NCBI GenBank assembly: GCA_041658125.1
Contig: JBBAAS010000001.1
Span: 15,917 to 79,916, forward strand
Length of the DNA: 64,000 bases
Origin: Candidatus Shapirobacteria bacterium
Lineage (GTDB): Bacteria; Patescibacteriota; Microgenomatia; UBA12405
Direction of reading: 5' to 3'
The position numbers and the translations under genes are program-made. This document shows, in pieces, positions 1 through 64,000 of the stretch. Each line of letters opens with the position of its first letter. Positions within the stretch are counted from its first letter, which is position 1. Below the pieces are notes generated by a model. That model was not told where the DNA came from. It was given only the letters and a program-made list of their open reading frames with translations, and did no database searches.

Positions 1-1042
1 TTAGCATAAAGTTATTTTCAGAAAAGCGGGAAGCATTTTGAACGCAAGTGTCGGAGTCGAACTTGAAGTGATGGAATTTGTTGAGGGTTTTTATTAGAGA
101 GAACGTTGTCTGGTGGTTAAAAAAAAGGCCGGTTTTTTGATCGATAACCGTCTCGGTGATACCACCACGCCGGTAGGCAATAACCGGACGACCACAAGCC
201 TGAACTTCGAGGGGAGTGAGGCCAAAGTCCTCTTTTTGGGGACAGATAAGAGCTTGGCAATTTTGATAAAGAGCAATGAGAGTACTATCGGAAATCAGAC
301 CTAAAAATTGAATGTTTTTAAATTGAGAATATTTATTTTTTAAATACCTTTCTGTTCGACCGGTACCGACAATTTTTAAGATTAAATTGAGCTTAATACA
401 GGACTTAATAGCTATTTCTACTTTTTTATAAGGAACAAGGCGGGAAACCGTCAGAAAATATTTGTCAGATAGCCGATTACTAGAAGACGGTTTAAACCGG
501 TCGAGATTGATGCCGGGGTAAATAATTGTTGAAGGACGATGGTAATTTTTTTGAATGCGGGCTTGGGTAGTAAGGCAATTGGTAGTATAGAAATCCGGGC
601 GCTTCGAATAGATCCGGTCTATTTTTTGATATTTTTTGAGAATTGGTTTTAGAATTGACGGGGGTTTTTGGTAAAGATGACGGTTGGGGGTGTGAAGATG
701 ACAAATAAACATCGTGTTGGGAAGAGTTAAAAGACAATGGCCGACAGTGGAGGTGGTGGAAATAACAATATCATATTGAGAGAAATCGAATTGTTCTAAG
801 GCAAGGGGATATATTGGAGTATAGAAAACCGGATTAGACCGGTGAAAAGGTAATTTTTGAATGAACGAGGAAATGACGGTGGTTGTTGGGGGTAGCCAAT
901 TTGTTTTGGAAGGGTCATGGAAAAGAGTGAAGACAGGAGCCTTCGGATAAATTTTTAGAAGATTAAGAAGAACTTTTTCAGCTCCACCCCATTGATTCAA
1001 CCAGTCGTAAAAAATAGCGATTTTAGGTGAGGAGTTTTTCAT
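1..1042 (-). CDS. Glycosyltransferase family 4 (GT-B), partial. The C-terminus lies beyond the window start.
   Basis: Manual minus-strand translation from the ATG at 1040-1042 (frame 2 mod 3) reads MKNSSPKIAIFYDWLNQWGGAEKVLL ... VSRLVPYKKVEIAIKS ... EDFGLTPLEVQACGRPVIAYRRGGITETVIDQKTGLFF with no stop down to position 2. The E-x-F-G...E-A-x-A-x-G-x-P-V-I-A motif is classic GT4. It is absent from the ORF track because no in-window stop exists. Track ORFs 94..276, 113..304 and 492..737 are other-frame artefacts. Confidence 0.75.
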   Translation of the reverse strand, partial: MKNSSPKIAIFYDWLNQWGGAEKVLLNLLKIYPKAPVFTLFHDPSKTNWLPPTTTVISSFIQKLPFHRSNPVFYTPIYPLALEQFDFSQYDIVISTTSTVGHCLLTLPNTMFICHLHTPNRHLYQKPPSILKPILKKYQKIDRIYSKRPDFYTTNCLTTQARIQKNYHRPSTIIYPGINLDRFKPSSSNRLSDKYFLTVSRLVPYKKVEIAIKSCIKLNLILKIVGTGRTERYLKNKYSQFKNIQFLGLISDSTLIALYQNCQALICPQKEDFGLTPLEVQACGRPVIAYRRGGITETVIDQKTGLFFNHQTTFSLIKTLNKFHHFKFDSDTCVQNASRFSENNFML

Positions 1043-2147
1043 AAACAGCCATGGTTTTTTGGGCGGTTTTAGTCCAGGAATATTTGGCAACCTGAAGTTG
1101 GCCAAGCTTAATTAACTTTTGACGGAGAGTATCTGAAGCTTGGAGTTTTTTGATTTGGTCAACAAGAGCCATTGGTTTAAAAGGATCAAAATAAAGAACG
1201 GATTGACCGTAGACTTCCGGTAGGCAACTTGCATTACTGGAAATTACCGGACAATTTAGGGCCATAGCTTCAAGACCGGTAAGACTAAAGCCTTCCATCA
1301 AAGACGGGTGAACCAAGGCCAGAGCGTGAGAATAAACCTGACTAAATTCGGCGTCGGTTAGATAGCCTAAAAATTCGACTTGAGATTGTAGGTTGAGGGA
1401 TTTGATTTGCGACTGAAGTTTGTCGGTAAAGAAATTGCGGGCGGAGATAATTTTTAATTTGATATCGGGAAGAAATTTGAGGGCTTGAAGAAGGACAATA
1501 AGGTTTTTGTGAGGGTAGAGATTGCCGGTATAAACAAGATAATTTTCAATTTTTAATTTTCCACCAGAGACGGACTTCGCTTGGTGATGAAGAAACTTTG
1601 GATCGACGGCTTCTTGGGTAACGGTGATTTGAGTGGGTTTTAGATTGAAATCAGTAGCTAATTTTTTTTGCCAATAAACAGTTGGGACAATTAGCGGGTT
1701 AGTTTTGATAACATGGTCTGTTAACAATCGATAAAGCCAATATTTGGGCCAATATAAAAATGGATTTCTGGTAGTAGTCTTCGGGCCATGAAAATAATGC
1801 TTGATGAGATCGTGGATGGTAACTACCGATTTACCGGAATATAAAAAGGGCTTATTGAAATGGGTAAAATGAACTAAATCCGGATGGAGTTGATTGAGAA
1901 GTGAAGGAAACTTGATTTGTTCTAAAAGAGAATAATGGGGAATGTCGGTAAAAACGTATTGAAATTTATTGCCCAAGTCGGCTTGAATGTCGGATCGAAG
2001 ATCGTTATAGGTGACGACAGTGAATCGATATTTAGAAAATTGGGGAAGATCGGAGAGAGCGATTAAAAGATTTTTAGTATAACGGCCGATACCGGTGTGT
2101 TTGGGACCATAGAGACGAGCATCGATAACAATATTTTTTAGAGGCAT
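1023..2147 (-). CDS. Glycosyltransferase family 4 (GT-B)
   Basis: 374 aa. N-terminal IVIDARLYGPKHTGIGRYTKNL, C-terminal VHPSLMEGFSLTGLEAMALNCPVISSNASCLPEV. Overlaps neighbouring genes by a few bp. Confidence 0.85.
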   Translation of the reverse strand: MPLKNIVIDARLYGPKHTGIGRYTKNLLIALSDLPQFSKYRFTVVTYNDLRSDIQADLGNKFQYVFTDIPHYSLLEQIKFPSLLNQLHPDLVHFTHFNKPFLYSGKSVVTIHDLIKHYFHGPKTTTRNPFLYWPKYWLYRLLTDHVIKTNPLIVPTVYWQKKLATDFNLKPTQITVTQEAVDPKFLHHQAKSVSGGKLKIENYLVYTGNLYPHKNLIVLLQALKFLPDIKLKIISARNFFTDKLQSQIKSLNLQSQVEFLGYLTDAEFSQVYSHALALVHPSLMEGFSLTGLEAMALNCPVISSNASCLPEVYGQSVLYFDPFKPMALVDQIKKLQASDTLRQKLIKLGQLQVAKYSWTKTAQKTMAVYEKLLT

Positions 2148-3052
2148 TTAGCTTTAAAAATACGTAATAATTCTAACAGTTTTATCCCGGATAAAACTAT
2201 AAAGCGAACCGGAGGAGAATATTTATTCATTAAGTTTTCCTGATAAAAAATACGCATGGCTTCGGTTGAAGCCAAAGCAATACGGAGTCGGGTTTGAGGA
2301 GAAGCGGTAGAAATATTTTGAGTTTCTTTTATAATGCCTGAAGAAATTCCCTGATAATGGGTAACTTGAGTAAAAGGATAGAAATAAAAGGAATAACCCT
2401 TTTGACGAAGTTTGTAGCAAAGATCAAGATCCTCACCGTAGTAAAAATATTTTTCATTCCACCAGTTGATTGAATCCCCTACCGAGCGTTTGATCATCAG
2501 AAAGGCTCCGGAGCAAGCATTGATTTTTTGGATTTTGGAATAGTCTAAATATTCCATGAAATAAGCCCGGCTGGAGATGCCGGTGAAATGAAGCATGGCG
2601 GTCAGAGGAGTGGGAAAATCGCGGTGACATTCGGGCTGGAGCTTACCGGTAAGAGCAAACTTGAGATAACAAGTGGCGGCGTCGACTTTTGGATTTTCTT
2701 GAAAAAACGTCAGCATTTTGGAAAAGGTTTGGGGTTCGACGGTGGTGTCGGGATTGAGAAAGAGGACAAATTTAGACGATGGGGAAAGGATGGAAAGGGC
2801 ACGATTGTTGCCAGCAGCGAAACCCAGATTTGTATTTAGTATTAAGTATTTAGTGTTTAGTAGAGAAACTTTTTTGGCTAAAGAGATGCTTTGGTCGGAG
2901 GAGGCATTGTCAATGACGATAATTTCATACTTTTTAGAATCTAGATCTGAAAGTCTAATGCTTTGGAGACATTTTTGAAGATAGTCACCGGTATTAAAAT
3001 TGAGAATAACTACAGAGAGAACGGGGTTAATGCTTTTGGGTGATTTGATCAT
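2138..3052 (-). CDS. Glycosyltransferase family 2 (GT-A)
   Basis: 304 aa. LSVVILNFNTGDYLQKCLQSI ... EIIVIDNASSDQS (DxD/DNAS region). Confidence 0.85.
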   Translation of the reverse strand: MIKSPKSINPVLSVVILNFNTGDYLQKCLQSIRLSDLDSKKYEIIVIDNASSDQSISLAKKVSLLNTKYLILNTNLGFAAGNNRALSILSPSSKFVLFLNPDTTVEPQTFSKMLTFFQENPKVDAATCYLKFALTGKLQPECHRDFPTPLTAMLHFTGISSRAYFMEYLDYSKIQKINACSGAFLMIKRSVGDSINWWNEKYFYYGEDLDLCYKLRQKGYSFYFYPFTQVTHYQGISSGIIKETQNISTASPQTRLRIALASTEAMRIFYQENLMNKYSPPVRFIVLSGIKLLELLRIFKAKCL

Positions 3053-4253
3053 ATATTTGGTTTAGGCCGTCGACACATTTATCAAAAGAATACTTATCTT
3101 TCATCAGTTTTTTGGCATTTTGACCGATAGACTCCCGGTATTTTTTATCATTGATGACTTTGAAGACGTGGCTAAGAATGTCTTTTGAAGGACAAACAAT
3201 GGCGTGTTTTTCATTTTCGATTTCGATATTGCCCATGCCACCTTCGGGATTGGTAATTACCGGTAGGCCAAAAGTCATACCTTCCAAAAATTTGTTGCGG
3301 GTGCCACCACCACTGCCCATGGGGGCCAAAAGTAACCAGCAGTATTCGTAGAAATACTGTGGATCGTGTGATCCGCCTTCGGCATCAGCCTCGGTGACAA
3401 TGATATCTTTTGAGGAATATTTGCCATAGAGATCCGGAGCATGGCGGCCGACAATGTAAAGACGGGCTTTGGGATAGGTTTTTTTAATAGATGGCCAAAA
3501 ATTTTTCAGAACCAGATCGGCCGATTCCTGATTTTGCATCCATTTCATATTGGAGACACCAAAAAGAATGGTGGGATCAGGTGATTTTTCGGTTTTTAGC
3601 GGAAGCTTAAAATATTCCGGATCAACTCCATCCTGAAAAACGTGAATATCAGGCCGGCCGGTAATTTTGGAAACATATCTTTGGTCTTCAGAGCTAAACA
3701 TGAAAACAGTATGGGTGTTTTTCCAATAATGAGTTTCCCAGTACTTTAGCTTGAGGACATCGATCCAAAGAAGAGGTTTAAGGAGGCGGGACCAGCCGAA
3801 AAGTGACTGAACGAAATGTTGATAAATGGCGTATTCGATGGTGACATCAACCATGACAATGGGAATTTTGGTTTTTGGAATACTCGGCATGGGATAAATA
3901 CAGTCACAGTGGATAAGGTCAAAATGGTGATGTCGGAGTTCATAGCGAATAGCTTTTTTAAGGTCGTCACTGATGTATTTAACTAACAAAAACGGATAGG
4001 GACTAAGCCCGGTGGAAAGAATTTTTCGGGGATCCCAGGTTTTTCCCCGATGAACAACGACAACCTTTTGGCAATATTGGCTAACTTCGGGTAAGCCTTC
4101 TTCGTCAGGAGAAATGCAGATAAGATGGATATCGTTTTTGGGTGAGAGGTATTTAATAGAGTAAAAAGAATGTCTTTGACCGCCGGATTGGGAAAGTCGG
4201 GGGATGTAAGGCGTAATCATTAGAATTTTTCGTTTAGTTTTGATTGGGTTCAT
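3027..4253 (-). CDS. Glycosyltransferase family 4 (GT-B)
   Basis: 408 aa. ILMITPYIPRLSQSGGQRHSF N-terminus and a GT-B C-terminal half (LLLAPMGSGGGTRNKFLEGMTFGLPVITNPEG). Confidence 0.8.
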   Translation of the reverse strand: MNPIKTKRKILMITPYIPRLSQSGGQRHSFYSIKYLSPKNDIHLICISPDEEGLPEVSQYCQKVVVVHRGKTWDPRKILSTGLSPYPFLLVKYISDDLKKAIRYELRHHHFDLIHCDCIYPMPSIPKTKIPIVMVDVTIEYAIYQHFVQSLFGWSRLLKPLLWIDVLKLKYWETHYWKNTHTVFMFSSEDQRYVSKITGRPDIHVFQDGVDPEYFKLPLKTEKSPDPTILFGVSNMKWMQNQESADLVLKNFWPSIKKTYPKARLYIVGRHAPDLYGKYSSKDIIVTEADAEGGSHDPQYFYEYCWLLLAPMGSGGGTRNKFLEGMTFGLPVITNPEGGMGNIEIENEKHAIVCPSKDILSHVFKVINDKKYRESIGQNAKKLMKDKYSFDKCVDGLNQIYDQITQKH

Positions 4254-5661
4254 GGAGATAAAGTATTATAAATTTATCGGAACGAAAGATGGTAGGATAT
4301 TTTGAGATTAACTCGTTGGTATAACCATTGTAAGTGGTAGAGACATAATAAATGGGATAATTTTTGTAGAGAGAAAAGAATTTGGGAAAATCATATATTT
4401 CGATCGGGAAACCGGAACGGTTAGTCTGATAAAGAAAGGCGGTATCGCCATTGTAGGGAGCAACCACAAGAGAGTTTTTGGGAATTAACTGGTCAACCAT
4501 TTTTCCGGCTTCCATAATAACCGGGTTATTGATTTTGTAATATTCCTGAACTTGGAACCAAGAGTAAAAAAGAGCGGCGGCAAAGACAGAAAAAGTAACC
4601 AAAAGAGCGATTAGTTTTTGATCGAAAACAAACTGATAGAGGTAATAAAGGCCAAAACCGATAATTAAAGATAAAAGAGGGGTAATTAAAAATTGATAAT
4701 AGTCATGTTGAATGTTGCCACGGGCAATGATGGAAAAATAAAGAAGAATGCCGGCAGAGGCTAATAGACAAAAAAGTTGGGAGTGATTTTTTTTGTAGGC
4801 AAAGCCAAGAAGTAAGGGAATAACGCCATAAATTCCAAGAATTAATTTGCCGATCCGTTCGAAAAATAACCAACGAAACCAGGCCGGACGAAAACGAAGG
4901 CCACCTTCGTTAAACAGCCAATTGCTGGCGGGGATGCCTTCGGGAAATTGACTAATCCATTGGCGCCAGAGGTAAAAGGGTAAAAGCGAAATCAGGGCGA
5001 AAAAAAAGAGGGAGAGGAGAGTTTTGGGCTTAAAAAGGTTAAGCCGAAGAGAGTAGAAAAAAAGTAAAGGGAAAATAATTATGCCGGTAAAAGGCTTAGT
5101 AAGAATGGCGAGGGCTAAAGAAATGCCGGATAGTAGCCGGGATTTGGGAAAAAGGTACAGAGTAAGCATCATAAAAAGAACAGCGGTGGGTTCGGGAAGA
5201 ATGGTTCGGGAATAATAGATTGAAAATGGCAGGAAAAGAAAAGTAGTGGTGGCTAAAAATGAGGGCCAAAAGTTTTTGGTGATTTGAAGTCCGATAAGAA
5301 AAATAAGAAAGCCAGTGATAAGAGAGAAAAAGATGGAAATTAGACGGGAAGCAACTTCGACGGTTAATGAGGGGAATAAAGGAGAAACGGCTTTATAGAA
5401 AACAACAGAAACGGCATTGTAAATGGGAAATTCGACGAAACGATAACCGTGGGGATTGTCCTTGCCTGATTGAAGATTACTTAGGTCGTGGTAGGTGGGA
5501 CGGAGAAGATCAAAGCTTCTTAGAAAATTTCTGGTGACCGAAGCAGTGTCGGCTTGACGAAAGGAATGCCAATCAGCGATAGGGTTGTTGATTTTATAAA
5601 GCCGGACAGTAAGACCAGTGGCAAAAACAAGAATTAAGAGTATTTTTTTGATGACGGTCAT
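4234..5661 (-). CDS. GT-C fold membrane glycosyltransferase, PMT_2/ArnT-like (GT39/GT83-like)
   Basis: 475 aa, >10 predicted TM helices. First loop motif ADWHSFRQADTASVTRNF is typical of ArnT/PMT-like GT-C proteins. C-terminal soluble domain present. Confidence 0.65.
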   Translation of the reverse strand: MTVIKKILLILVFATGLTVRLYKINNPIADWHSFRQADTASVTRNFLRSFDLLRPTYHDLSNLQSGKDNPHGYRFVEFPIYNAVSVVFYKAVSPLFPSLTVEVASRLISIFFSLITGFLIFLIGLQITKNFWPSFLATTTFLFLPFSIYYSRTILPEPTAVLFMMLTLYLFPKSRLLSGISLALAILTKPFTGIIIFPLLFFYSLRLNLFKPKTLLSLFFFALISLLPFYLWRQWISQFPEGIPASNWLFNEGGLRFRPAWFRWLFFERIGKLILGIYGVIPLLLGFAYKKNHSQLFCLLASAGILLYFSIIARGNIQHDYYQFLITPLLSLIIGFGLYYLYQFVFDQKLIALLVTFSVFAAALFYSWFQVQEYYKINNPVIMEAGKMVDQLIPKNSLVVAPYNGDTAFLYQTNRSGFPIEIYDFPKFFSLYKNYPIYYVSTTYNGYTNELISKYPTIFRSDKFIILYLHEPNQN

Positions 5662-7082
5662 TTTCGTTTTTGGTTGAGAGCAATGGTTTGATAGTAAATG
5701 CCCATCATAATCCAGAAAAGATAAGCAGTTTTTGAAGCTTCAAAAACGTCAATAAAGACGGCATTGGTTAAAGTAACTAAGAGTCCGCCAAAGAGGGTTA
5801 TCTGGATAATATCCAGAAACCCCAGTTTTTTCCGGAAAACTAAGGGGATGGTTTTTCGGATAAAGTAGAAAATGATAGAAAAGAAAGTAATAAAGCCAAG
5901 AAGACCACTTTCGCCTAAGGTACGGAGATAGTCGTTATCGGTAGCCAAAGTGATTGAACCAAGACCGGAGCCAATGAGGGGGTTTCTTTTGAAAGCAGTA
6001 ACAGCTCGGGGCCATTCAGCATTGAAGCGGATTTCACCAGATCGGGCGACTCCGACGTCAGCGTCAACGGGAGGAAATTCTTCGATGGTTTTGTAGACCA
6101 TGACGGTGGGGACGAAAGTTGCTCCCGGTTTGGGTTTAATAGGTGAGCCGGTGATGACGGCAATTGGCGGAAGAGTAGAAATGGGAGTAATGGTAGGGAT
6201 AACAGTTGGCTTAGCCGGAAACTTGAGAAAAGCCAGACTCTTTTGAAGACCGGGAACGGTGGCCAGAAGCCGTTGATTGAGATCCTTTGACATAAAAAGA
6301 GAGACAATCATGACTATGGAAACCGGAAGAATCCAAAGATATTTCTTAACTAAGAAAAGAGTAAGAACCATGCCGCCCCAGAAAGCGAAAGTAGAAATTC
6401 GCGAGGCGGTGAGGGTTAAAATGTAAAAGGCTAATAACCAAAAGAGAAGGTTGATGGTTTTGAGAAAAAAGTTTTTTTGAATAATGGCGACAACGCCAAT
6501 GATAATCAAGACAGCGCTTAAAAAAGCAGCCAAATCGTAATGGCCGGCGAAGCTGGAACTGATGCGGGTCCAGTCACTCATTATTAAAAGTTGGCCCTTA
6601 GCAAATTCGGAATTCATGGTGGAAACTATCGGCCAGCCTAAAAATTTTTGGCCAAGACCATAGAGGGAAACTAGAATGGTGGCGATGATGGCGGTGATGT
6701 AAGTAATTTTTAAATCAGCAAGATTTTTAATGGTATCAGCGGCAATAAAAAATAGTGACATATATTCAAATCGGCGCAAAAGATTAAGAAGAAGGAATTT
6801 TGGAGCAGTGGTTTGGTAGATTAGGATGGCAACTAAGGTACTGGCAGAAATAGCGAAAAAATAGGCTAAAAACAATTTAGTAATTTTATGTTTAAAAATC
6901 GGAAAACCGTGAGTTAACTGATAAATGCCGTAAACGATGATGGAAAATAAAACCAGATAATCATCAACCCTGACGGAAACAAAAGTTCCGGCTACCGATG
7001 ATAAAGGAAATTTGGGATAGAGAGGAATGCCGATGATGAGAGCTAAAAGGATTGGCCTTAAAATTTTGAAATTTTTGAACAT
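5658..7082 (-). CDS. O-antigen ligase/polymerase-like (Wzy_C family) membrane protein with a Pro/Thr-rich insertion
   Basis: 474 aa polytopic. LTLTASRISTFAFWGGM and RSGEIRFNAEWPRAVTAFKRNPLIGSGLGS resemble the Wzy_C signature. A low-complexity PTVIPTITPISTLPPIAVITGSPIKPKPGATFVPT segment falls in the large periplasmic loop. Confidence 0.6.
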   Translation of the reverse strand: MFKNFKILRPILLALIIGIPLYPKFPLSSVAGTFVSVRVDDYLVLFSIIVYGIYQLTHGFPIFKHKITKLFLAYFFAISASTLVAILIYQTTAPKFLLLNLLRRFEYMSLFFIAADTIKNLADLKITYITAIIATILVSLYGLGQKFLGWPIVSTMNSEFAKGQLLIMSDWTRISSSFAGHYDLAAFLSAVLIIIGVVAIIQKNFFLKTINLLFWLLAFYILTLTASRISTFAFWGGMVLTLFLVKKYLWILPVSIVMIVSLFMSKDLNQRLLATVPGLQKSLAFLKFPAKPTVIPTITPISTLPPIAVITGSPIKPKPGATFVPTVMVYKTIEEFPPVDADVGVARSGEIRFNAEWPRAVTAFKRNPLIGSGLGSITLATDNDYLRTLGESGLLGFITFFSIIFYFIRKTIPLVFRKKLGFLDIIQITLFGGLLVTLTNAVFIDVFEASKTAYLFWIMMGIYYQTIALNQKRK

Positions 7083-8041
7083 GCTTCTTGGTAGAAACCG
7101 GAAAATTTTGAGTTTCCAGTTAATTTATAAAACAAAAGTCGGAGATAAGCGTTGAGATATAAGAGTTTTTGAATGAGCTTAAGATGGTGGGGGTGATGCT
7201 TTTGGGTGAAATGAAGCACGCCGAGATATTCGTTGACCAAGGGATCAGCTTGGGAAACGGCTGAAGCCCGACCAAGGTGAATTATTTGGGGGCCGATAAG
7301 GTACCAATGCTCTAGTTCCGGATACTTTTGCTTAATGCGATAACAAAGTTCATATTCTTCACCATACATAAAATAGTTTTCGTCAAAGCCGTTAACGGAG
7401 TCAAGAATCGGACGGCGGATAAGAAGATAAGCACCGGTAAGCCAGTCTTGGCGATGGTCTTTGAGATAGAAATTACTGTGGGTGTAAAAATCGGGGGTGT
7501 GGGGATGGAAGGGCTTGACCAAGTAATTGAAAAAAGGCAGATCATCAAGACCAATAGACCAAGTAAAAACATTGGACAAATTGGGGAAAAATCCACCGGA
7601 GGCCTGAACCAAACGGTTGGGATTTAAAAGTTGAGCGGTACACATAGAGGCTTTGGGATTGGAGGCAAGCCAAGTGAGGGTTTGACTGATGGCCGAATGA
7701 AGGATTATGGTGTCGGAGTTTAAAAGTAAAACGTAATTACCACAGGCAACTTTAATGCCCTGATTGTTGGCTTTAGAAAAACCGACATTTTTATTGTTTT
7801 GAATAATTTTGTAATTGTTTTTAGAGATTTTTTTCTGTTGGAAAAAATGATTGATATCGGCTACCGAAGTATCGGAGGAAGCGTTGTCGATAATGATTAT
7901 TTCGGTAGATACTTTTGAAGAGCTATCGCCGGTGTCGGAAAAATGAAGGCCTTTATCTAAAAGAATTGAATGCAGGCAATCAAGAATAACCTTGGAAGTG
8001 TTAAAAGAAAGAGTGATAATGGATAAGGTAGGGTTAGTCAT
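7058..8041 (-). CDS. Glycosyltransferase family 2 (GT-A)
   Basis: 327 aa. LSIITLSFNTSKVILDCLHSI ... IIIIDNASSDTS. Confidence 0.85.
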   Translation of the reverse strand: MTNPTLSIITLSFNTSKVILDCLHSILLDKGLHFSDTGDSSSKVSTEIIIIDNASSDTSVADINHFFQQKKISKNNYKIIQNNKNVGFSKANNQGIKVACGNYVLLLNSDTIILHSAISQTLTWLASNPKASMCTAQLLNPNRLVQASGGFFPNLSNVFTWSIGLDDLPFFNYLVKPFHPHTPDFYTHSNFYLKDHRQDWLTGAYLLIRRPILDSVNGFDENYFMYGEEYELCYRIKQKYPELEHWYLIGPQIIHLGRASAVSQADPLVNEYLGVLHFTQKHHPHHLKLIQKLLYLNAYLRLLFYKLTGNSKFSGFYQEACSKISKF

Positions 8042-8573
8042 GGCGACGGAAAAAAGTTAAAAGAGTTTTTAGGGCAAAGATAACAGTAATTTCTGTCAGA
8101 AAAAAGGAGAGTAAGCGATTGGGGATGGTGGTGGGAAAGCGACGGATGGTGACTTTGGTTTGATAATCCTGGTTGTGGTAAATAATTTTATTGGCAATTC
8201 TTTTTTCCGGTTTGGTAAAAACGTCTTTTTCCCAATCAAAACCATTAATGTAAAGGGCTTCTTTGAATGGCAAGTTCAGCTCTTCAAAATAGTAACTGGG
8301 AATAGTATCGATGATAATTTCCCGGGCTTTTTCCGGCGGGTGGTTGAGGCGGATTCTAAATGGACTTTGGTAGTATTTAAGGTAAAAATTCATCACTTCG
8401 GATCGGGATAAGTTTGTAAAATAGCCCGAGACGTTTTTAATTTGAACCGTATCGCCGGGAAGATCGGATTTGGTACTGTTGATTAGGTCGGGAACAATGG
8501 GAGTGGGCCAGAGTAGGTAGACCAGGGCGAGGAGGTTAAAAACAACCAAAAAAATTTTTAGTGGTTTAGGCAT
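8034..8573 (-). CDS. Hypothetical membrane-anchored protein
   Basis: 179 aa. N-terminal TM helix (IFLVVFNLLALVYLLW) and a C-terminal hydrophobic segment. No recognisable family. Confidence 0.4.
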   Translation of the reverse strand: MPKPLKIFLVVFNLLALVYLLWPTPIVPDLINSTKSDLPGDTVQIKNVSGYFTNLSRSEVMNFYLKYYQSPFRIRLNHPPEKAREIIIDTIPSYYFEELNLPFKEALYINGFDWEKDVFTKPEKRIANKIIYHNQDYQTKVTIRRFPTTIPNRLLSFFLTEITVIFALKTLLTFFRRHD

Positions 8574-8582
8574 GAGAGCAAA

Positions 8583-9176
8583 TTATTGAAATAACATAGG
8601 TCGGCCAAGGACATAAGCAGGATTTTTGAGTTGTCGGTCAGAGATTTTTTTAGCGGGAACGCCTCCCCAAACTTCAAAATCGGGGATATCTTTGGTAACC
8701 ACAGCGCCGGCGGCGACGACCGCTCCCCTACCGATAGTGACTCCGGGAAGAATAATGGCTCGGGGGCCGATAAAAACATAGTCTTTGATAATTACCGGAC
8801 CAAAGGAATTGCCAAAATCAGGAGAATTAATATTGTGCTCATCGTTGTAAATCAAAACTTGGCTGGCGATATTGACATGGCTGCCAATTTCCAAGGGAGA
8901 GCGGCCGTCCAAAAAACAATGGTCACCGATAATGGAATCATGGCCGATTGTTAAGTTTTTTGGATTAAAAAAATTAGCCCACATATGAATAGTAGAGTTA
9001 AAAGGTATTTTAATGCCCGAGATAAGGTAAAAAATCTTTCTGATGGTATGGATGGGAATATAGCCTACCCAACGTAGGATCATTAGCCAAAGTTCTAAAA
9101 AGATAGTGTCAATACGGTTAGAAACTTTGTAAAGAATATTATCTGAAGTTAATGTTTGACCGTTTTTATCCTTCAT
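8583..9176 (-). CDS. Hexapeptide-repeat (LbH) sugar O-acetyltransferase, WcaF/NodL-like
   Basis: 197 aa. Tandem hexapeptide repeats [15 protein letters not shown] ... [41 protein letters not shown]. Confidence 0.75.
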
Positions 9177-9188
9177 ATAAAGATTATA

Positions 9189-10292
9189 TCAACCGAAATC
9201 ATTAAAAACTTTGATGACTGACAAAGCAGTGTTTTCCCAGGTATATTTTTGGGCGTTTTTAAGCCCGGTTTCTGATAGTTTTTGGCGAATTGAAGCTGAT
9301 TGGATTTTAACTAAAGCGTCGGTTAACTCTGATTGTGTTAAAGGATCGATTAAAATGGCCGATTGTTTGAGAATTTCCTGAAGGGGTGGAATATTGCTGG
9401 CGATAACCGGAGTGCCGATTTTTTGAGCTTCGATGGCGGGAATACCAAAACCTTCATATAGGCTGGGAAGAAGGAGGCAAGTGGCATTTTTTAATAAAAT
9501 CCATTTTTCAGTTTCACTGATAAAGTCGGTAAAAATAATGGAATCTTGAAGTTTAAGCGAAGTAATGAGCTGAAAAATGCTGTCAAAAAGCCAGCCTTTT
9601 TTACCGGCGATAACTAAGGGAATAGATTCTTTGGTAGATTGTCGGAATTGGGAATAAGCCTGAATGAGGAAAGGAAGATTTTTGTTGGGCTTAAGGGTGC
9701 CAAGATAAAGAAAAAAGTTTGAATTTTTGATGCCAAATTTTAAAAGAGTGGCAGTAGAAGTTGAGGATGAAATGACAGGTGGGTTGTCGACGCCATTGTA
9801 GGCGACACTAATATTCTCCGGATCAAGATGATAGATTTTTTGGAGTTCGGATTTGGTAAATTCGGAAACAGCGATGACGCGGGAAGCCTTTTTCAGAGAA
9901 CTTTGGGTCCAGTGGGTTAATTGGTAAAAATCTTTTTTAGTAAACTGCTTTGGAGACTGAAGATAACCAAGATCATGGATGGTAGGAATAGTGGGGCAAG
10001 GAGAAAATGATGGAGAATAATGGCTAAGTGAGAAAAAAAGAGAAGGCTTAGGACCAAAAAAAAGATGTAAAGGCAGGGCAAAACGGGTCCAAAACTTTTC
10101 CGGGCCAAAAACCTGATATTGCCAGTTTGGGGATGGAGTTGGAAGGTCAGGAAGAGGAGATTTTTTTAGATAGATAGTATAGTGGTTTTTGGAGTCAAGG
10201 CGATTTAGATTAACAAGCAAGTGGTAAGCGTACTGGTTGACGCCGACCCGGTTTTTAACATTGGCTTCGTTACCGTCAATTCCGATGAGCAT
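9189..10292 (-). CDS. Glycosyltransferase family 4 (GT-B)
   Basis: The track ORF runs to 10427. The likely true start is the internal Met (MLIGIDGNEANVKNRVGVNQY) at ~10292. The 45-aa N-terminal extension overlaps the upstream gene. C-terminal LLLPSLYEGFGIPAIEAQKIGTPVIASN. Confidence 0.8.
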   Translation of the reverse strand: MLIGIDGNEANVKNRVGVNQYAYHLLVNLNRLDSKNHYTIYLKKSPLPDLPTPSPNWQYQVFGPEKFWTRFALPLHLFFGPKPSLFFSLSHYSPSFSPCPTIPTIHDLGYLQSPKQFTKKDFYQLTHWTQSSLKKASRVIAVSEFTKSELQKIYHLDPENISVAYNGVDNPPVISSSTSTATLLKFGIKNSNFFLYLGTLKPNKNLPFLIQAYSQFRQSTKESIPLVIAGKKGWLFDSIFQLITSLKLQDSIIFTDFISETEKWILLKNATCLLLPSLYEGFGIPAIEAQKIGTPVIASNIPPLQEILKQSAILIDPLTQSELTDALVKIQSASIRQKLSETGLKNAQKYTWENTALSVIKVFNDFG

Positions 10293-11436
10293 AGGTATTT
10301 TCGTAAACTTTAAGAGTTTGTTCTGCAGTAATAATCCAGGAATATTTTTTGGCTTGGAGCAGTTCTTTTTGAGAAAGCGCTTGGCGAAAAGACGAAGATT
10401 TGTATATTTTTTCAATAGCACCGGCAATTTCCTGAGGGTTATTTGGGTTGACTAAAATGGCCGAATTACCGACAATTTCAGGCATCGAGGAACAGTTACT
10501 GGTGATAATCGGAAGGCCAAGCTTCATCGCTTTGACCAGGGGTAAGCCAAAACCTTCGTAAAGTGACGGATAAGCTAAACAAACTGCCCCGGCGTTGAGG
10601 GTAACCATATCTTTTTCCGGGATAAAGCCAAGGATTTTGACCGAATGGTTTTGAGGGGGAACATCTTTGCCCCAGCCATATTTTCCGGCGATGGCCAAAA
10701 GATATTTGGAGGTAGGGTATTTTTGTTTAAAAAGAAGGAAGCCTTCAATAAGCCGGGTAAGGTTTTTACGCGGTTCGCGGGTACCTTGGGCCAAAATATA
10801 TTTATCCAAATCGTAAATTTTTTTAATGTGATTAATTTTTGACTGACGGACAGAAAGGGGTAGTCGGTGAAATTTTTCATATTTATCTTCGGCGGCTTCA
10901 TAAATAACAGTTATTTTTTGATCGGAAATGGCAGGGAAAAGTTTTTTAAAATCGGATTTAGTATTTTGAGAGATACAGATGAAGTGGAAACAATGTTTTA
11001 GGGATTGAGACATTTTTAAAAGATGGGTGCGAATTATTTTGGGACTCGACCACTTCGGATAAAGAAAAGGGACTAAGTCGTGAATAGTAGTGACTGTTTT
11101 AGCATGAATTGTCGGCGGTTGAGTCCAATCAGAAGCATGGAAAACGTCGCATTTGCCGATAAAAAATTCGATAGGAACGATGTGAAGCCGGTTCCATAGC
11201 CAATGAAGAAAAGTGAGGGGAAGACGGTAATGATAGATTTTGACATGAGGATACTTTCCCAGAAGTTTAATTTCCGATGGTAGGGGTAATCGAAGAGAGG
11301 AAAAAAAGAGTTTGTAGGTATTGGTTTTGTCGAGCTTAACCAGGTTTCTGGCCAGATTAAGAGTGTAATTACTAACTCCGGTGCCGTAAGGGATGGAAGA
11401 GACGTCAATGCCGATAATCATGGTTAATTTTAACAA
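10276..11436 (-). CDS. Glycosyltransferase family 4 (GT-B)
   Basis: 386 aa. MIIGIDVSSIPYGTGVSNYTLNLARNL ... CLAYPSLYEGFGLPLVKAMKLGLPIITSN. Adjacent paralog of 9189..10292. The start may be the second Met (~11421). Confidence 0.8.
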   Translation of the reverse strand: MLKLTMIIGIDVSSIPYGTGVSNYTLNLARNLVKLDKTNTYKLFFSSLRLPLPSEIKLLGKYPHVKIYHYRLPLTFLHWLWNRLHIVPIEFFIGKCDVFHASDWTQPPTIHAKTVTTIHDLVPFLYPKWSSPKIIRTHLLKMSQSLKHCFHFICISQNTKSDFKKLFPAISDQKITVIYEAAEDKYEKFHRLPLSVRQSKINHIKKIYDLDKYILAQGTREPRKNLTRLIEGFLLFKQKYPTSKYLLAIAGKYGWGKDVPPQNHSVKILGFIPEKDMVTLNAGAVCLAYPSLYEGFGLPLVKAMKLGLPIITSNCSSMPEIVGNSAILVNPNNPQEIAGAIEKIYKSSSFRQALSQKELLQAKKYSWIITAEQTLKVYENTYAHRN

Positions 11437-12374
11437 GTTTTAGGGGTTTTTCGCTTACGCAACATTTTGGGGAGAAGTTTAAAGGTTTGATAGTAGGTAG
11501 AAAAAAAAGTGCCGGGAAGTTGACCAATCGGAGTGGCTTTGATTAGGCCGGATAAATTGCGAAGGCGCTCTTCGGTGAGGGAAAAGAAATTTTGGCAAAA
11601 TTCTTTTTTTGAATAGTTTTTAGCGATTAACCAAATCCAGTTTTTAACATCCATCCGTTGGCGGAAATTGCCCATTTTGTTACTGGTAGCGCCGCCAAGA
11701 TGGTAGGAAATTGCCTTCGGAATATAGAGAGTTTTGAAATGATGTTTTTGCAGGCGCAAAGACAAGTCGACGTCTTCTTCGTAGGCGAAGAAATCGGGAT
11801 CGAAGTTGCCTATTTTTAAAACAGTATCGCGATGGTAAACAGCAATGGCGGCAGAAGTGCCCCAAATGATTTTTGGTTTGAGATTTTGGATAGATGACCT
11901 GTCAAACGTTATATTATTGCTGATATTTTGACATTTGCCGCGATAGTCAAACTTTAAACCCTGGCTTTCAAATTTTGAGCCGTCGTGGTTGAGAATGGTG
12001 CCGCAATAAACACTAGCAGTAGGGTGTTGAGCCATATTTTTGACAATGAGAGGAAACCAGTCGGGCTTTAAGGTAATGTCGTTATTGACGATAACCGTCC
12101 ACTCGTATTTTGATTTTTCGATACCTTCGGCGAAGGCCGGAGCAACGCCGGTATTTTCCTGATGGAGGATAATTTTTGTTTCCAGGTTTTCTGTAGGCTG
12201 AACAAGTTCTTGAAAAATGTCAAGACTGTCATCGGTTGAACCATTGTCAATAAGAATAATTTGAAATTTGGAATTTTTGATTTTAGAGATGGAGGCCAAA
12301 AGAGAAGGTAAACATTTTTGAAGATATTGACTGCCGTTTAGGTTGGGAATAGCCAGGGAAAAATTGGGGGTCAT
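11430..12374 (-). CDS. Glycosyltransferase family 2 (GT-A)
   Basis: 314 aa. FSLAIPNLNGSQYLQKCLPSL ... QIILIDNGSTDDS. Confidence 0.8.
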   Translation of the reverse strand: MTPNFSLAIPNLNGSQYLQKCLPSLLASISKIKNSKFQIILIDNGSTDDSLDIFQELVQPTENLETKIILHQENTGVAPAFAEGIEKSKYEWTVIVNNDITLKPDWFPLIVKNMAQHPTASVYCGTILNHDGSKFESQGLKFDYRGKCQNISNNITFDRSSIQNLKPKIIWGTSAAIAVYHRDTVLKIGNFDPDFFAYEEDVDLSLRLQKHHFKTLYIPKAISYHLGGATSNKMGNFRQRMDVKNWIWLIAKNYSKKEFCQNFFSLTEERLRNLSGLIKATPIGQLPGTFFSTYYQTFKLLPKMLRKRKTPKTC

Positions 12375-12829
12375 AAACTTTTGGGTAAAGTGACAATATC
12401 GCCGACTTGAAGCTTAATATTAGCGGCAGTATTGGCATTTAGCTCGATAACGTACTTCGCCGGAGTGGAATTTTTATAGTTTTTTAATTGAGTGATTGGG
12501 GTATTAGGTTGCGGACTTGCAGTTTGGATAGAGACAACTTGGCCTTGAGAGTTGAGCCAAATTAAATCCAAAGGGATAAGAGTATCTTTCATCCAAAAAG
12601 GGAGAATTGATTCACCAGAAAAGACGAAAATCATGCCGCAATTTTGGCAAAGAGAAGAGCGACCGGATAAGCCCTGGGTTCTTTGAGAGATAGTTTTGGC
12701 GATTTCCAAATCAAATTTTTGACCGTTAAAATTAACGGAAGTGTGAGTGGGGTTTTCGGTTAAAAAAAATAACCGACAGAATAGAAATATTAGAATTAGT
12801 GTCAGGGCGAAAAGCCAAATTTTTAGCAT
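12371..12829 (-). CDS. DUF192 (COG1430) family secreted protein
   Basis: 152 aa. N-terminal signal/TM, then GLSGRS ... MIFVF ... FWMKDTLIPLDLIWLNSQGQVV, characteristic of DUF192. Confidence 0.55.
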   Translation of the reverse strand: MLKIWLFALTLILIFLFCRLFFLTENPTHTSVNFNGQKFDLEIAKTISQRTQGLSGRSSLCQNCGMIFVFSGESILPFWMKDTLIPLDLIWLNSQGQVVSIQTASPQPNTPITQLKNYKNSTPAKYVIELNANTAANIKLQVGDIVTLPKSL

Positions 12830-12871
12830 AAGTTATCCCCTATTCTATCTTATTTAGGATATGATAAAAGC

Positions 12872-13795
12872 GTGAAAGTGATAAAAAATATTTTGGCGTC
12901 AAAAATTTTTAGATTAGTTTTATCGGGAAGTTTATTGTATCTGGCTTTCAGAAAGGTTGATATTTTGATGCTTTTAAGAGAATTGGCAAAAGTTGATTGG
13001 TGGTTTTTGGTGATTCAAATGATTTTATTTATAGTGTTGATGATTTTGGGGGCATGGCGTTGGGCAAGACTAGTTTTAAAAAAAATTAGTTTTTGGGATT
13101 TGGTAAATTTTTTGAAGTCGGCATACTTGGGTGTTTTTTATGGAATTTTTTTATCAACACCGACGGCGGGAGATGTGCTTAAGTGGACGATTTTAGAGAA
13201 AAAATATCCCAACTTGACCAAGACAAAACTCTTAGGGTCAGTAGCAATAGACAAGATGGTTGGTTTTTTTACTTTTATCGGATTGGCACTGACAGCGTCT
13301 TTGGTTGGATGGTTGGTAGGCTTGAATTTTCCAAATTATCTAAGGCTAATGTTTGGAGGCTTGTTTTTTGGAGTAATGGTTTTTTATGGATTGGCAATGA
13401 GGTTACCGATAGACCTGTGGTTAGGGAAAAACAAATGGTTGGACAAGATAATAGAGGTGGCAAAGATGTTTAGAGAGGTTGAGGGAAAAAGGTTAGTCGG
13501 ATGCTTATTGATTTCGATAATTTGCGAACTTATTTGGATAGGGCAGATATATTTGAGCAGTGTATATTTCGGGGCAAATTTTGGACTGATAAGAGCATTC
13601 GCCTATCTTCCGGCAATTTATTTGATACTGGTTTTGCCGATATCGGTAGCCGGTTTTGGCGCCAGAGAACACCTTTATCTTTTATTTTTTGGCGGCTTGG
13701 CCAGCGAGGAAAAAATATTGCTGGTATCGACGTTTACAGGACTGGTGGGAATTGTTAATGCTCTGATGGGCGGGTTGGTTTTGATGTTAAAATAA
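12872..13795 (+). CDS. UPF0104/LPG_synthase_TM-like membrane protein (flippase-like; often partners GT2 enzymes)
   Basis: 307 aa, ~8 TM. LLYLAFRKVDILMLLRELAKVDWWFLVIQMILFIVLMILGAWRWARLV matches the lysyl-PG-synthase TM-region architecture. Confidence 0.55.
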   Translation: MKVIKNILASKIFRLVLSGSLLYLAFRKVDILMLLRELAKVDWWFLVIQMILFIVLMILGAWRWARLVLKKISFWDLVNFLKSAYLGVFYGIFLSTPTAGDVLKWTILEKKYPNLTKTKLLGSVAIDKMVGFFTFIGLALTASLVGWLVGLNFPNYLRLMFGGLFFGVMVFYGLAMRLPIDLWLGKNKWLDKIIEVAKMFREVEGKRLVGCLLISIICELIWIGQIYLSSVYFGANFGLIRAFAYLPAIYLILVLPISVAGFGAREHLYLLFFGGLASEEKILLVSTFTGLVGIVNALMGGLVLMLK

Positions 13796-13799
13796 ATTT

Positions 13800-14804
13800 A
13801 TGATTTTAGTAACAGGGGGAGCGGGTTATATCGGATCGCATGCGGTGAAGTTGCTGTTAGATCAGGGATATGAAGTAGCCGTAATAGATAACTTATTCAG
13901 AGGCTATAGACAAGCCATAGAAACTCTACAAAATAAGTACGGCAAAGAAAAACTAGTTTTTTATGAGGTTGATTTGTTGGATAAAAAGACACTGGATGAA
14001 GCCATGGCCAAAATTAAGCCGGAAGGGGTAATGCATTTTGCGGCTTTTTGTTTAGTAAATGAATCAATAGAAAATCCGGAGATTTATTTTGAAAATAATG
14101 TTTTTGGCAGTTTGAATTTGTTGGAGACAATGAAAAAACATGAAATAAAAAATTTGGTATTTTCTTCAACCTGTGCAGTTTACGGGGAAAGCAAATATTT
14201 ACCGATGGATGAAAAACATCCACTTTCTCCAATTAATCCTTACGGTGAATCAAAACTAATGGTGGAAAAAATAATTAGTTGGTTTGAAAAGGTCTATGGT
14301 TTAAGGTCAATTATTTTTAGATATTTTAATGTATCCGGGGCAAGCGATGATGGAATGATCGGAGACTCTAAAAAACCGTCCCAACTTTTAATCCAAAATG
14401 TGGTGAGGGGAGCGTTGGGAATAGAGCCTTTTAAGCTGACTTGTCCCAAGGTGGAAACGGCTGACGGGACACCAATCCGCGATTATGTTGATGTTGGAGA
14501 TTTAGTAAGAGCTCATGTGGCGGCGATGGATTATTTAAAAAATGGTGGCGGAAGTGAGGTTATTAATTTGGGGACGGGGAAAGGAAGTTCGGTGTTGGAG
14601 ATTGTGGAGATGGTCAAAAAAATTACCGGTAAAAGTTTTTTAGTAGAACCGGGTGAAGCCCGAAAGGGCGAATGGGCGGAAGTTTATGCGGATATTAGTA
14701 AGGCAAAAAGAATATTGGATTGGGAACCAAAACGAACAATTAAAGACAGCGTTGAGACATTGGTTAAGTGGTATACGAATCATCCACAGGGATGGGAATA
14801 TTAA
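13800..14804 (+). CDS. galE: UDP-glucose 4-epimerase (NAD-dependent epimerase/SDR, GalE-like)
   Basis: 334 aa. MILVTGGAGYIGSH Rossmann motif, catalytic NPYGESK (YxxxK), STCAVYG. Sequence resembles GalE throughout. Confidence 0.85.
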   Translation: MILVTGGAGYIGSHAVKLLLDQGYEVAVIDNLFRGYRQAIETLQNKYGKEKLVFYEVDLLDKKTLDEAMAKIKPEGVMHFAAFCLVNESIENPEIYFENNVFGSLNLLETMKKHEIKNLVFSSTCAVYGESKYLPMDEKHPLSPINPYGESKLMVEKIISWFEKVYGLRSIIFRYFNVSGASDDGMIGDSKKPSQLLIQNVVRGALGIEPFKLTCPKVETADGTPIRDYVDVGDLVRAHVAAMDYLKNGGGSEVINLGTGKGSSVLEIVEMVKKITGKSFLVEPGEARKGEWAEVYADISKAKRILDWEPKRTIKDSVETLVKWYTNHPQGWEY

Positions 14805-15886
14805 GGCTCTTACTGGCATTGTCGGTAGTTGCAGTTCATAGCCAGTCGATATTGGGGATAAATTTGGTGGGAGGGCAGACGGCAGTTCAGGTGTTTTATA
14901 TGATTTCCGGCTTTTATATGGCTTTAGTATTGATGGAAAAATATGGATTTAGCAAAGGGTCCTACAAATTGTTTTTAGGGAACAGATTTTTAAAATTATA
15001 TCCGATTTATTGGATCAATTTATTGATAGTTTTATTGATTTCGATTGGCGGATTGGTAATAGTGAAAAATGGTTACCACTTCACTTGGTATATCGAGTAT
15101 GTCAGTAAAATGAAATTGGGAACCCTGCTTTTTTTTGTGGTTACCAATTTGGTAATTTTTGGGCAGGATTTGGTGATGTTTTTGCAATTGGATAAACTTG
15201 GCAACTTAATACCGGCGGTAAATTTTCGGCTGACCGATCCCCCACTATATCGATTTTTGTTTGTCGAACAGGCGTGGACAATTGCTTTGGAAATGACGTT
15301 TTATCTGTTAGCGCCATTTTTAGTTAAGCAAAAGACGAAGTGGCTAATGCTTTTGATCGGTTTAAGTTTTGGTTTGAGAATAATTTTGTATAAAATTGGA
15401 TTTAATAATGATCCGTGGAAGTATCGGTTCTTTCCATTGGAATTGGGAATGTTTTTGGTGGGAGTAATGGGGTACCGGATTTATGGGCGATTAAAAAACA
15501 GAACAATACCCGAGTGGTTTTTGAGAGTGGTTTATGGGGTGGTAATATTGGCGACTTTTATTTATCCGCTAATCCAAAGAGACGGGTCAAAAATGTGGGG
15601 GTATTATTTATTGGTAGTTATTTCTTTACCGTTTATTTTCAGGTTATTTAAAAATAATAAAATAGACCGATTTATCGGAGAGTTGTCATATCCGGTGTAT
15701 TTGTGCCATTTTTGGGTGGCGTTTGTGATTATGGATTTGATAAAAATTAGAAATTGGAGCACCGGAATTTTAGTGGCTTTGGGATCAATCGGAGTGTCAC
15801 TTTTGATAGTTAAACTGGTAGTTGAACCGATAGATAAAATCAGGCAAAAACGAGTGGCGGGATCAGGGAATGGTTTTGCGAATTAG
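14768..15886 (+). CDS. Acyltransferase_3 family membrane O-acyltransferase (OafA/WecH-like)
   Basis: 372 aa polytopic. LRLLLALSVVAVHSQ ... FYMISGFYM. The start may be the internal MGILR (~14792). Overlaps the galE 3' end. Confidence 0.65.
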   Translation: MVYESSTGMGILRLLLALSVVAVHSQSILGINLVGGQTAVQVFYMISGFYMALVLMEKYGFSKGSYKLFLGNRFLKLYPIYWINLLIVLLISIGGLVIVKNGYHFTWYIEYVSKMKLGTLLFFVVTNLVIFGQDLVMFLQLDKLGNLIPAVNFRLTDPPLYRFLFVEQAWTIALEMTFYLLAPFLVKQKTKWLMLLIGLSFGLRIILYKIGFNNDPWKYRFFPLELGMFLVGVMGYRIYGRLKNRTIPEWFLRVVYGVVILATFIYPLIQRDGSKMWGYYLLVVISLPFIFRLFKNNKIDRFIGELSYPVYLCHFWVAFVIMDLIKIRNWSTGILVALGSIGVSLLIVKLVVEPIDKIRQKRVAGSGNGFAN

Positions 15887-17278
15887 AACCAGATAAAAAT
15901 TGTTCTGACAGGGAAAGGTTCTGACGGTTTGATGCGAGCCCAAAAGACTTAATTCATAGTAGTTGGTATTTTGATCAAAGGTACTTTGGTCAACGACAAC
16001 GGTCATGTACTCCGCTTGGCCATTTTGAGTTTCGATATCTTTAATATTACAACCGGCTTTTTTGAGGAGAAAACGATGTTCGGGTCCGTTATGAAACGGG
16101 TGGAGGCTTGATTGAACGGAGACGAAAGTTGGTTCCTTAAATGAGTCGCAGTAGTTTCTGAAACATTGTTCCATTTGGGTGGTAGTGCGGGAGGCGGTCG
16201 TAAAATATTGCTTTAGCCTGGTTGGTTGTAGATAATTTAAACTAAAAAATACAAGGCTTAGAACGGTAACAAGAGGCCGAAGACCGGCAATAATCACGAA
16301 AAGTAGTGAGGTAAAGGCGAAAATATAATGGGCTTGAATAGTGATTGGGGTAACAAAGGCCAGTATGGTGATACCTAAATACAGAAAAGAGGCGACGAAT
16401 TGTAAATTTTTCCTTTTTTGTCTATTTTTATAGAGTAAAAAAAGACAGAGTAAAATGCTGGCGATAAAGAGGGAAATATTCAGTGTTTGATTGGAGAAAG
16501 AGAAAACGTATTGTGACAGATTATTCAGACGATCGACGAAAGCCAAGTCTTTTTGAGGAGGTGAGTTTTTGGTCAAGAGAGCGGTGGTAAGAAAAAAGCG
16601 ATGACGAAGTTCAAAAAAAATCGTTGGTAGATTAATTAAGGCCAGAGCGCCAAAGAGTGATAAGGCTATCGCTTTAAAATTGGAACGAGAAAATAAAAGC
16701 CAATATAAGGCAAAAATAATTAGAAGTGGGGCGACGGAATAAGAAATGGAGATGGCGGTGGCAATACCGGCAGAAAAAAGGATAGTTTTTGGGATCGAGA
16801 ATTTTTTTAATAAAAGATAAAAAGAAATAATGGAGATAATCAAGAATGGGGTGACAAATGATGGATTCCAAACGTAACGACCTTGAATAATGTATTGGGG
16901 ATGAATGGAGATGAAGAAAAAAGCGATCAATAAAACCTTGGTTAAAGGCTTATCTTTTCTTAGTAAATAAAGACCTAAGAGAAAAGAAAAAAGATAGATA
17001 AAAGCGAGAGTATAAACCAAAGAAATCGGGTTACCTTTAGAAAGGAGAAAGCCGGGGTAAAGTAGATAAAAATAAATAGCAGATTGGTTAAAGGGGAGAG
17101 CGCTAGTTTGGGGGCCGAGGAGTGGTGGTTTGCCTGTTTCTTGCCAAGTTTGTAGTACCATCATGTCCCGACCCATATCGTTGAAAAAGAAAAAAGAGTC
17201 GTTAATATTGTAGAAGCGGAGGAAAAGGAACAAAAATATTACGCCGATAATCGGTAATAAACGAAGGATTTTAGACAT
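15863..17278 (-). CDS. Polytopic membrane protein with C-terminal soluble domain, possible GT-C-like glycosyltransferase
   Basis: 471 aa. ~10 TM helices followed by a ~110-aa hydrophilic, Cys-containing C-terminal domain. The start codon shares one nucleotide with the stop of the AbiEii gene (TAATG). Confidence 0.4.
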   Translation of the reverse strand: MSKILRLLPIIGVIFLFLFLRFYNINDSFFFFNDMGRDMMVLQTWQETGKPPLLGPQTSALPFNQSAIYFYLLYPGFLLSKGNPISLVYTLAFIYLFSFLLGLYLLRKDKPLTKVLLIAFFFISIHPQYIIQGRYVWNPSFVTPFLIISIISFYLLLKKFSIPKTILFSAGIATAISISYSVAPLLIIFALYWLLFSRSNFKAIALSLFGALALINLPTIFFELRHRFFLTTALLTKNSPPQKDLAFVDRLNNLSQYVFSFSNQTLNISLFIASILLCLFLLYKNRQKRKNLQFVASFLYLGITILAFVTPITIQAHYIFAFTSLLFVIIAGLRPLVTVLSLVFFSLNYLQPTRLKQYFTTASRTTTQMEQCFRNYCDSFKEPTFVSVQSSLHPFHNGPEHRFLLKKAGCNIKDIETQNGQAEYMTVVVDQSTFDQNTNYYELSLLGSHQTVRTFPCQNNFYLVLIRKTIP

Positions 17279-18012
17279 TAGGTTAGCCTGGCAATTTCAT
17301 TATCTAAAAACATAAGAGTTTCCTCTTTTAGGGTTTTTCTGATTTTGTTATAAGTTTCAAACGGTAAAAGAGTATTTAAGTCCTGATCAATTAGGGTTTG
17401 AGTAATTTTTTCGTTTATAAAATGACGAAGGTAAACAAGATATCTTTTAACCGATAGTCCGGTTCTTTCAATTATTACGGCTTCACTGTATTTCAAATTT
17501 TTTAGAAAGAAGTAATGAATATCGTAGATATCCCGGCCGGCAATCGATTCTCTACGATCATACCGATCTTTGACGGCTACCATTTTGTTGGCAAAAATGC
17601 TTTTCTGGTCTTGACAGTTGACGGTACGGTTAATTTCCGGCAAAAATACCGGAGAATATCGGTTGGATTTGACGATAACATTAAGAGCGTCAATTTTTAA
17701 AGTGTTTCTTTGATTTGGGGAGTTAGGATATTTCAAAAAAAACTCTAAAGCTTTTTGGCTTTCCTGATATAAAATAAATCCAAGTTTGTCAAAAACTTTA
17801 TGAAACTCCGCTCTTAACTCTTTTTCATTTACCCCAGTCTTAAGGTCAAAATCAAGATCAACTGAAAACCGATCAAGAATGCCCATCATTGAGGCGCAGG
17901 TACCGCCCTTGAAATATAAAGAGTTTGATAAGGTAGAGTTATCGATGATTTCGGTTAGAGTGCGAAGTAGGTGAGCTTTATGAATGGTGTCGGTAGGTCT
18001 TAGGGTGATCAT
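17278..18012 (-). CDS. abiEii: AbiEii/DUF1814 nucleotidyltransferase toxin (type IV toxin-antitoxin)
   Basis: 244 aa. YFKGGTCASMMGILDRFSVDLDFD matches the AbiEii (DUF1814) GGTAL...RFSEDLDF core. Sits immediately downstream of, and overlapping (ATGA), an AbiEi-like gene. Confidence 0.65.
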   Translation of the reverse strand: MITLRPTDTIHKAHLLRTLTEIIDNSTLSNSLYFKGGTCASMMGILDRFSVDLDFDLKTGVNEKELRAEFHKVFDKLGFILYQESQKALEFFLKYPNSPNQRNTLKIDALNVIVKSNRYSPVFLPEINRTVNCQDQKSIFANKMVAVKDRYDRRESIAGRDIYDIHYFFLKNLKYSEAVIIERTGLSVKRYLVYLRHFINEKITQTLIDQDLNTLLPFETYNKIRKTLKEETLMFLDNEIARLT

Positions 18013-18551
18013 AAATAGCCAAGTTGTTGTTGATAATTCTTAACTAAAGTCCAGTCAATAACATTGTCGGCGTCAAAATGATAATTTTTTTGAAAATATA
18101 ACATATCGGCAATTGCCCGCTCGGTATTGGCCAAGAAAACACCTCTGTCGTTTTGAGTTATGCCAAGAGAATTGTTTAAACATTGAGGTTTTAACTGTCT
18201 GACTAAATAGGCATGGTCGTTAATGTTAAAGTTGGCGGGAGTACTGGAAATAAAAGTTATTTTTGCAGGCGATTGGTTAATAATCCCCTCTTTTGCTAAA
18301 ACCGATTCGGTACTTAAATAGCTAAAGTGATTTATGGCCCTAAAGCCTATTTCTACCGGATCCAGTTGACTTAACGGAATGGTGCTATAGAGTCCCTTTT
18401 GAACACTGATCAGTATCTCTTTTTTGATCAGTCGAGCAATGGTTTTATAGAGTGTGTTTTGATTCGAAATATTCCAGAGAACTTTTAAGTCTGAAGTGTG
18501 GAATAATTTTTGTGGTTGTTGGATTAATATACCGATTTTGTCTACAGTCAT
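18009..18551 (-). CDS. abiEi: AbiEi-family antitoxin/transcriptional regulator
   Basis: 180 aa. LISVQKGLYS ... SYLSTESVLAKEGII resembles the AbiEi N-terminal domain (rGvY ... sYiSleSAL). 4-bp overlap with the toxin gene. Confidence 0.6.
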   Translation of the reverse strand: MTVDKIGILIQQPQKLFHTSDLKVLWNISNQNTLYKTIARLIKKEILISVQKGLYSTIPLSQLDPVEIGFRAINHFSYLSTESVLAKEGIINQSPAKITFISSTPANFNINDHAYLVRQLKPQCLNNSLGITQNDRGVFLANTERAIADMLYFQKNYHFDADNVIDWTLVKNYQQQLGYL

Positions 18552-18590
18552 AGTTGTGTTATCTGGTACTAATATGTACAGGATAACATA

Positions 18591-18627
18591 ACTATTATGC
18601 TTGTCAAGAGGTCTTTCTATTATGCTT
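18591..18627. promoter_or_regulatory. Candidate operator: two copies of CTATTATGCTTG (direct repeat, 25-bp spacing) in the divergent abiEi / dehydrogenase promoter region
   Basis: Exact 12-mer at 18591-18602 and 18616-18627, directly upstream of the minus-strand abiEi start (18551). AbiEi antitoxins are known to autoregulate by binding paired repeats. Confidence 0.3.
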
Positions 18628-18703
18628 GAAATAGAAGAGAGTTGTTAACGCGGTAGAAACGAAGGAAAAGGGAAAGCAAACTAATGATAGAATTTGGAGA
18701 TTT

Positions 18704-19984
18704 ATGATAATTTTGAAAAAGGTAGCAGTAATTGGATTAGGATATGTAGGATTGCCGACGTTGGTGGCTATTCATAAAACCGGTAAATACCAAGTAGTGG
18801 GTTTTGATATTGATAAAAAAAAGATAAAGAATATGAAAAATGGGATATCCCCGATTGAAGATGAGAATGTTGTTAAGGCGATAAGGAAAAAATCTCTTTT
18901 GGTTACAGATGATGAAAACGATTTGCGTGATAGCGATGTTTTCTTAATATGTGTGCCGACGCCGGTTTTTTCAGACTATTCCCCTGATTACGGTCCGGTG
19001 GAATCAGCGACAAAAGTTTGTGCGAAATACTTAAAGAAAGGTTGTCACTTTGTTTTGGAATCAACGGTAAATCCGGGGACTTGTGAAGAGATAGTAAAGC
19101 CAATTTTAGAGAGTGTAAGTGGTTTGACGGCGGGGAAAGATTTTAATGTTGCCCATTGTCCCGAAAGAATAAATCCCGGCGACAAAAAGTGGAATATATA
19201 TAACATTAACCGAAACATAGGGTCTATTAATAGCGAATGGAATGGAATTATCGCTGATTTTTATAGAAGTTTTGTCACTGATGCCAAAATTAACGAAGTG
19301 AGTTGTTTGAAAGTAGCAGAGTCGACAAAAATTGTGGAAAATACTTTTAGGGATATTAACATTGCTTATGTTAATGAATTGGCACAATCGTTTGACGCGA
19401 TGGACATTGATTTGCATGAGACTTTAATGGCGGCCTCAAACAAACCCTTTGCTTTTATGGTTCATTGGCCGGGTTGTGGAGTCGGTGGACATTGTATTGC
19501 GGTGGATCCTTATTACTTGATAAAGAGGGCGGGGTTAGCCGGTTTTAATCATCGGTTTTTAAAGATTGCTCGGGAGATTAATAATAGTATGCCGGAGTAT
19601 GCGGTGAACAAATTGATGCTGGGATTAAATGAAATGGGATTATCGGTTAAGGGAACAAAAATTACTCTTTTGGGATTAAGTTATAAGGCAAACGTTGGTG
19701 ACTTAAGGGAAAGTCCGGCGTTGGAAATTGAAAAATGTTTACGGAAGCTTGGGGCCGATTTAATTGTTTATGATCCGTATGTCGATAATGGGATAAAAAA
19801 TTTAAGAGAAGCAATAAAAGATTCAAAAGCAATCGTATTGGCAACTGCACACAAAATATTTGTTGAAGAGTTGTTGGATAAATTAAAAAATAGTAAGGTA
19901 AGATTAATTATTGATGGAAGAAACTGTTTAGACAGCGGTAAAATTAAAAAATTAAAAATAATTTATAAAGGAATTGGAAGATGA
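18704..19984 (+). CDS. Nucleotide-sugar dehydrogenase (UDP-glucose/GDP-mannose dehydrogenase family; WecC/WbpA/Ugd-like)
   Basis: 426 aa. VAVIGLGYVGLPTLVAI NAD-binding motif, ICVPTP, catalytic-Cys region GCGVGGHCIAVDPYYL. Confidence 0.85.
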   Translation: MIILKKVAVIGLGYVGLPTLVAIHKTGKYQVVGFDIDKKKIKNMKNGISPIEDENVVKAIRKKSLLVTDDENDLRDSDVFLICVPTPVFSDYSPDYGPVESATKVCAKYLKKGCHFVLESTVNPGTCEEIVKPILESVSGLTAGKDFNVAHCPERINPGDKKWNIYNINRNIGSINSEWNGIIADFYRSFVTDAKINEVSCLKVAESTKIVENTFRDINIAYVNELAQSFDAMDIDLHETLMAASNKPFAFMVHWPGCGVGGHCIAVDPYYLIKRAGLAGFNHRFLKIAREINNSMPEYAVNKLMLGLNEMGLSVKGTKITLLGLSYKANVGDLRESPALEIEKCLRKLGADLIVYDPYVDNGIKNLREAIKDSKAIVLATAHKIFVEELLDKLKNSKVRLIIDGRNCLDSGKIKKLKIIYKGIGR

Positions 19985-20025
19985 AAAAATTAGTGGTTAT
20001 GATTCCGGCTTATAACGAGCGATGA
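19981..20025 (+). pseudogene. Truncated N-terminus of a DPM1-like GT2 gene (14 codons then stop)
   Basis: atgaaaaaattagtggttatgattccggcttataacgagcgaTGA encodes MKKLVVMIPAYNER*. The ATG overlaps the dehydrogenase stop (ATGA). The motif matches the N-terminus of the intact GT2 at 26059 (LILIPAYNEE). It is cut off 10 bp before a convergent low-GC gene. Confidence 0.55.
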
Positions 20026-20034
20026 CGAGTAGCA

Positions 20035-21306
20035 TCAATAGCTTTTACTAACTATAAAAACATAATTAGTTGTAGCTGAACCGCCAATATTTAACATCAT
20101 GGAATTATTGGTATTTTTGACTTGGTAACTACCTGCAGTATTTGTAATTTGTTTATGTAAATCTAGCAACATTCTGACTCCGGTAGCTCCGACTGGATGG
20201 CCACATCCGATTAGTCCTCCGCTAGGATTAATTGGATTTTTACCATTAAATTTAATTGAGCCGTTTTCAACGGCCTCATACTCCTTGCCGGGTTTGGTTA
20301 TACCAAAAGCAGAGATAGCGGCATATTCGCTGGAAGTGAAACAATCATGAGTCTCATATAAATCAATGTCATTTTCTTTAAGGTTGGACCGTTTTAGAGC
20401 ATCCAAGACAGTTTGTCTTGTCCAGGGTAATACAAAAGCTTGATCTTGTGATTCTTTTATTTTTTCGGAAAATTGGACAGGGGCAACCCGATGTCCCCAA
20501 CCGATTATTTCAGAAAAATTTTTATTGGTTAAGTTTCTTTTGGTTTTGTAATTTTGTAAATATTTTTTAGAGGATAAAATTACAACTGCAGCGCCATCAG
20601 TAACTTGAGAACAGTCGGCAACGGCAAGTTTACCGCCGACCAACATATTATTTTTAGTATTGCGATTATTGGCATGTTCTTTATTCATGAACCAACTTCT
20701 TGTTTGAGCATTTGGATTATTTTTAGCATTACTGTAATTAATTGCTGAAATCTCGGCTAAACAATCCAAATATTTTTTTTCATCTAAGGAATATTTTTTT
20801 ATGTAAATATCAGCTAATTGACCAAAAAGTTTTGGAAAGGGAAAAGAAATACCTTTAGCCTCTTTATCGTAGTAAGCGGCGGTTCCTAAATAATCTCCAC
20901 AGAGGGCTGAATTGACAGTTTTCATTAATTCAATACCCAAAACTATAGCGACATCGTAATCCCCTGCCCTTATCTTTGAAGAAGCGGAATCGATGGCGAC
21001 TGAACCAGAGGCACAAGCGGCTTCATATCTGGCACTGGGGATGCCATAAAAAGAAGGATTAATTTCGGTAAAAAAAGCACCTAAATGGCCTTGGTTGAAG
21101 TATTGTTCACCATCGAAGTTACCAACAAAGAGACCAATTTTATTTTGTTTATTGAGGGAGAAAATTTCTTTATAGTCCAAGTTGGTATTTAGAAGAGTAT
21201 CTTCAACCACTTCCCGCATCATTGCTAAAAAAGTTTTGCCTTCTTTAACCCAATTTCTTTGAAAGTCTGTTTGAGAACCACCAATTATATAGACGGGGTT
21301 TTTCAT
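20035..21306 (-). CDS. Thiolase (acetyl-CoA C-acetyltransferase, SCP-x/archaeal-type thiolase superfamily)
   Basis: 423 aa. Nucleophile-Cys region [17 protein letters not shown]-terminal [17 protein letters not shown]. Confidence 0.75.
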
Positions 21307-21307
21307 A

Positions 21308-22603
21308 TTAGTTTGCTTTTATATAATTGCGAAAATCTAATTCGTTTTGTAGAGTATAAAATTTTGTTTTTTCAGAGTGTTGTGCGATTTCTTCTGGAAC
21401 TGATAGTTTATATTGTTTAATTAATTTAATTGCTTCTTTTTTGCCGCCTATTAGGTCAATTAAAGCACATGGCGGCAACCAGTTAAATCCATAAGCCATT
21501 ACCCTATCAAGATCCTCTTTATTTTTTACAACCGGTCTTATTAAAGATAGGGAATAACTAATATATCGGGCGAAAAAATATTTAATAATTTCTGATTCAA
21601 AAGTTTTAGTTTTTAACAGTAGTTCAAAAGCTTTGTTGTATTCTCCATTTGAGATTTTTTCTTTAACTTGATCGATAAATTCAATATTAAATTTTGGAAT
21701 TGGTTCATATATTTTTTTATTGATATTAAAAACTAATCTTTGATCACCTTCTTTTTTATAAAAACCTTGCCCACATTTATCACCTAAAGAATTATTTGAA
21801 ATTAAATATTCAACAAATTCAGGCATTTTATATGATTCATGGGCATAGTCGTTGGTTAGATTATAAATATTATTTACGATTGCTTTATGAACATCGAGGC
21901 CGACAAGATCAATGGTAGCGATTGGCGGTAAGCTTCGACCGGTAAACCCCCCTAATAATTTGTCCATAAGAGCAATTCCTCCTTCTTTTTGGTATTTTTG
22001 GGCAAACTGAAGGGTTTCATTAAGTAGCTGGAATCCGATTCTATTGCCAGCAAATCCTGGAGTGTCGTTAACAATAACAACTTTACGGTGTAAAGTTGTT
22101 TGTAAATAATCGAATAGTTCTTTTTGAATTTCGGGATCAGAATTCGGCCCGGCAATTAATTCACAAAGGATCATTTTGTATGGTGGGTTATAGAAATGGG
22201 TGCCGAAATAATGTCTTTGTTGGGTGGGAGTGAAACATTTTGATAATTCGGTAATGGAAAGACCGGAAGAAACGGTAGAGATAATGGTATTGTTTTTGGT
22301 TAATAAAGATATCTTGTGGTTTATTTGTTTTTTGAGTTCTAGATCTTCGGACGTAAGTTCGAAAACCCAATCACTTTCAGACAGACATTCTTTTAGATCA
22401 TCGTAAGTTTTAGGAATAAGTTGATCTTTAATAACATCAGATTTGATGGAGTCAACGGCGATATCAATTCCCTCTTGAGCTTTTTCTAAAGAACGGGCGA
22501 TCATAAATATTTTGGCATTGCCGAAACCAGCGATAATACCAGCGCAATGAGAGCCCATAGCACCGTTGGCGCCGAGAATAGTGACGGTTTTAATCAGAAT
22601 CAT
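21308..22603 (-). CDS. 3-hydroxyacyl-CoA dehydrogenase (NAD-binding 3HCDH family)
   Basis: 431 aa. [23 protein letters not shown]-terminal Rossmann fold and a 3HCDH-like middle region. Immediately upstream of the thiolase with a 1-bp gap. Confidence 0.7.
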
Positions 22604-22610
22604 TTGATTT

Positions 22611-23429
22611 TTATATTTTGGGAAAATGGTAATACTGTTTGAAAGAAGTGGTAGGAAAATCTTTGAGAATAGTTTTCAGTTTATTCAATGTTCTATTGAT
22701 ATTGTAATAGTGAATAAAATATTCTTTGGGTGGTAATTTTATTCTTGGCTGGAGAAGATCAATTTCCCGGGGATGAATATAAAAGATTACCGGTTGTTTT
22801 TGTTGATTTATTTTATGGGTAAAATATTTTATAAAGATAGAAGGGAAACAACGCAAATAAAAACCACCAGAAAATGGAATCCTTTTACGGAAGATTTGAT
22901 AGGTAGAAGGAGGAATTTCTAATATGCCCCCGATAGTACTTTGAAATTGGTCGGCATGATTATCTCCGTAAAGAAAAGTTTTAAAAGGGAAGATACTAGA
23001 TGAATATTTGAAACCATAATTTTTTAAAGTTTGCCAAAACCAGGGAGTTCGATTCTGATCAACGGACCATGCTGGAGCACGATAGCCAATTATTTTTTGG
23101 TGAGTTAAGTTCTCAAGAATATCTTTTGATTCTTTTACATCGTTTTCAAATTGTTTTTGGCTCATGTTGTAAATAAAGTTATGATGGAGTGTGTGACAAG
23201 CAATTTCATGTCCCTGTTTAAAAATTTCTTTGATTAGCTGTGGGTGTTTTTGGGCAATCTCACCGACGACAAAAAAGGTACCAAAATTATTGCTTTGTTT
23301 AAGCAATTTTAATATTTTTTCAGTTGGATCTAAAATTCTGAAGTCGTTGGTTTTTATGGATCGCCCTTCTGGTGAGGAATGATACCAGTCCTCTAGATCT
23401 ACAGAAAAGATATTTGTATACTGCTTCAT
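22611..23429 (-). CDS. Polysaccharide deacetylase (CE4), PEP-CTERM-locus-type
   Basis: 272 aa. IFSVDLEDWYHS N-terminus, HEIACHTLHH metal-binding His motif. Confidence 0.7.
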   Translation of the reverse strand: MKQYTNIFSVDLEDWYHSSPEGRSIKTNDFRILDPTEKILKLLKQSNNFGTFFVVGEIAQKHPQLIKEIFKQGHEIACHTLHHNFIYNMSQKQFENDVKESKDILENLTHQKIIGYRAPAWSVDQNRTPWFWQTLKNYGFKYSSSIFPFKTFLYGDNHADQFQSTIGGILEIPPSTYQIFRKRIPFSGGFYLRCFPSIFIKYFTHKINQQKQPVIFYIHPREIDLLQPRIKLPPKEYFIHYYNINRTLNKLKTILKDFPTTSFKQYYHFPKI

Positions 23430-23490
23430 TGAGCTTTAGATAGGTATGTGATAAATTATTTCAAGCATTTTTAAGCTTTATTGATGGAAT

Positions 23491-24567
23491 ATGATAACAA
23501 ATAATAAATTTTCGTGGTGTGTTGGCGATTACCAGAGAAAGTATAAAAAAAGTATATTGGGACTATTTAAAAAGGAATATCCAGAATCAGTACTTTGGAA
23601 AGATGAATTTTTTGAGTGGCAACATTTTAAAAATCCGGCTGGAGAATCAATAATTAAACTGGCGATAAATACCAAAGAAGAAGTGGTGGGTTTTTATTGT
23701 GTTTTATTGCAGGATTATTTTATCAACAGAAAACTGTTTCACGGATCAATTTCTTTGAGTACGTTGGTTCGAGAGGATTATAGGGGTATGGGTATTTTTA
23801 CAATATTAGCTCAGGAATGTTACAAAGAGTGTTTTAAAAGAGGTGTCAAGTTTACTTTAGGTTTTCCGAATCAAAATTCATACCCCGGTTTTATTAGAAA
23901 ATTGGGGTTCTTAAATTTGGGTGAATTACCGCTTCTCATAAAACCTTATAGATTGAGTAATTTGGTAGCAGAGAAGCTAAATAGTGGGGTGATGGGGATG
24001 ATGGTGCGGCCAATTGATTTTCTAATAAATTTATTTAATAAAGATAGTTGCTGTGGATTGAGTGAGGATATGACCGATTCATTTCATGATTTGTTTTGGA
24101 GAAAGGCAAGAAAAAAATACCAGATAGTAGCAAATCGGGATGCAAGATTTATTGATTGGAGAACAAAATGGCCAGAAAGAAAATATAAATATTTTTGTGT
24201 CAAAAAAAATAACAAGATTGAAGGATACATAATACTTGGATTATTGGGAACAAAGAATGTAAAAAACGGTTTAATTGTGGATTTTGTGGTTAATGATTCA
24301 TCTGACGCCCAAAGTATTGGAAATGATCTACTGAAGGAAACTAATCATTACTGGAAAATGGAAAATGTTGATCAAGCAGGTTGTTTAATATCGAAAAATT
24401 CCTTTGAATTTAAGTTGTTGAGGAAAAACGGTTATTTTATTTGCCCAAATTTTTTAAAACCTCAACCAATGGTGGCTGTCTTTAAATGGCACGGAAATGA
24501 TTGTCCCTTAGAAGTGTCTGATCTTCAAAAATGGTATATTACCACGATTGATTATGATGTGGCGTAA
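23491..24567 (+). CDS. FemAB-related / BioF2-like (Acetyltransf_6) GNAT-fold acyltransferase
   Basis: 358 aa. Region VVGFYCVLLQDY ... LVREDYRGMGIFTILAQE ... KFTLGFPNQNSYPGF resembles FemAB-like N-acyltransferases found in exopolysaccharide loci. Confidence 0.55.
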   Translation: MITNNKFSWCVGDYQRKYKKSILGLFKKEYPESVLWKDEFFEWQHFKNPAGESIIKLAINTKEEVVGFYCVLLQDYFINRKLFHGSISLSTLVREDYRGMGIFTILAQECYKECFKRGVKFTLGFPNQNSYPGFIRKLGFLNLGELPLLIKPYRLSNLVAEKLNSGVMGMMVRPIDFLINLFNKDSCCGLSEDMTDSFHDLFWRKARKKYQIVANRDARFIDWRTKWPERKYKYFCVKKNNKIEGYIILGLLGTKNVKNGLIVDFVVNDSSDAQSIGNDLLKETNHYWKMENVDQAGCLISKNSFEFKLLRKNGYFICPNFLKPQPMVAVFKWHGNDCPLEVSDLQKWYITTIDYDVA

Positions 24568-24584
24568 AAAGTAAAAACAAAAAT

Positions 24585-26057
24585 ATGAAAGTGCTTTTAG
24601 TTACACCCCCATTTTATAGAATTCTGGGGATTTACAATCGGTATTTTCCATTAGGAATTACTCAATTGGGTACTGTTTTAAAAGATAAAGGATATAAAGT
24701 AGCAGTTTATGATGCTGATTATTATTCTGATCCGGACACGATTGATTATTCGCGTATCTCAGATAAGTTTCCCACTTATTTAAAATCTTTTAAAGAAAAG
24801 AACCAAATTTGGAGTGAAGTAATTGAAAACATAAAAAAATGGAAACCAGACGTAGTCGGAATATCCGCTTATACCACTTTTGCTGCTTCGGCTTTTCATT
24901 TAGCAAAATTAGTAAAGGAAAATATTGAAAACTGCAAGGTGATAATGGGTGGACCACATGCGACTGTCAGAGCTGAGGAAATTTTAGAAATTTGTCCTGA
25001 GGTAGATTATGTGGTCAGGGGTGAGGCAGAAGAGACAATGATTGAACTAATGAACCATGTTACTGGAAGGAAAAATGACGTAGAGAGTATTTCGGGAGTG
25101 TCTTTTAGAAAAGGGAAAAAGATTGTCTCGAATGGAGACAGATTGCAACCTAAAAATCTAGATAATTACCCTATGTTGAATAGATCTTTATTGATGAATA
25201 AAAATAAGTTATCATCGGAAGATATGGGTTTAATTATGACTAGCAGAGGTTGTCCGTATAGGTGTACATATTGTGCTTCAACAAAAGGAATTAGATATCG
25301 ATCGATAGGTAGTGTTATGGAGGAAGTCGAGGCTGTTTTTGAGAAATATGGGACGAGACAATTTACTTTTAAAGACGACTCTTTTACTGTAGACAGAAGC
25401 CGAGTGGTTGATTTGTGTAACCGTTTAATACAATGGAAGGTTAAAATAAATTGGGAATGTAACACGAGAGTTAATTTGGTAGATGAAGAACTACTGCGCT
25501 TGATGAAGAAGGCTGGGTGTAATTTTGTTAAAGTGGGAGTCGAGACTGGATCAGCTAGGGTACTTAAAATGATGAATAAGGGAATTAGTTTGGATCAGGT
25601 AAGGTCAGCATCAAAATTGTTTAGAAAGGTTGGATTACACTGGACTGGGTATTTTATGATGGGAGTGGTGGGGGAAACAGAGAAGGATATTCAGAAAACT
25701 GTGGATTTTATGCACGAAATAAAGCCAAACTTGGGTGTTATCGCGGTTTACGAGGCTTTTCCGGGAACTGTAATGTTTGAGGAAGGTTTAAAAAAAAGGT
25801 TGTATAGAGAAAATATGAGCTTGGAAGATTTTTATTCCATGGCTCCAGATAGTTATTATAAGGTTGATCCGAGAGTACAAAATGAAAAAATAACCCCGAA
25901 GAGATTTGAAATTATAAAAAAAGAAGTTAATAAAGAATTTCATCAACAAAACATGATGGTAGGAAATGTGATGGCGATGGCCAGGTCTAAAATAAGAGTT
26001 TATTACAGGGATCCAAAGATATTTTTTGATGATGTAAAAAAGATGTTAAGCTATTGA
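24585..26057 (+). CDS. Cobalamin-binding (class B) radical SAM enzyme
   Basis: 490 aa. N-terminal B12-binding-like Rossmann domain (KVLLVTPPFYRI ... GYKVAVYDAD), radical SAM cluster motif SRGCPYRCTYCAS (CX3CX2C). Confidence 0.8.
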   Translation: MKVLLVTPPFYRILGIYNRYFPLGITQLGTVLKDKGYKVAVYDADYYSDPDTIDYSRISDKFPTYLKSFKEKNQIWSEVIENIKKWKPDVVGISAYTTFAASAFHLAKLVKENIENCKVIMGGPHATVRAEEILEICPEVDYVVRGEAEETMIELMNHVTGRKNDVESISGVSFRKGKKIVSNGDRLQPKNLDNYPMLNRSLLMNKNKLSSEDMGLIMTSRGCPYRCTYCASTKGIRYRSIGSVMEEVEAVFEKYGTRQFTFKDDSFTVDRSRVVDLCNRLIQWKVKINWECNTRVNLVDEELLRLMKKAGCNFVKVGVETGSARVLKMMNKGISLDQVRSASKLFRKVGLHWTGYFMMGVVGETEKDIQKTVDFMHEIKPNLGVIAVYEAFPGTVMFEEGLKKRLYRENMSLEDFYSMAPDSYYKVDPRVQNEKITPKRFEIIKKEVNKEFHQQNMMVGNVMAMARSKIRVYYRDPKIFFDDVKKMLSY

Positions 26058-26058
26058 T

Positions 26059-26790
26059 ATGATTTTTAGAAAAGTTTTGATCTTGATACCGGCGTACAAT
26101 GAAGAGGCAAATATTGCGACTACTATAGCGAATATAAAAAAATTTACGAAAGGGAAAGGCTGGGATATTTTAGTTGTAGATGATGGGTCAAAAGATAAAA
26201 CATATTTAAAAGCAAAAAAGTGTGAGGTTATTGTAGTTCGCCATCCTTTTAATATGGGGTATGGGGTAGCAATACAAACCGGTTATAAGTTTGCTATTGA
26301 TGGAGGATATGACATACTGGTTCAAATTGATGCAGATGGTCAGCATGATCCCAAATATATTCCTAAGATGATCAATACATTACGAAGGGAGAAATTGGAT
26401 GTGGTCATTGGATCAAGATTTCGAAAAAAAACTGATTATCATGCGCCTTTTATGAGAAGATTGGGGATGATACTGTTTAGTTTGATTGTCAGTGCTGTAA
26501 CTCGTAGAAAAGTTACTGATTCGACGTCCGGCTATCAGGTTATTGATAAAAAAGTGTTGAATTTCTTGTCATCTGATTCTTTTCCTTGTGATTATCCGGA
26601 CGCTGACCTGTTAATTATGTTATATTTTGCCGGATTTAAAGTGGATGAAATACCCATGAAAATGTATGAAAATAAAACAGGAAAATCAATGCATGGTAGT
26701 CTCATCAAAAATTTCTATTATGTAATGAAAATGTCTTTATCGATTTTAACGATTGTTCTTAGAAAAGTTACAGGTTTACCAAGTTTTTAA
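26059..26790 (+). CDS. Glycosyltransferase family 2, DPM1/GtrB/ArnC-like polyprenyl-phosphate sugar synthase
   Basis: 243 aa. VLILIPAYNEEANIATTIANI ... DILVVDDGSKDKT ... VQIDADGQHDP (DxD), small soluble GT-A typical of Dpm1/GtrB. Confidence 0.8.
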   Translation: MIFRKVLILIPAYNEEANIATTIANIKKFTKGKGWDILVVDDGSKDKTYLKAKKCEVIVVRHPFNMGYGVAIQTGYKFAIDGGYDILVQIDADGQHDPKYIPKMINTLRREKLDVVIGSRFRKKTDYHAPFMRRLGMILFSLIVSAVTRRKVTDSTSGYQVIDKKVLNFLSSDSFPCDYPDADLLIMLYFAGFKVDEIPMKMYENKTGKSMHGSLIKNFYYVMKMSLSILTIVLRKVTGLPSF

Positions 26791-26792
26791 AT

Positions 26793-27143
26793 ATGCCACT
26801 GGTACAAAAACTATTTTTCTATATTGTAGCCATGTTTTTATTGATGTTAATACTTAACTTAGTGAGAAAGCGAAAGTTGAGAGAAAATTATAGCTTATTG
26901 TGGATTTTCATATCTTTGGTGTTGATATTAATAGTTTTACTTTATCCTTGGTTGGTAAAATTTTCTAACTTATTTTTGGCTAATCCGACATCAATGATAA
27001 TGTTTTGTGGTATGGTAGCTTTATTATTATTAATATTACAGTTATGTTTAATGAATTCAGTTCAGGCGACACAGATAAAAAATTTAGTGCAAAAAATTAC
27101 TCTTTTAGAAGAAAAGGTTAAAAATGTATCTAAGAAAAAGTGA
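26793..27143 (+). CDS. Small 2-3 TM membrane protein (DUF2304-like; GtrA-position partner of DPM1-like GT2)
   Basis: 116 aa. Hydrophobic helices, conserved-looking LNLVRKRKLRENYSLLWI, C-terminal coiled coil. Starts 3 bp after the GT2 stop. Confidence 0.5.
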   Translation: MPLVQKLFFYIVAMFLLMLILNLVRKRKLRENYSLLWIFISLVLILIVLLYPWLVKFSNLFLANPTSMIMFCGMVALLLLILQLCLMNSVQATQIKNLVQKITLLEEKVKNVSKKK

Positions 27144-27191
27144 TTTGATTTATTTATAGACTTTAATGGTTTATATTGGTTAAATATAAGA

Positions 27192-28637
27192 ATGGATAAT
27201 AAAAATAATAATAGAGTTTATTTACTTTATCCTCCTATTTCAAAGAAAGAAAGATACTCGTCGGATTTGGGTAGTGCGGGAGGAGAACAAATTCCCTTGG
27301 GAATTTTTTGTTTGGCTGCTTATTTAAGAGAAAAAGGGTATGAAATGGCGGTTACTGATGGAGAGTCTGAAAAATTAACGACAAAACAAATAACAAGACA
27401 AATTAAAAAATTTGATCCATTTGTAGTTGGAATAAGTTCGACTACGGTTGCTTTTCACAGGGCGTTGGAAATGGCGAAATTAATAAAGAAAAAGTTTCCT
27501 AAAGTAATAATTTTAATTGGGGGTCCTCACGTAACATCAAATTATAAGGATGCTTTATCATTTGGTGTATTTGATTATGGTGTTTTAAGGGAAGGTGAAA
27601 TCACAACAGTTGAATTGTTAAAGACCATAAAGGGCAAGGGTAAAATTGAAGAAGTAAAAGGAATAGCTTATAAAAAAGATGGAAAAGTTATTGTTAATGA
27701 ACCCAGAGAGTACATTAAAAACTTAGATGAATTGCCGTTTCCCGCATATGATTTGATTGAGGATATAAATTTATATACACCTGATTTGTCAAATTATATG
27801 TCAACGCCGGTGGTTAATATTATGACAAGTCGCGGTTGTCCGAATCAGTGTACTTTTTGTGATAGAGCTGTATTTGGTCAGTTTTATAGAGAAATGTCGG
27901 CAGAAAGAGTAGTAGAATTAATAAAATATTTAGTGGAAAGATATAAAGTTCGAGAGATCGATTTTGTTGATGATACTTTCTTGATTAATAAATTACGATT
28001 TAAAAAAATCTTTCGATTACTAAAGGAAGAAGGAATTAAATTTTACTGGACATGTACAAGTAGAGTTAACGTTGTCGATTACGAGATTTTGAAATTGGCT
28101 AAAGAAACCGGTTGTTGGCACATTGCTTTTGGAATTGAGTCGGGTGACGAGGGTATTTTGAAACTGATTAAAAAGAATATTACTATGGAACAAGTGAGAA
28201 AGGCGTTGGGATGGTGTAAAGAACTTGGGATTAAGAGTAAGGGTTACTTTATTGTAGGCCATCCAGGCGATACTTTGGAAACAATAAATAAAACAATTAA
28301 ATTGGCTTATAACTTGCCTTTAGATGATATATTAGTAACCATAAATACGCCAATTCCGGGGTCACCCCAATATTATTTTATTAAGGAATATGGGGATTTT
28401 GATGAGTCTGATTGGTCTAAATTCAATTGTTGGAGGCCGGTGTTTATTCCTAAGGGATTAACGAAAGAAATACTTTTGAAAAAACAAAGGGAAATGTATC
28501 GAAAGTTTTATGTAAGGCCAAGAATTATATGGCGATATTTAAGGGGTACCTTGGGTCGAGGTGGGATGAAGAGGTTAAAATCATTAATGGGAGCGGCTAA
28601 ATATCTGATGTCTAAACCGAACCTGGAGGGTTTATAA
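27192..28637 (+). CDS. Cobalamin-binding (class B) radical SAM enzyme
   Basis: 481 aa. B12-binding-like N-domain (GYEMAVTDGE ... VVGISSTT ... ILIGGPH), cluster motif SRGCPNQCTFCD. Confidence 0.8.
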   Translation: MDNKNNNRVYLLYPPISKKERYSSDLGSAGGEQIPLGIFCLAAYLREKGYEMAVTDGESEKLTTKQITRQIKKFDPFVVGISSTTVAFHRALEMAKLIKKKFPKVIILIGGPHVTSNYKDALSFGVFDYGVLREGEITTVELLKTIKGKGKIEEVKGIAYKKDGKVIVNEPREYIKNLDELPFPAYDLIEDINLYTPDLSNYMSTPVVNIMTSRGCPNQCTFCDRAVFGQFYREMSAERVVELIKYLVERYKVREIDFVDDTFLINKLRFKKIFRLLKEEGIKFYWTCTSRVNVVDYEILKLAKETGCWHIAFGIESGDEGILKLIKKNITMEQVRKALGWCKELGIKSKGYFIVGHPGDTLETINKTIKLAYNLPLDDILVTINTPIPGSPQYYFIKEYGDFDESDWSKFNCWRPVFIPKGLTKEILLKKQREMYRKFYVRPRIIWRYLRGTLGRGGMKRLKSLMGAAKYLMSKPNLEGL

Positions 28638-28649
28638 CCGTAAGTTTAT

Positions 28650-30554
28650 ATGAATTTAGGTATTTATTTAGTTCCAATTGTATTTTTTTTGAAGCTTGGT
28701 TTAGTTGCGTTGGTATTTAGCCTTCCTTTAATTATTGATAGATTAAAGAAAAATCTTTCCGTAGACTTAATCTTAGTTTATTTATTTGGTCAAGCAAATT
28801 TAATATTATCGATTTTTATATACAATAGTATTAATTATTTTTGGGATATCAGAAAAATAAGCATTGTTGTTTTTTCTATTGTAGTTTTGGTTGTGGAGTC
28901 AATACTTGTGTTTATTCTTAATAAGAAAGAGTATCTTGCCGAGAAAAAAAGGTTTGTTTTTGGAGATAATTGGAAGTGGTTTATCATCATTTTTATGATA
29001 GTTACAATTTTTTATGGATGGATAAATTCTTTATATTTTGACCGGCAAGAGAATAAAATATTTAATCCAGGGTATGGGATAAACCATGATTATATTGTTG
29101 TTTTGGGAACGTCAAAGGCGTTTTTTAAATATACTAAGGATAGTAGCCTTTTGATAAGGGATTTGTATTATCATTGTTATGAAGCGGGTTATCCGTGTGG
29201 CGGAACACATATAAGTGCTTATTTCTCAGATTTATTTAAAACAGATGTTTACCTTGTTTACCAACGGATTCTAACTTGGTTGTCTGTGTCGACAATATTT
29301 GTGATTAATTATTTTCTTGTGAAATTTTTTCGGAAGGGAAATTTACTTTCCAATATAGTATTAATTTTGGTCTCAGTTGCCAGCGTATTTAATTTTTTGT
29401 CAATGAGTTTCATAGATGCATCAGTTTTTGGTTCCACTGCAGTAATACCCTTTTTATTTTTATCCATATTTCTGACATTACAGTATATTAAAGAAAAGAA
29501 AAATATATACCTATTGCTAATTTTTATAGTTTTGGTAGACATGGTTTATATTTATACCTATTTTGGTGGTATTTATTATTTATTATTTTTGGCGACGGCT
29601 CTCATAATTTATCGGAGAAAATTTTGGGAAGGCTGGAAAATGGTGAAAATAATTGCTTTACTTTTAATAGCATTTATTTTACCTCTAAATCTGCTTCCAG
29701 CAATAAAATTTTTAACAAAACAAGTTGAGTCTCCAGTGAAGGAGGTAAGCTTGTTTAAAGGGATGAATGGTAATATGGCCGGTTTTAATAATCCGATGAC
29801 TGCTTTTTCAATATGGACATCAAACGCAGATTATAGGTTCTATGAAGCAAATTATTATAATACATGGTTGTTTTTTACATTAATGGCACCGATTATCTTT
29901 TTTTTGTTGGTCTCAGAAAAAGATAAAATTATGCTTAATAAAGAAATATTAGTGATCGCATTACCTTTTGCGATAATGATTGGAGTTGGTTTTTGGATAA
30001 CCAAGTCTTCTTATCAAAGTGGGAAGGCTTTACATTGGTGGTCTGATATCTGGCCTTTAATTTTTTATTTATTGCTTTATAAATCACTTTTAGATAAAAG
30101 GATTGTAATAAGATTATTAGTATTTTCATACTGTTTGATATTTTTTTACTACTCTTTTAAGAGTGCTGTTTTTGCTAGTTCATATTTTGGTAAACCGATT
30201 GTGAAGAGTAATTATGAACTTATGAATTTGGAGCCTGAATTATGTAAAGATGACAGTAAACTTTTATTTTTAGGTAGAGATGAGATGTCTAAATATTTTT
30301 TAGATACCTGTAAAAACATAACTTTTTATTATGACAGGTTTGATAATAATGCCGCTTTCTGGGAGATTATAGCATTAAATAAACTTATTAGTTTGGATCA
30401 GAAATGTGAAAATAATAGTTTGAGTTTAACGAAGATTGATTATAGTAGTTATAATGAAGTGTTAGTTGATAAGTGTTTTAAATTTAATAATCCATCGTAT
30501 GTAATTGAAAAAGAATATGAAAACTACAACTTATGGAAACTTAAAAGCTTATGA
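28650..30554 (+). CDS. Large polytopic membrane protein, possible GT-C-type transferase (GtrC position)
   Basis: 634 aa. >12 predicted TM helices plus a C-terminal soluble domain. No family motif recognised by eye. Confidence 0.35.
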   Translation: MNLGIYLVPIVFFLKLGLVALVFSLPLIIDRLKKNLSVDLILVYLFGQANLILSIFIYNSINYFWDIRKISIVVFSIVVLVVESILVFILNKKEYLAEKKRFVFGDNWKWFIIIFMIVTIFYGWINSLYFDRQENKIFNPGYGINHDYIVVLGTSKAFFKYTKDSSLLIRDLYYHCYEAGYPCGGTHISAYFSDLFKTDVYLVYQRILTWLSVSTIFVINYFLVKFFRKGNLLSNIVLILVSVASVFNFLSMSFIDASVFGSTAVIPFLFLSIFLTLQYIKEKKNIYLLLIFIVLVDMVYIYTYFGGIYYLLFLATALIIYRRKFWEGWKMVKIIALLLIAFILPLNLLPAIKFLTKQVESPVKEVSLFKGMNGNMAGFNNPMTAFSIWTSNADYRFYEANYYNTWLFFTLMAPIIFFLLVSEKDKIMLNKEILVIALPFAIMIGVGFWITKSSYQSGKALHWWSDIWPLIFYLLLYKSLLDKRIVIRLLVFSYCLIFFYYSFKSAVFASSYFGKPIVKSNYELMNLEPELCKDDSKLLFLGRDEMSKYFLDTCKNITFYYDRFDNNAAFWEIIALNKLISLDQKCENNSLSLTKIDYSSYNEVLVDKCFKFNNPSYVIEKEYENYNLWKLKSL

Positions 30555-31354
30555 TTTCAATACCATTTCTTTCTAAGAAAGCCAGTATTCCTTTTCCCCC
30601 TTTGGGTATGAGGGAGCTAGTTGGACCAATCAATACCAGCGATTTTGATAACCCTGAAGGGAAATTAATCTACCCTTATTTTAAAGCGAAAGATTATAAA
30701 AAAGTTTTTGATTTTGGGTGTGGTTGCGGGCGGTTGGCTAGGCAATTACTTATGCAAGAGCCTGTTCCTAATAAATATACGGGAATTGATCTCCATCTAG
30801 GGATGATCAATTGGTGTATCACTAACTTGTCACCCTGTAATAAAAATTTTAAATTTATCCATTACGATGTTTATTATAAAGCCTTTAACCCTACCGGCTC
30901 ATCAAAATTGTTACCTTTTCCGGTTGAACACAATCAATATACTCTAGCTCTTGCGCACTCTGTTTTTACTCATCTGATTGAAAAGGAAGTCGACTTTTAT
31001 TTAACAGAAATTACTAATGTCTTATGTGACCATGGGGTCTTTTTTGCCAGTTGGTTTCTTTTTGAAAAAAAATATTTTCCGATGATGCAGGAATTTCAAA
31101 ATTCTCTTTATATTAACCTAGATGATCCTACTAACGCTGTTATTTATGACAAAAATTGGCTTTTAGATATCTATTCTAAACACGGTTTATCTATCGAGAT
31201 TATTAAACCTCCCGGTGCTCGAGGTTTCCAATGGGTTGTTGTTGCCCGTAAGATTAATAGAAAACACCAGACGATTTTCCCTCAAGACGATGCCCCTATC
31301 GGTATAGTCCGAGCGTCATTACTTAAAAAAGAACCCTACAAAATTGGTTTATAG
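30551..31354 (+). CDS. Class I SAM-dependent methyltransferase
   Basis: 267 aa. Motif I VFDFGCGCGRLARQLL. 4-bp overlap with the upstream gene. Confidence 0.7.
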   Translation: MISIPFLSKKASIPFPPLGMRELVGPINTSDFDNPEGKLIYPYFKAKDYKKVFDFGCGCGRLARQLLMQEPVPNKYTGIDLHLGMINWCITNLSPCNKNFKFIHYDVYYKAFNPTGSSKLLPFPVEHNQYTLALAHSVFTHLIEKEVDFYLTEITNVLCDHGVFFASWFLFEKKYFPMMQEFQNSLYINLDDPTNAVIYDKNWLLDIYSKHGLSIEIIKPPGARGFQWVVVARKINRKHQTIFPQDDAPIGIVRASLLKKEPYKIGL

Positions 31355-31390
31355 AGAATATTTTTATCGGTTCCTTAATAAATCCATTTA

Positions 31391-34120
31391 TCAGAAAAGT
31401 TTGTTGATAATATCAAGCCGTTGTTTGATAAGGTTGCCAATTCTTTCTGGGGAGAAATAAGCAGTAACTTCTTCTTTACTTCGTTTGAGAATAGTATTTA
31501 GTTCGGGAGTAGGAAGGTGATAAATTTTATCCATTAGGAAAGAAGCGTGATCTACGTCCGGATCAGCCCAGGTGGTTCCAGCGGGATATGGTCCAATGTC
31601 TTTAGTGAGTATGTATGGAACATGATTAACAAGAAATGTATTTGAATTAGTTTCAAAATCGGTATTACCACTAAAATTAGTAACAATAACAGGTTTACCC
31701 ATCATGTGGGCGTTGATTAAAGGAATTCCCAATCCTTCGGCTCGATGTAAACTGATATAACAATCACAACTTTTCATAAGTGAAATCATTTCTTTTGAGG
31801 AGATATAACTGTCAATTAAGTGAATTTGACTATTATCACCAATTTCATTTTTAATTTTGTTAAATATTTCGCTGGTCGCCAACTTCGTTGTTTTAATTAG
31901 TAATTGGGTGTGTTTATTATTTACGGAAAATTGTTTGAAAGCTTTAATAAGAGCAAAAGGATTTTTTCTTTGCCAAAACGAAGCGGAGTCAAAAATGTTT
32001 AAAAAAATAAAGTCCTGGGGGGAAGTTTTTATTTTATATTTGGCAAAGTCGAATCTGGGGATAGTTGAAGTTAACGGAAGGGTAAATGAAGGTGGTATAC
32101 AGATAACCGGTTTAGGAGATTTTAGACTTATGGCTTTTTGGACGTATGACGTGGCTGTCCAGATTTCATTTACTGGTTCAAAGTTGGGAGAGTAAAGGTC
32201 GGGAAAGATATCTGATTCCCAGTACCAATAGCCTATATTGTATTTAAATTTAATATATTTAGTATGGAGTTGATTCTCGACAACGGATTTTATTTGATCA
32301 GCATTTACACAAATAAGATTTATGGGATGGTTTGATTTGTTGGTAAATTGGTTTTTTAAAGTCTTATTATCTCTTCTAAGCCATGGTTGTTCAATATTAT
32401 TGAGATTTATGGGTATTTGGGACGATTCAAGAGCTTTTATGATGCCTCTGGCTGATTCCCCTACTCCGCTTTCGGTATCTAAATAACCTGAAATGTTACA
32501 ACCAAGATTGCTGACCAGAGGAAATTGTTTTGAAGGCTTGTTGTTTTTGTAAAGTGAACGAAAAATTTTAGTTTTGGAGAGATACTTATCTAAATAAAGA
32601 AACTTAAGAGAAAGAGTAGCTAAGTATAAATAGTAAGGTAGTATAGGGTTAAATAATAATTTACCGTGCTTGTAGTAAAATTCTTGACTTTTAAAAAGTC
32701 TGATGAGTAATAGATTACGAGAAGCATTGTAATTATTTAAATCTTTTAGGTTTTTATTATAACCGTTGGTATCGGGATTGCGATGGAGAATAATTTTGTA
32801 ACTATTAACAACAAAGTCCGAATTGTTTTTATTCCTTTTATCGGCTTCAAGGGCAAAAATAGTTTGGATGGTCGGGATGGGAATATTTTTATTAAAAAAA
32901 GTCTTAAGCGGACCATTATGAAGTTTATTTTGGTTGTTAATAAAATTCTCCGGTGTATTATAAATTGATTTACCATAACTTAGCGACCAATTTATATAGG
33001 AGTTTAGAAGTTGAAGATTATAAGGTTGTTCCAAAGGGAACTCTTTATGGATTTCGCTAATGGATTCATTTAATAATAAAAAGTAATTGAGTACTTTTGT
33101 ATTATCGGGAACAAGGACAATTTTGGAAAGGCAAGCAAAAAATGAATTTTTTGATTTCGTATCAAAAAGGCTAGAAAATTTATCGTTCCCTGTTGAAATA
33201 ATATGGCGATAAATATCTTTTATTTGAGAGGTAATTTCGACACCATTATCAAAACATTGATAGGGGTAATGGTAGTTTTTTATTTCCGGATGAAGATTAT
33301 TATAGTATGTAATTTGTTTGGCATAGTCCTGGAAAAGTTTATTATAAGGGCCAATATTATCCAAAGTAAAACGGTCTTGGTGTTTAGATAAAATACTTTT
33401 TTCGGGAACAAAACCGCTGAAGTGAAAGAAATAAATATCATTCGGTGAAATTGTTCTGATATATTCATGAAGGTTCCAATAGGCAGTGTCGTATCCTTTA
33501 TCCCTCAAAATATAAGTGTTAAGGAAACTTGGAGCAAAATCCATCCATTTTTGGTCGGTAAACATAAAATTATCGATATCGGAATAGGCATAGTTTTTTA
33601 GTTTATCGGCCCACCACTTTAGGAAAGTAGAAACACTAGTAGAGTTTCTAAAAGCGGCAAATCCGAGATTGTAATAGCCACAACCCATGAAGTCCCATTC
33701 ATTTGGTCTTTTTTTGTCGTTAGTAGGTTTTGTTCGATGGGGAATAATTACACATTCATGATTGTCTAGCTCTTCTAAAATTTTATCGATCTTCTTATAG
33801 AAGCAAATATCCGGATCAATGTATAAAACTTTTTGAGCATCATATTTTTTAAACAACCAACTAAATATGAAGGGTTTAACCGCAGTGGCTAGTTCCATGA
33901 GGCTATATTTAAAACACAGTTCTTTGAAATCACTTATGTTGTCGACTTTAGAGATTGGTACAGCTTGATAATTAGGTGATGTTATACAGTCGTCATCAAT
34001 AAAAAAAACTAAAAATTTGTGATCCGGATGGTATTTTTTATAGCTTTTTGCCAATATTTCGGCTTGAGGATAATAATTCCTGGCGATGATGGTAAAAGCT
34101 AATATTTTTGATTTGTTCAT
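31391..34120 (-). CDS. Multidomain glycosyltransferase: N-terminal GT-A-like nucleotide-diphospho-sugar transferase, central DUF4214-like motif, C-terminal GT4 (GT-B)
   Basis: 909 aa. N-terminal FTIIARNYYPQAEILAKSYKKYHPDHKFLVFFIDDD. Central YKIILHRNPDTNGYNKNL ... LFKSQEF (DUF4214-like). C-terminal ISLHRAEGLGIPLINAHMMGKPVIVTNFSGNTDF (GT4). Confidence 0.6.
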   Translation of the reverse strand: MNKSKILAFTIIARNYYPQAEILAKSYKKYHPDHKFLVFFIDDDCITSPNYQAVPISKVDNISDFKELCFKYSLMELATAVKPFIFSWLFKKYDAQKVLYIDPDICFYKKIDKILEELDNHECVIIPHRTKPTNDKKRPNEWDFMGCGYYNLGFAAFRNSTSVSTFLKWWADKLKNYAYSDIDNFMFTDQKWMDFAPSFLNTYILRDKGYDTAYWNLHEYIRTISPNDIYFFHFSGFVPEKSILSKHQDRFTLDNIGPYNKLFQDYAKQITYYNNLHPEIKNYHYPYQCFDNGVEITSQIKDIYRHIISTGNDKFSSLFDTKSKNSFFACLSKIVLVPDNTKVLNYFLLLNESISEIHKEFPLEQPYNLQLLNSYINWSLSYGKSIYNTPENFINNQNKLHNGPLKTFFNKNIPIPTIQTIFALEADKRNKNNSDFVVNSYKIILHRNPDTNGYNKNLKDLNNYNASRNLLLIRLFKSQEFYYKHGKLLFNPILPYYLYLATLSLKFLYLDKYLSKTKIFRSLYKNNKPSKQFPLVSNLGCNISGYLDTESGVGESARGIIKALESSQIPINLNNIEQPWLRRDNKTLKNQFTNKSNHPINLICVNADQIKSVVENQLHTKYIKFKYNIGYWYWESDIFPDLYSPNFEPVNEIWTATSYVQKAISLKSPKPVICIPPSFTLPLTSTIPRFDFAKYKIKTSPQDFIFLNIFDSASFWQRKNPFALIKAFKQFSVNNKHTQLLIKTTKLATSEIFNKIKNEIGDNSQIHLIDSYISSKEMISLMKSCDCYISLHRAEGLGIPLINAHMMGKPVIVTNFSGNTDFETNSNTFLVNHVPYILTKDIGPYPAGTTWADPDVDHASFLMDKIYHLPTPELNTILKRSKEEVTAYFSPERIGNLIKQRLDIINKLF

Positions 34121-35139
34121 TTTTTATTTTTCACTTCTTCGTTTATGAGAGGAGTTGAAATAATTGGGATGGGTAAAGGGTTTTTGCTTATTAATTCGGA
34201 ATGTGCTTGGGAAAGTATATGGAATTCTTTTTGAGTCTTTTTAAGTTCATTTTCAATTAAAGAGTATTGACCGGAAAAAGTTTGATGTAGCTGTTTTTCT
34301 TTTTTTTGAAATTCTAAAGACAGTTGATGATATTGGTCGGAAAATGTCTGATGTAGCTGTTTTTCTTTTTTTTGAAATTCTAAAAATTGTTGATGGTATT
34401 GATAGAGTATGAAGTTATCGCAAACATTGGCTGGTTTATCAAGATACTTTTTAAGACTTTTATATTTAATGTCTAGGTAAAATAGATTAAGACCATCATC
34501 AAGAACTTTAAGATAGTTGTTTCTTGACATAAGTAAATGGCATTTTTGTGGGTGGTTTGTTTCTATTATAATTACTTTTGGCCTGTATTTTAGCCAATTG
34601 TTACTTTTTAATACTTGTTCTTCCAAACCTTCAACATCAACTTTTAAAAAGTCAATTACCTTTGGGAGTGTTAAATGGTCTAAAATATTTTCCAAAGTAT
34701 CGATTTTTACTTTGATATTTTTAAATTTGACTCCATGGGATTTGTGTTTTAAATATAATTGATGCGAAAATGTTGACCACTCTTTTACTGTCAGACAATT
34801 GTAGAAGATTGAAGTTTTTGGTTTTTGACCAATTCCTATATTTAAATTAATATCGTCTTTTCGGACATTGTTAAGTTTTTGAAAAAAAACGGGATTGGGT
34901 TCGATATTAATTCCTTTCCAACCTCTCTGGTGAAAGAGGTGGGTGACTGAATTAATTACTGGATCAGCAGCTCCGATATCGATAAAAAAACCGGAACTGT
35001 TTTGGAAAAAAGCCCGATTGAGAACTATATCTTCGCCATTTTGAGCGTAAGAAATTATCTGTTTTGTTGATCGATTAAAATTATGAAGGTATTCATCATC
35101 TTGATTTTTATTTATATTACGGGGATATTTTGAAGACAT
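34117..35139 (-). CDS. FkbM-family (Methyltransf_21) methyltransferase with repeated coiled-coil C-terminal tail
   Basis: 340 aa. YAQNGEDIVLNRAFF ... FIDIGAADPVINSVTHLF ... GINIEPNPVFF. C-terminal tandem repeat LEFQKKEKQLHQTFS x2. Confidence 0.7.
   Translation of the reverse strand: MSSKYPRNINKNQDDEYLHNFNRSTKQIISYAQNGEDIVLNRAFFQNSSGFFIDIGAADPVINSVTHLFHQRGWKGINIEPNPVFFQKLNNVRKDDINLNIGIGQKPKTSIFYNCLTVKEWSTFSHQLYLKHKSHGVKFKNIKVKIDTLENILDHLTLPKVIDFLKVDVEGLEEQVLKSNNWLKYRPKVIIIETNHPQKCHLLMSRNNYLKVLDDGLNLFYLDIKYKSLKKYLDKPANVCDNFILYQYHQQFLEFQKKEKQLHQTFSDQYHQLSLEFQKKEKQLHQTFSGQYSLIENELKKTQKEFHILSQAHSELISKNPLPIPIISTPLINEEVKNKK
34267..34398. repeat. In-frame ~66-bp tandem duplication (2 units) inside the FkbM methyltransferase gene
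   Basis: TGATGTAGCTGTTTTTCTTTTTTTTGAAATTCTAAA occurs at 34283-34318 and again at 34349-34384, with similar flanks. Encodes two 22-aa repeats. Confidence 0.8.
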
Positions 35140-35143
35140 AAAA

Positions 35144-36349
35144 TTATTTTATTAAAAGATTTAATTGAGAAGAAAACGTATCATAATTGATGGAACTGAA
35201 GATAGTATACTGTTTGAGTATGTTTTTTACAAAGAATTTTTTAAATAGATGTTGATCAATTTGTTTGTCAAACGAAGGGATAGTGGGTGAAAGGTCATAA
35301 AATGCGGAGGATTGGTTGACAATGATGGGGGTACCGTAGTAAATTGCTTCAAAGTTAACGATTCCCAAACTTTCTTCAATTGAAGGGTTAATAAAGATAT
35401 CGATTTGGGAATAAATTTTGGCTTTATCGGATTCGGGGAAATTATAAATAATTTTTAGTTTGTTGGATTTTAAATAGGATTCGAAGTATTTTTCAATTTC
35501 GGACGAACTGCTGGTTTTGGCGCCAGCAAAAAGAACTTGGTAGCCGGCATCGAGAAGATCTTTAAAGATATAAAGATTTTTTCTCGGGCAAATTTGGCCG
35601 ACATAACCGATAATGGGTTTAGAAAAATTATATTTTCTTTTGGTGTTTATTTTGGCTTGTTTTTGTACTTGGTTAATGGTAAACGGACAATAGGTATTGA
35701 TTATAGTTTTTGACTCTATTATTTGATAATTTTTTATAATTTGTTGTTTTTCGAAATTTGTCAGAAAAATAATTTTGGAGGCATAGTCAAAAGCTTTTTG
35801 AAAAAAGGGAGAGTGATTGTAGTAAGAAACGTTGTGATAGGCAGGCAGAACAATGAGAGGTTTTTGATATTTTTTGGCAAAAACGTAGGCGTCGTAGATG
35901 GACTTGGTAGGCATACCAAAACCCATGATGATGTCTGATTTTTTGATAATGTCGATATCTTGTGGGGTATATTGAAGTATCGGGCCGAAAAAGAATGGAG
36001 AGAAAATACCGAACTTGGTGACAAAACGGTGAAGAAATTTGTTAGCAAACCTTTGGGTTTGACGGTGAAGCGAAAGACGATGGATGTGTGAGAGCTTTAG
36101 CGCGTTGGGGCCGGAGCGCGTTTCGGTGTTGGAGTCAATATAGTTGGAGAAAGTTTTGTAGCTATCCAAAGTTAAACCTTGGCCGGTGAAAACATGAACG
36201 GTAAATTTTTGATCAAGAATTTTTTTGATTTCACCGACGAGATATTCGACACCGCCTTTGGCCGGGGGAAAACAATGGACAAAAATGGAGATAACGGGCT
36301 TAGGGGTGGTCATTAAGATATTGCTGACAGATTTCTTTTGACGGGCCAA
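35144..36349 (-). CDS. Glycosyltransferase family 4 (GT-B)
   Basis: 401 aa. C-terminal FINPSIEESLGIVNFEAIYYGTPIIVNQSS. The start may be the internal Met (MTTPKPVISIF, ~36313), reducing overlap with the upstream ABC ATPase gene. Confidence 0.75.
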   Translation of the reverse strand: MARQKKSVSNILMTTPKPVISIFVHCFPPAKGGVEYLVGEIKKILDQKFTVHVFTGQGLTLDSYKTFSNYIDSNTETRSGPNALKLSHIHRLSLHRQTQRFANKFLHRFVTKFGIFSPFFFGPILQYTPQDIDIIKKSDIIMGFGMPTKSIYDAYVFAKKYQKPLIVLPAYHNVSYYNHSPFFQKAFDYASKIIFLTNFEKQQIIKNYQIIESKTIINTYCPFTINQVQKQAKINTKRKYNFSKPIIGYVGQICPRKNLYIFKDLLDAGYQVLFAGAKTSSSSEIEKYFESYLKSNKLKIIYNFPESDKAKIYSQIDIFINPSIEESLGIVNFEAIYYGTPIIVNQSSAFYDLSPTIPSFDKQIDQHLFKKFFVKNILKQYTIFSSINYDTFSSQLNLLIK

Positions 36350-37031
36350 AATTAATTAAGTTTGAATGTTTCAGATAAATAGCCCTAGGGCAGAATAACT
36401 CAACTTGGGGCATGGAGTGGGAAACAAAAAGAATAGTGACGCCAGATTTTTTAAATTCTTCCATTTTGGTAAAACATTTGGCTTGAAATTCGGTGTCGCC
36501 GACGGCCAGGATTTCGTCAACAATAAGAATTTCCGGATCGACGTGGACAGCGATGCTAAAAGCCAAACGCATATACATGCCGGAAGAGTAATGCTTGATA
36601 GGCTGATCGATAAACTCCTGTAATTCGGAAAAATCGACAATACTTTTAAAATATTGTTCAATTTGTTTACGTTTTAAGCCTAATATGGCGCCATTGAGAA
36701 AAATATTCTCCCGGCCGGTGAGTTCGGGGTGCATGCCGGCGCCAAGTTCAATGAGGGGGGATACTTTACCGCTGACAGTGACTTTGCCTTTGGTGGGTGA
36801 CATAACGCCGGCAATAAGCTTAAGAATAGTAGATTTGCCGGAACCATTGGGGCCGATGATACCGATAGTCTCTCCCCTATCGATGGTGAAGTTAATGTCG
36901 TTAAGAGCGGTGAATTTTTGACGGGTTTGCTCGCCGCGAATCAGAGCCGGGATAAATTCCTTGAAGGTTTTTTGACTTTGAAGGTCAAAATCTTTGGTGA
37001 CATGGGAAAATTTAATAATAGGTTCGTTCAT
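36300..37031 (-). CDS. wzt: ABC transporter ATP-binding protein, Wzt/TagH/KpsT-like (no C-terminal carbohydrate-binding domain)
   Basis: 243 aa. Walker A GIIGPNGSGKSTILKLIAG, signature YSSGMYMRLAF, Walker B ILIVDEILAVGD. Confidence 0.85.
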   Translation of the reverse strand: MNEPIIKFSHVTKDFDLQSQKTFKEFIPALIRGEQTRQKFTALNDINFTIDRGETIGIIGPNGSGKSTILKLIAGVMSPTKGKVTVSGKVSPLIELGAGMHPELTGRENIFLNGAILGLKRKQIEQYFKSIVDFSELQEFIDQPIKHYSSGMYMRLAFSIAVHVDPEILIVDEILAVGDTEFQAKCFTKMEEFKKSGVTILFVSHSMPQVELFCPRAIYLKHSNLINFGPSKEICQQYLNDHP

Positions 37032-37033
37032 AG

Positions 37034-37834
37034 TTAAATGTTGTCGGCGAAGATTTTTTCGCGGGATTTAAAATAGGCAAGACCGACTAAAAGGGTGGCA
37101 AAAGAAAGTAGAAGGGCAATCAGAAGGCTACTATATTTAGGCTCCCCTCCCCCGAGGATAACTTGACGGTAGGCGTTGACAATAACGGCGATGGGATTTA
37201 GCTGAAATAATATACGAAAACGGTCGGGGACAATGTCAGCGGGATAGATAATGGGCGTAAGATACATCCAGAGCGTCAGGATTAGCCCCAGGAGATATTG
37301 AATGTCGCGGTAGAGGAGATTGGCGGCGGCGAAGAACAGAGAAAGGCCGAGAGTAAAAATTTGTTGAATAAAAAAGATGGGAATAACCCAAAGAATATTA
37401 AGGGTAATGGGGATTTGATAAATGATCAGATAGACAATGAGGATAGAGGTGGCAAAGAAAAAATCGATTATTTTGGCGATAATAGTGGAGATTACCAAAA
37501 TGGTGCGGGGAAAATAAATTTTGGTAATAAGAGACGACGAGCCAACAAGCGAATTGCAGGCGGAACCAAGCGAATTGCTAAAAAGAGTCCAAGGCAAAAG
37601 AGCGGTGAAAAGAAAAATGGAATATGGAATATTGGAAGCAGAATTGGTGGGGATACGGAGAATCAGGGAAAAGGCAAAACTCATAACTAACATTTGGGCA
37701 AGTGGACTAAGAATAACCCAAAAATAGCCTAAAATTGATTGTTTGTAGCGGGCCTTGATCTCACGACTGGTCATTTGCCAAAGGAGTTCCCGATGGGCAA
37801 TGATGGCTTTGATTTCTGAAATAAGCAGGAGCAT
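37034..37834 (-). CDS. wzm: ABC-2 type polysaccharide export permease, Wzm/TagG-like
   Basis: 266 aa, 6 TM. N-terminal AHRELLWQMTSREIKARYKQSILGYFWVILSP, typical of Wzm. Confidence 0.8.
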   Translation of the reverse strand: MLLLISEIKAIIAHRELLWQMTSREIKARYKQSILGYFWVILSPLAQMLVMSFAFSLILRIPTNSASNIPYSIFLFTALLPWTLFSNSLGSACNSLVGSSSLITKIYFPRTILVISTIIAKIIDFFFATSILIVYLIIYQIPITLNILWVIPIFFIQQIFTLGLSLFFAAANLLYRDIQYLLGLILTLWMYLTPIIYPADIVPDRFRILFQLNPIAVIVNAYRQVILGGGEPKYSSLLIALLLSFATLLVGLAYFKSREKIFADNI

Positions 37835-37867
37835 AAGTGATTATATACTGATTATCTTTTTGCTAAA

Positions 37868-39583
37868 ATGATGAATATGTCACAGAAGAAAAACAAACGA
37901 TTAAGAAATCAGGTAATTGAAGTAACAAGCCAATTGAGTAAAGTTACTTTTGGCGTCAGAGATATTTTAAAAGGAAATTGGAAGTTTTTGGTTTTAGTTT
38001 GTTTGGGGATAATAGCGGTTTATTTGAATTCTTTGAAAGGTGATTTTGTATCAGATGATTATGCTTCGATTACTCAAAATCCAAATATCTACGACACAAT
38101 GCATTACTTGAAGTCAATGAGTCTTCCGGGGATGGTGACTCATATTATTGCTAAGTTATTTGGAATTGGAAGTTCTTTGCCTTATCACGCGGCTAGCTTA
38201 GTTTTGTATTTGGCAATTTGTGTTTTAGCTTTTATTTTTATGGTAACAGTGGCAGGAAAACAAATTGCCAGGATTAGCGCCGTACTGTTTGCCTTTCATC
38301 CGATACACGTAGAAGCGGTTTCTTGGATATCCGGCAGACCATATTTATTGACAACCTTTTTGGTGTTAATATGCTTAATTTCGATGATTCTGTATATGGG
38401 TGGACGAAAGAGAAAGAAATATTTGTATGTAGTTTTTATTAGTATGGTTTTAAACTTTATTAATGATCCGTTCAGGGGTTTTGCTTTGTATCTCTTGGTA
38501 ATGTTAATATTTTTCAGCTTCGGGGATAAGTTTTTTCCAGGAATTAAATTAGGGAGATTTTTTTTATATTTTATGGTTGTTTTGATAGTGACGTTTGCGA
38601 TAGTGTGGCCACTCGCCAAAACCAGGATTTCAGTGGTTAATGGGGGATATAACGCAAGTGAAAGTGTTTTTTATCAGCCGTGGTTTCAATATCCGACAGC
38701 GATAACAAAATATTTGCAGTTGTTATTTATTCCGGTAGATTTGACCCTGTATCACACTTTATTTATTTTGCCCTTGTGGCTTAATTGGGCGGTGATTATT
38801 TTGTATTTGGGATCATTAGTTTATTTTTGGTTTAAAAATAAACTGGTCTTTTTTGCTTTGGCTTTTGTCTTTGTAGCTTCTTCACCCTCGATGTTACCGG
38901 TTAAAGTAAGCTGGTTAGTAGCGGAAAGATATGTGTTTTTTGGATCGGTAGGATTTTGCTTATTGTTAGGAATAGTAATAAACAATATTTTTGTGAAAAA
39001 TAAGTGGGTGGGGATATCGATTTTAGGATTGGTGGCTGGGATATATTTTTTTAGAACATATTTTAGAAACGTGGATTGGCAAACTAATCACAAGTTATGG
39101 GTGAGTACCTGTCAGGTGTCTCCTAATAGTCACAATGCCTGGAATAATATCGGAGATGATTATGACAAATTGGGACAATATGATAATGCCATAAAAGGGT
39201 TTACACAGTCAACGGTAGTAAAGCCAAATTATGCTGATGCTTATCATAATCGGGCAAATATATTTTTTAAAACAGGAAGATTGGACTTGGCTAGAGATAG
39301 TTATAATACGGCTTTGGGTTATTCTTCGGGGTTGTTTCAGACTTATATGAGCTTGATACAGATAGACTTAATGGAAAAAAGGGCTGATTTGGCGATACAG
39401 GATAGTCAAAAGTTATTGAATTTGCAACCGAATAATCCGCAAGCGTGGTATGTGACCGGAGTGGTTTTTGCCAATGTGGGAGATAGGGAAAATGCTAAAA
39501 TGGCGTTTAAAAATGCTTTGACAATTATGCCTGGGTTTACTCAAGCACAACAAGCGTTAATACAACTGTTGGGAGGAAGTTAA
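37868..39583 (+). CDS. GT-C-like membrane protein with C-terminal TPR repeats (TMTC/PMT_2-like)
   Basis: 571 aa. ~10 TM. First loop LKGDFVSDDYASITQNPNI (DD-Y acidic motif seen in TMTC/PMT-type GT-C proteins). C-terminal ~150 aa with 3-4 TPR motifs (AWNNIGDDYDKLGQYDNAIKGF ... ADAYHNRANIFFKTGRLDLARDSY ...). Confidence 0.6.
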   Translation: MMNMSQKKNKRLRNQVIEVTSQLSKVTFGVRDILKGNWKFLVLVCLGIIAVYLNSLKGDFVSDDYASITQNPNIYDTMHYLKSMSLPGMVTHIIAKLFGIGSSLPYHAASLVLYLAICVLAFIFMVTVAGKQIARISAVLFAFHPIHVEAVSWISGRPYLLTTFLVLICLISMILYMGGRKRKKYLYVVFISMVLNFINDPFRGFALYLLVMLIFFSFGDKFFPGIKLGRFFLYFMVVLIVTFAIVWPLAKTRISVVNGGYNASESVFYQPWFQYPTAITKYLQLLFIPVDLTLYHTLFILPLWLNWAVIILYLGSLVYFWFKNKLVFFALAFVFVASSPSMLPVKVSWLVAERYVFFGSVGFCLLLGIVINNIFVKNKWVGISILGLVAGIYFFRTYFRNVDWQTNHKLWVSTCQVSPNSHNAWNNIGDDYDKLGQYDNAIKGFTQSTVVKPNYADAYHNRANIFFKTGRLDLARDSYNTALGYSSGLFQTYMSLIQIDLMEKRADLAIQDSQKLLNLQPNNPQAWYVTGVVFANVGDRENAKMAFKNALTIMPGFTQAQQALIQLLGGS

Positions 39584-40326
39584 TGAAATTTAATTATGAG
39601 AATAAGCAATATTTGGAAATGTTGAGAAATATTGACTATAAATTTTATTCAAAATATATAACCTATGTTAAAAAATACTTGAAGAATAAAAAAGGAAATT
39701 TTTTGGATATTGGTTGTGGAAATGGAAACGCTTTGGTTCCTTTAGCAAAAAATGGTTACAAAAATACGTATGGAGTTGAGATATCAAGGTTACTCTCTAT
39801 TTCGGCCCAAAAAAGAGGCTTGAAAAATATTTTTTTGTATGATGGAAAAAGATTGCCTTTTGACAACAATTGTTTTGATGTGGTTGGATCTTTTGGGGTG
39901 CTGGAACATGCTGAAAACCCGACAGAATTTCTTAAAGAACATGTAAGAACTGTAAAAAGAGGAGGCTATATAGTGGTAACATGCCCAAATTTTTTAACGG
40001 TATTTTTTAGATTAGAACATCCACGGGCGGATAAATTGTTTAAAAGGCTTAGAAATATTCCAAAAATTGTAAAGAAACTATTTAGCAACGAAATTTCTTT
40101 TGAAAAGGTCAATCCAATAATTAGGAAAAAATTTCAAGCTGATGATGATGTGATAACAATATCGAACTTAATAGACGTGGAAAGATTTTTTGAAAGAAAC
40201 AATTGTAGAATTATTAATTCAAATGGATTTATGTTTCGAAATAACAAGTTTTTGAGGGTGATTGGATCAATACCGTTTTTAAGATATTTTTGGCCTTCGT
40301 GTTTTTTAGTAGCTCAAAAAAGATAA
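39583..40326 (+). CDS. Class I SAM-dependent methyltransferase
   Basis: 247 aa. Motif I NFLDIGCGNGNALVPLAKNG, motif II FDVVGSFGVLEH. Confidence 0.75.
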   Translation: MKFNYENKQYLEMLRNIDYKFYSKYITYVKKYLKNKKGNFLDIGCGNGNALVPLAKNGYKNTYGVEISRLLSISAQKRGLKNIFLYDGKRLPFDNNCFDVVGSFGVLEHAENPTEFLKEHVRTVKRGGYIVVTCPNFLTVFFRLEHPRADKLFKRLRNIPKIVKKLFSNEISFEKVNPIIRKKFQADDDVITISNLIDVERFFERNNCRIINSNGFMFRNNKFLRVIGSIPFLRYFWPSCFLVAQKR

Positions 40327-40333
40327 AAGCGGG

Positions 40334-41497
40334 TTATATATTCGAATAGTACTGAATAAGATTTTTAATCAGATAGTTCATCGATAGCTTTTTCTTGGCC
40401 AAAATTACTTTTTTAGTGAGAAGCGCTTGTTGTTTGGGATTATAAAGCATTTTAACGGTTTTTTGAGCTAACTTTTTTAAATCTTTATCGATAATGGCGC
40501 AGTGGTAAGGCTTGACGATATTTGAGCCTTCTGAATCGTTATCGTTAACGATGACAATTTTTTCGGCATTGAGGTAGGCGCTAATTCTCATGGGGCAGCC
40601 GGCTTTTTCGGGGCGTCCATCGCCGGAAAGAAAGATACAGGCGTCAACGGCGGAGAAATAGACAGAGAGTTGTTGGTCGTTTTGATAACCCTGGGGACTG
40701 ATGTCAATAATATTTTTAAAGATGACGGGATCAATTTCACCATTTAAATGTTCGTTTTCATAAATCTTTTTGGGGTTGAAGTTGGAAATTAATTTAATAG
40801 ACTTATCGATTTGATAGATATACTCAAAAGTCTTAAGAAAATTGTAAGTACGGCTATGACCAGCAAAAGTTGTACCAATGGCGAAAAGGTATTTGGTATT
40901 TGGCTCAAGGCCAAGTTGTTGACGACAACCTGTTTTGTCTAATTGATCGTAGTGATTAACACTGATGCCATTAATTATTTTAATAACATTGGTAGCACCA
41001 CGTTTTTCAGCCAAATCTGCAAGAAGTGTGCTACAAACACAGTAATTTTTGAGGTATTTTGGGAAAAAGTGTTCGCAAAAATGAATGTAGGCGGTGACGA
41101 GAGGGTGAACGATAAACGCTTCTTCGCAGAGGTCATCCCAATCCATAACAACTTTTTTGCCAAATAGTTTTAAAAATAAAGCCGGAATATTGGATTCAAA
41201 TTGAGAAGGCATGGCGGTGTGAATAATATCGTATGGCTTGGTTAGTCCGAAGATTAAGGCAATAATACCTCTCAAAATTCGACCATTAATGTAAAAGTTT
41301 AGACTGATTCGCGGGAGTTCATAAAGCGTAAAGTATTGATTGATTTTCTTTTTGCTGATCCAAGGAAAAAACTTTTTATCGGAAGTCACCAATAAGTCGA
41401 TGTTAACCCGGTGTGCTGACAGGGCCGTACAGATATTCATGGCCCGATGGTAACCGCCAAAGTGAATAAAACAGGGTTCGACAAAAAGGACTTTCAT
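40334..41497 (-). CDS. Putative GT-B-fold glycosyltransferase-like protein
   Basis: 387 aa. N-terminal MKVLFVEPCFIHFGGYHRAMN with a Rossmann-like layout. Weaker C-terminal similarity to GT1/GT4. The family call is tentative. Confidence 0.4.
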   Translation of the reverse strand: MKVLFVEPCFIHFGGYHRAMNICTALSAHRVNIDLLVTSDKKFFPWISKKKINQYFTLYELPRISLNFYINGRILRGIIALIFGLTKPYDIIHTAMPSQFESNIPALFLKLFGKKVVMDWDDLCEEAFIVHPLVTAYIHFCEHFFPKYLKNYCVCSTLLADLAEKRGATNVIKIINGISVNHYDQLDKTGCRQQLGLEPNTKYLFAIGTTFAGHSRTYNFLKTFEYIYQIDKSIKLISNFNPKKIYENEHLNGEIDPVIFKNIIDISPQGYQNDQQLSVYFSAVDACIFLSGDGRPEKAGCPMRISAYLNAEKIVIVNDNDSEGSNIVKPYHCAIIDKDLKKLAQKTVKMLYNPKQQALLTKKVILAKKKLSMNYLIKNLIQYYSNI

Positions 41498-43060
41498 TTA
41501 TTTAATAATTTGATATTTTTTAGCGGCCTGGAGACGATGAGTTTTTAGCTCGCCGAATTTTAACTGGGAAAAAAACATGGTGAGCAAGTTTTTGGTAATT
41601 CTAAGTAAGTAAAAGAAATCTTCGCGGTTGTGAATTTTTCTGATAATGGCCAAGGGATGAGTTAGCGGCCAAAGTAATCGGTTAATCATTAATTTTTTAT
41701 CGGCGATATTTCTTAGAGAATGAAGTTCTGCGGCAGAGAAATATTTGTTGCCGGCACCAACATATCCGGAAAAAAGCTCGCCAATGTGGTTTTTAGAAAG
41801 TTGAGAGGGGTGAATGATATTTTCCTGAAGCATGATTTTAGTAACGTCAGTTTGAGGAAAGGGGATAAGAAGAATAAAGACAACAAAATCAGAATAAGAC
41901 TGAATGGCATATTTAAAAGTGGTCTTAATTTGATTTTTAGTTTCATAAGGAAAGCCGATGATGTAGGTGGAAAAAATCCAAAGACCAATATCTGAAGCAG
42001 TTTTGATAATCTCTTTGACTTTTTTAAGGTCGAGGTTTTTACGGATAAATTTTTGTGTTTCAGGGTGACCACTTTCAATACCAAAAGTGAGGCGATAACA
42101 ACCACTTTTTTTCATTTTTTCTAAAAGTGGCCGATCCAAGGTCCAAATAGCGATGCCATTAGGCGTGGTCCACTTGATATCGATTTTCTTAGCAATAAGA
42201 AGATCGCAAATTTTTTCCAGACGTTCCCTGCTAACTGAAATATTATCGTCCAAAAAATGAATTTCCCGAACGCCATAACGATCGATTACGGATTGAATTT
42301 CTTCAACGATCCTTTCGGCACTATAAGGTCGCCAAATTCGTCCCCAGATGCCGGGAACGGCACAATAAATACAATTACCCGGACAACCCCGACTGGTGAT
42401 GATTTCAGTTGATGGTGTTCGATAAGCATAGGATGAGGCATCGCGAGAAGTATTGAGGTAAATGTCCATCGGAAGTAGATGACGAGCCGGAGGAGGTAGT
42501 TGATTTAAGTCGGAAATATGGGGTCGGTTAGGATTAAGAATGAAATTTCCTTTTGAATCACGAGTGGCAGTGCCGGCAATATTAAAAACATTTTGGTGTT
42601 CAGATAGCTTTTGAGCAATTTCGAGCATGGTTTCTTCCCCTTCTCCGATAACAACAAGATCGACAGATTTTTGGGAAAGGACGACCTTGGGAAGAATGGA
42701 AGCATGGGAACCGCCAAGAATAGTTAGGATTTTTGGGTTGACCTTTTTAGCCAGCTTAGTGATTTCGTAAGCATCGGTAGCAAAGGCGGTGAACATTGAG
42801 GAAACACCAATTATGTCCGGTTGATAATACTTAATTTTTTGAACAATTTGGTTAGGAGTAAGGCCAACACGGATAGCGTGATGGGCTTTGATAATAGTGT
42901 TAAGACCTTCGGCGAGGACATCGATAATGGCGACAGAATAACCATGAACTTCAAGATAGGCGGCAACACTGGCTAGACCCAATGGGGGAACGCATCCGGG
43001 GGTAGTAGTGTCCCTTTGGCGAATGGTCATGGCAGGGCAAAAGAAAAGAATTTTTAACAT
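41498..43060 (-). CDS. Cobalamin-binding (class B) radical SAM enzyme
   Basis: 520 aa. B12-binding-like N-domain (GYSVAIIDVL ... IIGVSSMF ... TILGGSHAS), cluster motif SRGCPGNCIYCAV. Confidence 0.8.
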   Translation of the reverse strand: MLKILFFCPAMTIRQRDTTTPGCVPPLGLASVAAYLEVHGYSVAIIDVLAEGLNTIIKAHHAIRVGLTPNQIVQKIKYYQPDIIGVSSMFTAFATDAYEITKLAKKVNPKILTILGGSHASILPKVVLSQKSVDLVVIGEGEETMLEIAQKLSEHQNVFNIAGTATRDSKGNFILNPNRPHISDLNQLPPPARHLLPMDIYLNTSRDASSYAYRTPSTEIITSRGCPGNCIYCAVPGIWGRIWRPYSAERIVEEIQSVIDRYGVREIHFLDDNISVSRERLEKICDLLIAKKIDIKWTTPNGIAIWTLDRPLLEKMKKSGCYRLTFGIESGHPETQKFIRKNLDLKKVKEIIKTASDIGLWIFSTYIIGFPYETKNQIKTTFKYAIQSYSDFVVFILLIPFPQTDVTKIMLQENIIHPSQLSKNHIGELFSGYVGAGNKYFSAAELHSLRNIADKKLMINRLLWPLTHPLAIIRKIHNREDFFYLLRITKNLLTMFFSQLKFGELKTHRLQAAKKYQIIK

Positions 43061-43061
43061 T

Positions 43062-44522
43062 TTATTGCCTTGATTTGGCGGTTAATTTTTGGAAAATTTT
43101 AACAAGTAACTGACTACGGCTAATAAGAGAATGACTAATATCGGAAATTGGTTTAATTCTGGTGATAAGATAGAAAAAATATCCAAGATTACGGCCAAAC
43201 CTAAATTGAAAAAGTTTTTTTTCATAGAGGTTAAAGCCGATCTTCATAATATCATGTCGCTGAGTTTTGGTGAATTTGGTAGTTTCAAAAATAGGAGTGT
43301 TGTCCCGATAGGAAATGTTTTGAAGATAAGTTTTAGAAGGAACTAAAAACTTGGCATTTTTAATGGCCCAATCATAGACCGAGGTGCCTGGATAAGGAAC
43401 TAAATTGTAGAAATTAACGAAATTAGTGGGAAGGCTTTGAGCAAAGATTAAAGTTTCTTTGGCATCGGCATAAGATTCGTCCTGGTGGCCGATAATAAAA
43501 TTGACGGCATTTTTGATGCCGGCCGTGTTGGTCCAATCAATAGTTTTGCGGACCTGATCAAGTCGAATATTTTTACCGATAGTATCGATAACTTTTTGGC
43601 TGCCGGATTCGCAGCCGTAAGCGATAAAAAAACAACCGGCCTGTTTGAGTTTAAAAAGAAGTTCTCGGTCAACCCGGTCGACCCGAATACCATTGTAGAG
43701 CTGAAATTTAATTTTGAGATGGTGGTTGATGATCAGATCACAGATATCTTTGGCTCGTTTTAGATCAAGGGTGAAGCAGTCATCGTTGATATCAAAAGTG
43801 TGATAACCCTTTTTGTGCCAATATTTTATTTCTTTAAAAACATTGTCGGCGCTACGGGGTCGAAAACATTGTCCCATCGATAGACGGACGGAACAGTAAT
43901 TGCAGCCATAGGGACAACCGCGGGAAGTGATAATGGGAATAGTGTTTTCCCTAAAACAACCGTATCGTGAAAGGTCAAAAACATCAAAATCGGGAAACGG
44001 AAGCTGATCCAGATCAATAAGATATTTGTTTTTAGGATTGAGAACGATCTGGTTTTTATTTTTCCAGATTAGACCGGGGACTTGAGAATAATCAGGTTTT
44101 TTTTGGATAAATTCTTTTAAGAATTTAAAAAAGGTGTCTTCGGCTTCACCAATAATGGCAAAATTTACCCCGGTGGATTGAATGATTTGTTCACGAACAG
44201 CAGAAACATGGGGTCCTCCAGCAATAATAGGGATGGAAGTGTACTTTTGAATATTTTTGACTAGTTTATCCATAAAAACCGAGGCATAGCTAAAACCGGT
44301 TACCCCAATAATATCCGGCTTAAAATTGTCGATAAGGTAATAAAGCTTTTGGTGATTGGTTTCAACGCCTTCGTCAAATACTCTTACCTGATACCCCTTA
44401 GATACGAGAAACGATGAAAGATAGGCAATACCGACGTGAGGATAGAGAGGAGGAGCAACATTGTTGCCGTACATTGATTTAACCTTGGGAATAGCAAAGA
44501 GTATTTTTTGGCTATTTTTCAT
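43062..44522 (-). CDS. Cobalamin-binding (class B) radical SAM enzyme
   Basis: 486 aa. GYQVRVFDEG ... IIGVTGFS ... IIAGGPHVS, cluster motif SRGCPYGCNYCSV. Tandem with 41498..43060 (1-bp gap). Confidence 0.8.
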   Translation of the reverse strand: MKNSQKILFAIPKVKSMYGNNVAPPLYPHVGIAYLSSFLVSKGYQVRVFDEGVETNHQKLYYLIDNFKPDIIGVTGFSYASVFMDKLVKNIQKYTSIPIIAGGPHVSAVREQIIQSTGVNFAIIGEAEDTFFKFLKEFIQKKPDYSQVPGLIWKNKNQIVLNPKNKYLIDLDQLPFPDFDVFDLSRYGCFRENTIPIITSRGCPYGCNYCSVRLSMGQCFRPRSADNVFKEIKYWHKKGYHTFDINDDCFTLDLKRAKDICDLIINHHLKIKFQLYNGIRVDRVDRELLFKLKQAGCFFIAYGCESGSQKVIDTIGKNIRLDQVRKTIDWTNTAGIKNAVNFIIGHQDESYADAKETLIFAQSLPTNFVNFYNLVPYPGTSVYDWAIKNAKFLVPSKTYLQNISYRDNTPIFETTKFTKTQRHDIMKIGFNLYEKKLFQFRFGRNLGYFFYLITRIKPISDISHSLISRSQLLVKIFQKLTAKSRQ

Positions 44523-45537
44523 TAAAAGATGGTTTTAGAAATATAGACTTTCTAATTTTAGCAATTAGATTTTCATGAACAAAAATATATGGGAATATTT
44601 CCTTGTCAGAACAAACTCTTTGTTGTTGGATGTGTTTTCTTTTAAGCTTAGTTGATTTGAGTGACGACAGGTTCCAGAGTATTCCTTTTATAATTAGAAA
44701 AGACTCGTTAAATTTACCAGTGATAAAAAGATAAAGAGAAAAGAAGAAATAAATAGTAATTTGTCTTGGTAAGATCTTCAAGAGATTGGTTGTTTCCAGG
44801 TTTTTTATTAAGGAGAGGATGTAATTTTTAGTACCATGAAATCGAAGATTGTAAGTGGCAAAGTTTTTATTTAACAGTTTAAAACTACCGGAAAACCCAT
44901 GATAAACAATTGATTTTGGACAAAAAAAGGTTTGATAGCCTGAAAGCCAGGCTCGCCAGCAAAGATCAGTTTCTTCCATATAAATAAAATAGTCCGGATC
45001 AAAACCGCCGATTTGATCAAATACCTTTTTGCGGATAAACATGCCGGCTGATTTGGCGGCAAAGATGGGAACTTCTTTGTCGTGTTGGCCGTGATCGAAA
45101 TCGCCGTAGGTGGCCCGATGAGAGAGGAGACCGAATTGATTTAGATAGTCTCCGGCATAATCGAAATACCGGGGATGATTGATGAGAAGCAGTTTAGACT
45201 GAAGACAGCCGATTTTTGGATTTTTAGTAAAAAGGGAGTTGGCGGCAATTAACCAATTTTTATCAACCTTAGTATCGTTGTCAAGAAAAGCTAAATAGCG
45301 ACCGGAAGCTATTTTAGCGCCTTGATTGCGGGCATAAGAAGGACCGAAGTTATCGGTGAGGGTAATAATTTTTATCTGAGGATATTTTTTTTGAATAATT
45401 GATGAAGTATTGTCAGTGGAAGCATTATCAACGACGATAATTTCGTAGTTCCGGGTTTTAATTTTTAAGATTGACTGAAGACAGGCTTCAAGTACTTTCC
45501 GACCGTTATAGTTGACGATGATGATTGATACCTCCAT
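44512..45537 (-). CDS. Glycosyltransferase family 2 (GT-A)
   Basis: 341 aa. VSIIIVNYNGRKVLEACLQSI ... EIIVVDNASTDNT. Confidence 0.85.
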   Translation of the reverse strand: MEVSIIIVNYNGRKVLEACLQSILKIKTRNYEIIVVDNASTDNTSSIIQKKYPQIKIITLTDNFGPSYARNQGAKIASGRYLAFLDNDTKVDKNWLIAANSLFTKNPKIGCLQSKLLLINHPRYFDYAGDYLNQFGLLSHRATYGDFDHGQHDKEVPIFAAKSAGMFIRKKVFDQIGGFDPDYFIYMEETDLCWRAWLSGYQTFFCPKSIVYHGFSGSFKLLNKNFATYNLRFHGTKNYILSLIKNLETTNLLKILPRQITIYFFFSLYLFITGKFNESFLIIKGILWNLSSLKSTKLKRKHIQQQRVCSDKEIFPYIFVHENLIAKIRKSIFLKPSFNEK

Positions 45538-45539
45538 GG

Positions 45540-46328
45540 TTATTTTTTTGTTAAGATAAGGTGGTAACGAGTGGCAAATCTTTCGTCTTTGTCAATGGTA
45601 TCAATTAATAAACCGCTTATATTAGTTATAAAAAAGATAATAGGACAAGTAACTAGTAATAAGATTTTAACGGGAACAGCTCCTTCAGTAATTTTCCTAA
45701 TTATATATTGGTTAATGATTGTTGCCAGTGACGTACCAAAAAATGATTTGACAACAATAGAGTTAACTCGAAAGTTGTTTTTATTTGCTAATTTTGTTAA
45801 ACATGATTTGGTATATCTGAAGTAATCATAACCGGTATCACCACCATGATCACGATAGATAAACGGTACGGAAATAAGGCATACGCCTCCTTTTTTTAGA
45901 ACACGTCCGGCCTCACTAAAAAATTTATTAGGGTCACTGATATGCTCCAGAACTTCAAAGGCACAGTACGTATCAAAAGTTTTATCTTTGTAAGGAAGAT
46001 TAAGAGCATTACAAACCCTGTCGACACTGTTTGTAGTTTTCGACTTTCCGTAAAGGTAGCTGGTGATTAATCCCAAGGCGCCTGATTTTTTATTATGATG
46101 TTCAAAGATCGTCTTCCAGGAAGAATAATCGGTTGAAATATATGAATGAATATTCTTTCCATATTGTTTTAACACCCGTTCTTTGGTTGAACCATTACCA
46201 CAACCGGTTTCGATTACTTTTCCTTTAAACTTTTTATATAATATTTCATTGGCGAAATCAGCATTTCTAAATTCTAACCAGTGAGGATAAAACGGTGTCC
46301 CTGTTAGTAAAAATCTGATTATATTCAT
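45540..46328 (-). CDS. Class I SAM-dependent methyltransferase
   Basis: 262 aa. Motif I KVIETGCGNGSTKERV, later FDTYCAFEVLEHI. Confidence 0.7.
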   Translation of the reverse strand: MNIIRFLLTGTPFYPHWLEFRNADFANEILYKKFKGKVIETGCGNGSTKERVLKQYGKNIHSYISTDYSSWKTIFEHHNKKSGALGLITSYLYGKSKTTNSVDRVCNALNLPYKDKTFDTYCAFEVLEHISDPNKFFSEAGRVLKKGGVCLISVPFIYRDHGGDTGYDYFRYTKSCLTKLANKNNFRVNSIVVKSFFGTSLATIINQYIIRKITEGAVPVKILLLVTCPIIFFITNISGLLIDTIDKDERFATRYHLILTKK

Positions 46329-46369
46329 AAATATGCTTTGGGTAAGTTAAAGAGTGTTAATAACAGAAG

Positions 46370-47539
46370 TTAATCAAAAACGGGGTTAAGCGAGCAGCAC
46401 CTAAAACAAGCAGGAATCAATCGATTTTTTTTGATGTATTTTTGAAATTTTTGGGTTTTTTGACTATGCCAAATGTGGTCTAGGGTATTTTTTTGAATGT
46501 TGCCAAGAATGTAGCCATGACACATTTCAACGTCACCGTTACCACGAAGATAGATTTGGTTGAACGGTGAAGTGCACTTAGAGTGAATTGAAGGAAATTT
46601 GCCGGTATAAAAACTATCAATATCGGTGGTGTTTGGAAAACTTACGCGCAAACGGGTGTGTGAAGCAGCTAGTTTTTGTTTGATAGTATCAAGTTTCTGA
46701 GAGATTAATTGTCTTTGGAAACCATCAAAATAAATTTTATTTGAGCCGTTGTCTTCTCCCCAAACATCAGAGCCAAAGTTTTTGGTTTGACTCAACTTTT
46801 CCTGTTGTTTTTTTATAGAATTATAATAATAGAAGTGATGGCTAATGGACCATTGGTCAACCCCAAGACTTTGAGCGATATTAAAGATTTGATCAAAGTT
46901 TTCAAGATTAGCCTTAGAGATGACGGTGGCAAGACGGATATTAGGGAGGATATTTTTTCCTCTTAATTTGACAATTTTTTCAATACCTTTAAGAATTTGA
47001 GTAAATGAGTTTTTGACTAAACCGCGCTCATATTGAGTTGGTTCGTCGGGACCATCGAGAGAAATAGCTAAAAAATCCAGACCAGAGTCTATTAATTCGG
47101 GAGCTATTTTTTCAAGCAGAAGACCATTGGTAACCAAACCTTTGGTCATTTTTTGGCGGGTAAGATGGTTGATGATTTTGATAATTTCCGGATGTAAAAG
47201 CGGTTCGCCGCCGGCCAGAGAAATAGATGGCGAATATGGGGCTATTTGATCGAAGAACGGAGCCAATTTTGAATACGGCATTTCAGTTAGATTTCTTAAG
47301 CGGGATTGTGCAACGTGGCACATGGGACAGTTAAAGTTACACTTTTCCGTGATAAAGCAGTTAATAAATCGAGGGTACGGTGTTGGTTTATAGCGATTGA
47401 AAGAATCCTGAAATTCATGCCAAGCAGTTTTGGGATATTTGTAGGCGAGGATAAATTTTTTGTGAAAATCGATATTAATCACGGTTGTAAGAGTTAATAA
47501 TAACTTTGGCATTTTTATCACTGAAGTGTTCGATAGCAA
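46370..47539 (-). CDS. Radical SAM enzyme with C-terminal SPASM/twitch-like Cys-rich domain
   Basis: 389 aa. ITEKCNFNCPMCHV (CX3CX2C). C-terminal CTSPFNQIYLRGNGDVEMCHGY ... IPACFRCCS auxiliary-cluster-like cysteines. Confidence 0.7.
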   Translation of the reverse strand: MLSNTSVIKMPKLLLTLTTVINIDFHKKFILAYKYPKTAWHEFQDSFNRYKPTPYPRFINCFITEKCNFNCPMCHVAQSRLRNLTEMPYSKLAPFFDQIAPYSPSISLAGGEPLLHPEIIKIINHLTRQKMTKGLVTNGLLLEKIAPELIDSGLDFLAISLDGPDEPTQYERGLVKNSFTQILKGIEKIVKLRGKNILPNIRLATVISKANLENFDQIFNIAQSLGVDQWSISHHFYYYNSIKKQQEKLSQTKNFGSDVWGEDNGSNKIYFDGFQRQLISQKLDTIKQKLAASHTRLRVSFPNTTDIDSFYTGKFPSIHSKCTSPFNQIYLRGNGDVEMCHGYILGNIQKNTLDHIWHSQKTQKFQKYIKKNRLIPACFRCCSLNPVFD

Positions 47540-48638
47540 AGGCTTTAGTTGTTTTGGACATGGTTTTTATTTGATTTGGATGATTGATAAGCCATTTGAT
47601 CGTTTTTTGAAGATTTTTGACCGTAGGATTAAGTGAGATGCCGATCTTGTCATTATACATTTCGGTGACAGAACCTTTGTTGCCAGTAATTACCGGTCGA
47701 CCGCAACTTAAACCTTCGATAATTTGGTTGGGGAAGGCTTCTTCGACCAGATTGGGAAGAATGACAAAATCGGAGGCGGCGAGGTAATTAATGATTTGAG
47801 GATGGTTTAGCCGACCAAGAATTTTAAAATTAGAAACAGAAAGCGATTGGGTGATTAATGTTTTGGCGTCGGGTCCGTCTCCAGCCAGAAGAAAGAGAAC
47901 GTTTTGGGGGAGTTTTTGGGCTACCTTTAACAGATTAAAAATGCCTTTGGTTTTAACAAAGCGACCAAAATAAAAAAAAACCAGTGATTTTTGAGGAATA
48001 TTTAAAAGACGACGAGCAGTGGTTTTATTTTTGGGAACGAACTCTTTTTGATTAATCCAATAACGAAAAACTTTGATTTTTGAAGCCGGTAAGCCGATTG
48101 AGATAAGTTCTTTTTTGGATTGATGACTGACTGCCAGGATGGTGTCAAAACCGGAAAATGTCCATTTAAAAATTTTGGTGTAAATTGAATTTGGATTAAG
48201 CCGATGATAGATAAAGTGAGTACTGACCACGGAAGTTTTTTGGGGGAGAAAAAGTTTAATAATTCGGGTAATAAAGGCGGCGGCAAAGCCATGAGCGTGA
48301 ATGACATCAAACTTATTTTGTTGTTTTAAGCAGTAGGAGAGACTGTTGAAAAAAAGTCCGGGGACTATGTATAAAAATTGAAATAATGGATAGGGAGTGG
48401 TTTTATCAAAAAGCCCAAGACCATACCACCAGTAGCGGTGGATGGTGAGATTGGGATGGTTTTCGTGTTTAAGATAATTAACGACAATTGATAGAGGTTT
48501 GTAGGTTAAAACAGTGGTCGGAAAATTATGAGATGACAAAAAATCGGTAAGTTTATTAAGGTGGGTTTCAACTCCGCCGATATTAGGAAAAAAGAAAGGG
48601 GTGATAATAAGGATGCGGGGCTTATTTGGTTTTAACAC
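47475..48638 (-). CDS. Glycosyltransferase family 4 (GT-B)
   Basis: 387 aa. ILIITPFFFPNIGGVETHLNKL ... VILPNLVEEAFPNQIIEGLSCGRPVITGNKG. Confidence 0.8.
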   Translation of the reverse strand: MLKPNKPRILIITPFFFPNIGGVETHLNKLTDFLSSHNFPTTVLTYKPLSIVVNYLKHENHPNLTIHRYWWYGLGLFDKTTPYPLFQFLYIVPGLFFNSLSYCLKQQNKFDVIHAHGFAAAFITRIIKLFLPQKTSVVSTHFIYHRLNPNSIYTKIFKWTFSGFDTILAVSHQSKKELISIGLPASKIKVFRYWINQKEFVPKNKTTARRLLNIPQKSLVFFYFGRFVKTKGIFNLLKVAQKLPQNVLFLLAGDGPDAKTLITQSLSVSNFKILGRLNHPQIINYLAASDFVILPNLVEEAFPNQIIEGLSCGRPVITGNKGSVTEMYNDKIGISLNPTVKNLQKTIKWLINHPNQIKTMSKTTKAFAIEHFSDKNAKVIINSYNRD

Positions 48639-49305
48639 GAAAACTTTTTAAGATATAAATAAATTGAAAAGCTAAAAGATTTTGAAAAATGGGAAATCGG
48701 TGTCCAAGACCAGTAGGAATAGTTTTAATAACGGAGAAGCCGGTCGATTGAAAAAGTTTAATGCCTGTTTTTAGGGTAAAAAAACGTAAATGATCCGGAC
48801 TAAGAATACCAAATTGATAATCAAAAGAACCAAAAAGAAGCTTTAGCCGAATTTCTAAACGGGCGATATTGGGCAAGGAAACTATTACCATGCCGTTTGG
48901 TTTAAGATATTTGTGAATATCAAGTAAGACCTTGTCGGGGGCTGGTAGGTGTTCAAGAATGTCGGATAAAACAATATAATCATATCGATGATGGGGAATA
49001 TTAAGATGAGGATGATAAAGATCCCGAATATATGTATGACGGTAGTGTTTTTGGGCAATTTTTATTAATTTTGGATTGATATCAATACCATCGACGATAA
49101 CTTTTTTTCTTAGGAGTTGTTTGCCTAAAAGTCCAGTATTGCAACCAACATCGAGAACTTCTGAATTATTAGAAATTAAGTTGTAGATAAGACTATGGGG
49201 GCTATGAGGCGATGTATTGAAAGGAATAGGGCCGTCTTTTTGAAAAATTTTCATATTATTGTTGCCAGTGCGATCGGTCAATGATGTTTTTTTGGCCGAT
49301 AACAT
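48622..49305 (-). CDS. Class I SAM-dependent methyltransferase
   Basis: 227 aa. Motif I EVLDVGCNTGLLGKQLL, YDYIVLSDILEHL. Confidence 0.75.
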   Translation of the reverse strand: MLSAKKTSLTDRTGNNNMKIFQKDGPIPFNTSPHSPHSLIYNLISNNSEVLDVGCNTGLLGKQLLRKKVIVDGIDINPKLIKIAQKHYRHTYIRDLYHPHLNIPHHRYDYIVLSDILEHLPAPDKVLLDIHKYLKPNGMVIVSLPNIARLEIRLKLLFGSFDYQFGILSPDHLRFFTLKTGIKLFQSTGFSVIKTIPTGLGHRFPIFQNLLAFQFIYILKSFRVKTK

Positions 49306-50266
49306 TTTTTAATGTAGCGGAAAAATAGACAAAAAAACTAATTAAACAGGCAAGCGGATGAAAAAACCAGGCAAAATCGGGTTTTTTTAGATAACCACGG
49401 AATGAGTCAAAAATGGGAGGAATAAGAGTGATGGTGTAAAGACTAAATTTAACGGTGGCAGAGCGATTGTTTTTTTGCCAATTGAATTGTCTAATGTTTT
49501 GAAATTGATAAAAGTCGACTATACGGCGTTTTTGTTTACGAATAAACTTTTTGATCGATGATTCGCAAAAGGTATGAATAATACCGACTTTAACTTTGGC
49601 AAAATAGAGAGGTTGATGAGTTTGATGAATGACAGAAGTAATAATATCGATATCAAAAAAATAATCACCCTTAAAATAATTTTTAAGAAAATCGTGGCGA
49701 AAAATGGCACCATTAGCACCAATTGTAGGAAGCAGTTCGTTTGGATTAAGTTTGATTTTAAGATAATTAGGAAAGTCTTGAGTTTCAATTTTTAAACCGG
49801 TCCACTTGCCGGACAGATAACTATATCGATCGTAAATACCGGAGATGTAAGCGTAAGGATCATTGGCACCGATCAGAGCAGAATATCTTTCAGTAAAGCC
49901 AGCATCGCGACGATAAGTAAAACTGATCGGTTCACTACCAATAATTTGAGGGTCTTTTTGAAGAGGCAAAAGCATTTTTTTAAGCCAATTTTTTGAAGGT
50001 AAAAGATTATCAGAGTCAAGGAAAACGAGATATTTGCCTTTGGCATGGCGAATGCCAACGGCCTTGCCGGCTTCTCCGGTTTTTAGCGGGTTTTTAAAAA
50101 TTTTGGCCTTGAAGTTTTTAGCGACAATTAGAGTGTTGTCGGTAGAACCACCGTCGGCAATAATAATTTCGTAATCTTTAATGGTTTGAAGAGAAATTGA
50201 TTGAAGACAATCTTTTAGGACTTTTCCGGCATTGAGGGTGGGAGTGATGAAACTAACTAAAATCAT
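49256..50266 (-). CDS. Glycosyltransferase family 2 (GT-A)
   Basis: 336 aa. ILVSFITPTLNAGKVLKDCLQSI ... EIIIADGGSTDNT. Confidence 0.85.
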   Translation of the reverse strand: MILVSFITPTLNAGKVLKDCLQSISLQTIKDYEIIIADGGSTDNTLIVAKNFKAKIFKNPLKTGEAGKAVGIRHAKGKYLVFLDSDNLLPSKNWLKKMLLPLQKDPQIIGSEPISFTYRRDAGFTERYSALIGANDPYAYISGIYDRYSYLSGKWTGLKIETQDFPNYLKIKLNPNELLPTIGANGAIFRHDFLKNYFKGDYFFDIDIITSVIHQTHQPLYFAKVKVGIIHTFCESSIKKFIRKQKRRIVDFYQFQNIRQFNWQKNNRSATVKFSLYTITLIPPIFDSFRGYLKKPDFAWFFHPLACLISFFVYFSATLKNVIGQKNIIDRSHWQQ

Positions 50267-51722
50267 TTAATTTTTTAAAAAATTTAATAGTGTACCGGAA
50301 AAGATGCTGAACGTCCTCAAAAGATCGGATGTGAATTATTTGGTTAAAAAGAAACTTGGGAGTAATGATGCCGTTAAAAAGTTGCTGAATGAGTTTTTTT
50401 TGATTGGTGGAAGAAAGCCGGGATTTTATAACCGGTTGGCTCATGTCATATTTGTCCCAGTCAGTTGTTTTTAACAGTTTGTTCCGGCGACAATAGTTAA
50501 AAAGCGGAGTGCCCGGGTAAGGAATAACGATGGTGGCTTGAATACTGTCAGCAAGACCACGGCGGAAAAAGTTTTTAACAACTTCAAAAGTTTGATAGGT
50601 ATCATTTTGAGTTTCCCAGGGATAGCCAATCATGGCGGTTAAGTGGGGGAAAAGGTTAGCTTTTTTAGCCATAGTTAGGTCCTGAAGAGCGTTGCCAACC
50701 CGATTATTTTTATTGATTTTGTCGAGAGTTTTTTGGTTGGCGGATTCAAAACCATATAGAAGCATTCGAAAGCCGGCTTGAGCCATTAGCTGGTATTGTG
50801 ATTGATTAAGAACGCCGAAACGCATATTGCAACTGATGGTAACTTTTTGGTGGAGTTTTTTTTGAATAATCAGGTGGCAAAAGTTTTCAAGCCACTCCCC
50901 TACCGGAAAAGTGCCGGAGTCATCAAAAATTTCTTTGACCTTAAAGTTGTTGACTAAATTTTCGATTTCGGCAACGGCGCGGTTAGGAGAGAAGCAACGG
51001 TATTGTTTGCCCGGATAAAGGGTGGTCCAGGAGCAAAAAGTACATTGACCCCACCAACAGTCGCGGGAGAACATGGTATAAGCTCCGGGAGTATATTTAA
51101 AATTGCTGTTACGGACAGAATATAAATGCCATTTGGTTAACTGGCGATCGATTAGGGGAAGTGGGTCCAGAGAATGATGTTTTAAGGAAAAACGACCAGA
51201 ATTGGTAATGATATTGTTTTTTTTGAAATAAAAACCTGGTTCTAGTTTTTTGCCATGGGTTAGATGGCGGCAGAGGTTCAGAAGCATAAAGTCGTAGTCG
51301 CCGCCGGTTATAACGAAATCCACAGGACATTTTTTTAATGACTCTGTGGGGAGAGCGGTAACATGATCACCCATAAGAACGATCACAGCTTGGGGTAAAA
51401 GTTTTTTAATTTCGGTAATAAGATGCCAATGTTTTTTGATGACCGGGGTTTTGGTTTCAATGGCAATGAGTGATGGGTTGTTTTCTAACAAGCGTGATAA
51501 CCATGCCGAATAATTTAATTTTTCGGCGATAGCGTCATCCCAAAAAACGGTGTAACCATTTTGAGATAACAAAGTAGCGGCAGAAGCAGGAATAACAGGG
51601 TAAATAATGTTGTCGGTATGAGTCCATTGAAACTGACGATTTTGAGATAGAAACGGAGACCCTTTAGCCGAGGATAAGGGTGGATAGGAAATAGAGACAC
51701 TGAAGTTTTTAGCCGCCGACAT
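50253..51722 (-). CDS. Cobalamin-binding-domain radical SAM enzyme with non-canonical CX4CX2C cluster motif
   Basis: 489 aa. N-terminal Rossmann-like domain (GYTVFWDDA ... IAIETKTP ... VLMGDH). Cluster motif SRDCWWGQCTFCSW at ~51033-51059. Confidence 0.7.
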   Translation of the reverse strand: MSAAKNFSVSISYPPLSSAKGSPFLSQNRQFQWTHTDNIIYPVIPASAATLLSQNGYTVFWDDAIAEKLNYSAWLSRLLENNPSLIAIETKTPVIKKHWHLITEIKKLLPQAVIVLMGDHVTALPTESLKKCPVDFVITGGDYDFMLLNLCRHLTHGKKLEPGFYFKKNNIITNSGRFSLKHHSLDPLPLIDRQLTKWHLYSVRNSNFKYTPGAYTMFSRDCWWGQCTFCSWTTLYPGKQYRCFSPNRAVAEIENLVNNFKVKEIFDDSGTFPVGEWLENFCHLIIQKKLHQKVTISCNMRFGVLNQSQYQLMAQAGFRMLLYGFESANQKTLDKINKNNRVGNALQDLTMAKKANLFPHLTAMIGYPWETQNDTYQTFEVVKNFFRRGLADSIQATIVIPYPGTPLFNYCRRNKLLKTTDWDKYDMSQPVIKSRLSSTNQKKLIQQLFNGIITPKFLFNQIIHIRSFEDVQHLFRYTIKFFKKLNDFS

Positions 51723-52695
51723 AGTTACCTGTCATTTTATCAGTTTGGTGGGGTTTAAAGATGAGGTTGGGTTTAAAGAAGCCAATTGGAAACAAAAGAC
51801 CATAATAAAGATGAGTTAAAGGGATTGTAATAATTGCCAAAAAAGAGGGAAATAATTGATTTTGTGTTATTAAAAATTTTATAAAAGTTAATATAAGTAA
51901 AATTAAATACAGAAATATGGGTAATAAAATGAGTAAGTTGTGATAACCAAGAAGCGTGGCAAAAGTTAAAAAAACAGAATAAAAGAAAAACACACTGGGA
52001 ATAAGATAACCAAAACGAAAGCTGGTTTGAGGGAAAATTTTGGCGAATTGACCACGGTGAAGGGCATAGCGACTGATTTGTTGGAGGTGAGGTAAAATAA
52101 CTGCCCGGCGATGGTGGTAAACGACAACAGAAGGGTGGTAAAGTATTTTTTTCTTTAACTTTTGGGTAAGATCAAGACAAAGGATGGTGTCTTCTCCGGG
52201 CCAATAATTAGTTTTGAAGCCTTTTATCTTAAAAAAATCATTTTTTTTGACAATGAGATTGACGGACGGATAGTCGTCAACGAAACGAGCTGCCCCGATA
52301 CTGTTGCGGTAAGCTCCGGCTCCCCCACTACCTAGCCAAGAAGACCAGACCAGACCGGAAGCTTTTTGATATGGAGTATCGGTTGGGGGGATTAAGCAAG
52401 GACCGCAAACGGCGGCAATATTGGAATCTAATAGAAGTAATTCGGCGTTTTTTAACCAATTTGCATCGGGATAAGAGTCATCGTCTAAAAATGCAAGATA
52501 TTTTCCTTTGGCTAGCTTGACTCCGAGATTTCTTTTGACAGCCGGATTGGGAGTTTTGGAGATTTTATCGGTGATTACCAGGACCTCAAACTTATTTTCG
52601 GTTTGACTTTCAAGATGTCGGAGAGTTTCCGTTAAATAGACAGTCGGCTGACGAACAGGAATAATGATGGAAAAAAGAATTTTTTTAGCCGACAT
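51709..52695 (-). CDS. Glycosyltransferase family 2 (GT-A) with C-terminal TM segment
   Basis: 328 aa. LFSIIIPVRQPTVYLTETLRHL ... EVLVITD ... LAFLDDDSYPDANWL. Confidence 0.7.
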   Translation of the reverse strand: MSAKKILFSIIIPVRQPTVYLTETLRHLESQTENKFEVLVITDKISKTPNPAVKRNLGVKLAKGKYLAFLDDDSYPDANWLKNAELLLLDSNIAAVCGPCLIPPTDTPYQKASGLVWSSWLGSGGAGAYRNSIGAARFVDDYPSVNLIVKKNDFFKIKGFKTNYWPGEDTILCLDLTQKLKKKILYHPSVVVYHHRRAVILPHLQQISRYALHRGQFAKIFPQTSFRFGYLIPSVFFFYSVFLTFATLLGYHNLLILLPIFLYLILLILTFIKFLITQNQLFPSFLAIITIPLTHLYYGLLFPIGFFKPNLIFKPHQTDKMTGNYVGG

Positions 52696-53488
52696 TGACC
52701 CTCATATCCAGATCTTTATCGTAGACCCATTTACGTTTGTTTTTGTCGTCGTAATATTTTTTAATACGAAGACGATAGAAGACGGATAGAGCATCAACTA
52801 ATGCCCTATAAATGACTTTGAAACCGACAGCATGAGTAAAACCGGTGTGGTCGTAGTTGAGTTTTATGGGGGCCTCGTAAATTCTTTTAAAACCAAGATA
52901 GTTAGAGACTGATAAGATTTCAAGGTCAAAAGCATAATTTTTGACCAAAAGACGGGGAAGAACTTTTATCAGAACCTGGCGCTTAAATATTTTTAAGCCG
53001 GCTTGAGTGTCACGGACATTGATTCCAAGAAGATATTTGGCGACAATTTGAGCACAAAAACTGATAATTTGACGGTGAAAAGGATAATTAACGATAGAGG
53101 CCGGATGACGTTTACTGGCGACAATAATATCGGCGTTGTACCACTCCATGTGCTCCAAAACCATAGAAATGGCATTGGGGTCTATTTCCATGCCGGAGTC
53201 AATAAAAGCAACGTAGTCGCCTTTGGTGTGGGCCATGCCATAACGAACGGCGTAACCCTTCCCGTGGTTGAGATGATAGCCAATAATTTTTGTTTTAGGA
53301 ATTTTGGCTTTCTTTAAAAATTGGTATGATTTGTCGACACTGATGCCATCGATAACGCAAATTATTTCGTAACCGTAACGGATTTGTTGAAGAGTATTTT
53401 GAATGTTTTTAATATCGGCAACGATTGTTTGTTCCTGTTTATAAACAGGAACAATGACGGAAAGAAAATGGGGTTCAGAGCTAGACAT
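52685..53488 (-). CDS. Glycosyltransferase family 2 (GT-A), DPM1-like soluble type
   Basis: 267 aa. LSVIVPVYKQEQTIVADIKNI ... EIICVIDGISVDKS ... VAFIDSGMEIDP. Confidence 0.8.
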   Translation of the reverse strand: MSSSEPHFLSVIVPVYKQEQTIVADIKNIQNTLQQIRYGYEIICVIDGISVDKSYQFLKKAKIPKTKIIGYHLNHGKGYAVRYGMAHTKGDYVAFIDSGMEIDPNAISMVLEHMEWYNADIIVASKRHPASIVNYPFHRQIISFCAQIVAKYLLGINVRDTQAGLKIFKRQVLIKVLPRLLVKNYAFDLEILSVSNYLGFKRIYEAPIKLNYDHTGFTHAVGFKVIYRALVDALSVFYRLRIKKYYDDKNKRKWVYDKDLDMRVNVG

Positions 53489-54566
53489 TGAAAAGAGCTA
53501 ATTTGTAAACAGCAAGAGTTTGAAGTGCAGTTTTTTGCCAATCAAAAAATTTGGCTCTTTTTAGTCCTAAAGAACGATATTTTTCCAAAAGATTTTTGTC
53601 AGACCAAAGCTTTTTTAAAGATAATTTAAGATCAGCAATAGAATGTGGGTCAAACATCACACCGTTTTGGTCCATAATTTCGTCAAGACAACTTTCTTGG
53701 CCGTAAACTACCGGACAGCCGGTTTTCATAGCTTCGACCAGAGGTAGACCAAAACCTTCGGCAAAGGACGGTTGACAATAAATAGTGGCTAAGTTATAAA
53801 TGCCGACAAGTTCTTGAGTAGAAACAAAACCGGTGAGAATAATAGAATCTGGACGTAAAGAGGCTTGTTTTTGTAACCAAATTAAATCGTGATTCCACGG
53901 GTGAGAAATAATCTCTTTTTGATTAGCGGCAGAACCAGCTATAGCCAATGGAAATTTTAAGTCAAGGCAGGCGCTTACTAGAGTGGGTAAATTTTTATTC
54001 CAGTTAACATCACCCACATATAAGATAAATTTGTCGGGAAGATGGTAACGATTTTTGAGACTAAGTAGATCTTTTTGATTATTAAGTGGTTTGAAATCGG
54101 CGTTGGATGATAAATAGGTTACATAAATTTTGTCCGTTGGATAACCAGTAAGATTGTTGATAATAAATTTTGAACAATGACTATCGGTAATAAGATATTT
54201 GGCTTTATTCAGCCGGTATTTTTGAATCAGCCACTTGATTTCACCTTTTATGCCAACCGGATAGTGGGATTTAAATTGTCGGGGAATGAGATCGTGGACG
54301 GTGACTATAAAAGGAGTTTTTGAACGATAAGGTAAGGTTAAAAAAAATGGATCGAAATAGGGGTAGTGGATTAATTGATAATTGTTTGGATTAAAATGAT
54401 TGGTGATTAGGTCAATTTGCCAATTTAAATATTCGGGATTAGTTTTGGTCTCGTGTTGAAGAGCGTCGACCAAGTGCCTGGTGTAGTAACCGACACCACG
54501 AGTGGAATTTTGATCAGACAGGGGCGAAACATCAATGGCGATTTTAACTTTTTTGAATAGAACCAT
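53481..54566 (-). CDS. Glycosyltransferase family 4 (GT-B)
   Basis: 361 aa. KIAIDVSPLSDQNSTRGVGYYTRHLVDAL ... IYCQPSFAEGFGLPLVEAMKTGCPVVYGQES. Confidence 0.8.
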   Translation of the reverse strand: MVLFKKVKIAIDVSPLSDQNSTRGVGYYTRHLVDALQHETKTNPEYLNWQIDLITNHFNPNNYQLIHYPYFDPFFLTLPYRSKTPFIVTVHDLIPRQFKSHYPVGIKGEIKWLIQKYRLNKAKYLITDSHCSKFIINNLTGYPTDKIYVTYLSSNADFKPLNNQKDLLSLKNRYHLPDKFILYVGDVNWNKNLPTLVSACLDLKFPLAIAGSAANQKEIISHPWNHDLIWLQKQASLRPDSIILTGFVSTQELVGIYNLATIYCQPSFAEGFGLPLVEAMKTGCPVVYGQESCLDEIMDQNGVMFDPHSIADLKLSLKKLWSDKNLLEKYRSLGLKRAKFFDWQKTALQTLAVYKLALFNV

Positions 54567-55323
54567 AATATTTTATGTAGGCAGAACGATGACTAATGGC
54601 TGAATAATAGGCAAAAACAAATCCAGAAAAACCATCGACAAAACCGAGATGTCGAAGATATATACTAAAAAAAGTAGAGAATGGTAGCCATAAGAAGAAT
54701 TTAAAAAAACTAACAAAGTTAATTGGGGTGTGTTTTTCCTGCAGATCATCGGCCATAAGTGAGGTGTAGCGGTTGTTGCGAGTAAGGTAACGTTCAAAGT
54801 TTAAATCGGCATAATGGAGAAGATGGCCTGAAAGTTGGCCGATTTTGCCATCGACAACGGCTTGTTCGTGAACAGACTGACAGGGGAGATAAGCTTGGCC
54901 ATTTTTATAAAAACGGATGGTTGGGTCGGGATATTGGCCTCCTTTGGTTAAAAATCGATTGAGAAAAAAGTTTTTACGACGAATCCAAAAACCATTTTCT
55001 GAAACGGACTCCGGTTTTGTTTGAAGTATGGTTAAAATTTCTTTTTGAAGATCGTTGTCGACAACCTCATCGGCATCAAGCTGAAGAATCCAATCACTTT
55101 GGCAATTTTTAATGGCCAGCTCCTTGTTGTGATGAAACATCGGCTGATTGGGAGCAGAGATAATTTTAGTTTTTTTATATTTTTTGGCAAGATTAACTGT
55201 TTGGTCTTGGGATTGACCGTCAACGATGACAATTTCATCGACCCAGTCGACAACAGCATCGAGACTTTTTTTGATATTAGCTTCTTCGTTATAAGTGGCT
55301 ATGGCTATTGAGATAGTGGTCAT
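54544..55323 (-). CDS. Glycosyltransferase family 2 (GT-A)
   Basis: 259 aa. ISIAIATYNEEANIKKSLDAVVDWVDEIVIVDGQSQDQT ... LQLDADEVV. Confidence 0.85.
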   Translation of the reverse strand: MTTISIAIATYNEEANIKKSLDAVVDWVDEIVIVDGQSQDQTVNLAKKYKKTKIISAPNQPMFHHNKELAIKNCQSDWILQLDADEVVDNDLQKEILTILQTKPESVSENGFWIRRKNFFLNRFLTKGGQYPDPTIRFYKNGQAYLPCQSVHEQAVVDGKIGQLSGHLLHYADLNFERYLTRNNRYTSLMADDLQEKHTPINFVSFFKFFLWLPFSTFFSIYLRHLGFVDGFSGFVFAYYSAISHRSAYIKYYGSIQKS

Positions 55324-56954
55324 TTTGTATATATTCTAAAGCTTTCAGCGGTAGAAGGGAAATCGGATGAATCAATAACTAACGAGTTTGGAGGAATTAC
55401 ATCAGGAATATGGAAAGTAATATTATCAATTTGGTTGACTGTTGAAAAACCAAATTTGTCGGGAGGAGTTAATTTAATTTGGGACTGAATAAGTTTTGGT
55501 GGATATTTGGAGAAGAATAAATATAAGATATATGGTTGGTCATACTTATCAGTCAGGAAAATGTTTTGATATTTGCTTTTGCTGGTATTAATAAAAGGTA
55601 TAATTTCTGAAAATCCCCTATTCCAGGCAAAAGAGTATCTTGAAGGAGAGTGAACAAAATAGGCATCCAGATAAAAAAGGAAACTAAAAATGTACAACGG
55701 AATTATAAGATAGATTAATTTAGGAATTAAGGTAATTGAGTAATAAAGGCCGAAGGCAATAAAGATAGATAAGGGAATAACTAAGGGAAGTGAGCGGAGA
55801 GCTGATGGCGCTTGGAAGGTTAAGGAGGAAGCGAGGGGGGCGATAAAAAGTAAAGAAAACAAGAGTGGTTTGAGATGAGGATACTTTGATTTTAAGACGA
55901 AAATAATTCCCAAAAGTAAAAATGGTAGTTCGAATAAATAAAATTGACCCATACCGGGTGTTTTGGACCGGGGAACGTCGTCACCTTTTAAAAACAAGAA
56001 ATTGTAGTCAAAATGAGAGAAATATTTTTGGGCCCATGAAATGGTATAAAGAACTCTTTTGTTGTGAATTAGCCGGTTTATTAGTAGGGTGTTGCCATGT
56101 TGATTTAAGAGCTCTTCGGCGCGGGCGATGGGTCCGTAATCGGCGGTTAAACCAATGCCACCAAAACGGGTAGCTCCACCATTATTAATAAAAGAAGTTA
56201 AGACAGGAATAGTTAGAGCGATAGTAAGGAAGAGCGCTAGAAGGGAAGATTTAAAAGAATTTAGAAATATTTTAAAATTAAAGATAATTAAAATTAAAAA
56301 TAATACCGGAATTATGATTCGGGCAGAATGGTAGATGTAGAGTGAGGCGACCAGAGGTAAAGGGAAGAGAAATAGAAAATAAAGTTTACGATTTATGATG
56401 AAAGAATAAAACCAATAAAGGCCGAGGACAATAAAAAATAAGGCAGAACAAGATTCCCAGGCTCCACGGGAGAAGTGAATGTGCCAAGGAGAGAGAGAAA
56501 GTGCGATAGCGCTATAGAGCGATAGTGCGATAGACGAAGAAAGTAATAGAACAAATTTATATAAAACCAAAATGGTTAAAATTGAAAAAATTAAATTTGG
56601 AAGACGGATAGCTAGCGGAGTTAGGCCAAAAGTAGCGATGAAAGGCAGAGATAAATAAACGTAGCCGCCGGGTTTGTAATCACCAAAAGATTTGAAGTGA
56701 AGCGGCCAACTAGCACCATGTTCGTCTTTGCCAGTTTGTAAAAGTGAATAGGCGTTATAGCCAAGGGCGGCTTCGTCGGGATTAAGAGATGGGAGAGAGT
56801 TGACGTGGTAAAAGCGAATCAGGGTAGCTAAAAGAAGGATGAAAAAAATTAATTTTGATTTAATTAGTTTGGTAACCATAGAAGGTAGTAGTGTTATTAA
56901 CAGGTGAGAGTGGGGTGAGAAGGGATAGATCAATCCCTTGCCGGATGGCATCAT
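55320..56954 (-). CDS. PMT_2/ArnT-like GT-C membrane glycosyltransferase (GT39/GT83-like), paralog 1 of 3
   Basis: 544 aa. LNPDEAALGYNAYSLLQTGKDEHGASWPLHFKSFGDYKPGGYVYLSLPF is the ArnT/PMT first-loop signature. The start is probably the internal MVTKLIK (~56879). Confidence 0.75.
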   Translation of the reverse strand: MMPSGKGLIYPFSPHSHLLITLLPSMVTKLIKSKLIFFILLLATLIRFYHVNSLPSLNPDEAALGYNAYSLLQTGKDEHGASWPLHFKSFGDYKPGGYVYLSLPFIATFGLTPLAIRLPNLIFSILTILVLYKFVLLLSSSIALSLYSAIALSLSPWHIHFSRGAWESCSALFFIVLGLYWFYSFIINRKLYFLFLFPLPLVASLYIYHSARIIIPVLFLILIIFNFKIFLNSFKSSLLALFLTIALTIPVLTSFINNGGATRFGGIGLTADYGPIARAEELLNQHGNTLLINRLIHNKRVLYTISWAQKYFSHFDYNFLFLKGDDVPRSKTPGMGQFYLFELPFLLLGIIFVLKSKYPHLKPLLFSLLFIAPLASSLTFQAPSALRSLPLVIPLSIFIAFGLYYSITLIPKLIYLIIPLYIFSFLFYLDAYFVHSPSRYSFAWNRGFSEIIPFINTSKSKYQNIFLTDKYDQPYILYLFFSKYPPKLIQSQIKLTPPDKFGFSTVNQIDNITFHIPDVIPPNSLVIDSSDFPSTAESFRIYTK

Positions 56955-58428
56955 CGTAGGAAAAAATCATTAGTTGATGAGGTTTTAATTTGGCACCATT
57001 AAAGTTGGGGGATTCAAAATGAATATTGTCGATTTGAGTGACTTTACCGGTATCCAAACCGTTAACTACTAAATTGGCTTGAGACTGATATTTGGCTGGG
57101 TCGTATTGAGAGAAAAAGAGATAAAAAATATAAGGTTGGCCGTAAAAATCTGAAAAATAAATATCAGTTTTATCTTTAGAATTGGCTAATAAATAATTTG
57201 TGGCTTGCTGATATCCATAAAGGTGTTCGGGTGGTTTATTTTTAACAAAATGATTGAGATATAGATCAGAATAATAAATAAAGCTAAGTATATAAACAAA
57301 AAATATAAATATCTTTAATTTAGATGATGTAATTAGTTTTAAACCTGAAGCGATAAAGAAAATTAAAGGAATAGAAAGTGACATATCACGAACCGGTTGA
57401 ATTGAATCGCGGGTGAGAGCGGATGCTAAGGGGGCGGTTAACAGCCAAAAAAGAAAAAAACAAGTTAAGGGCGTAAGCCGTGATGACAGCTTTTTAAACA
57501 AACCCAAATACAAAAAAATTAATGATGGGTAGAGTATAACGCCGATGTATGGGGTAGAATGTCGAGCTACCTGCCAGTCACCTTCGAAAACCAGAAATCT
57601 TGGAGAAAAATTATTAAAATATCGCTCCCAAAAACCACGAAGAAAAAAGAATACCTGATTATGAAAAACGAGGTAGTCCGATCGGCTAGATTCAGCGACT
57701 ATTTGATTAACTTCGGTTTGATTTTGAGAATACGACCAGAGGCTAAAAACCTGAAGGCGGTTACTATCGTTTTGAGTTAGTAAACCAACGATTACCGGAA
57801 GGGCAATGATAAACAATGGAAGGGAAAATTTTAAGAAAAAGTTTTTTAGTGAGGGACGAAAAATAATTAGTAAGGCAAGAATTATTAAAGGGGACATAAT
57901 TTTGCCGCCTTGATAGGTGAAGAGGGTTAAACCAAAAACAAGGGATGACCAAAAATATTTTTGACGGACAAAAAAATAGGAAGCCAAAATTAATTCAAAG
58001 GTAAGAATATTAGTTTCCCAGGCACCCCGGGAAAAGAGAATATTAAATGGATTAAATGCTAAAAGAAGAGCCGAAATTAGCGCTAATTTTTTAGATCCAG
58101 GGGAAATGGCGGTGATTAACAAAAATAGAAATAAAGGGGTAAGAGAGCCAATGATGATCGATGGAAGCCTAACGGCCAGAGGGGTGAGGCCGAGATCGGC
58201 CACAAAAGGAATGGTAAGGTAAATATAAAACCCGGGTTTATAGTCACCAAACGATTTAAAAATAAAGGGCAATCTAACTCCATATTCATCTTTACCGGTT
58301 TTAATAATAGAATAAGCATTGTAACCAATTGAGGCTTCGTCCCAAAGTAGTGGGACGTAATTCGTTTGGTAGATTCGGACAATAAAAGCCAAAAGGGTAA
58401 TGATAATTAGCCAGTATTTACTAGTCAT
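56860..58428 (-). CDS. PMT_2/ArnT-like GT-C membrane glycosyltransferase, paralog 2 of 3
   Basis: 522 aa. LWDEASIGYNAYSIIKTGKDEYGVRLPFIFKSFGDYKPGFYIYLTIPF. Confidence 0.75.
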   Translation of the reverse strand: MTSKYWLIIITLLAFIVRIYQTNYVPLLWDEASIGYNAYSIIKTGKDEYGVRLPFIFKSFGDYKPGFYIYLTIPFVADLGLTPLAVRLPSIIIGSLTPLFLFLLITAISPGSKKLALISALLLAFNPFNILFSRGAWETNILTFELILASYFFVRQKYFWSSLVFGLTLFTYQGGKIMSPLIILALLIIFRPSLKNFFLKFSLPLFIIALPVIVGLLTQNDSNRLQVFSLWSYSQNQTEVNQIVAESSRSDYLVFHNQVFFFLRGFWERYFNNFSPRFLVFEGDWQVARHSTPYIGVILYPSLIFLYLGLFKKLSSRLTPLTCFFLFWLLTAPLASALTRDSIQPVRDMSLSIPLIFFIASGLKLITSSKLKIFIFFVYILSFIYYSDLYLNHFVKNKPPEHLYGYQQATNYLLANSKDKTDIYFSDFYGQPYIFYLFFSQYDPAKYQSQANLVVNGLDTGKVTQIDNIHFESPNFNGAKLKPHQLMIFSYDDAIRQGIDLSLLTPLSPVNNTTTFYGYQTN

Positions 58429-60010
58429 AGGAGATTATCTCAAAAGCAGGGGTATTATCCAAAAAATTAACGGTATGAAGAATTTTGGAATTTGGTTTAG
58501 GATAGTTGCCATGACTGGTGATGAGAAGGGTATTTTTGGAAGGAGTAAGGGACTTAATGTCCCAATCATTAACAAATTTAAATTTATCGAAAGCATCAAC
58601 CCAGTACCAGTCGGCGTGAAAATCCCATTTTAGGTTAGTATCAGTCAGATATTTTTGAGGAGACCAGGGCCAATAGAAAAGAACAAATTCATGAGGTTCA
58701 CCATATTTTTTGGTAAAGATGATTTGCTTATAGTTAGGATAAAGCGGTTTAACAAACTCGATAGCCTGTTGATAACCGTACTGCCAAGTTTGAGACATGG
58801 ATGTGTTGTATTGAAGATATGTTTTTGAATAAAAAAGAAGCTGAAAAAGAGAGATTAATAAAACTAAAATTAAGACTATTTTGGAGCGGAGGAAACTTAG
58901 ACCGAGGACTATAAAAATGATATAAAAAGGAACAGCACTGGTGGCCCGAATTGAAGGAAAATCACCCATGGTTAGAGCTGAGGGTAAAAGACAAATTAAA
59001 AACATTACCAGTAAATAGCGATATTTTTTAAAAGCAACAAATAGGCCAAGATAAAAAAACGGTAAAAATATAGAAAAGATCAATCCGGTTGAAGGTGGAT
59101 TAAACTGGTAATTTTGGGAACCACGGAAAAAGATGGGTAAGGGATTTAGAAGGTCAAGATAATTTACAGTAAATTGCTGGCTAAAATAGGTAATTTTATT
59201 ATTAACAAGACGGTTTAAAAATTGGGGGCCGGAAAATAGTCGGCGATTTTCATTGATGAGATTGATTGAATTGGGGTTGATGATGCCCACCCAACGATTT
59301 CGGGCTTGAGATTCAGGAGAGAATAAATTGAGGACATTGGGAATGGCGAGAAGAAGAAAGACAATGAGTGATAGAATAACTATTCGGGAATCGATTTTTT
59401 TAATATTTTTTTGGTAAAACCAAAACAAAAATGGTGGTAGAATAGGAACTATTATCCGGGTGTTGTGATAAGCATATAGTGAGATTCCAAAAGATAGTAA
59501 GGCTAAAATGAGTAGAAAATGTTTTTTAAAAGAACTGAGAAATAACCATAAACCAAGCATTAAAAAAAATAGAGATAGGTTTGATTGAAAAACTGCTCGG
59601 GAAGGAAAAACTAACCAAGGGGAAATGGCAAATAAAAACATGGATAAAAGGTTAAAAATAGAGTTTGAGAAGAGTATTTGGACTAAGAAATAGGCCACTA
59701 TTACAGTCAGGGTACCAATAATAGCGTGAGGTAGGCGGATAGCAAACGCATTGAGGCCAAAGACATTAATAAAGGGGATGGTTAGATATAAGTTGGCGGC
59801 AGTCGGATAATCACCGTAGGCTCGGAAGTTAAATAACGGATACGAGACACCCCATTGATCTTTACCAGTTTGGAAAATGGAATAGGCGTTGTAACCATGG
59901 GAAACTTCATCCCAATTTAGAGATGAGGGAATTGAACCGAGTTCTGTAAAACGAAGAAAAACAGCTAGAAATAGTATTAGCCAAAAAAATAATTTAGTGT
60001 TTTTTTTCAC
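58421..60010 (-). CDS. PMT_2/ArnT-like GT-C membrane glycosyltransferase, paralog 3 of 3
   Basis: 529 aa. LNWDEVSHGYNAYSIFQTGKDQWGVSYPLFNFRAYGDYPTAANLYLTIPF. Confidence 0.75.
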   Translation of the reverse strand: MKKNTKLFFWLILFLAVFLRFTELGSIPSSLNWDEVSHGYNAYSIFQTGKDQWGVSYPLFNFRAYGDYPTAANLYLTIPFINVFGLNAFAIRLPHAIIGTLTVIVAYFLVQILFSNSIFNLLSMFLFAISPWLVFPSRAVFQSNLSLFFLMLGLWLFLSSFKKHFLLILALLSFGISLYAYHNTRIIVPILPPFLFWFYQKNIKKIDSRIVILSLIVFLLLAIPNVLNLFSPESQARNRWVGIINPNSINLINENRRLFSGPQFLNRLVNNKITYFSQQFTVNYLDLLNPLPIFFRGSQNYQFNPPSTGLIFSIFLPFFYLGLFVAFKKYRYLLVMFLICLLPSALTMGDFPSIRATSAVPFYIIFIVLGLSFLRSKIVLILVLLISLFQLLFYSKTYLQYNTSMSQTWQYGYQQAIEFVKPLYPNYKQIIFTKKYGEPHEFVLFYWPWSPQKYLTDTNLKWDFHADWYWVDAFDKFKFVNDWDIKSLTPSKNTLLITSHGNYPKPNSKILHTVNFLDNTPAFEIISYD

Positions 60011-61616
60011 GAAAGATACTTAATAATATAAATATTATAAAAGAAACGGTGGAAATTGTATTGGCGATAAAGCGAAGCGGGGTATTTTCGAAACTAAGAT
60101 AAAAAGAATGAGTACCGGAAGAGAGATTAAGAGTAATTAGACCGAGATCGTGATCTACGACATAAGGGGACGGAATATTGTCAACCTTTAGGGAAAAATT
60201 GGGAAAATAGACTACTGGCAAGTTAATAAAAGCGTTATCGGAGGAGACAATAATTTTGCCGGTGGCGGAATGGCTGTTTTTAGAAAAGCTGACGATTTGG
60301 GCTGTACCGGCGATAACTTCGGGACCTTTGGCAAAATAATTGGGAAAGTTTTTACTAAAGACTGGCCAATAATCTTTAAGACCGGCATCGCTTTGGGCGA
60401 TGACATTGGCAGGAGATAATTTCTGTTGATCGGTTAAATAGGGAAACCAAATGTCTTCTTTGAAAAAAGAGAAATTTAATAAAAGCACTAGAAATAGTAA
60501 CGACAGAACGGTCAAATAACGGTATTTTTTGAAAAATTTAATTTGCAACAAAAACCCAGAGATAAGGGCAAATGAAAAAACAGCCGGGGCTAGAAAGCGC
60601 CAAGGGAATTGGTAAAAAGGTAATAATGAAATATGCTGCCAAATAAAGGTTGATTTGTTGTGGGTGAGAAATAAACTAAAAAGACCAACAAAGAAAAAAG
60701 TAATTATTAAGTATTTGTTTTTAATTTTAGTTTTGTAATTGAGAATTAGATAGAAAATAATAATTAATGGAATGAACCATTGAAGATAACCCAGTTGAAA
60801 AGACATATCATCAATCGGCCCCCAAAGAGAGGCACCAAAACCCCAATCGTTGTGGTTGATAAACAACTGTTTTAGGGTGACAAAGTGAATAATGTAGTAA
60901 AAATAACCCTGAGTCATGGTGGCAACTGTGGTAAATTGTTTTTCAAAAAAAGCCGGAAGTACAAAGAAGACCGACAAAAGAAATCCGAGGAATGAGTATT
61001 TTATAAATGAAATAATTTTGGAGCGAAAAAATATCAAATGAGTTAAGATTAAAAGAGGTGCAACATAAAGAAGGGTTAAGTTGTGGGATAAGGCGAGGAA
61101 GGCAAGAAATAAGGCATAAAGTAAGTATTTTTTCTTGATGGAAAAATAAAATACAAAAGGTAATAAAGCTAGACCGAGATTTTCAGCTAAAGCACCACGA
61201 ACATAGCTGTTGATAGCTTGATAGGGTGCCAAAGAAAATAGAATTGCAGAAACTAGTCCCCCGCCAGGACCAAAAAAAAGCGATGATAATAAAAATATAC
61301 CAACAGGACGGATAAATGACGTGAGTATGAAAACTAGTTTGATACTATCAATATAGGGAAAGCCGGCAAAATGAAAGATTTCTCCGATTGCGTATGGAAG
61401 TGGAGAATAAAAATTGAATAAAGGATAACCGTAGCCAAATCCTCCATCAGGGACATAACGGCAAGGGATTTGACCATCATGAACACAAATGTCTAATTGT
61501 TGCAGACGAAAAACATGCATATCGTCTTGCATGGAAAAATAACCCGGTCTAAACAATCGGTAGCTACCGATTAAACCAAGAGCAAAAATAATAAAAAGTA
61601 TAAATTTTTTATTCAT
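59994..61616 (-). CDS. Polytopic membrane protein, putative GT-C-like (YfhO/ArnT-like) glycosyltransferase
   Basis: 540 aa. N-terminal TM, then an acidic loop YFSMQDDMHVFRLQQLDICVHDGQIPCRYVPDGGFGYGYPLFNFYSPLPY, followed by ~11 TM helices and a C-terminal soluble domain. Confidence 0.45.
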   Translation of the reverse strand: MNKKFILFIIFALGLIGSYRLFRPGYFSMQDDMHVFRLQQLDICVHDGQIPCRYVPDGGFGYGYPLFNFYSPLPYAIGEIFHFAGFPYIDSIKLVFILTSFIRPVGIFLLSSLFFGPGGGLVSAILFSLAPYQAINSYVRGALAENLGLALLPFVFYFSIKKKYLLYALFLAFLALSHNLTLLYVAPLLILTHLIFFRSKIISFIKYSFLGFLLSVFFVLPAFFEKQFTTVATMTQGYFYYIIHFVTLKQLFINHNDWGFGASLWGPIDDMSFQLGYLQWFIPLIIIFYLILNYKTKIKNKYLIITFFFVGLFSLFLTHNKSTFIWQHISLLPFYQFPWRFLAPAVFSFALISGFLLQIKFFKKYRYLTVLSLLFLVLLLNFSFFKEDIWFPYLTDQQKLSPANVIAQSDAGLKDYWPVFSKNFPNYFAKGPEVIAGTAQIVSFSKNSHSATGKIIVSSDNAFINLPVVYFPNFSLKVDNIPSPYVVDHDLGLITLNLSSGTHSFYLSFENTPLRFIANTISTVSFIIFILLSIFREKKH

Positions 61617-61667
61617 TAAGTTTAAGAAGATAGATTAGTTTAATATAAACTTAATTGTAGGTATAAA

Positions 61668-62249
61668 TCACAAAAATAAAAATAAAGTAAATAGTAAAAG
61701 TAGATAAGTCGTTTTATAAATAAAGGATATTTGAGTAAGTTGAGAAGTTAAACGATGAAAATTGAACTTCAGACGATTAGCAAAGCCTGATTGGTAATAA
61801 GTTGAATTAAAGACAGGTTGACCGTGATTGTCGGTCAATAAATATAGAGAGTTTGGATCGGGATTGTCGGTACTTATATTTATCTGGACGATTCCTTCGT
61901 TTTTAGTGGGTAGCGGTTTATATTTCAAAACTAAATTTGAAGGGTCGCCAATATTAGATCCAGAAAAAGATAAAACTTTTTCATCAGTACCAGAGGAAAT
62001 TTTAAAATGAATTAAATTGTTATTTAAAATTTGGGGATTTTTAAGAGTGAAAGTAAGGGAGTTTAAATTGGTATTAGTAGTAGTGACTTCAAAATTATAA
62101 GTATGACCGATATCTAAGGAATTAAAAAATGTTGGGTTTGATTGATTGGAAATTGAGTGACGGGAGGTAATAAATAAGGTAGGTAAAAGAATTAATAGTA
62201 AAAACCCCAAAAGGATAAAACTAATGGCGATTATTTTTTTCATGGGCAA
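61668..62249 (-). CDS. Hypothetical secreted/membrane-anchored protein
   Basis: 193 aa. N-terminal signal-anchor (IIAISFILLGFLLLILLPTLF), Asn/Thr/Ser-rich beta-rich middle, C-terminal hydrophobic tail. Confidence 0.35.
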   Translation of the reverse strand: MPMKKIIAISFILLGFLLLILLPTLFITSRHSISNQSNPTFFNSLDIGHTYNFEVTTTNTNLNSLTFTLKNPQILNNNLIHFKISSGTDEKVLSFSGSNIGDPSNLVLKYKPLPTKNEGIVQINISTDNPDPNSLYLLTDNHGQPVFNSTYYQSGFANRLKFNFHRLTSQLTQISFIYKTTYLLLLFTLFLFL

Positions 62250-63471
62250 AAAAGATAATAAAGGACGTTAAAAATGTTAGATATTGAAAAATTATTTGAA
62301 ATTTTAGCGGATCCTGCATGAGACGGTAGCGAATAAGATTGTAGGGAGAAGTGACTTTGACAAATAAAGGATCGATGGGGATTAAATGTCCCCAGGTTAA
62401 ATAATTGTCATCGATAAGCAATACTCTTAGTAATAGCGGCAAAAACAGAAGATGACCCAGTAGCAACTTTTTGGGGGATGAGGCAAAGGCGAGCAGGTAA
62501 AAAGGGTAAAACCAAAGTAGCCACTGGGAATGAAAATTTACCAGGCAGACAAATAATAAGAAAATAAAAGTAATGTTTTTAAATATTGTTGAAGGTGAAT
62601 ATCTCCATGAATAAAGAAAATATAAGATGTAAATAATGGGGAAAACAGGTATAGAGAATAATTTAAACTCAATAATTTTTTGAGTTAGACCGGAACCAAT
62701 AAAAGACCGAATGAATGAAGAGTCGTTGATAAATGGTAAGACGCTAAATAGCAGAGGTATAAGAGAAATAAATGAGTATTTGATAAGTTTGGAAAAATTT
62801 GATCGGGTAGAAATAAGAAAGAAAGGTAAAAGTAGCAGGGAATAAAATTTTAAGGCAATTGATAGTCCAAAAATGAAAAACGATAAAGAAGGACGTTGAC
62901 GTTTTAAAAGATAAAAGGCTAAAAAAGTAAAGAAAACCGGAAGAATATCAAAATTTTGTAAAACATATATTAAGTAAAAAACTAAAGGGTTAAATAGCCA
63001 GAGTAGGTAATAATTTTTTTTGGGATAAAGACGGTAAATAAGTAAGCCTATTAGTGTATCTAAAAATAAATAGGGAAGTTTCAGGAGAAATAAAAATACT
63101 GGTAAATTGGCATAATTATTTTGATGATCACTCCAATCATTGATCCATGTTGAAAAATTTGGCGGAGCAATTTTTTGGACGATAGCGGAATATGTGCCGA
63201 AAGTAAAATAGGTTAAAGGTAAATAATTAAAAGTATCTTGGTATGGGAGATTTGTTTTATTTTGGTCAATATATTGATAAATATTGGTTACACCACGGGA
63301 TAAATATTGAAAATGAAAATATTGGCTTTTAATATCAGGATGATAGAACCAGGGTAATAAGAGTAGTTTGATAATCAAGGACAAGACGAAGAGTTGTTTA
63401 GCGGTTTTGGTCACGGAAAAGATGAATTTTTGATAAAAAGCGATACCACTTTTGGCCAGACCATATGACAA
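62221..63471 (-). CDS. Polytopic membrane protein, possible GT-C/DUF2029-like glycosyltransferase
   Basis: 416 aa, ~10 TM. No firm motif. Weak resemblance to GT87/PIG-M-like integral-membrane mannosyltransferases. Confidence 0.35.
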   Translation of the reverse strand: MSYGLAKSGIAFYQKFIFSVTKTAKQLFVLSLIIKLLLLPWFYHPDIKSQYFHFQYLSRGVTNIYQYIDQNKTNLPYQDTFNYLPLTYFTFGTYSAIVQKIAPPNFSTWINDWSDHQNNYANLPVFLFLLKLPYLFLDTLIGLLIYRLYPKKNYYLLWLFNPLVFYLIYVLQNFDILPVFFTFLAFYLLKRQRPSLSFFIFGLSIALKFYSLLLLPFFLISTRSNFSKLIKYSFISLIPLLFSVLPFINDSSFIRSFIGSGLTQKIIEFKLFSIPVFPIIYILYFLYSWRYSPSTIFKNITFIFLLFVCLVNFHSQWLLWFYPFYLLAFASSPKKLLLGHLLFLPLLLRVLLIDDNYLTWGHLIPIDPLFVKVTSPYNLIRYRLMQDPLKFQIIFQYLTFLTSFIIFFAHEKNNRH

Positions 63472-64000
63472 AATTAATTAAATAATGGATAAAAACTCCA
63501 TGATATTTGATACTTCCAGAGACTAGCTTTTTATAACTAGCGTTAATCCCGGTTAACTGTTTGGCGCTGGCACCGTGTTGATGAATAATTTGACAATCAG
63601 GAAAATAAAATATATTTAAGCCAAGGGCGCGGATCCGGCGACATAAATCCATATCTTCAAAATAAAAAGGATAATGTTCATTCCAGCCGAAAAGTTTTTG
63701 AAAAAGAGTTTTTTTGATTAAAACGGCACCGCCGGAAATTGACCAAACGGAAATAGGTTCTTTGGTAATGGGGCTGTATTTTAAGTAGGTGGGTTTTCTT
63801 AACCAAAATTGTTTAAAAGCGTTTAAGGGTGTTTGGGGTGGAAAAACTGAACCTTGAGGTGTTAAATCAGTATTTAATAACTTGGGTCCAACTAAGCCAC
63901 ATTTTGGAGTTTCTAATAAAAACTTAAGCATTTGGAGTAATTTATTGTCGACTAATTCCATATCCGAATTAAGAAAAAGAAAAACATGGCTAGTAGCTTG
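63398..64000 (-). CDS. Glycosyltransferase family 2 (GT-A), partial. The N-terminus lies beyond the window end.
   Basis: The ORF is open to the window edge (... QATSHVFLFLNSDMELVDNK ...). LFLNSD and the later YFEDMDLCRRIRALG are GT2 hallmarks. Confidence 0.7.
   Translation of the reverse strand, partial: QATSHVFLFLNSDMELVDNKLLQMLKFLLETPKCGLVGPKLLNTDLTPQGSVFPPQTPLNAFKQFWLRKPTYLKYSPITKEPISVWSISGGAVLIKKTLFQKLFGWNEHYPFYFEDMDLCRRIRALGLNIFYFPDCQIIHQHGASAKQLTGINASYKKLVSGSIKYHGVFIHYLINFVIWSGQKWYRFLSKIHLFRDQNR

Follow-up and report, generated by a model that had tools for sequence, protein, structure and literature searches.

Two adjacent genes in a genome of Candidatus Shapirobacteria (GCA_041658125.1), at 18009–18551 and 17278–18012, are a genuine but ordinary AbiE toxin-antitoxin pair of the abortive-infection type. 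Positions refer to the window, the whole 64,000-nt stretch of DNA that we analysed (contig JBBAAS010000001.1, positions 15,917–79,916, forward strand). We consider it probable (roughly 0.8) that a self-contained AbiE cassette, working by a mechanism like that of S. agalactiae AbiE and MenAT and inserted at a GT-C glycosyltransferase gene, explains the whole arrangement. The following features were identified.

18617..18680, minus strand: relic of a GT-C gene 5' end, with the terminal sequence LLSLFLRFYRVNNSLLFQA and two stops (local alignment)
18617..18628, no strand assigned: direct repeat copy 1, CTATTATGCTTG, in the last codons and stops of the relic (..FQA and two stops)
18592..18603, no strand assigned: direct repeat copy 2, CTATTATGCTTG, within the −35/−10 spacer of the abiE promoter
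18580..18607, minus strand: abiE promoter (promoter scan, 10/12 matches plus TG extension)
18550..18595, no strand assigned: putative AbiEi operator, an imperfect palindrome with 20-nt arms (repeat search)
18009..18551, minus strand: abiEi, 180-aa AbiEi antitoxin (ORF)
17278..18012, minus strand: abiEii, 244-aa DUF1814 nucleotidyltransferase toxin (ORF)
15863..17278, minus strand: predicted GT-C fold membrane glycosyltransferase, 471 aa (ORF and AlphaFold model)

The toxin and the antitoxin

The abiEi and abiEii genes overlap by 4 nt (ATGA, 18009–18012), and the stop codon of abiEii has one base in common with the start of the 471-aa ORF (TAATG, 17276–17280). A sequence-only reading of this DNA had reported the two ORFs, the ATGA overlap, the TAATG junction and two peptides, and all of these were found in the sequence. 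The abiEi-then-abiEii order with a 4-nt overlap occurred in most of about 80 related loci. S. agalactiae AbiE likewise has the antitoxin gene first and a 4-nt overlap (PMC3985639), and the bicistronic layout is also that of L. lactis AbiE.

The 244-aa protein matched Pfam PF08843 (E = 4.8e-18; 66.4 bits, cut-off 22.5) and, over nearly its full length, the PADLOC AbiEii model PDLC02324 (E = 6.2e-23). Close homologues are already labelled as AbiEii/AbiGii toxins in public annotation. Searched against the PDB, the AbiEii family profile found the DUF1814 structures 4o8s/4ok0 (E about 1e-8) and 6y56 (E = 0.007), the latter of which we take to be M. tuberculosis MenT4. The structures 4o8s/4ok0 are of Helicobacter pylori JHP933, a plasticity-zone protein that is not known to have a characterised AbiEi partner. 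JHP933 was the best profile match among solved structures, with RFSxDLDFD and RDxxDxH aligning, but the match was limited to AbiEii residues 25–173.

We used the Pol-beta nucleotidyltransferase motif definitions of PMC3985639 (I, hG[G/S]; II, DhD plus a preceding Arg; III, K..A....R; IV, +DxxD), and the conserved nucleotidyltransferase residues were all intact in the 244-aa protein. Residues G36, G37, R48, S50, D52, D54, D56, K143, R150, R160, D161 and D164 were unchanged across 34 homologues. Motif I (K35-G36-G37) and motif II (R48, D52-L-D54(-F-D56)) were fixed in this set, and motif II aligned with RFSEDLDFD of 4o8s and RFSTDLDFS of 6y56. Motif III (K143...R150) has the 7-residue spacing of K173/R180 in S. 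agalactiae; motif IV (R160-D161-I-Y-D164), also fixed in the 34 homologues, aligned with RDLFD and RDLYD of the PDB matches. The motif residues here correspond to those essential in S. agalactiae AbiEii, namely G49, R63, D67, D69, K173, R180 and D192 (PMC3985639), together with T65, which is the phospho-acceptor (bioRxiv 10.64898/2026.01.19.700257). A Ser or Thr two residues ahead of the first catalytic Asp, a trait shared with the S. agalactiae and L. lactis systems alongside the DUF1814 toxin and motifs I–IV, is represented here by S50 (R48-F-S50-V-D52; fixed in the 34 homologues). Judged by motif position only, S50 would be the equivalent of AbiEii T65 and MenT3 S78. The toxin here differs from that of S. 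agalactiae in being shorter, with a motif I–II loop shorter by 2 residues.

The 180-aa protein matched the PADLOC AbiEi model PDLC02255 over residues 6–172 (E = 3.8e-25, the best of 22 models matched) and NCBIfam TAA_AbiEi with E = 7.8e-15 and 55 bits, under the 150-bit equivalog cut-off. It had no match among the Pfam AbiEi families; its homologues at 71–75% identity carry precomputed PF13338 matches. PDB sequence searches with the single sequence and with a profile returned no AbiEi structure and missed 6y8q. An AlphaFold model (pLDDT 95.2), for which the alignment was built from database proteins, was then compared by Foldseek. The best match was AbiEi itself (6y8q_A; E = 2.5e-6, probability 1.0, 187 columns of 180/195 residues), followed by Rv2827c (1zel; E = 4.6e-4, probability 1.0); every other match had E > 0.02. 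The TM score in these fold matches was about 0.5, plausibly owing to differing domain orientation. Identity to characterised proteins was 12–21%, and to 6y8q about 17–21%. Candidate counterparts of the S. agalactiae antitoxicity loop D85-E86-I87 are E82, an invariant residue within YLSTESVL, or else G89/I91/Q93.

The identification of an AbiEi/AbiEii pair was thus upheld by HMM, motif and fold evidence, and the profile search that the sequence-only reading had proposed as a check gave PF08843 above its cut-off and PADLOC matches for both proteins. Its label 'type IV' is dated, S. agalactiae AbiE having been reclassified as type VII, the type now proposed, with antitoxin-induced auto-phosphorylation of the toxin (bioRxiv 10.64898/2026.01.19.700257).

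The S. agalactiae antitoxin (195 aa) shares with the present one (180 aa) a wHTH plus C-terminal-domain fold; it differs in the low identity, the missed equivalog cut-off and the Pfam result given above, and the host here is a CPR bacterium. The MenAT systems (MenT1/3/4 with MenA, e.g. Rv2827c-Rv2826c) share the DUF1814 toxin and an antitoxin fold resembling Rv2827c, and may share the phospho-acceptor position, but the MenA antitoxins are larger (about 290 aa).

Promoter, putative operator and direct repeat

The abiE promoter consists of a −35 box TTGACA (18607–18602), a 16-nt spacer with a TGT end and a −10 box TATCCT (18585–18580). Of 51 non-redundant regions upstream of homologous cassettes in differing contexts, 46 have a TTGAC −35 box. 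An inverted repeat that the earlier reading had missed (18550–18569/18576–18595; 20-nt arms, 85% complementary, 6-nt spacer) spans the −10 box and the presumed transcription start, and its end reaches the abiEi ATG. Its core is TTATCCTGTAC (18586–18576), ATATTA and GTACCAGATAA (18569–18559), and its score was matched by just 3 of 3000 shuffles. In this strain, 2 positions of the right arm are mismatched within the 11-nt core; the family-wide consensus, TTATCCTGTAC-N6-GTACAGGATAA, persists to about 40–50% AbiEi identity. The half-site (GTAC vs ATAC) co-varies with the wHTH helix (TLY[T/K]TI vs TL[Y/R/H]QT[I/V]). On these sequence comparisons, the TTATCCTGTAC-N6-GTACAGGATAA palindrome over the −10 box is likely to be the AbiEi operator. 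In many clade members the start codon falls inside the palindrome, which suggests a leaderless mRNA.

Inverted repeats at the promoter are also found in the systems used for comparison. The S. agalactiae operator, in which 3 bp separate two inverted repeats of 23 bp (PMC7319586), has a geometry similar to the 2 × 20 nt and 6 nt here, where the putative operator differs in spanning the −10 box and transcription start. MenAT systems likewise combine such repeats with autoregulation, which is predicted here; Rv2827c has four inverted repeats with negative co-operativity, in contrast to the single palindrome of abiE.

A 12-bp direct repeat had been noticed in the promoter region. It is present, but one base away from the position first given (18592–18628, not 18591–18627). 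The repeat is exact over 12 nt; among 3000 dinucleotide shuffles of the 164-nt region, 6 contained one as long, which puts it above chance locally. Copy 1 overlaps a second, weaker promoter-like site. In the close relative L014, copy 1 is kept with one mismatch and the spacer copy is degenerate; the spacer of other cassettes differs (CAAGTATTATAG in L003, CAAGCACGGCCG in L015), and copy 1 was absent upstream of cassettes in other contexts. We therefore rejected the repeat as an operator: it is confined to one lineage, its upstream copy belongs to the relic, and the role is unlikely because neither copy is conserved in other contexts.

The mobile unit and its landing site

The comparison set comprised about 80 related loci in about 50 distinct contexts. 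What is conserved is a unit of about 1.33 kb, bounded exactly by the −35 box (18607) and the toxin stop (17278); homology between contexts begins exactly at the −35 box and stops at the abiEii stop codon. The cassette occurs in many unrelated contexts with varying flanking genes, and the abiE clade is found widely among Microgenomates CPR bacteria. Strong purifying selection acts on both genes (dN/dS 0.05–0.14 for abiEi, 0.04–0.09 for abiEii). No repeats flanking the cassette ends were seen when the flank sequences were read by eye. A common ancestral context was considered and discarded, as the rplA...actin-like ATPase context was found only in L004–L007 and VirB4/M23 only in L003/L019.

The 471-aa protein had no Pfam match, and a few of its homologues carry PF13231 or PF09594. 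Its AlphaFold model (pLDDT 93.2) matched ArnT best in the PDB (5f15; E = 6e-6, TMq 0.65), followed by ALG12, ALG9, PglB and Pmt4, and an acidic motif in the first extracytoplasmic loop (N33-D34..R37-D38) is nearly invariant. From this model, we predict a GT-C fold membrane glycosyltransferase. The GT-C gene is not part of the conserved abiE cassette. AbiE lies ahead of it only in this strain and L014, six other genomes have GT-C homologues without AbiE beside them, and elsewhere these homologues usually come after other glycan genes. Conserved AbiE/GT-C synteny could accordingly be rejected, being found in one lineage among about 50 contexts; the neighbouring 470-aa gene of L004 is unrelated to the 471-aa protein. 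The position inside a glycan locus was borne out, and the locus is very large; the proposed tie of AbiE to that locus was not, given the unrelated contexts of the approximately 80 loci and a GT-C pairing restricted to two strains. The earlier suggestions that the pair stabilises the glycan locus or connects phage defence with receptor modification are speculative.

The window segment 18671→18626, directly upstream of the abiE promoter, aligned with the 5' end of the intact GT-C gene (about 17228→17181) with a score of 40, compared with 16.8 ± 2.8 for shuffles (0 of 2000 at 40). L014 preserves the relic as a complete ORF of 32 codons, MTKINNLIVIFLVLLFLFLRFCRINNSLLFQA followed by a stop. The relic marks a cassette that inserted into, or replaced, a GT-C gene. 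The abiE cassette is, on this alignment, a secondary insertion because the GT-C 5' relic lies upstream of its promoter, and the relic shows directly that abiE inserted into or replaced most of the GT-C gene in an ancestor shared with L014, leaving a 5' stub. The cassette now adjoins an intact GT-C gene. Between this strain and L014 the segment is a mosaic, with a UGDH indel, a swapped GT-C core and a dS of 0.14 for abiEii vs 0.59 for abiEi.

Composition gave no sign of foreign origin. A G+C of about 32%, below that of the neighbours, had been reported; we measured 35.5% for the region (35.6% and 35.7% for the two genes, 33.6% for the intergenic stretch) against 36.6 ± 3.3% for window genes and 38.2% and 36.2% for the neighbours, and the dip is not significant. 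The GC skew (0.12–0.13 vs 0.25 ± 0.10) deviates by about 1.2 sd, less than that of some other genes. The window contained no tRNA genes or Rfam families, hence neither a tRNA integration site nor a known RNA element. The Pfam scan of the window (E ≤ 1e-3 to 1e-5) covered ORFs of 120 aa or more, except 61668–62249 and 63398–63961.

In this lineage the GT-C gene probably shares a transcript with abiE because the GT-C ATG overlaps the stop codon of abiEii, a −1 junction also seen in L014. In-operon placement had been claimed and agrees with terminator prediction, which found none between abiEii and the GT-C gene. A promoter scan of the minus strand found no promoter-like site in the last 700 nt of abiEii; a weak one at 18036–18008 could drive abiEii and the GT-C gene apart from the operator. 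The gene upstream of abiE (UGDH) is divergent, leaving the abiE promoter as the sole evident promoter for the GT-C gene in this strain. As judged by this layout, transcription of the GT-C gene probably starts at the AbiEi-controlled promoter. This coupling would be a by-product of the landing site, not a feature of the system.

Proposed mechanism and alternative explanations

The mechanism proposed here draws on homology to S. agalactiae AbiE and to M. tuberculosis MenAT; on that basis we predict toxicity, tRNA modification, phosphorylation, DNA binding and phage defence. AbiEi would be made first from the shared mRNA, with abiEii coupled through the ATGA. Two AbiEi winged-helix domains would sit on TTATCCTGTAC-N6-GTACCAGATAA over the −10 box and start, repressing the operon, and the C-terminal domain of AbiEi would neutralise AbiEii, most likely through induced auto-phosphorylation at S50. 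Free AbiEii would add nucleotides to tRNA 3' ends and stop translation and growth. The role may be abortive infection (phage defence), selfish addiction or both.

It is possible, if rather doubtful, that the pair is a purely selfish addiction module with no phage defence, whose loss kills or arrests the cell and which may incidentally stabilise the recombination-prone GT-C/UGDH segment. A minimal promoter-to-stop unit in many unrelated contexts is typical of selfish toxin-antitoxin systems, the mosaic relative to L014 fits such a segment, and AbiE stabilises plasmids and ICEs (PMC3985639, PMC11062541). In E. coli, S. agalactiae AbiE failed to protect against 32 coliphages (bioRxiv 10.64898/2026.01.19.700257), which means that phage defence cannot be taken for granted even in the type system. 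However, L. lactis AbiE and the DUF1814 systems SanaTA and RlegTA do give phage resistance (cited in bioRxiv 10.64898/2026.01.19.700257 and PMC3985639); conservation in the Microgenomates clade with dN/dS of 0.04–0.14 suggests a benefit to the host, and addiction and defence can coexist.

We think it unlikely that AbiEi has been co-opted to regulate the GT-C gene, in an integrated arrangement in which antitoxin loss upon stress or phage attack frees the toxin and de-represses a glycan enzyme, a reading close to the earlier suggestion of a link between defence and receptor modification. The TAATG overlap in both strains with this layout, the junction and abiEii 3' end without terminator- or promoter-like sites and the divergent UGDH gene would fit such a device, as would the tightly linked co-directional downstream neighbours elsewhere, 3 of 10 of which act on the cell envelope (Acyl_transf_3, DegT aminotransferase, M23/LysM peptidase). 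Against it, the remaining neighbours are unrelated (S16, PilM, GIY-YIG, Fic, TP methylase), the arrangement occurs in one lineage out of about 50 contexts, GT-C homologues usually follow other glycan genes without AbiE, the relic shows juxtaposition by insertion, and the weak site at 18036–18008 might bypass the operator. Finally, a decaying, non-functional remnant is hardly credible: decay of toxin-antitoxin systems is frequent in reduced genomes and the right palindrome arm is imperfect in this strain, but neither ORF is truncated, every catalytic and family-invariant residue is kept, the promoter is intact and dN/dS is 0.04–0.14.

The insertion of a self-contained AbiE cassette thus remains our preferred explanation. 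By itself the pair is of little weight, AbiE being among the commonest defence and toxin-antitoxin families of groundwater and CPR genomes (PMC12259885, PMC8080830), and adjacency of a toxin-antitoxin pair to a neighbour does not alone imply function. It is a very doubtful speculation that the AbiEi-repressed promoter now drives a hypervariable surface GT-C gene and that CPR AbiE cassettes preferentially land in, or travel with, recombining glycan-gene cassettes; if true, AbiEi depletion by phage or stress would release a tRNA-modifying toxin and turn on surface-glycan modification. What the comparison adds is a precise mobile unit from −35 box to stop codon and a likely operator consensus, TTATCCTGTAC-N6-GTACAGGATAA, for a large CPR AbiE clade, the palindrome and promoter being concrete targets for EMSA and reporter assays. 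It also adds a datable insertion scar, which illustrates how a toxin-antitoxin cassette situated at a recombination hot spot can bring a surface-glycan gene under its own transcription.

The AbiE gene pair and its products

The sequence-only reading had proposed that two adjoining ORFs encode an AbiEi/AbiEii pair upstream of a 471-aa membrane protein. Re-examination of the region confirmed the following minus-strand layout.

18009–18551, minus strand: abiEi, ORF of 180 aa
17278–18012, minus strand: abiEii, ORF of 244 aa
15863–17278, minus strand: GT-C gene, membrane glycosyltransferase ORF of 471 aa

As had been described, abiEi and abiEii overlapped by ATGA, and the abiEii stop codon had one base in common with the ATG of the 471-aa ORF (TAATG, 17276–17280); both peptide strings quoted for the pair were also recovered. 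The G+C content of the region was 35.5% (abiEi, 35.6%; abiEii, 35.7%) against a gene mean of 36.6 ± 3.3% in the window, so that the dip noted earlier had the right sign but was not meaningful. Both genes were under strong purifying selection, with dN/dS values of 0.04–0.14 in comparison with five relatives. The names carried by homologues assigned the window to Candidatus Shapirobacteria (CPR/Patescibacteria, Microgenomates). The AbiEi protein was identical to WC596_01080, and the GT-C protein to WC596_01090, on a 108-kb contig.

AbiEii matched Pfam PF08843 (AbiEii; E = 4.8e-18, 66.4 bits; cut-off 22.5) and 21 PADLOC AbiEii models (best E 6.2e-23), and its family profile matched the solved DUF1814 proteins 4o8s/4ok0 (E ~1e-8) and 6y56. 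In an alignment of 34 homologues of 53–98% identity, the residues G36-G37, R48, S50, D52, D54, D56, K143, R150, R160-D161 and D164 were invariant. They make up motif I (hGG), motif II (DhD after Arg), motif III (K-x6-R) and motif IV (+DxxD), each of which is essential to the toxicity of Streptococcus agalactiae AbiEii by mutagenesis (PMC3985639). S50, a putative phospho-acceptor, occupied the position of T65 in the S. agalactiae protein (R63-x-T65-x-D67-x-D69), the residue that is auto-phosphorylated upon antitoxin binding (bioRxiv 10.64898/2026.01.19.700257).

AbiEi matched 22 PADLOC AbiEi models (best E 3.8e-25). It also matched NCBIfam TAA_AbiEi with an E value of 7.8e-15, but the score of 55 bits lay below the 150-bit equivalog cut-off. 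A Pfam scan gave no match to any AbiEi family, and PDB sequence searches with the protein did not recover known AbiEi structures. Its AlphaFold model (pLDDT 95.2) had significant structural matches only to S. agalactiae AbiEi (6y8q, E 2.5e-6) and Mycobacterium tuberculosis Rv2827c (1zel). Since the profile matches were significant and the nucleotidyltransferase Asp and Gly residues were intact, the assignment of the gene pair to AbiE stands.

The conserved cassette, its promoter and palindrome

The comparison covered about 80 loci that encode proteins related to the toxin. Wherever the contig was long enough, an abiEi homologue lay directly upstream of the toxin gene, mostly with the same 4-nt overlap. 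The gene downstream differed between loci in identity, strand and distance; among those outside the window were genes for an acyltransferase, a DegT aminotransferase, a methylase, an M23/LysM peptidase, ribosomal protein S16, PilM, GIY-YIG and Fic. Upstream contexts varied as well: locus L003 had VirB4/TraG-like and M23 genes there, L004 and L006 had rplA or an ABC transporter. Among cassettes in different contexts, DNA similarity extended from the −35 hexamer to the toxin stop codon, which defines the conserved unit as a cassette of about 1.33 kb reaching from promoter to stop (18607–17278 in the window). In L003 (positions 1–3748; GCA_028704635.1, JAQWFB010000004.1) and L019, an 85%-identical AbiE cassette directly followed genes for a VirB4/TraG-like ATPase (DUF87, AAA_10) and an M23 peptidase, and a small HTH gene came next. 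Such a neighbourhood may belong to a mobile element, conjugative or otherwise, of a Shapirobacteria genome.

A promoter scan identified an extended −10 type promoter ahead of abiEi.

18607–18602, minus strand: −35 box of the abiE promoter, TTGACA, followed by a 16-nt spacer ending in TGT
18585–18580, minus strand: −10 box of the abiE promoter, TATCCT

The TTGAC −35 box was present in 46 of the 51 non-redundant upstream regions. An imperfect inverted repeat with 20-nt arms (18550–18569 and 18576–18595), overlooked in the sequence-only reading, supplied the −10 box with its left arm; its score was reached by only 3 of 3000 shuffles. The palindrome was conserved, with the family consensus TTATCCTGTAC-N6-GTACAGGATAA, and was perfect in several loci. 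The window carried TTATCCTGTAC-ATATTA-GTACCAGATAA, with weaker complementarity out to 20 nt per arm. S. agalactiae AbiEi binds its promoter as two monomers on two 23-bp inverted repeats 3 bp apart (PMC7319586), and the 2 × 20 + 6 bp arrangement, as read from the sequence, is analogous to that operator. In the L014/L022 and L004/L006 clades, the half-site core changed from GTAC to ATAC in parallel with a change of the predicted recognition helix from TLY[T/K]TI to TL[Y/R/H]QT[I/V], a pattern in just two clades that is suggestive of co-variation. In many distant members, including L029, L044, L045, L067, L072, L081 and L090, the abiEi ATG fell midway through the palindrome (ATATATG TAC AGG ATA, M-Y-R-I), some 8 nt past the −10 box (..TATCCTGTACATATATGTACAGGATAA..), and the right half-site of the putative operator encoded AbiEi residues 2–5 (Y-R-I-N). 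This position implies a leaderless or near-leaderless mRNA in which half of the putative operator would be coding sequence.

The 12-bp direct repeat CTATTATGCTTG, reported earlier with coordinates one base off, was present at 18592–18603 and 18617–18628; a repeat as long occurred in 6 of 3000 dinucleotide-preserving shuffles. Copy 1 formed the end of a relic of a GT-C gene (..FQA and two stops), and copy 2 lay in the promoter spacer. The upstream copy was absent from cassettes in other contexts and copy 2 was degenerate in L014, a close relative of the window strain, which makes an operator function unlikely; the repeat may instead reflect microhomology, or a short duplication, where the cassette was inserted. 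A second sigma-70-like site (18619–18648, minus strand; TTAACA, 18 nt, CATAAT; 10 of 12 matches) was found in the relic, overlapping copy 1, and L014 had partly preserved it (CATAAG). The site could serve as an auxiliary promoter ahead of the putative operator or be no more than a remnant.

The glycan locus and the insertion history of the cassette

The earlier placement of the pair inside a glycan locus was borne out by the gene content of the entire 64-kb window, which encoded about 20 GT1/GT2/GT4 glycosyltransferases, several PMT/GT-C-like membrane proteins, a Wzy_C protein, an ABC-2 exporter pair, GalE, UDP-glucose dehydrogenase (UGDH), acyl- and acetyl-transferases, a polysaccharide deacetylase and many methyltransferases. 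The 471-aa protein had no Pfam match; its AlphaFold model (pLDDT 93.2) indicated a GT-C fold closest to ArnT, ALG12/ALG9, PglB and Pmt4. By analogy, some of the large ORFs (387–634 aa) that lacked a Pfam match at the thresholds used (28650–30554, 40334–41497, 55320–58428, 59994–61616 and 62221–63471) may likewise encode divergent membrane proteins of the GT-C or polymerase type.

Interspersed with the many SAM methyltransferase and glycosyltransferase genes were six radical SAM genes (24585–26057, 27192–28637, 41498–43060, 43062–44522, 50253–51722 and 46370–47539): four B12-binding, a fifth of equal size with the Radical_SAM domain only (50253–51722), and one SPASM. This content hints at unusual glycan modification, perhaps C-methylation. 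GC skew of the plus strand was strongly positive across 1–64000 regardless of gene strand (mean 0.25 per gene, maximum 0.43), with near-zero exceptions at the thiolase gene 20035–21306 (0.00), 30551–31354 (−0.04) and 45540–46328 (0.02). The skew may reflect a strand-wide mutational or replication bias, and the low-skew patches are possibly recent imports. Thiolase-like and 3-hydroxyacyl-CoA dehydrogenase genes of low skew lay amid the glycan genes (20035–22603); L014 retained them beside the cassette, and L009 had a thiolase homologue adjoining its GT-C gene.

Among the approximately 80 loci, the cassette preceded the GT-C gene only in the strain of the window (L001/L002) and in L014, whose identity to the window was 97.5% for AbiEii, 86% for AbiEi and about 92% for the flanking thiolase, 3-hydroxyacyl-CoA dehydrogenase and acyltransferase. 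Six species-representative genomes with GT-C homologues (43–63% identity) carried no AbiE within the available sequence, which covered up to 10 kb in four genomes but reached just 547 bp ahead of the gene in L008 and offered no upstream stretch in L013. The GT-C gene followed GalE, LPG-synthase-TM, DUF192 and GT2 in L012 and polysaccharide deacetylase in L009. The link between cassette and glycan locus is lineage-specific and secondary.

The insertion left a scar. Directly upstream of the abiE −35 box, 18671→18626 aligned to the intact GT-C 5' end (~17228→17181) with a score of 40 (shuffles 16.8 ± 2.8; 0 of 2000 at 40). In L014 this relic was still a 32-codon ORF, MTKINNLIVIFLVLLFLFLRFCRINNSLLFQA and a stop, and the intact GT-C gene began MSKILRLLPIIGVIFLFLFLRFYNI... 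In the shared ancestor of the two strains, a GT-C gene had therefore either taken in the cassette or been largely replaced by it. This may have happened by insertion with duplication of the first ~30 codons, by loss of one member of a tandem paralogue pair to the cassette or by co-arrival with a new GT-C allele.

The cassette site is a recombination hot spot. The UGDH segment (18681–20026; gene 18704–19984, plus strand) was replaced in L014 by 113 bp (L014 5222–5334), reflecting either insertion in the window or deletion in L014; this indel cost the relic ORF of the window its first ~38 nt. Although the strains were otherwise about 90% identical, the GT-C core (~17054–16136; L014 6959–7859) could not be aligned as DNA, with an overall amino acid identity of 48–50% and saturated dS, and only the gene ends aligned (the first 100–220 nt and the last ~270 nt). 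This mosaic resembles the outcome of an allele or cassette exchange in a surface-glycan enzyme. Values of dS against L014 were 0.14 for abiEii, 0.59 for abiEi and 0.46 for thiolase. Within the cassette (compared with L014 5468–6830), the wHTH-coding half of abiEi (18370–18551) was 68–80% identical as DNA, and 17180–18365, comprising the remaining abiEi, the entire abiEii and ~100 nt of the GT-C start, was 90–100% identical. This uneven divergence suggests a recombination breakpoint within abiEi; in keeping with it, the right arm of the putative operator differed in L014 (GTAGAGGATAA).

Transcription, proposed mechanism and significance

Because of the stop/start overlap, the lack of a terminator-like site between abiEii and the GT-C gene, and the divergent upstream gene, we infer that in the window strain the abiE promoter also drives the GT-C gene, by co-transcription; a weak promoter-like site at 18036–18008 offers an alternative.

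Characterised homologues of AbiEii nucleotidylate tRNA 3' ends and arrest translation (bioRxiv 10.64898/2026.01.19.700257; PMC7450476; PMC10435456). By analogy, AbiEii would modify tRNA 3' ends and halt translation, and AbiEi would neutralise it through induced auto-phosphorylation at S50 and repress transcription by occupying the palindrome. Phage infection or loss of the cassette would then free the toxin, resulting in abortive infection or addiction. The comparative data gave no support to the proposal that the pair stabilises the glycan locus or couples defence to receptor modification; such a role may apply in this one lineage alone.

In groundwater MAGs, AbiE ranks within the top five defence families by prevalence, and it has been reported from CPR genomes (PMC12259885; PMC8080830). 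GenBank already labels close homologues as AbiEii/AbiGii family toxins, and the cassette adds a member to the already known AbiE systems.

Follow-up and report, generated by a model that had tools for sequence, protein, structure and literature searches.

A probable remnant of a GT2 glycosyltransferase gene at the joint of two gene blocks in a glycan locus of a Candidatus Shapirobacteria bacterium

A 14-codon open reading frame (ORF) that overlaps the stop codon of a nucleotide-sugar dehydrogenase gene in a Candidatus Shapirobacteria bacterium is very probably a non-functional remnant, namely the first ~13 codons of a gene for a GT2 glycosyltransferase of the polyprenyl-phosphate type, left behind by deletion or cassette replacement in a hypervariable surface-glycan locus. 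The ORF, termed stub in the following, lies at 19981–20025 on the forward strand of a stretch of 64,000 nucleotides (GenBank assembly GCA_041658125.1, contig JBBAAS010000001.1, positions 15,917 to 79,916) that was analyzed as a whole and is referred to as the window. Unless stated otherwise, coordinates are those of the window. A first-pass annotation, made without database searches, had described the stub as the fossil start of a DPM1-like GT2 gene that was translationally coupled to the dehydrogenase gene and has been lost or displaced.

Results

The Stub and the Preceding Dehydrogenase Gene

The gene preceding the stub (18704–19984, forward strand) is intact and encodes a nucleotide-sugar dehydrogenase of 426 amino acids. 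The protein is of the UDPG/MGDP type, comprises all three UDP-glucose/GDP-mannose dehydrogenase domains (Pfam PF03721/PF00984/PF03720), scores 375 bits against the NCBIfam model TIGR03026 (cutoff 190 bits) and is nearest to UDP-ManNAc/UDP-GlcNAc 6-dehydrogenases. Over its full length it shares 93% amino acid identity with its orthologue at locus L004 of a related organism.

The stub itself consists of 45 bases from ATG to TGA (ATGAAAAAATTAGTGGTTATGATTCCGGCTTATAACGAGCGATGA) and translates into MKKLVVMIPAYNER, followed by its own stop codon (TGA, 20023–20025); DNA and translation are exactly as quoted in the first-pass annotation. Its ATG (19981–19983) overlaps the TGA of the dehydrogenase gene (19982–19984), which results in the sequence ATGA at 19981–19984, and a Shine-Dalgarno-like AAGGAA, located inside the dehydrogenase gene, ends seven nucleotides upstream of the ATG. 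Both remaining forward frames past the stub are full of stops.

Intact Glycosyltransferase Genes in Relatives

At L004, the dehydrogenase gene is directly followed by an ATGA-coupled GT2 gene for a protein of 321 amino acids beginning with MKKLVVMIPAFNEEKRIG. Coupled pairs of a dehydrogenase gene and a gene for a GT2 protein of ~320 residues are furthermore present at L044 and L045 (ATGA) and at L006 (GTGA), the four-nucleotide ATGA overlap at L004, L044 and L045 being identical to that in the window. Hence, the overlap of the stub ATG with the upstream stop codon does represent a coupled junction, as proposed, and the synteny of dehydrogenase and GT2 genes, the inspection of which had been suggested along with this proposal, is found in these four relatives. 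At L048 a GT2 gene of the ~320-residue class follows the dehydrogenase gene after a gap of 26 nucleotides, at L005 a methyltransferase gene is situated between the two, and at L047 and L015 a Wbp-like set of oxidoreductase, acetyltransferase and aminotransferase genes is found in place of the GT2 gene. L047 also features a 58-residue gene call (positions 7442–7618 of that locus) that matches DegT_DnrJ_EryC1, is located downstream of an intact DegT gene and possibly represents one more fragmentary gene, here in a related glycan locus. A scan of genome contigs with the dehydrogenase yielded a single locus, L003 from a member of the Saccharibacteria (60% identity), where a GT2 homologue (47%) is encoded 1.3 kb downstream of the dehydrogenase, behind a methyltransferase gene on the opposite strand, such that this locus is of little help for the comparison.

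The relationship of the stub to these genes is apparent on the DNA level. Between 19981 and 20018, 37 of 38 nucleotides are identical to the start of the L004 GT2 gene and 35 of 38 to that of L044. Overall, window and L004 DNA are 91.4% identical over 18678–20018, identity collapses after 20018–20020, and the blastn alignment to L006 stops at the same base as that to L004, i.e., at 20018. When translated, MKKLVVMIPAYNE of the stub aligns without gaps to MKKLVVMIPAFNEE of the L004 protein and to four other orthologues, with P9, A10, N12 and E13 of the stub invariant across the aligned orthologues (13 conserved residues). The stub thereby exhibits the N-terminal beta1 strand and the subsequent P-A-x-N-E motif of the GT-A fold. 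Judged from these alignments, the likeness of the stub to GT2 gene starts is far beyond chance. The notion of a fossil GT2 start, originally based on the motif, is thus backed by homology to the 5' ends of those intact GT2 genes that occupy the syntenic position in relatives. The bases from 19981 to about 20018–20020 probably represent a true 5' remnant of an ArnC/DPMS/AglJ-like GT2 gene, and the last one to two codons of the stub together with its stop codon would derive from newly joined sequence.

The intact orthologues contain PF00535, a DXD-type motif (NIDADGQ) and a C-terminal hydrophobic hairpin with stretches at residues ~240–300. They match the solved structures of ArnC (9hwj, E = 1e-9), the alignment covering residues 2–294, and of Pyrococcus DPMS (5mlz, E = 6e-8). 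In NCBIfam they match AglJ and PpgS best and also dolichyl-phosphate hexose transferase, all below the curated cutoffs. These structure and family matches suggest that the product of the ancestral gene was a polyprenyl-phosphate glycosyltransferase carrying a membrane hairpin at its C-terminus. DPM1-like is a fair label for this protein, which would have been of the ~320-residue class and not of the 243-residue type encoded at 26059.

Absence of the Gene Body From the Window

In a tblastn search of the 64-kb window with three intact orthologues, no GT2 remainder was found; the only matches were a 20-codon region at the stub and a paralogue with 35–38% identity at 26059. Since the stub ends after 14 codons, it lacks a complete PF00535 domain with DXD-type motif, which elsewhere in the window occurs only in paralogues, and the C-terminal transmembrane hairpin of the lost GT2 protein is likewise absent from the window. 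A protein database search with the L004 GT2 protein returned only full-length relatives and no displaced remainder, the closest relative (P0241, 93%) stemming from another sample and being again encoded in a dehydrogenase-coupled gene. Of the two fates envisaged in the first-pass annotation, loss is therefore supported within the window, while displacement has no support inside these 64 kb; deleted or replaced is the wording that fits better. The gene at 26059–26790 (forward strand) had served there as the point of comparison for the stub. It is intact, its product of 243 amino acids begins with MIFRKVLILIPAYNEE and contains PF00535, and to this extent the comparison is valid; with only 35–38% identity to the orthologues of the stub, it is a paralogue and not of the stub's type. 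For the same reason it was rejected as a candidate for the missing remainder.

A GT2 gene inactivated by point mutation, with its body still located downstream and disrupted by nonsense or frameshift mutations, would explain the premature stop and nothing more. We attribute practically no probability to it, because none of the three forward frames past 20025 bears similarity to GT2, tblastn finds no body and the opposite strand of the DNA in question carries a full-length thiolase gene. Reading through the stop of the stub leads into the antisense flank of this thiolase gene. The use of a read-through frame without resemblance to GT2 as an argument against the fossil, as had been envisaged, is ill-posed, because the gene body appears to have been removed and not point-mutated.

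The Joint and the Thiolase Cassette

The breakpoint can be confined to 20019–20026: GT2-type homology ends at 20018–20020, and homology to the thiolase cassette of another relative, L010, begins at 20027 (blastn). The convergent gene beyond the breakpoint (20035–21306, reverse strand) encodes a full-length acetyl-CoA acetyltransferase (thiolase), the Pfam thiolase domains of which reach profile position 143 of 144 and which scores 593 bits against NF004936 (cutoff 375 bits). Its stop codon (complement of 20035–20037) lies nine bases past that of the stub. The protein shares 91% (91.5%) of its amino acids with the counterpart in L010 and 89% with that on the P0122 contig. The thiolase gene is the outermost gene of the cassette that now abuts the stub. 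It is followed by co-oriented genes for a 3-hydroxyacyl-CoA dehydrogenase (21308–22603, reverse strand) and a polysaccharide deacetylase/DUF3473 protein (22611–23429, reverse strand) and, within 23491–27143, by genes for a GNAT protein (358 amino acids), a B12-radical SAM protein, the 243-residue GT2 and a DUF2304 protein. This cassette is conserved on the P0122 contig and in L010, with genes of matching length. Gene lengths on the P0122 contig are near-identical, the deacetylase having 270 amino acids there vs. 272 in the window, and 20027–26367 of the window is 88.7% identical to L010 over 6.3 kb. On the other hand, the 8 kb downstream of the L004 GT2 gene do not match the window. As L004 homology ends and L010/P0122 cassette homology begins at this point, the stub is located exactly at the joint of two blocks of different ancestry. 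We thus encounter the features by which gene remnants are recognized, i.e., DNA homology to a syntenic intact gene that ends abruptly and a sequence past the break that has a different history. A repeat search at the joint (20019–20034) did not return any repeats, and IS ends and microhomology were likewise not found there.

Some further properties of the cassette deserve mention. The pair of thiolase and 3-hydroxyacyl-CoA dehydrogenase genes recurs in glycan clusters of these CPR genomes, namely in the window (20035–22603, reverse strand), at L007 (6713–9278), on the P0122 contig and at L015 (4749–7242). The pair adjoins genes for DegT aminotransferases, FdtA and hexapeptide or GNAT acyltransferases; it could serve as a source of 3-hydroxybutyryl-CoA for N-acylation of amino sugars. 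The best thiolase homologues from outside the CPR stem from Leptospira (64–68% amino acid identity). At 24585–28637, two genes for B12-binding radical SAM proteins (490 and 481 amino acids) bracket those for the 243-residue GT2 and the DUF2304 membrane protein, a GT2-DUF2304 pair with a radical SAM neighbor being present on the P0122 contig as well; the set may constitute a putative glycan-modifying, perhaps methylating, module. Within a block of ~91% identity (GNAT protein 91.3%), the DUF3473 deacetylases of the window (22611–23429) and L010 (2936–3742) share only 66.5% of their amino acids, another sign of fine-scale mosaicism in the cluster.

Reality of the Joint

The source is metagenome-assembled, and the breakpoint lies within a short conserved GT2 motif region (IPAxNE) that is common to paralogues. 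Both circumstances could be taken to indicate a chimeric contig, in which a contig end with the dehydrogenase-GT2 pair was erroneously connected to an unrelated contig carrying the thiolase gene. Such an assembly artifact is extremely improbable. The junction is 100% identical over 221 nucleotides in two other assemblies, L001 and L002, which originate from different runs (SRR8449827 and SRR8449812), and base-for-base identity in both argues that the joint is not chimeric. A chimera formed at a shared motif would, moreover, run on into another GT2 gene and not into the antisense flank of a thiolase gene. Finally, L010, which belongs to another project, also joins the thiolase flank to a decayed stub.

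L010 contains both flanks of the window region (26367–20027 and 18680–17055) but is devoid of the dehydrogenase gene, and a mere 113 nucleotides are found where the window carries dehydrogenase gene and stub. The 42 nucleotides adjoining the thiolase stop in L010 match the stub at 24 of 42 positions in an ungapped alignment. Matches as good as this were reached by a fraction of 4–7e-5 of control 42-mers and by none of 16 neighboring offsets, the maximum there being 18, which corresponds to a corrected p of ~1e-3. L010 thus appears to hold a more decayed copy of the same scar that no longer contains an ORF. It had been stated that a fossil would be contradicted if relatives, too, encoded a short terminated peptide at the homologous position. 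The only counterpart is the L010 scar, and its decay and the lack of an ORF strengthen the fossil reading. The L010 spacer was also inspected for remnants of the dehydrogenase gene; local and gap-tolerant alignments turned out to be weak and of low complexity (p = 0.01–0.04), and such remnants were not accepted.

Possible Functions of the Stub

Retention of the 14-codon ORF by selection, be it as a coupled mini-ORF that tunes dehydrogenase expression or mRNA stability, as the gene for a small peptide or as a homology anchor for cassette swaps, is suggested by the ATG that is still coupled to the upstream stop and preceded by AAGGAA at a distance of seven nucleotides, and by the finding that only two of 40 nucleotides differ from L004 while the L010 copy has decayed. 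We nevertheless judge a selected function very unlikely. Both the ATG and the Shine-Dalgarno-like bases are part of the conserved C-terminus of the dehydrogenase (KGIGR followed by the stop) and are constrained by this protein alone: the ATG survives because the dehydrogenase was kept intact and its stop codon overlaps the ATG of the lost gene. Two differences in 40 nucleotides, where about five would be expected, are not significantly below the neutral expectation and, given 18% divergence at four-fold sites of the dehydrogenase gene, are compatible with neutral decay. In addition, the ORF occurs in a single population and is missing from the L010 copy. Neither a terminator-like site overlapping the stub nor RNA structure was found, folds of the stub region being no better than those of shuffled sequences (z = -0.5), and promoter-like hits in a 2-kb scan were at shuffle expectation. 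Ribosomes terminating on the dehydrogenase gene may well re-initiate and produce the 14-mer, which, if made, would presumably be without a role.

A Second Fossil Gene Start and an AbiE Module

A second fossil gene start is located on the other side of the dehydrogenase gene (approximately 18611–18682, reverse strand). It corresponds to the ~30 initial codons of a gene for a membrane protein of 471 amino acids, in an allele of the L004 type (...SLFLRFYRVNNSLLFQA followed by two stops), and is part of a direct repeat, D1. It lacks a start codon and constitutes a diverged direct repeat of the 5' end of the live gene at 17186–17228 (43 nucleotides, 77% identity). The fossil reads ...RFYRVNNSLLFQA up to the two stops, and its portion ...RFYRVNNSLLFQ resembles RFYRINNSLLFQ of L004, unlike RFYNINDSFFFF of the live gene. 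In L010 the same remnant is present with an intact ATG (MTKINNLIVIFLVLLFLFLRFCRINNSLLFQA followed by a stop).

The live membrane-protein gene and its fossil 5' end, and thus the repeat copies, enclose a pair of genes (17278–18551) for the type IV toxin-antitoxin proteins AbiEii (toxin, 17278–18012, reverse strand; Pfam PF08843, NCBIfam NF047376 for the AbiE pair) and AbiEi (antitoxin, 18009–18551, reverse strand). The pair is an insertion relative to L004, where the step from 1706 to 1755 corresponds to that from 17241 to 18678 in the window, and it is also missing in L015. Amino acid identities between window and L010 range from 97.5% for AbiEii to 91% for the thiolase, 66% for the deacetylase and 48% for the membrane protein. 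The AbiE module and the initial ~35 codons of the membrane-protein gene have the appearance of DNA that is mobile or was shared recently.

History of the Locus

In the order of events that we infer, a GT2 gene would once have been translationally coupled to the nucleotide-sugar dehydrogenase gene. Deletion or cassette replacement would then have removed it from about codon 14 onward and joined the stump to the 3' flank of the convergent thiolase gene, which belongs to a different conserved glycan-modification cassette, whereupon the stub frame would run to the first in-frame stop in the joined DNA (TGA, 20023–20025). As a relative with the arrangement dehydrogenase, full GT2, thiolase was not found, a simple deletion is indistinguishable from a cassette replacement.

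A purely vertical history with a single event fits poorly. Compared with L004, only two of 40 nucleotides of the stub are different (5%), compared with the L010 copy 18 of 42 (43%), although the flanks are diverged from L010 by only ~11% overall; at four-fold sites, divergence amounts to 0.18 between window and L004 (dehydrogenase gene) and to 0.27 between window and L010 (thiolase gene). It therefore appears likely that the locus later recombined with an allele of the L004 type or that a patch of this type was inserted.

The latter possibility is the main rival to loss of the GT2 body on site. Here, an L004-type fragment of ~1.4 kb, which starts at about codon 32 of the membrane-protein gene, includes the divergent promoter region and the complete dehydrogenase gene and ends at about codon 13 of the GT2 gene, would have been placed between AbiEi and thiolase genes in a recipient that never had a GT2 gene at this site, and stub and membrane-gene fossil would be the ragged right and left ends, respectively, of an imported fragment with a single complete gene. 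The segment from ~18611 to 20020 indeed ends on both sides with truncated 5' stubs of L004-type alleles, L010 has the same flanks without the dehydrogenase gene, and the dehydrogenase gene is closer to L004 than the flanks are to L010, as is evident from the four-fold site divergence given above. On the other hand, L010 already carries both fossils and is, thus, not a naive empty site. Furthermore, the more distant L015 exhibits the order membrane-protein gene, dehydrogenase operon and convergent thiolase gene, without AbiE, such that the position of the dehydrogenase gene looks ancestral. We consider insertion of a patch rather unlikely and favor the view that the GT2 body was lost through deletion or cassette replacement; the stub would be a dead remnant either way.

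It is also conceivable, and in our view quite unlikely, that the two fossil starts bracketing the dehydrogenase gene act as short homology anchors by which the cassette is deleted, re-acquired and refreshed between co-existing strains of Shapirobacteria. If true, this would explain why the stub is near-identical to L004 while the copy in L010, which has no dehydrogenase gene, has decayed.

Base Composition

A dip in total GC skew from about +0.3 to 0 at 20000–22000 raised the question whether the thiolase block had recently been acquired or inverted. This reading was rejected, because the plus-strand skew at four-fold sites of the thiolase gene is +0.84 and thus like or above that of its neighbors. 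The dip over the thiolase gene is an effect of protein composition. Across the whole window (1–64000), GC skew is very strong and independent of gene orientation, with values of about +0.2 to +0.35 in the majority of 2-kb windows. Twenty-one genes from both strands were tested at four-fold sites, and 20 of them have a plus-strand skew of +0.3 to +0.84, the exception being 30551–31354 with -0.10. A strong replication-strand mutational bias and a location of the window on one replichore are indicated by this pattern.

Discussion

With the loss of the GT2 gene, the dehydrogenase has become an orphan: sister strains possess a polyprenyl-phosphate glycosyltransferase that uses its product, and this strain does not. 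Its surface glycan is, consequently, probably a different one. The locus from ~15.8 kb to 27 kb presents itself as a strain-variable mosaic and suggests that surface-glycan loci of CPR bacteria diversify by the cut-and-paste processes that act on O-antigen and capsule loci in cultivated bacteria, and that scars of the same kinds are left behind. The finding opens no new mechanism or question.

Compared with established GT2 polyprenyl-phosphate glycosyltransferases such as ArnC, GtrB, DPM1/DPMS, AglJ and PpgS, the stub retains the N-terminal beta-strand and PAxNE, but has lost everything past residue ~13 including NIDADGQ, the acceptor loops and the membrane hairpin, such that no enzyme is possible. 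With translationally coupled genes it shares the four-nucleotide ATGA overlap in the same form as the intact pairs; in the window, however, the downstream cistron is a dead end of 14 codons. Mosaic blocks of very different divergence and the duplicated gene 5' end flanking the AbiE pair are reminiscent of homology-facilitated illegitimate recombination and cassette exchange, although in the window this mechanism is deduced from end points only, neither a donor/recipient pair nor microhomology at the joint having been demonstrated.

The closest parallels are found among remnants in O-antigen and capsule gene clusters. In Salmonella groups B1 and D1, remnants of wzy are located between wbaV and wbaU (PMC3715488), and among Escherichia coli O-antigen clusters "gene remnant" anomalies were reported for nine, which "indicate a relatively recent genetic event" (PMC7685785). 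In these cases as well as in the window, a short dead piece of a glycan gene marks the junction of blocks of different ancestry in a hypervariable surface-polysaccharide locus and is degraded to different extents in different strains, as exemplified here by window and L010 (PMC3715488; PMC7685785). The window differs in that its host is an uncultured CPR bacterium, that the joint shows neither an IS nor an H-repeat element, and that the remnant comprises only ~40 nucleotides, which have persisted as a coupled mini-ORF owing to the overlap of the ATG with the stop codon upstream. By this comparison, the stub appears to be an ordinary recombination scar and a further instance of the known gene remnants, in this case in a CPR bacterium.

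Follow-up and report, generated by a model that had tools for sequence, protein, structure and literature searches.

The pairs NodB/NodA and LpxC/LpxD first remove the N-acetyl group of a GlcNAc unit and then N-acylate the amine, LpxD adding a 3-hydroxyacyl group. The Arn pathway for the L-Ara4N of lipid A comprises a GT2 (ArnC), a CE4 deformylase (ArnD), ArnE/F and the GT-C protein ArnT. In Bacillus anthracis, AntA is reportedly an enoyl-CoA hydratase that yields 3-hydroxy-3-methylbutyryl-CoA, and AntD an LbH N-acyltransferase. The anthrose operon of this organism is antABCD (PMC10050317). The viosamine island of P. syringae encodes a KAS-III (VioS), a ketoreductase (VioR), an ACP, an LbH N-acyltransferase (VioB) and an aminotransferase (VioA), and its product is N-(3-hydroxy-1-oxobutyl)viosamine on flagellin (PMC3927599). 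It is established that bacterial glycans contain N-(3-hydroxybutanoyl) amino sugars in both R and S forms (PMC9676051, PMC3726653); the first-pass annotation of the present DNA had noted such sugars in O-antigens. The GalN of mycobacterial and corynebacterial arabinogalactan involves PpgS (Rv3631), Rv3632 and Rv3779 (PMC9671496, PMC3485146): polyprenyl-P-HexNAc, formed by a soluble GT2 together with a small membrane protein, is de-N-acetylated and then transferred to the wall polymer by a GT-C protein. The deacetylase of the mycobacterial pathway is still unidentified (PMC9671496).

We analyzed a 64-kb stretch of DNA, referred to as the window, which is part of a MAG of Candidatus Shapirobacteria (Patescibacteria/CPR), an uncultured and tiny bacterium. 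A domain search of the ORFs revealed that a glycan island spans all 64 kb, in agreement with the glycosyltransferase-island setting assigned earlier. Within it, two fat-burning-type enzymes, a thiolase and a 3-hydroxyacyl-CoA dehydrogenase (HADH), most likely make the 3-hydroxybutyryl-CoA donor for cell-surface amino-sugar decoration. Together with a CE4 deacetylase and a GNAT acyltransferase they would constitute a glycan-tailoring module and not a beta-oxidation pathway, which we consider the best explanation as a whole, with a probability of about 65%. The genes concerned are:

8583-9176: maltose-O-acetyltransferase-like LbH protein, another acyltransferase of the island
14768-15886: Acyl_transf_3 protein, another acyltransferase of the island
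18704-19984, plus strand: UDP-N-acetyl-hexosamine (ManNAc/GlcNAc) dehydrogenase-like (TIGR03026, 375 bits), convergent with the thiolase gene
20035-21306, minus strand: thiolase, 423 aa
21308-22603, minus strand: HADH, 431 aa
22611-23429, minus strand: CE4/DUF3473 deacetylase, 272 aa
23430-23490: divergent spacer of 61 nt between the CE4 and GNAT genes, presumed to hold two promoters
23491-24567, plus strand: tandem-GNAT acyltransferase, 358 aa
24585-26057, plus strand: first B12-binding radical SAM enzyme (B12-binding and Radical_SAM domains)
26059-26790, plus strand: soluble PpgS/DPM1-like GT2 (Glycos_transf_2)
26793-27143, plus strand: DUF2304 small membrane protein (PF10066, 68 bits; 3 TM segments)
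27192-28637, plus strand: second B12-binding radical SAM enzyme (B12-binding and Radical_SAM domains)
28650-30554, plus strand: GT-C-fold polytopic membrane protein, 634 aa
30551-31354, plus strand: SAM-dependent methyltransferase (Methyltransf_25/12/11), last gene of the plus-strand operon

The ORFs of the four genes between 20035 and 24567 coincide exactly with those given by the first-pass annotation, and the minus-strand packing of 1-7 bp that it described was measured as 1 nt between thiolase and HADH and 7 nt between HADH and CE4. A consensus promoter scan of the 61-nt spacer gave no excess over shuffled controls. The module reaches to ~30.5 kb, past the interval 20035-24567. At its far end, the methyltransferase gene shares 4 nt with the GT-C gene and has a GC skew of -0.04, unlike its neighbours; whether it belongs to the module is uncertain. 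On the other side, the dehydrogenase-like gene, a homologue of which lies near the cassette again in L002, L010, L012, L021 and L096, is possibly a precursor-sugar enzyme with a weak link to the module.

The thiolase contains the Pfam domains Thiolase_N and Thiolase_C_1 and is classed as SCP2-type, with an HDCF loop. The sole NCBIfam model that it met was the generic 'acetyl-CoA acetyltransferase' (NF004936; 593 bits against a cutoff of 375), and its closest PDB entries are the trypanosomatid SCP2-thiolase-like 3zbg/4bi9 (E 1e-51) along with archaeal acetoacetyl-CoA thiolases. Motifs covering 23 residues, and NIGGS, are kept in CPR and Leptospira homologues. SCP2-type thiolases are known mostly for degradative roles, which counts against the module reading. 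The HADH passes the Pfam cutoffs for 3HCDH_N (96 bits) and 3HCDH (52 bits); it is a long form, matching residues 1-420 of FadN/Staph_FadB-type proteins without the crotonase half. Its homologues conserve the GANGAMG Rossmann motif, the His/Glu dyad of HFYNP...LCE, SSGLS and GNRIG; the cofactor is ambiguous, with ARS, ART or ARD following beta-2 depending on the homologue.

The deacetylase scored 77 bits for Polysacc_deac_1 and 120 bits for DUF3473 in Pfam, and 241 bits for TIGR03006, under the 276-bit cutoff. The motifs DLEDWYH and HEIACHTLHH reported earlier were found and are conserved, with VDLEDW, HEIACHTLHH, GYRAPAW and IHPRE kept across 6 homologues. The catalytic motifs of thiolase, HADH and CE4 are all intact and conserved, which argues for competent enzymes. 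No TM segment was predicted in the CE4 protein, and we propose that it is a cytoplasmic de-N-acetylase that exposes the sugar amine. Since the window encodes no DegT-type sugar aminotransferase, it offers no way to a free sugar amine other than CE4 de-N-acetylation.

Of the HMM assignments expected for the four proteins, those of the thiolase, HADH and CE4 were recovered, while FemAB/Acetyltransf_6 did not match the GNAT protein. Its fold is nearest to N-myristoyltransferase and Eis, of the acyl-CoA-dependent tandem-GNAT type, and the CoA-binding motif R98-x-x-G101 is nearly invariant. The FemAB/BioF2-like label was therefore wrong, whereas the CoA-dependent acyl transfer assumed with it is supported, as fold and motif reject a Fem-type peptide ligase. 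In PEP-CTERM/XrtA EPS loci, as the TIGRFAMs descriptions have it, a TIGR03006 deacetylase lies beside a FemAB-like TIGR03019 protein, and this pairing is probably the origin of the label. We propose that the GNAT transfers 3-hydroxybutyryl onto the de-acetylated amino sugar.

The GT2 has PpgS (polyprenyl-P-GalNAc synthase) as its top NCBIfam model, with dolichyl-P hexose transferase and ArnC next in rank; with 124 bits against the 370-bit PpgS cutoff, it is no PpgS orthologue. A homologue lies within four genes of GNAT-CE4 in 9/9 loci, and we propose that the protein is a polyprenyl-phosphate HexNAc synthase. The DUF2304 gene adjoins it in the window, L004, L014 and L098, and its product may be the GT2 partner, as Rv3632 is with PpgS (PMC9671496, PMC3485146). 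In every GNAT-CE4 locus there are a PpgS-like GT2 and two membrane proteins, one small and one large and polytopic, the latter having a GT-C fold in the window (structure model with a pLDDT of only 61) and being GtrC-like GT_STM0557_N in L098; we propose that the GT-C-fold protein moves the modified sugar from a lipid carrier to a surface acceptor. Some of these loci also encode an EamA/ArnE-like 4-TM protein; no EamA-type flippase is encoded within the window. The constant company of a GT2 and two membrane proteins points to a polyprenyl-phosphate-linked HexNAc as the sugar that is deacetylated and re-acylated, although we give this lipid-linked topology only about an even chance.

We compared HADH neighbourhoods in 55 non-redundant loci, among them 12 CPR-clade loci with informative flanks. 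In all 12, amino-sugar tailoring genes are found no more than two genes away from the HADH-thiolase pair. Its partner is CE4 plus GNAT in the window, L004, L012, L016, L022 and L023, and a hexapeptide (LbH) N-acyltransferase, often with FdtA or DegT beside it, in L008, L010, L011, L019, L021 and L024; in L002 it is DegT with a divergent LbH protein. The hexapeptide enzyme of L011, the only one tested, is a QdtC homologue (PDB 3fs8, E 1e-72). The LbH-HADH-thiolase cassette appears again on distant branches (L042, L063, L064, L080, L087). When neighbours were pooled (97 proteins, Pfam), Hexapep was found 13 times, DegT 6, CE4 5, GNAT 4 and FdtA 3, and ECH not once. The N-(3-hydroxyacyl) decoration module proposed in the first-pass annotation thus gains from these conserved modular neighbourhoods, while its extent has to be enlarged and its substrate may well be a lipid-linked sugar, not a finished glycan.

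The proposed pathway, all steps of which are drawn from sequence and gene context, would begin with the condensation of two acetyl-CoA to acetoacetyl-CoA by the SCP2-type thiolase and its NAD(P)H-dependent reduction to (S)-3-hydroxybutyryl-CoA by the HADH, a reduction that would pull the unfavourable condensation forward. In parallel, the PpgS-like GT2, aided by the DUF2304 protein, would transfer HexNAc from UDP-HexNAc to polyprenyl phosphate; the CE4/DUF3473 enzyme would take off the N-acetyl group in the cytoplasm, and the tandem GNAT would re-acylate the free amine from 3-hydroxybutyryl-CoA. Optionally, the B12-radical-SAM enzymes might C-methylate the sugar or its acyl chain. Finally, the lipid-linked N-(3-hydroxybutanoyl)hexosamine would be flipped, and the GT-C-fold protein would pass it to an acceptor on the cell surface. 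The donor supply and the deacetylate/re-acylate core appear to us quite probable.

The cassette could also work with another acyl group: acetoacetyl reduced after transfer, a methyl-branched hydroxyacyl from the neighbouring B12-radical-SAM enzymes or a longer 3-hydroxyacyl. We regard this as unlikely: CoA thioesters are the substrates of 3HCDH-family enzymes, so reduction before transfer is the likelier order, and to our knowledge CPR bacteria have few acyl-CoA sources besides acetyl-CoA. SCP2-type thiolases as a family do, however, accept bulky or branched substrates. The B12-radical-SAM genes are interleaved with the module; the first, for which no NCBIfam cutoff was met, is syntenic in L004, L013 and L016 and is a candidate C-methylase of acyl chain or sugar, and the second is syntenic in L004, L012 and L023. 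Such genes occur in 6/6 thiolase-bearing GNAT loci versus 0/2 complete thiolase-less loci, an association of 8 loci only. L013 combines an archaeal-type thiolase with DUF362, GNAT and CE4, the HADH being absent, and an N-acetoacetyl intermediate has been invoked in the P. syringae viosamine pathway (PMC3927599).

Distinctly improbable is a division of labour in which the HADH-thiolase donor goes to another transferase or acceptor, with the Acyl_transf_3 or hexapeptide enzymes of the island using it, for instance, for O-acylation, while CE4 and GNAT work independently on a common acyl-CoA. GNAT-CE4 pairs do occur without thiolase, HADH or other acyl-CoA supply genes (L014, L015, L098), so a special donor is not obviously needed by the GNAT, and rhizobial EPS carries O-linked 3-hydroxybutanoyl groups. 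However, the Acyl_transf_3 and LbH proteins of the window lie 4-12 kb from the cassette and are not syntenic with it, whereas the packed CE4-HADH-thiolase operon is directly divergent from the GNAT gene in 6 non-redundant loci. Moreover, L096, from an unrelated organism, carries an operon of overlapping genes in which an Hbd-type 270-aa HADH sits between CE4 and a GNAT 31% identical to that of the window; it rebuilds the trio with another HADH lineage, evidently an independent re-invention. L013, in which an archaeal-type thiolase accompanies GNAT and CE4, is a further case of re-invention.

A role of the pair in energy metabolism, present or past, is very improbable, be it in beta-oxidation, butyrate-type fermentation or the supply of PHB or mevalonate; its place in the island would then be due to chance. 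Relatives ~50% identical, such as those of Leptospira, stand in heterogeneous, non-glycan metabolic contexts, as do the closest non-CPR relatives, in Leptospiraceae (~52% identity); glycan specificity is therefore not intrinsic to the pair. Certain distant relatives adjoin ECH, SDR or BCKDH genes, and the thiolase family takes in archaeal mevalonate-pathway thiolases. Two enzymes by themselves, however, make no net catabolic or fermentative pathway, and the 12 CPR-clade loci tie them to amino-sugar tailoring genes with varying partners. Among all ORFs of 110 aa or more in the 64-kb window, we found neither an enoyl-CoA hydratase or acyl-CoA dehydrogenase nor an acyl-CoA ligase or ACP, and ETF, PhaC and HMG-CoA synthase were likewise absent from it; for crotonase, BCD and PhaC genes, absence applies only to these 64 kb of the genome. 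The earlier view that thiolase and HADH are not catabolic is upheld by the missing hydratase partner and by the HADH reaching the cutoff of no NCBIfam model. Beta-oxidation had been unreported in CPR bacteria before one exceptional Parcubacterium with a full co-located set (PMC5220378). Coincidental adjacency, by which any gene may land in an island of a small, glycan-gene-rich CPR genome, is hardly credible: although a glycan neighbour is likely a priori in a window made up of glycan genes, the adjoining gene is specifically an N-acyltransferase, deacetylase or aminotransferase and not a random glycosyltransferase, such partners recur in ~18 non-redundant loci (HADH identity 38-92%, GC 26-52%), and L096 makes an analogous trio from another HADH lineage.

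The glycan-tailoring module that we favour shares features with each of the described systems. With NodB/NodA and LpxC/LpxD it has in common the deacetylate-then-N-acylate chemistry with a different acyl group, although the folds of NodA and LpxD (LbH) are unlike GNAT, their donors are acyl-ACP and their substrates differ too. Like the PEP-CTERM/XrtA loci, it combines, among polysaccharide genes, a DUF3473-type CE4 and a transferase of two GNAT domains, but its GNAT has no FemAB match, its CE4 falls under the TIGR03006 cutoff and an exosortase system is lacking. The gene set of GNAT-CE4 loci parallels ArnC/ArnD/ArnEF/ArnT; the Arn pathway, however, has no re-acylation, the window has no EamA-type gene, and its CE4 is of the DUF3473/TIGR03006 subfamily, with only 28 bits for the ArnD model. 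As in the PpgS pathway, a GT2 (top model PpgS) is joined by a small partner, here DUF2304, and by a protein of GT-C fold; there the sugar stays free GalN, whereas here a CE4 is encoded, and the GNAT and acyl-CoA supply suggest re-acylation.

As in the anthrose operon, a beta-oxidation-family enzyme among sugar genes would feed a short hydroxyacyl-CoA to amino-sugar N-acylation, although anthrose relies on a hydratase whose substrate is an intermediate of leucine catabolism, another donor and acyltransferase fold and a dTDP-linked sugar, without a deacetylase. The viosamine island uses FAS-II/ACP chemistry (KAS-III, SDR reductase, ACP), an aminotransferase on a dTDP sugar as amine source and the LbH enzyme VioB; here we find CoA chemistry with thiolase and 3HCDH and without ACP, CE4 de-N-acetylation of a sugar that may well be lipid-linked, and a tandem GNAT. 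Both would nevertheless possess their own C2+C2 condensing enzyme and 3-keto reductase to provide 3-hydroxybutanoyl for an N-acyltransferase, a logic that the LbH-HADH-thiolase cassettes of relatives (L011 and others) share with the viosamine island.

ORF analysis of the window bore out all coordinates of the four genes proposed in the first-pass annotation, and Pfam and NCBIfam searches confirmed the families of three of them, i.e., the thiolase, the 3-hydroxyacyl-CoA dehydrogenase (HADH) and the CE4 deacetylase:

20035-21306, minus strand: thiolase (Thiolase_N/Thiolase_C_1; NF004936)
21308-22603, minus strand: HADH (3HCDH_N and 3HCDH)
22611-23429, minus strand: CE4 deacetylase (Polysacc_deac_1 and DUF3473)
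23491-24567, plus strand: tandem-GNAT acyltransferase, divergent from CE4

Spacers of 1 nt and 7 nt separate the minus-strand genes, whereas CE4 and the acyltransferase are transcribed away from each other across 61 nt. The thiolase scored 593 bits against the whole-protein HMM NF004936/PRK06289 (SCP2-type, HDCF-loop; curated cutoff 375), and the nucleophile Cys, HDCF loop and GHP His of the SCP2/HDCF class are conserved; its motifs, comprising 23 residues and NIGGS, were all kept in 7 homologues. Following Harijan et al. 2013, we take the Cys to be nucleophilic, the HDCF to be an acid/base loop replacing the C-terminal CxG Cys, and the His in G-H-P to be catalytic. The closest solved structures are trypanosomatid SCP2-thiolase-like proteins (3zbg/4bi9) and archaeal acetoacetyl-CoA thiolases. 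HADH scored above cutoff for both 3HCDH_N (96 bits) and 3HCDH (52 bits) and conserves the Rossmann GANGAMG, the His-Glu dyad of HFYNP...LCE, SSGLS (Ser) and GNRIG (Asn). Its alignment covers the N-terminal 420 residues of FadN/Staph-FadB-type proteins, with the crotonase half missing, and the residue after beta-2 varies among homologues (ARS, ART or ARD), so that NADH vs NADPH is ambiguous.

CE4 enzymes are defined by the motifs MT1 D-x-D/E-D, MT2 H-[ST]-x-x-H, MT3 R-x-P-[YFW] and the MT5 His, with an Asp/His/His metal site. The window's deacetylase (Polysacc_deac_1, 77 bits) conserves all metal-binding and catalytic motifs (VDLEDW, HTLHH, RAPAW, IHPRE); it has no TM segment and is therefore cytoplasmic. 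Equivalog status in the XrtA-system family TIGR03006 was rejected, as the score of 241 bits lies just below the 276-bit cutoff and the window carries no exosortase-related gene. A literature search on DUF3473 found nothing relevant.

The FemAB/BioF2-like (Acetyltransf_6) label of the acyltransferase did not hold, since no FemAB/Acetyltransf_6 HMM match was found and the structure is closer to NMT and Eis than to FemX/FemA. Tandem-GNAT acyl-CoA N-acyltransferases carry two GNAT domains per chain and a CoA pyrophosphate-binding R/Q-x-x-G-x-G/A, and use an amine acceptor; the window protein (hereafter GNAT) belongs with this group (NMT, Eis, MshD and GlcN N-acetyltransferase type), and the R-x-x-G CoA-binding motif of its first domain is nearly invariant. 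A word-indexed protein search returned 16 relatives, and the impression of a tiny family was overturned by an exhaustive profile (HMM) search, which gave 15,312 matches at E<=1e-3; at E<=1e-30 there were 1,279 representatives, almost every one of them 345-395 aa long. The tandem-GNAT family is thus large (>1,200 clusters at 50% identity for the NMT-like family) and without a characterised member, with ten sampled members all unnamed. A distant (22% identity) unannotated homologue (L097) lies on the Sinorhizobium mexicanum megaplasmid NZ_CP041241.1 at 1284633-1285364, where it adjoins a hexapeptide transferase and has a DegT aminotransferase close by; the PLSDB gene table has no feature there.

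Comparison loci (L-numbers; W denotes the window's own locus) were gathered by exact-protein look-ups, a genome scan and an alignment-based metagenome scan. The genome-contig scan with the single HADH gave 3 loci only, and the metagenome scan was far richer. ORFs were called and labelled with a reference-protein panel, and labels were checked by pooled Pfam scans. This resulted in 55 non-redundant HADH loci (mutual identity <90%). The closest relatives of the window HADH come from Patescibacteria, among them Woesebacteria and Shapirobacteria. In almost all of the 55 loci that extend far enough, the HADH gene lies next to a thiolase gene. Within the low-GC CPR clade (>=60% identity to the window), every locus with informative flanks (12/12) has an amino-sugar tailoring gene <=2 genes away. 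The partner is CE4 with a window-type GNAT in W, L004, L012, L016, L022 and L023; a divergent hexapeptide acyltransferase (LbH) immediately upstream in L008, L010, L011, L019, L021 and L024, often along with FdtA and a DegT aminotransferase; and DegT plus a divergent LbH-like protein in L002. These CE4/GNAT and LbH partners are intermixed within the clade, and therefore the donor pair is constant and the acyltransferase exchangeable. The hexapeptide protein of L011 is clearly homologous to QdtC (PDB 3fs8, E 1e-72), whose family comprises dTDP-3-amino-3,6-dideoxyhexose N-acyltransferases that act also on Fuc3N and Qui3N. Fuc3N and Qui3N are known to bear N-(3-hydroxybutanoyl) groups (PMC3726653). 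The LbH-HADH-thiolase cassette was also present on distant HADH branches (L042, L063, L064, L080 and L087; 38-48% identity, GC 27-52%). Pooled neighbours of the glycan-type relatives (n=97 proteins) included Hexapep 13, DegT 6, CE4 5, DUF3473 4, GNAT 4 and FdtA 3, with enoyl-CoA hydratase (ECH) at 0. The other 37 loci, including a Leptospira-like clade, have heterogeneous, mostly metabolic neighbours (n=126 proteins: SDR 6, ADH 4, BCKDH E1 3, ECH 2); therefore the pair is not intrinsically glycan-specific and has been recruited repeatedly.

Several uncharacterised proteins accompany these loci. In Leptospira-like genomes, HADH-thiolase is always followed by a 146-aa protein that is conserved but matches no Pfam family. 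This protein is absent from the CPR glycan cassettes and might serve the Leptospira-type enzymes as a hitherto unrecognised partner or third subunit:

L005, 10594-11034: 146-aa protein, with homologues in L034, L038, L040, L041, L055, L066 and L075

A 284-aa protein with faint hexapeptide signals (Hexapep E 2e-4) occurs at L002:7032-7886 (minus strand), in a Woesebacteria DegT/GT2 group two genes upstream of HADH-thiolase, and at L048:2682-3560 (plus strand), an unrelated locus in which it comes immediately behind the HADH-thiolase pair. We regard it as a candidate for a divergent family of LbH N-acyltransferases. At L010:2946-3176 (plus strand), a 76-aa ORF with no Pfam match directly follows thiolase, and PMT-type GT-C proteins follow the cassette there.

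When loci were examined from the side of the acyltransferase, GNAT adjoined a CE4/DUF3473 gene in 9/9 non-redundant close loci, and in six of the nine HADH-thiolase is fused onto the CE4 operon. At L013, an archaeal-type thiolase (PRK06064, 434 bits vs 420-bit cutoff) and a DUF362 protein precede GNAT-CE4. L096, inside a GT4-rich cluster, has an operon of CE4, a short Hbd-type HADH and a GNAT 31% identical to the window's; the best model of this HADH is 3-hydroxybutyryl-CoA dehydrogenase PRK05808 (277 bits), and its gene shares 11 nt with that of the GNAT. C4-CoA enzymes of three different lineages are thus placed beside the GNAT/CE4 pair, which is difficult to account for if their product is of no use to GNAT. 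Counting against the tie of GNAT to the HADH-thiolase donor, GNAT-CE4 modules without any donor genes exist, and L014 and L015 carry no acyl-CoA genes. The order in L098/L099, which like L096 carries a distant family member, is 728-aa protein, GT2, DUF2304-like, EamA, GNAT, CE4 and a GtrC-like GT_STM0557_N protein. Two unrelated loci have a DUF362 protein, weakly matching the NCBIfam Npun_F2552 family, by the GNAT/CE4 pair: between thiolase and GNAT at L013:8685-10001 and two genes after the CE4-HADH-GNAT operon at L096:10278-11249; they may represent an uncharacterised acyl-chain tailoring or redox partner.

A soluble GT2 of 223-254 aa was found within four genes in every GNAT-CE4 locus, usually beside a 3-4-TM protein (DUF2304) and with a 9-16-TM protein nearby. 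The best models of the window GT2 are PpgS (124 bits; cutoff 370), dolichyl-P hexose transferase and ArnC (48 bits), indicating family resemblance only. A GT-C membrane glycosyltransferase, as in Arn/PpgS/Gtr-type systems, is present in the window at the level of fold. No small flippase subunit (ArnE/F, GtrA) was found in the window, which has the DUF2304 protein only; EamA-like proteins of 114-115 aa occur in sister loci L014, L015 and L098. In HMM and jackhmmer searches of all fetched loci, the 634-aa membrane protein had a sequence homologue outside the window only in L004; therefore the large membrane proteins of other loci are analogous in position, not demonstrably homologous. The GT2/DUF2304/CE4/multi-TM layout parallels ArnC/ArnD/ArnEF/ArnT and the PpgS/Rv3632/Rv3779 pathway. 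Based on this parallel with lipid-linked pathways, we propose that CE4 and GNAT act on polyprenyl-P-HexNAc at the cytoplasmic face, which is the least secure part of the model.

The glycan island of this CPR bacterium also carries five cobalamin-binding radical SAM (B12-rSAM) genes and one SPASM rSAM gene:

24585-26057: B12-binding rSAM, first
27192-28637: B12-binding rSAM, second
41498-43060: B12-binding rSAM
43062-44522: B12-binding rSAM
50253-51722: B12-binding rSAM
46370-47539: SPASM rSAM

Among GNAT-CE4 loci, B12-rSAM genes are present in 6/6 with thiolase and in 0/2 complete loci without it.

In the pathway inferred from these gene contents, the thiolase would condense two acetyl-CoA to acetoacetyl-CoA, which HADH would reduce to (S)-3-hydroxybutyryl-CoA. 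The GT2 with DUF2304 would convert UDP-HexNAc to polyprenyl-P-HexNAc, CE4 would deacetylate this to polyprenyl-P-HexN, and GNAT would yield polyprenyl-P-HexN(3-hydroxybutanoyl), with possible C-methylation (B12-rSAM), flipping and GT-C transfer to a surface acceptor. The S configuration is assumed because HADH is a 3HCDH-family enzyme; amino sugars with an (S)-3-hydroxybutanoyl group have been described, e.g., QuiNAc4N(S-3Hb) in Acinetobacter (PMC9676051). In our joint reading, to which we give about one chance in four, a portable thiolase and long-HADH acyl-donor cassette circulates in CPR and other uncultured bacteria and plugs into the local amino-sugar N-acylation route. Here it would be coupled to a hitherto undescribed pathway that edits lipid-linked sugars, in which DUF3473-type CE4 de-acetylates polyprenyl-P-HexNAc, NMT-like tandem GNATs re-acylate, and cobalamin rSAM enzymes add methyl groups to the hydroxyacyl chain, so that the episymbiont surface would bear branched, anthrose-like decorations.

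Among alternatives, the transferred acyl donor could be an acetoacetyl, methylated or longer group. A caveat to a donor-making role of the window thiolase is that SCP2-type thiolases are usually degradative. The whole 64 kb, as judged from a scan of all ORFs >=110 aa, is one large glycan island with GT1/GT2/GT4 enzymes, PMT-like GT-C proteins, a Wzy_C protein, an ABC-2 exporter and many methyltransferases. The same ORFs include no ECH, acyl-CoA dehydrogenase, acyl-CoA ligase or ACP; we thus rejected a beta-oxidation operon. Beta-oxidation was unreported in CPR before one exceptional genome with a full co-located set (PMC5220378). A hexapeptide protein at 8583-9176 was put aside as an alternative acyltransferase, given its similarity to maltose/galactoside O-acetyltransferases and its distance of 12 kb. 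Neither a DegT-type sugar aminotransferase nor FdtA was found in the window. The sugar-decoration interpretation, first made from the window sequence, is backed and extended by comparative genomics.

The plus strand of the window has an unusually strong positive GC skew (0.2-0.4) regardless of gene direction, and the skew approaches 0 in a few genes, namely thiolase (0.002), HADH (0.10) and the methyltransferases at 30551-31354 (-0.04) and 45540-46328 (0.015). These low-skew genes, including the thiolase/HADH pair, are consistent with recently acquired cassettes. At 17278-18551 (minus strand), mid-island and just upstream of a UDP-sugar dehydrogenase, an AbiEii-type nucleotidyltransferase toxin (PF08843, 66 bits) overlaps an upstream 180-aa ORF, presumably the AbiEi antitoxin, with no Pfam match; the skew of this region (0.12-0.13), well below the ~0.36 of its neighbours, suggests a mobile insertion. 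A 909-aa protein at 31391-34120 (minus strand) combines DUF4214 (residues 429-482) with a C-terminal GT1-type glycosyltransferase domain; after it come an FkbM-type methyltransferase (34117-35139) and a pair of ABC-2 exporter genes, a set that suggests a second, ABC-transporter-dependent glycan pathway within the island. A tRNA scan found none in the window, and promoter and terminator counts over 18.4-31.5 kb were not above shuffled controls.

Because CPR/Patescibacteria are usually held to have no fatty-acid metabolism, the common reading of thiolase and HADH genes found in MAGs of this group is as beta-oxidation or fermentation fragments; our reading would reassign them to cell-surface glycan tailoring. 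It predicts that the envelope bears an (S)-3-hydroxybutanoyl-amido hexosamine, in an organism that attaches to its host through its surface, and offers a first functional hypothesis for the large tandem-GNAT family and for the CE4/DUF3473 protein that is its obligate partner. A further suggestion is a general "deacetylate, re-acylate on lipid carrier" extension of Arn/PpgS/Gtr-type systems. If the joint reading is true, the deacetylase type "missing" from PpgS-like pathways would also have a candidate in the CE4 family.

Neither N-(3-hydroxybutanoyl) sugars nor glycan islands with acyl-donor genes of their own are new. What sets the present case apart is a donor cassette of CoA-type thiolase and HADH, its modular combination with a QdtC-type LbH or with CE4 and tandem GNAT, its occurrence in CPR bacteria and, probably, the lipid-linked deacetylate/re-acylate route. 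A literature search for thiolase in 3-hydroxybutanoyl glycan clusters found nothing relevant. To our knowledge, Pse/Leg 7-N-(3Hb) clusters encode no donor-supply enzymes. The anthrose operon embeds an ECH supplying 3-hydroxy-3-methylbutyryl-CoA. Published Fuc3N(3Hb) gene sets consist of sugar-pathway genes and a transferase only (PMC3726653). The closest functional precedent for the window module is the viosamine island of P. syringae, in which a KAS-III (VioS), a ketoreductase (VioR), an ACP and an LbH transferase (VioB) yield N-(3-hydroxy-1-oxobutyl)viosamine (PMC3927599), and the anthrose operon (documented in PMC10050317) provides a further one.
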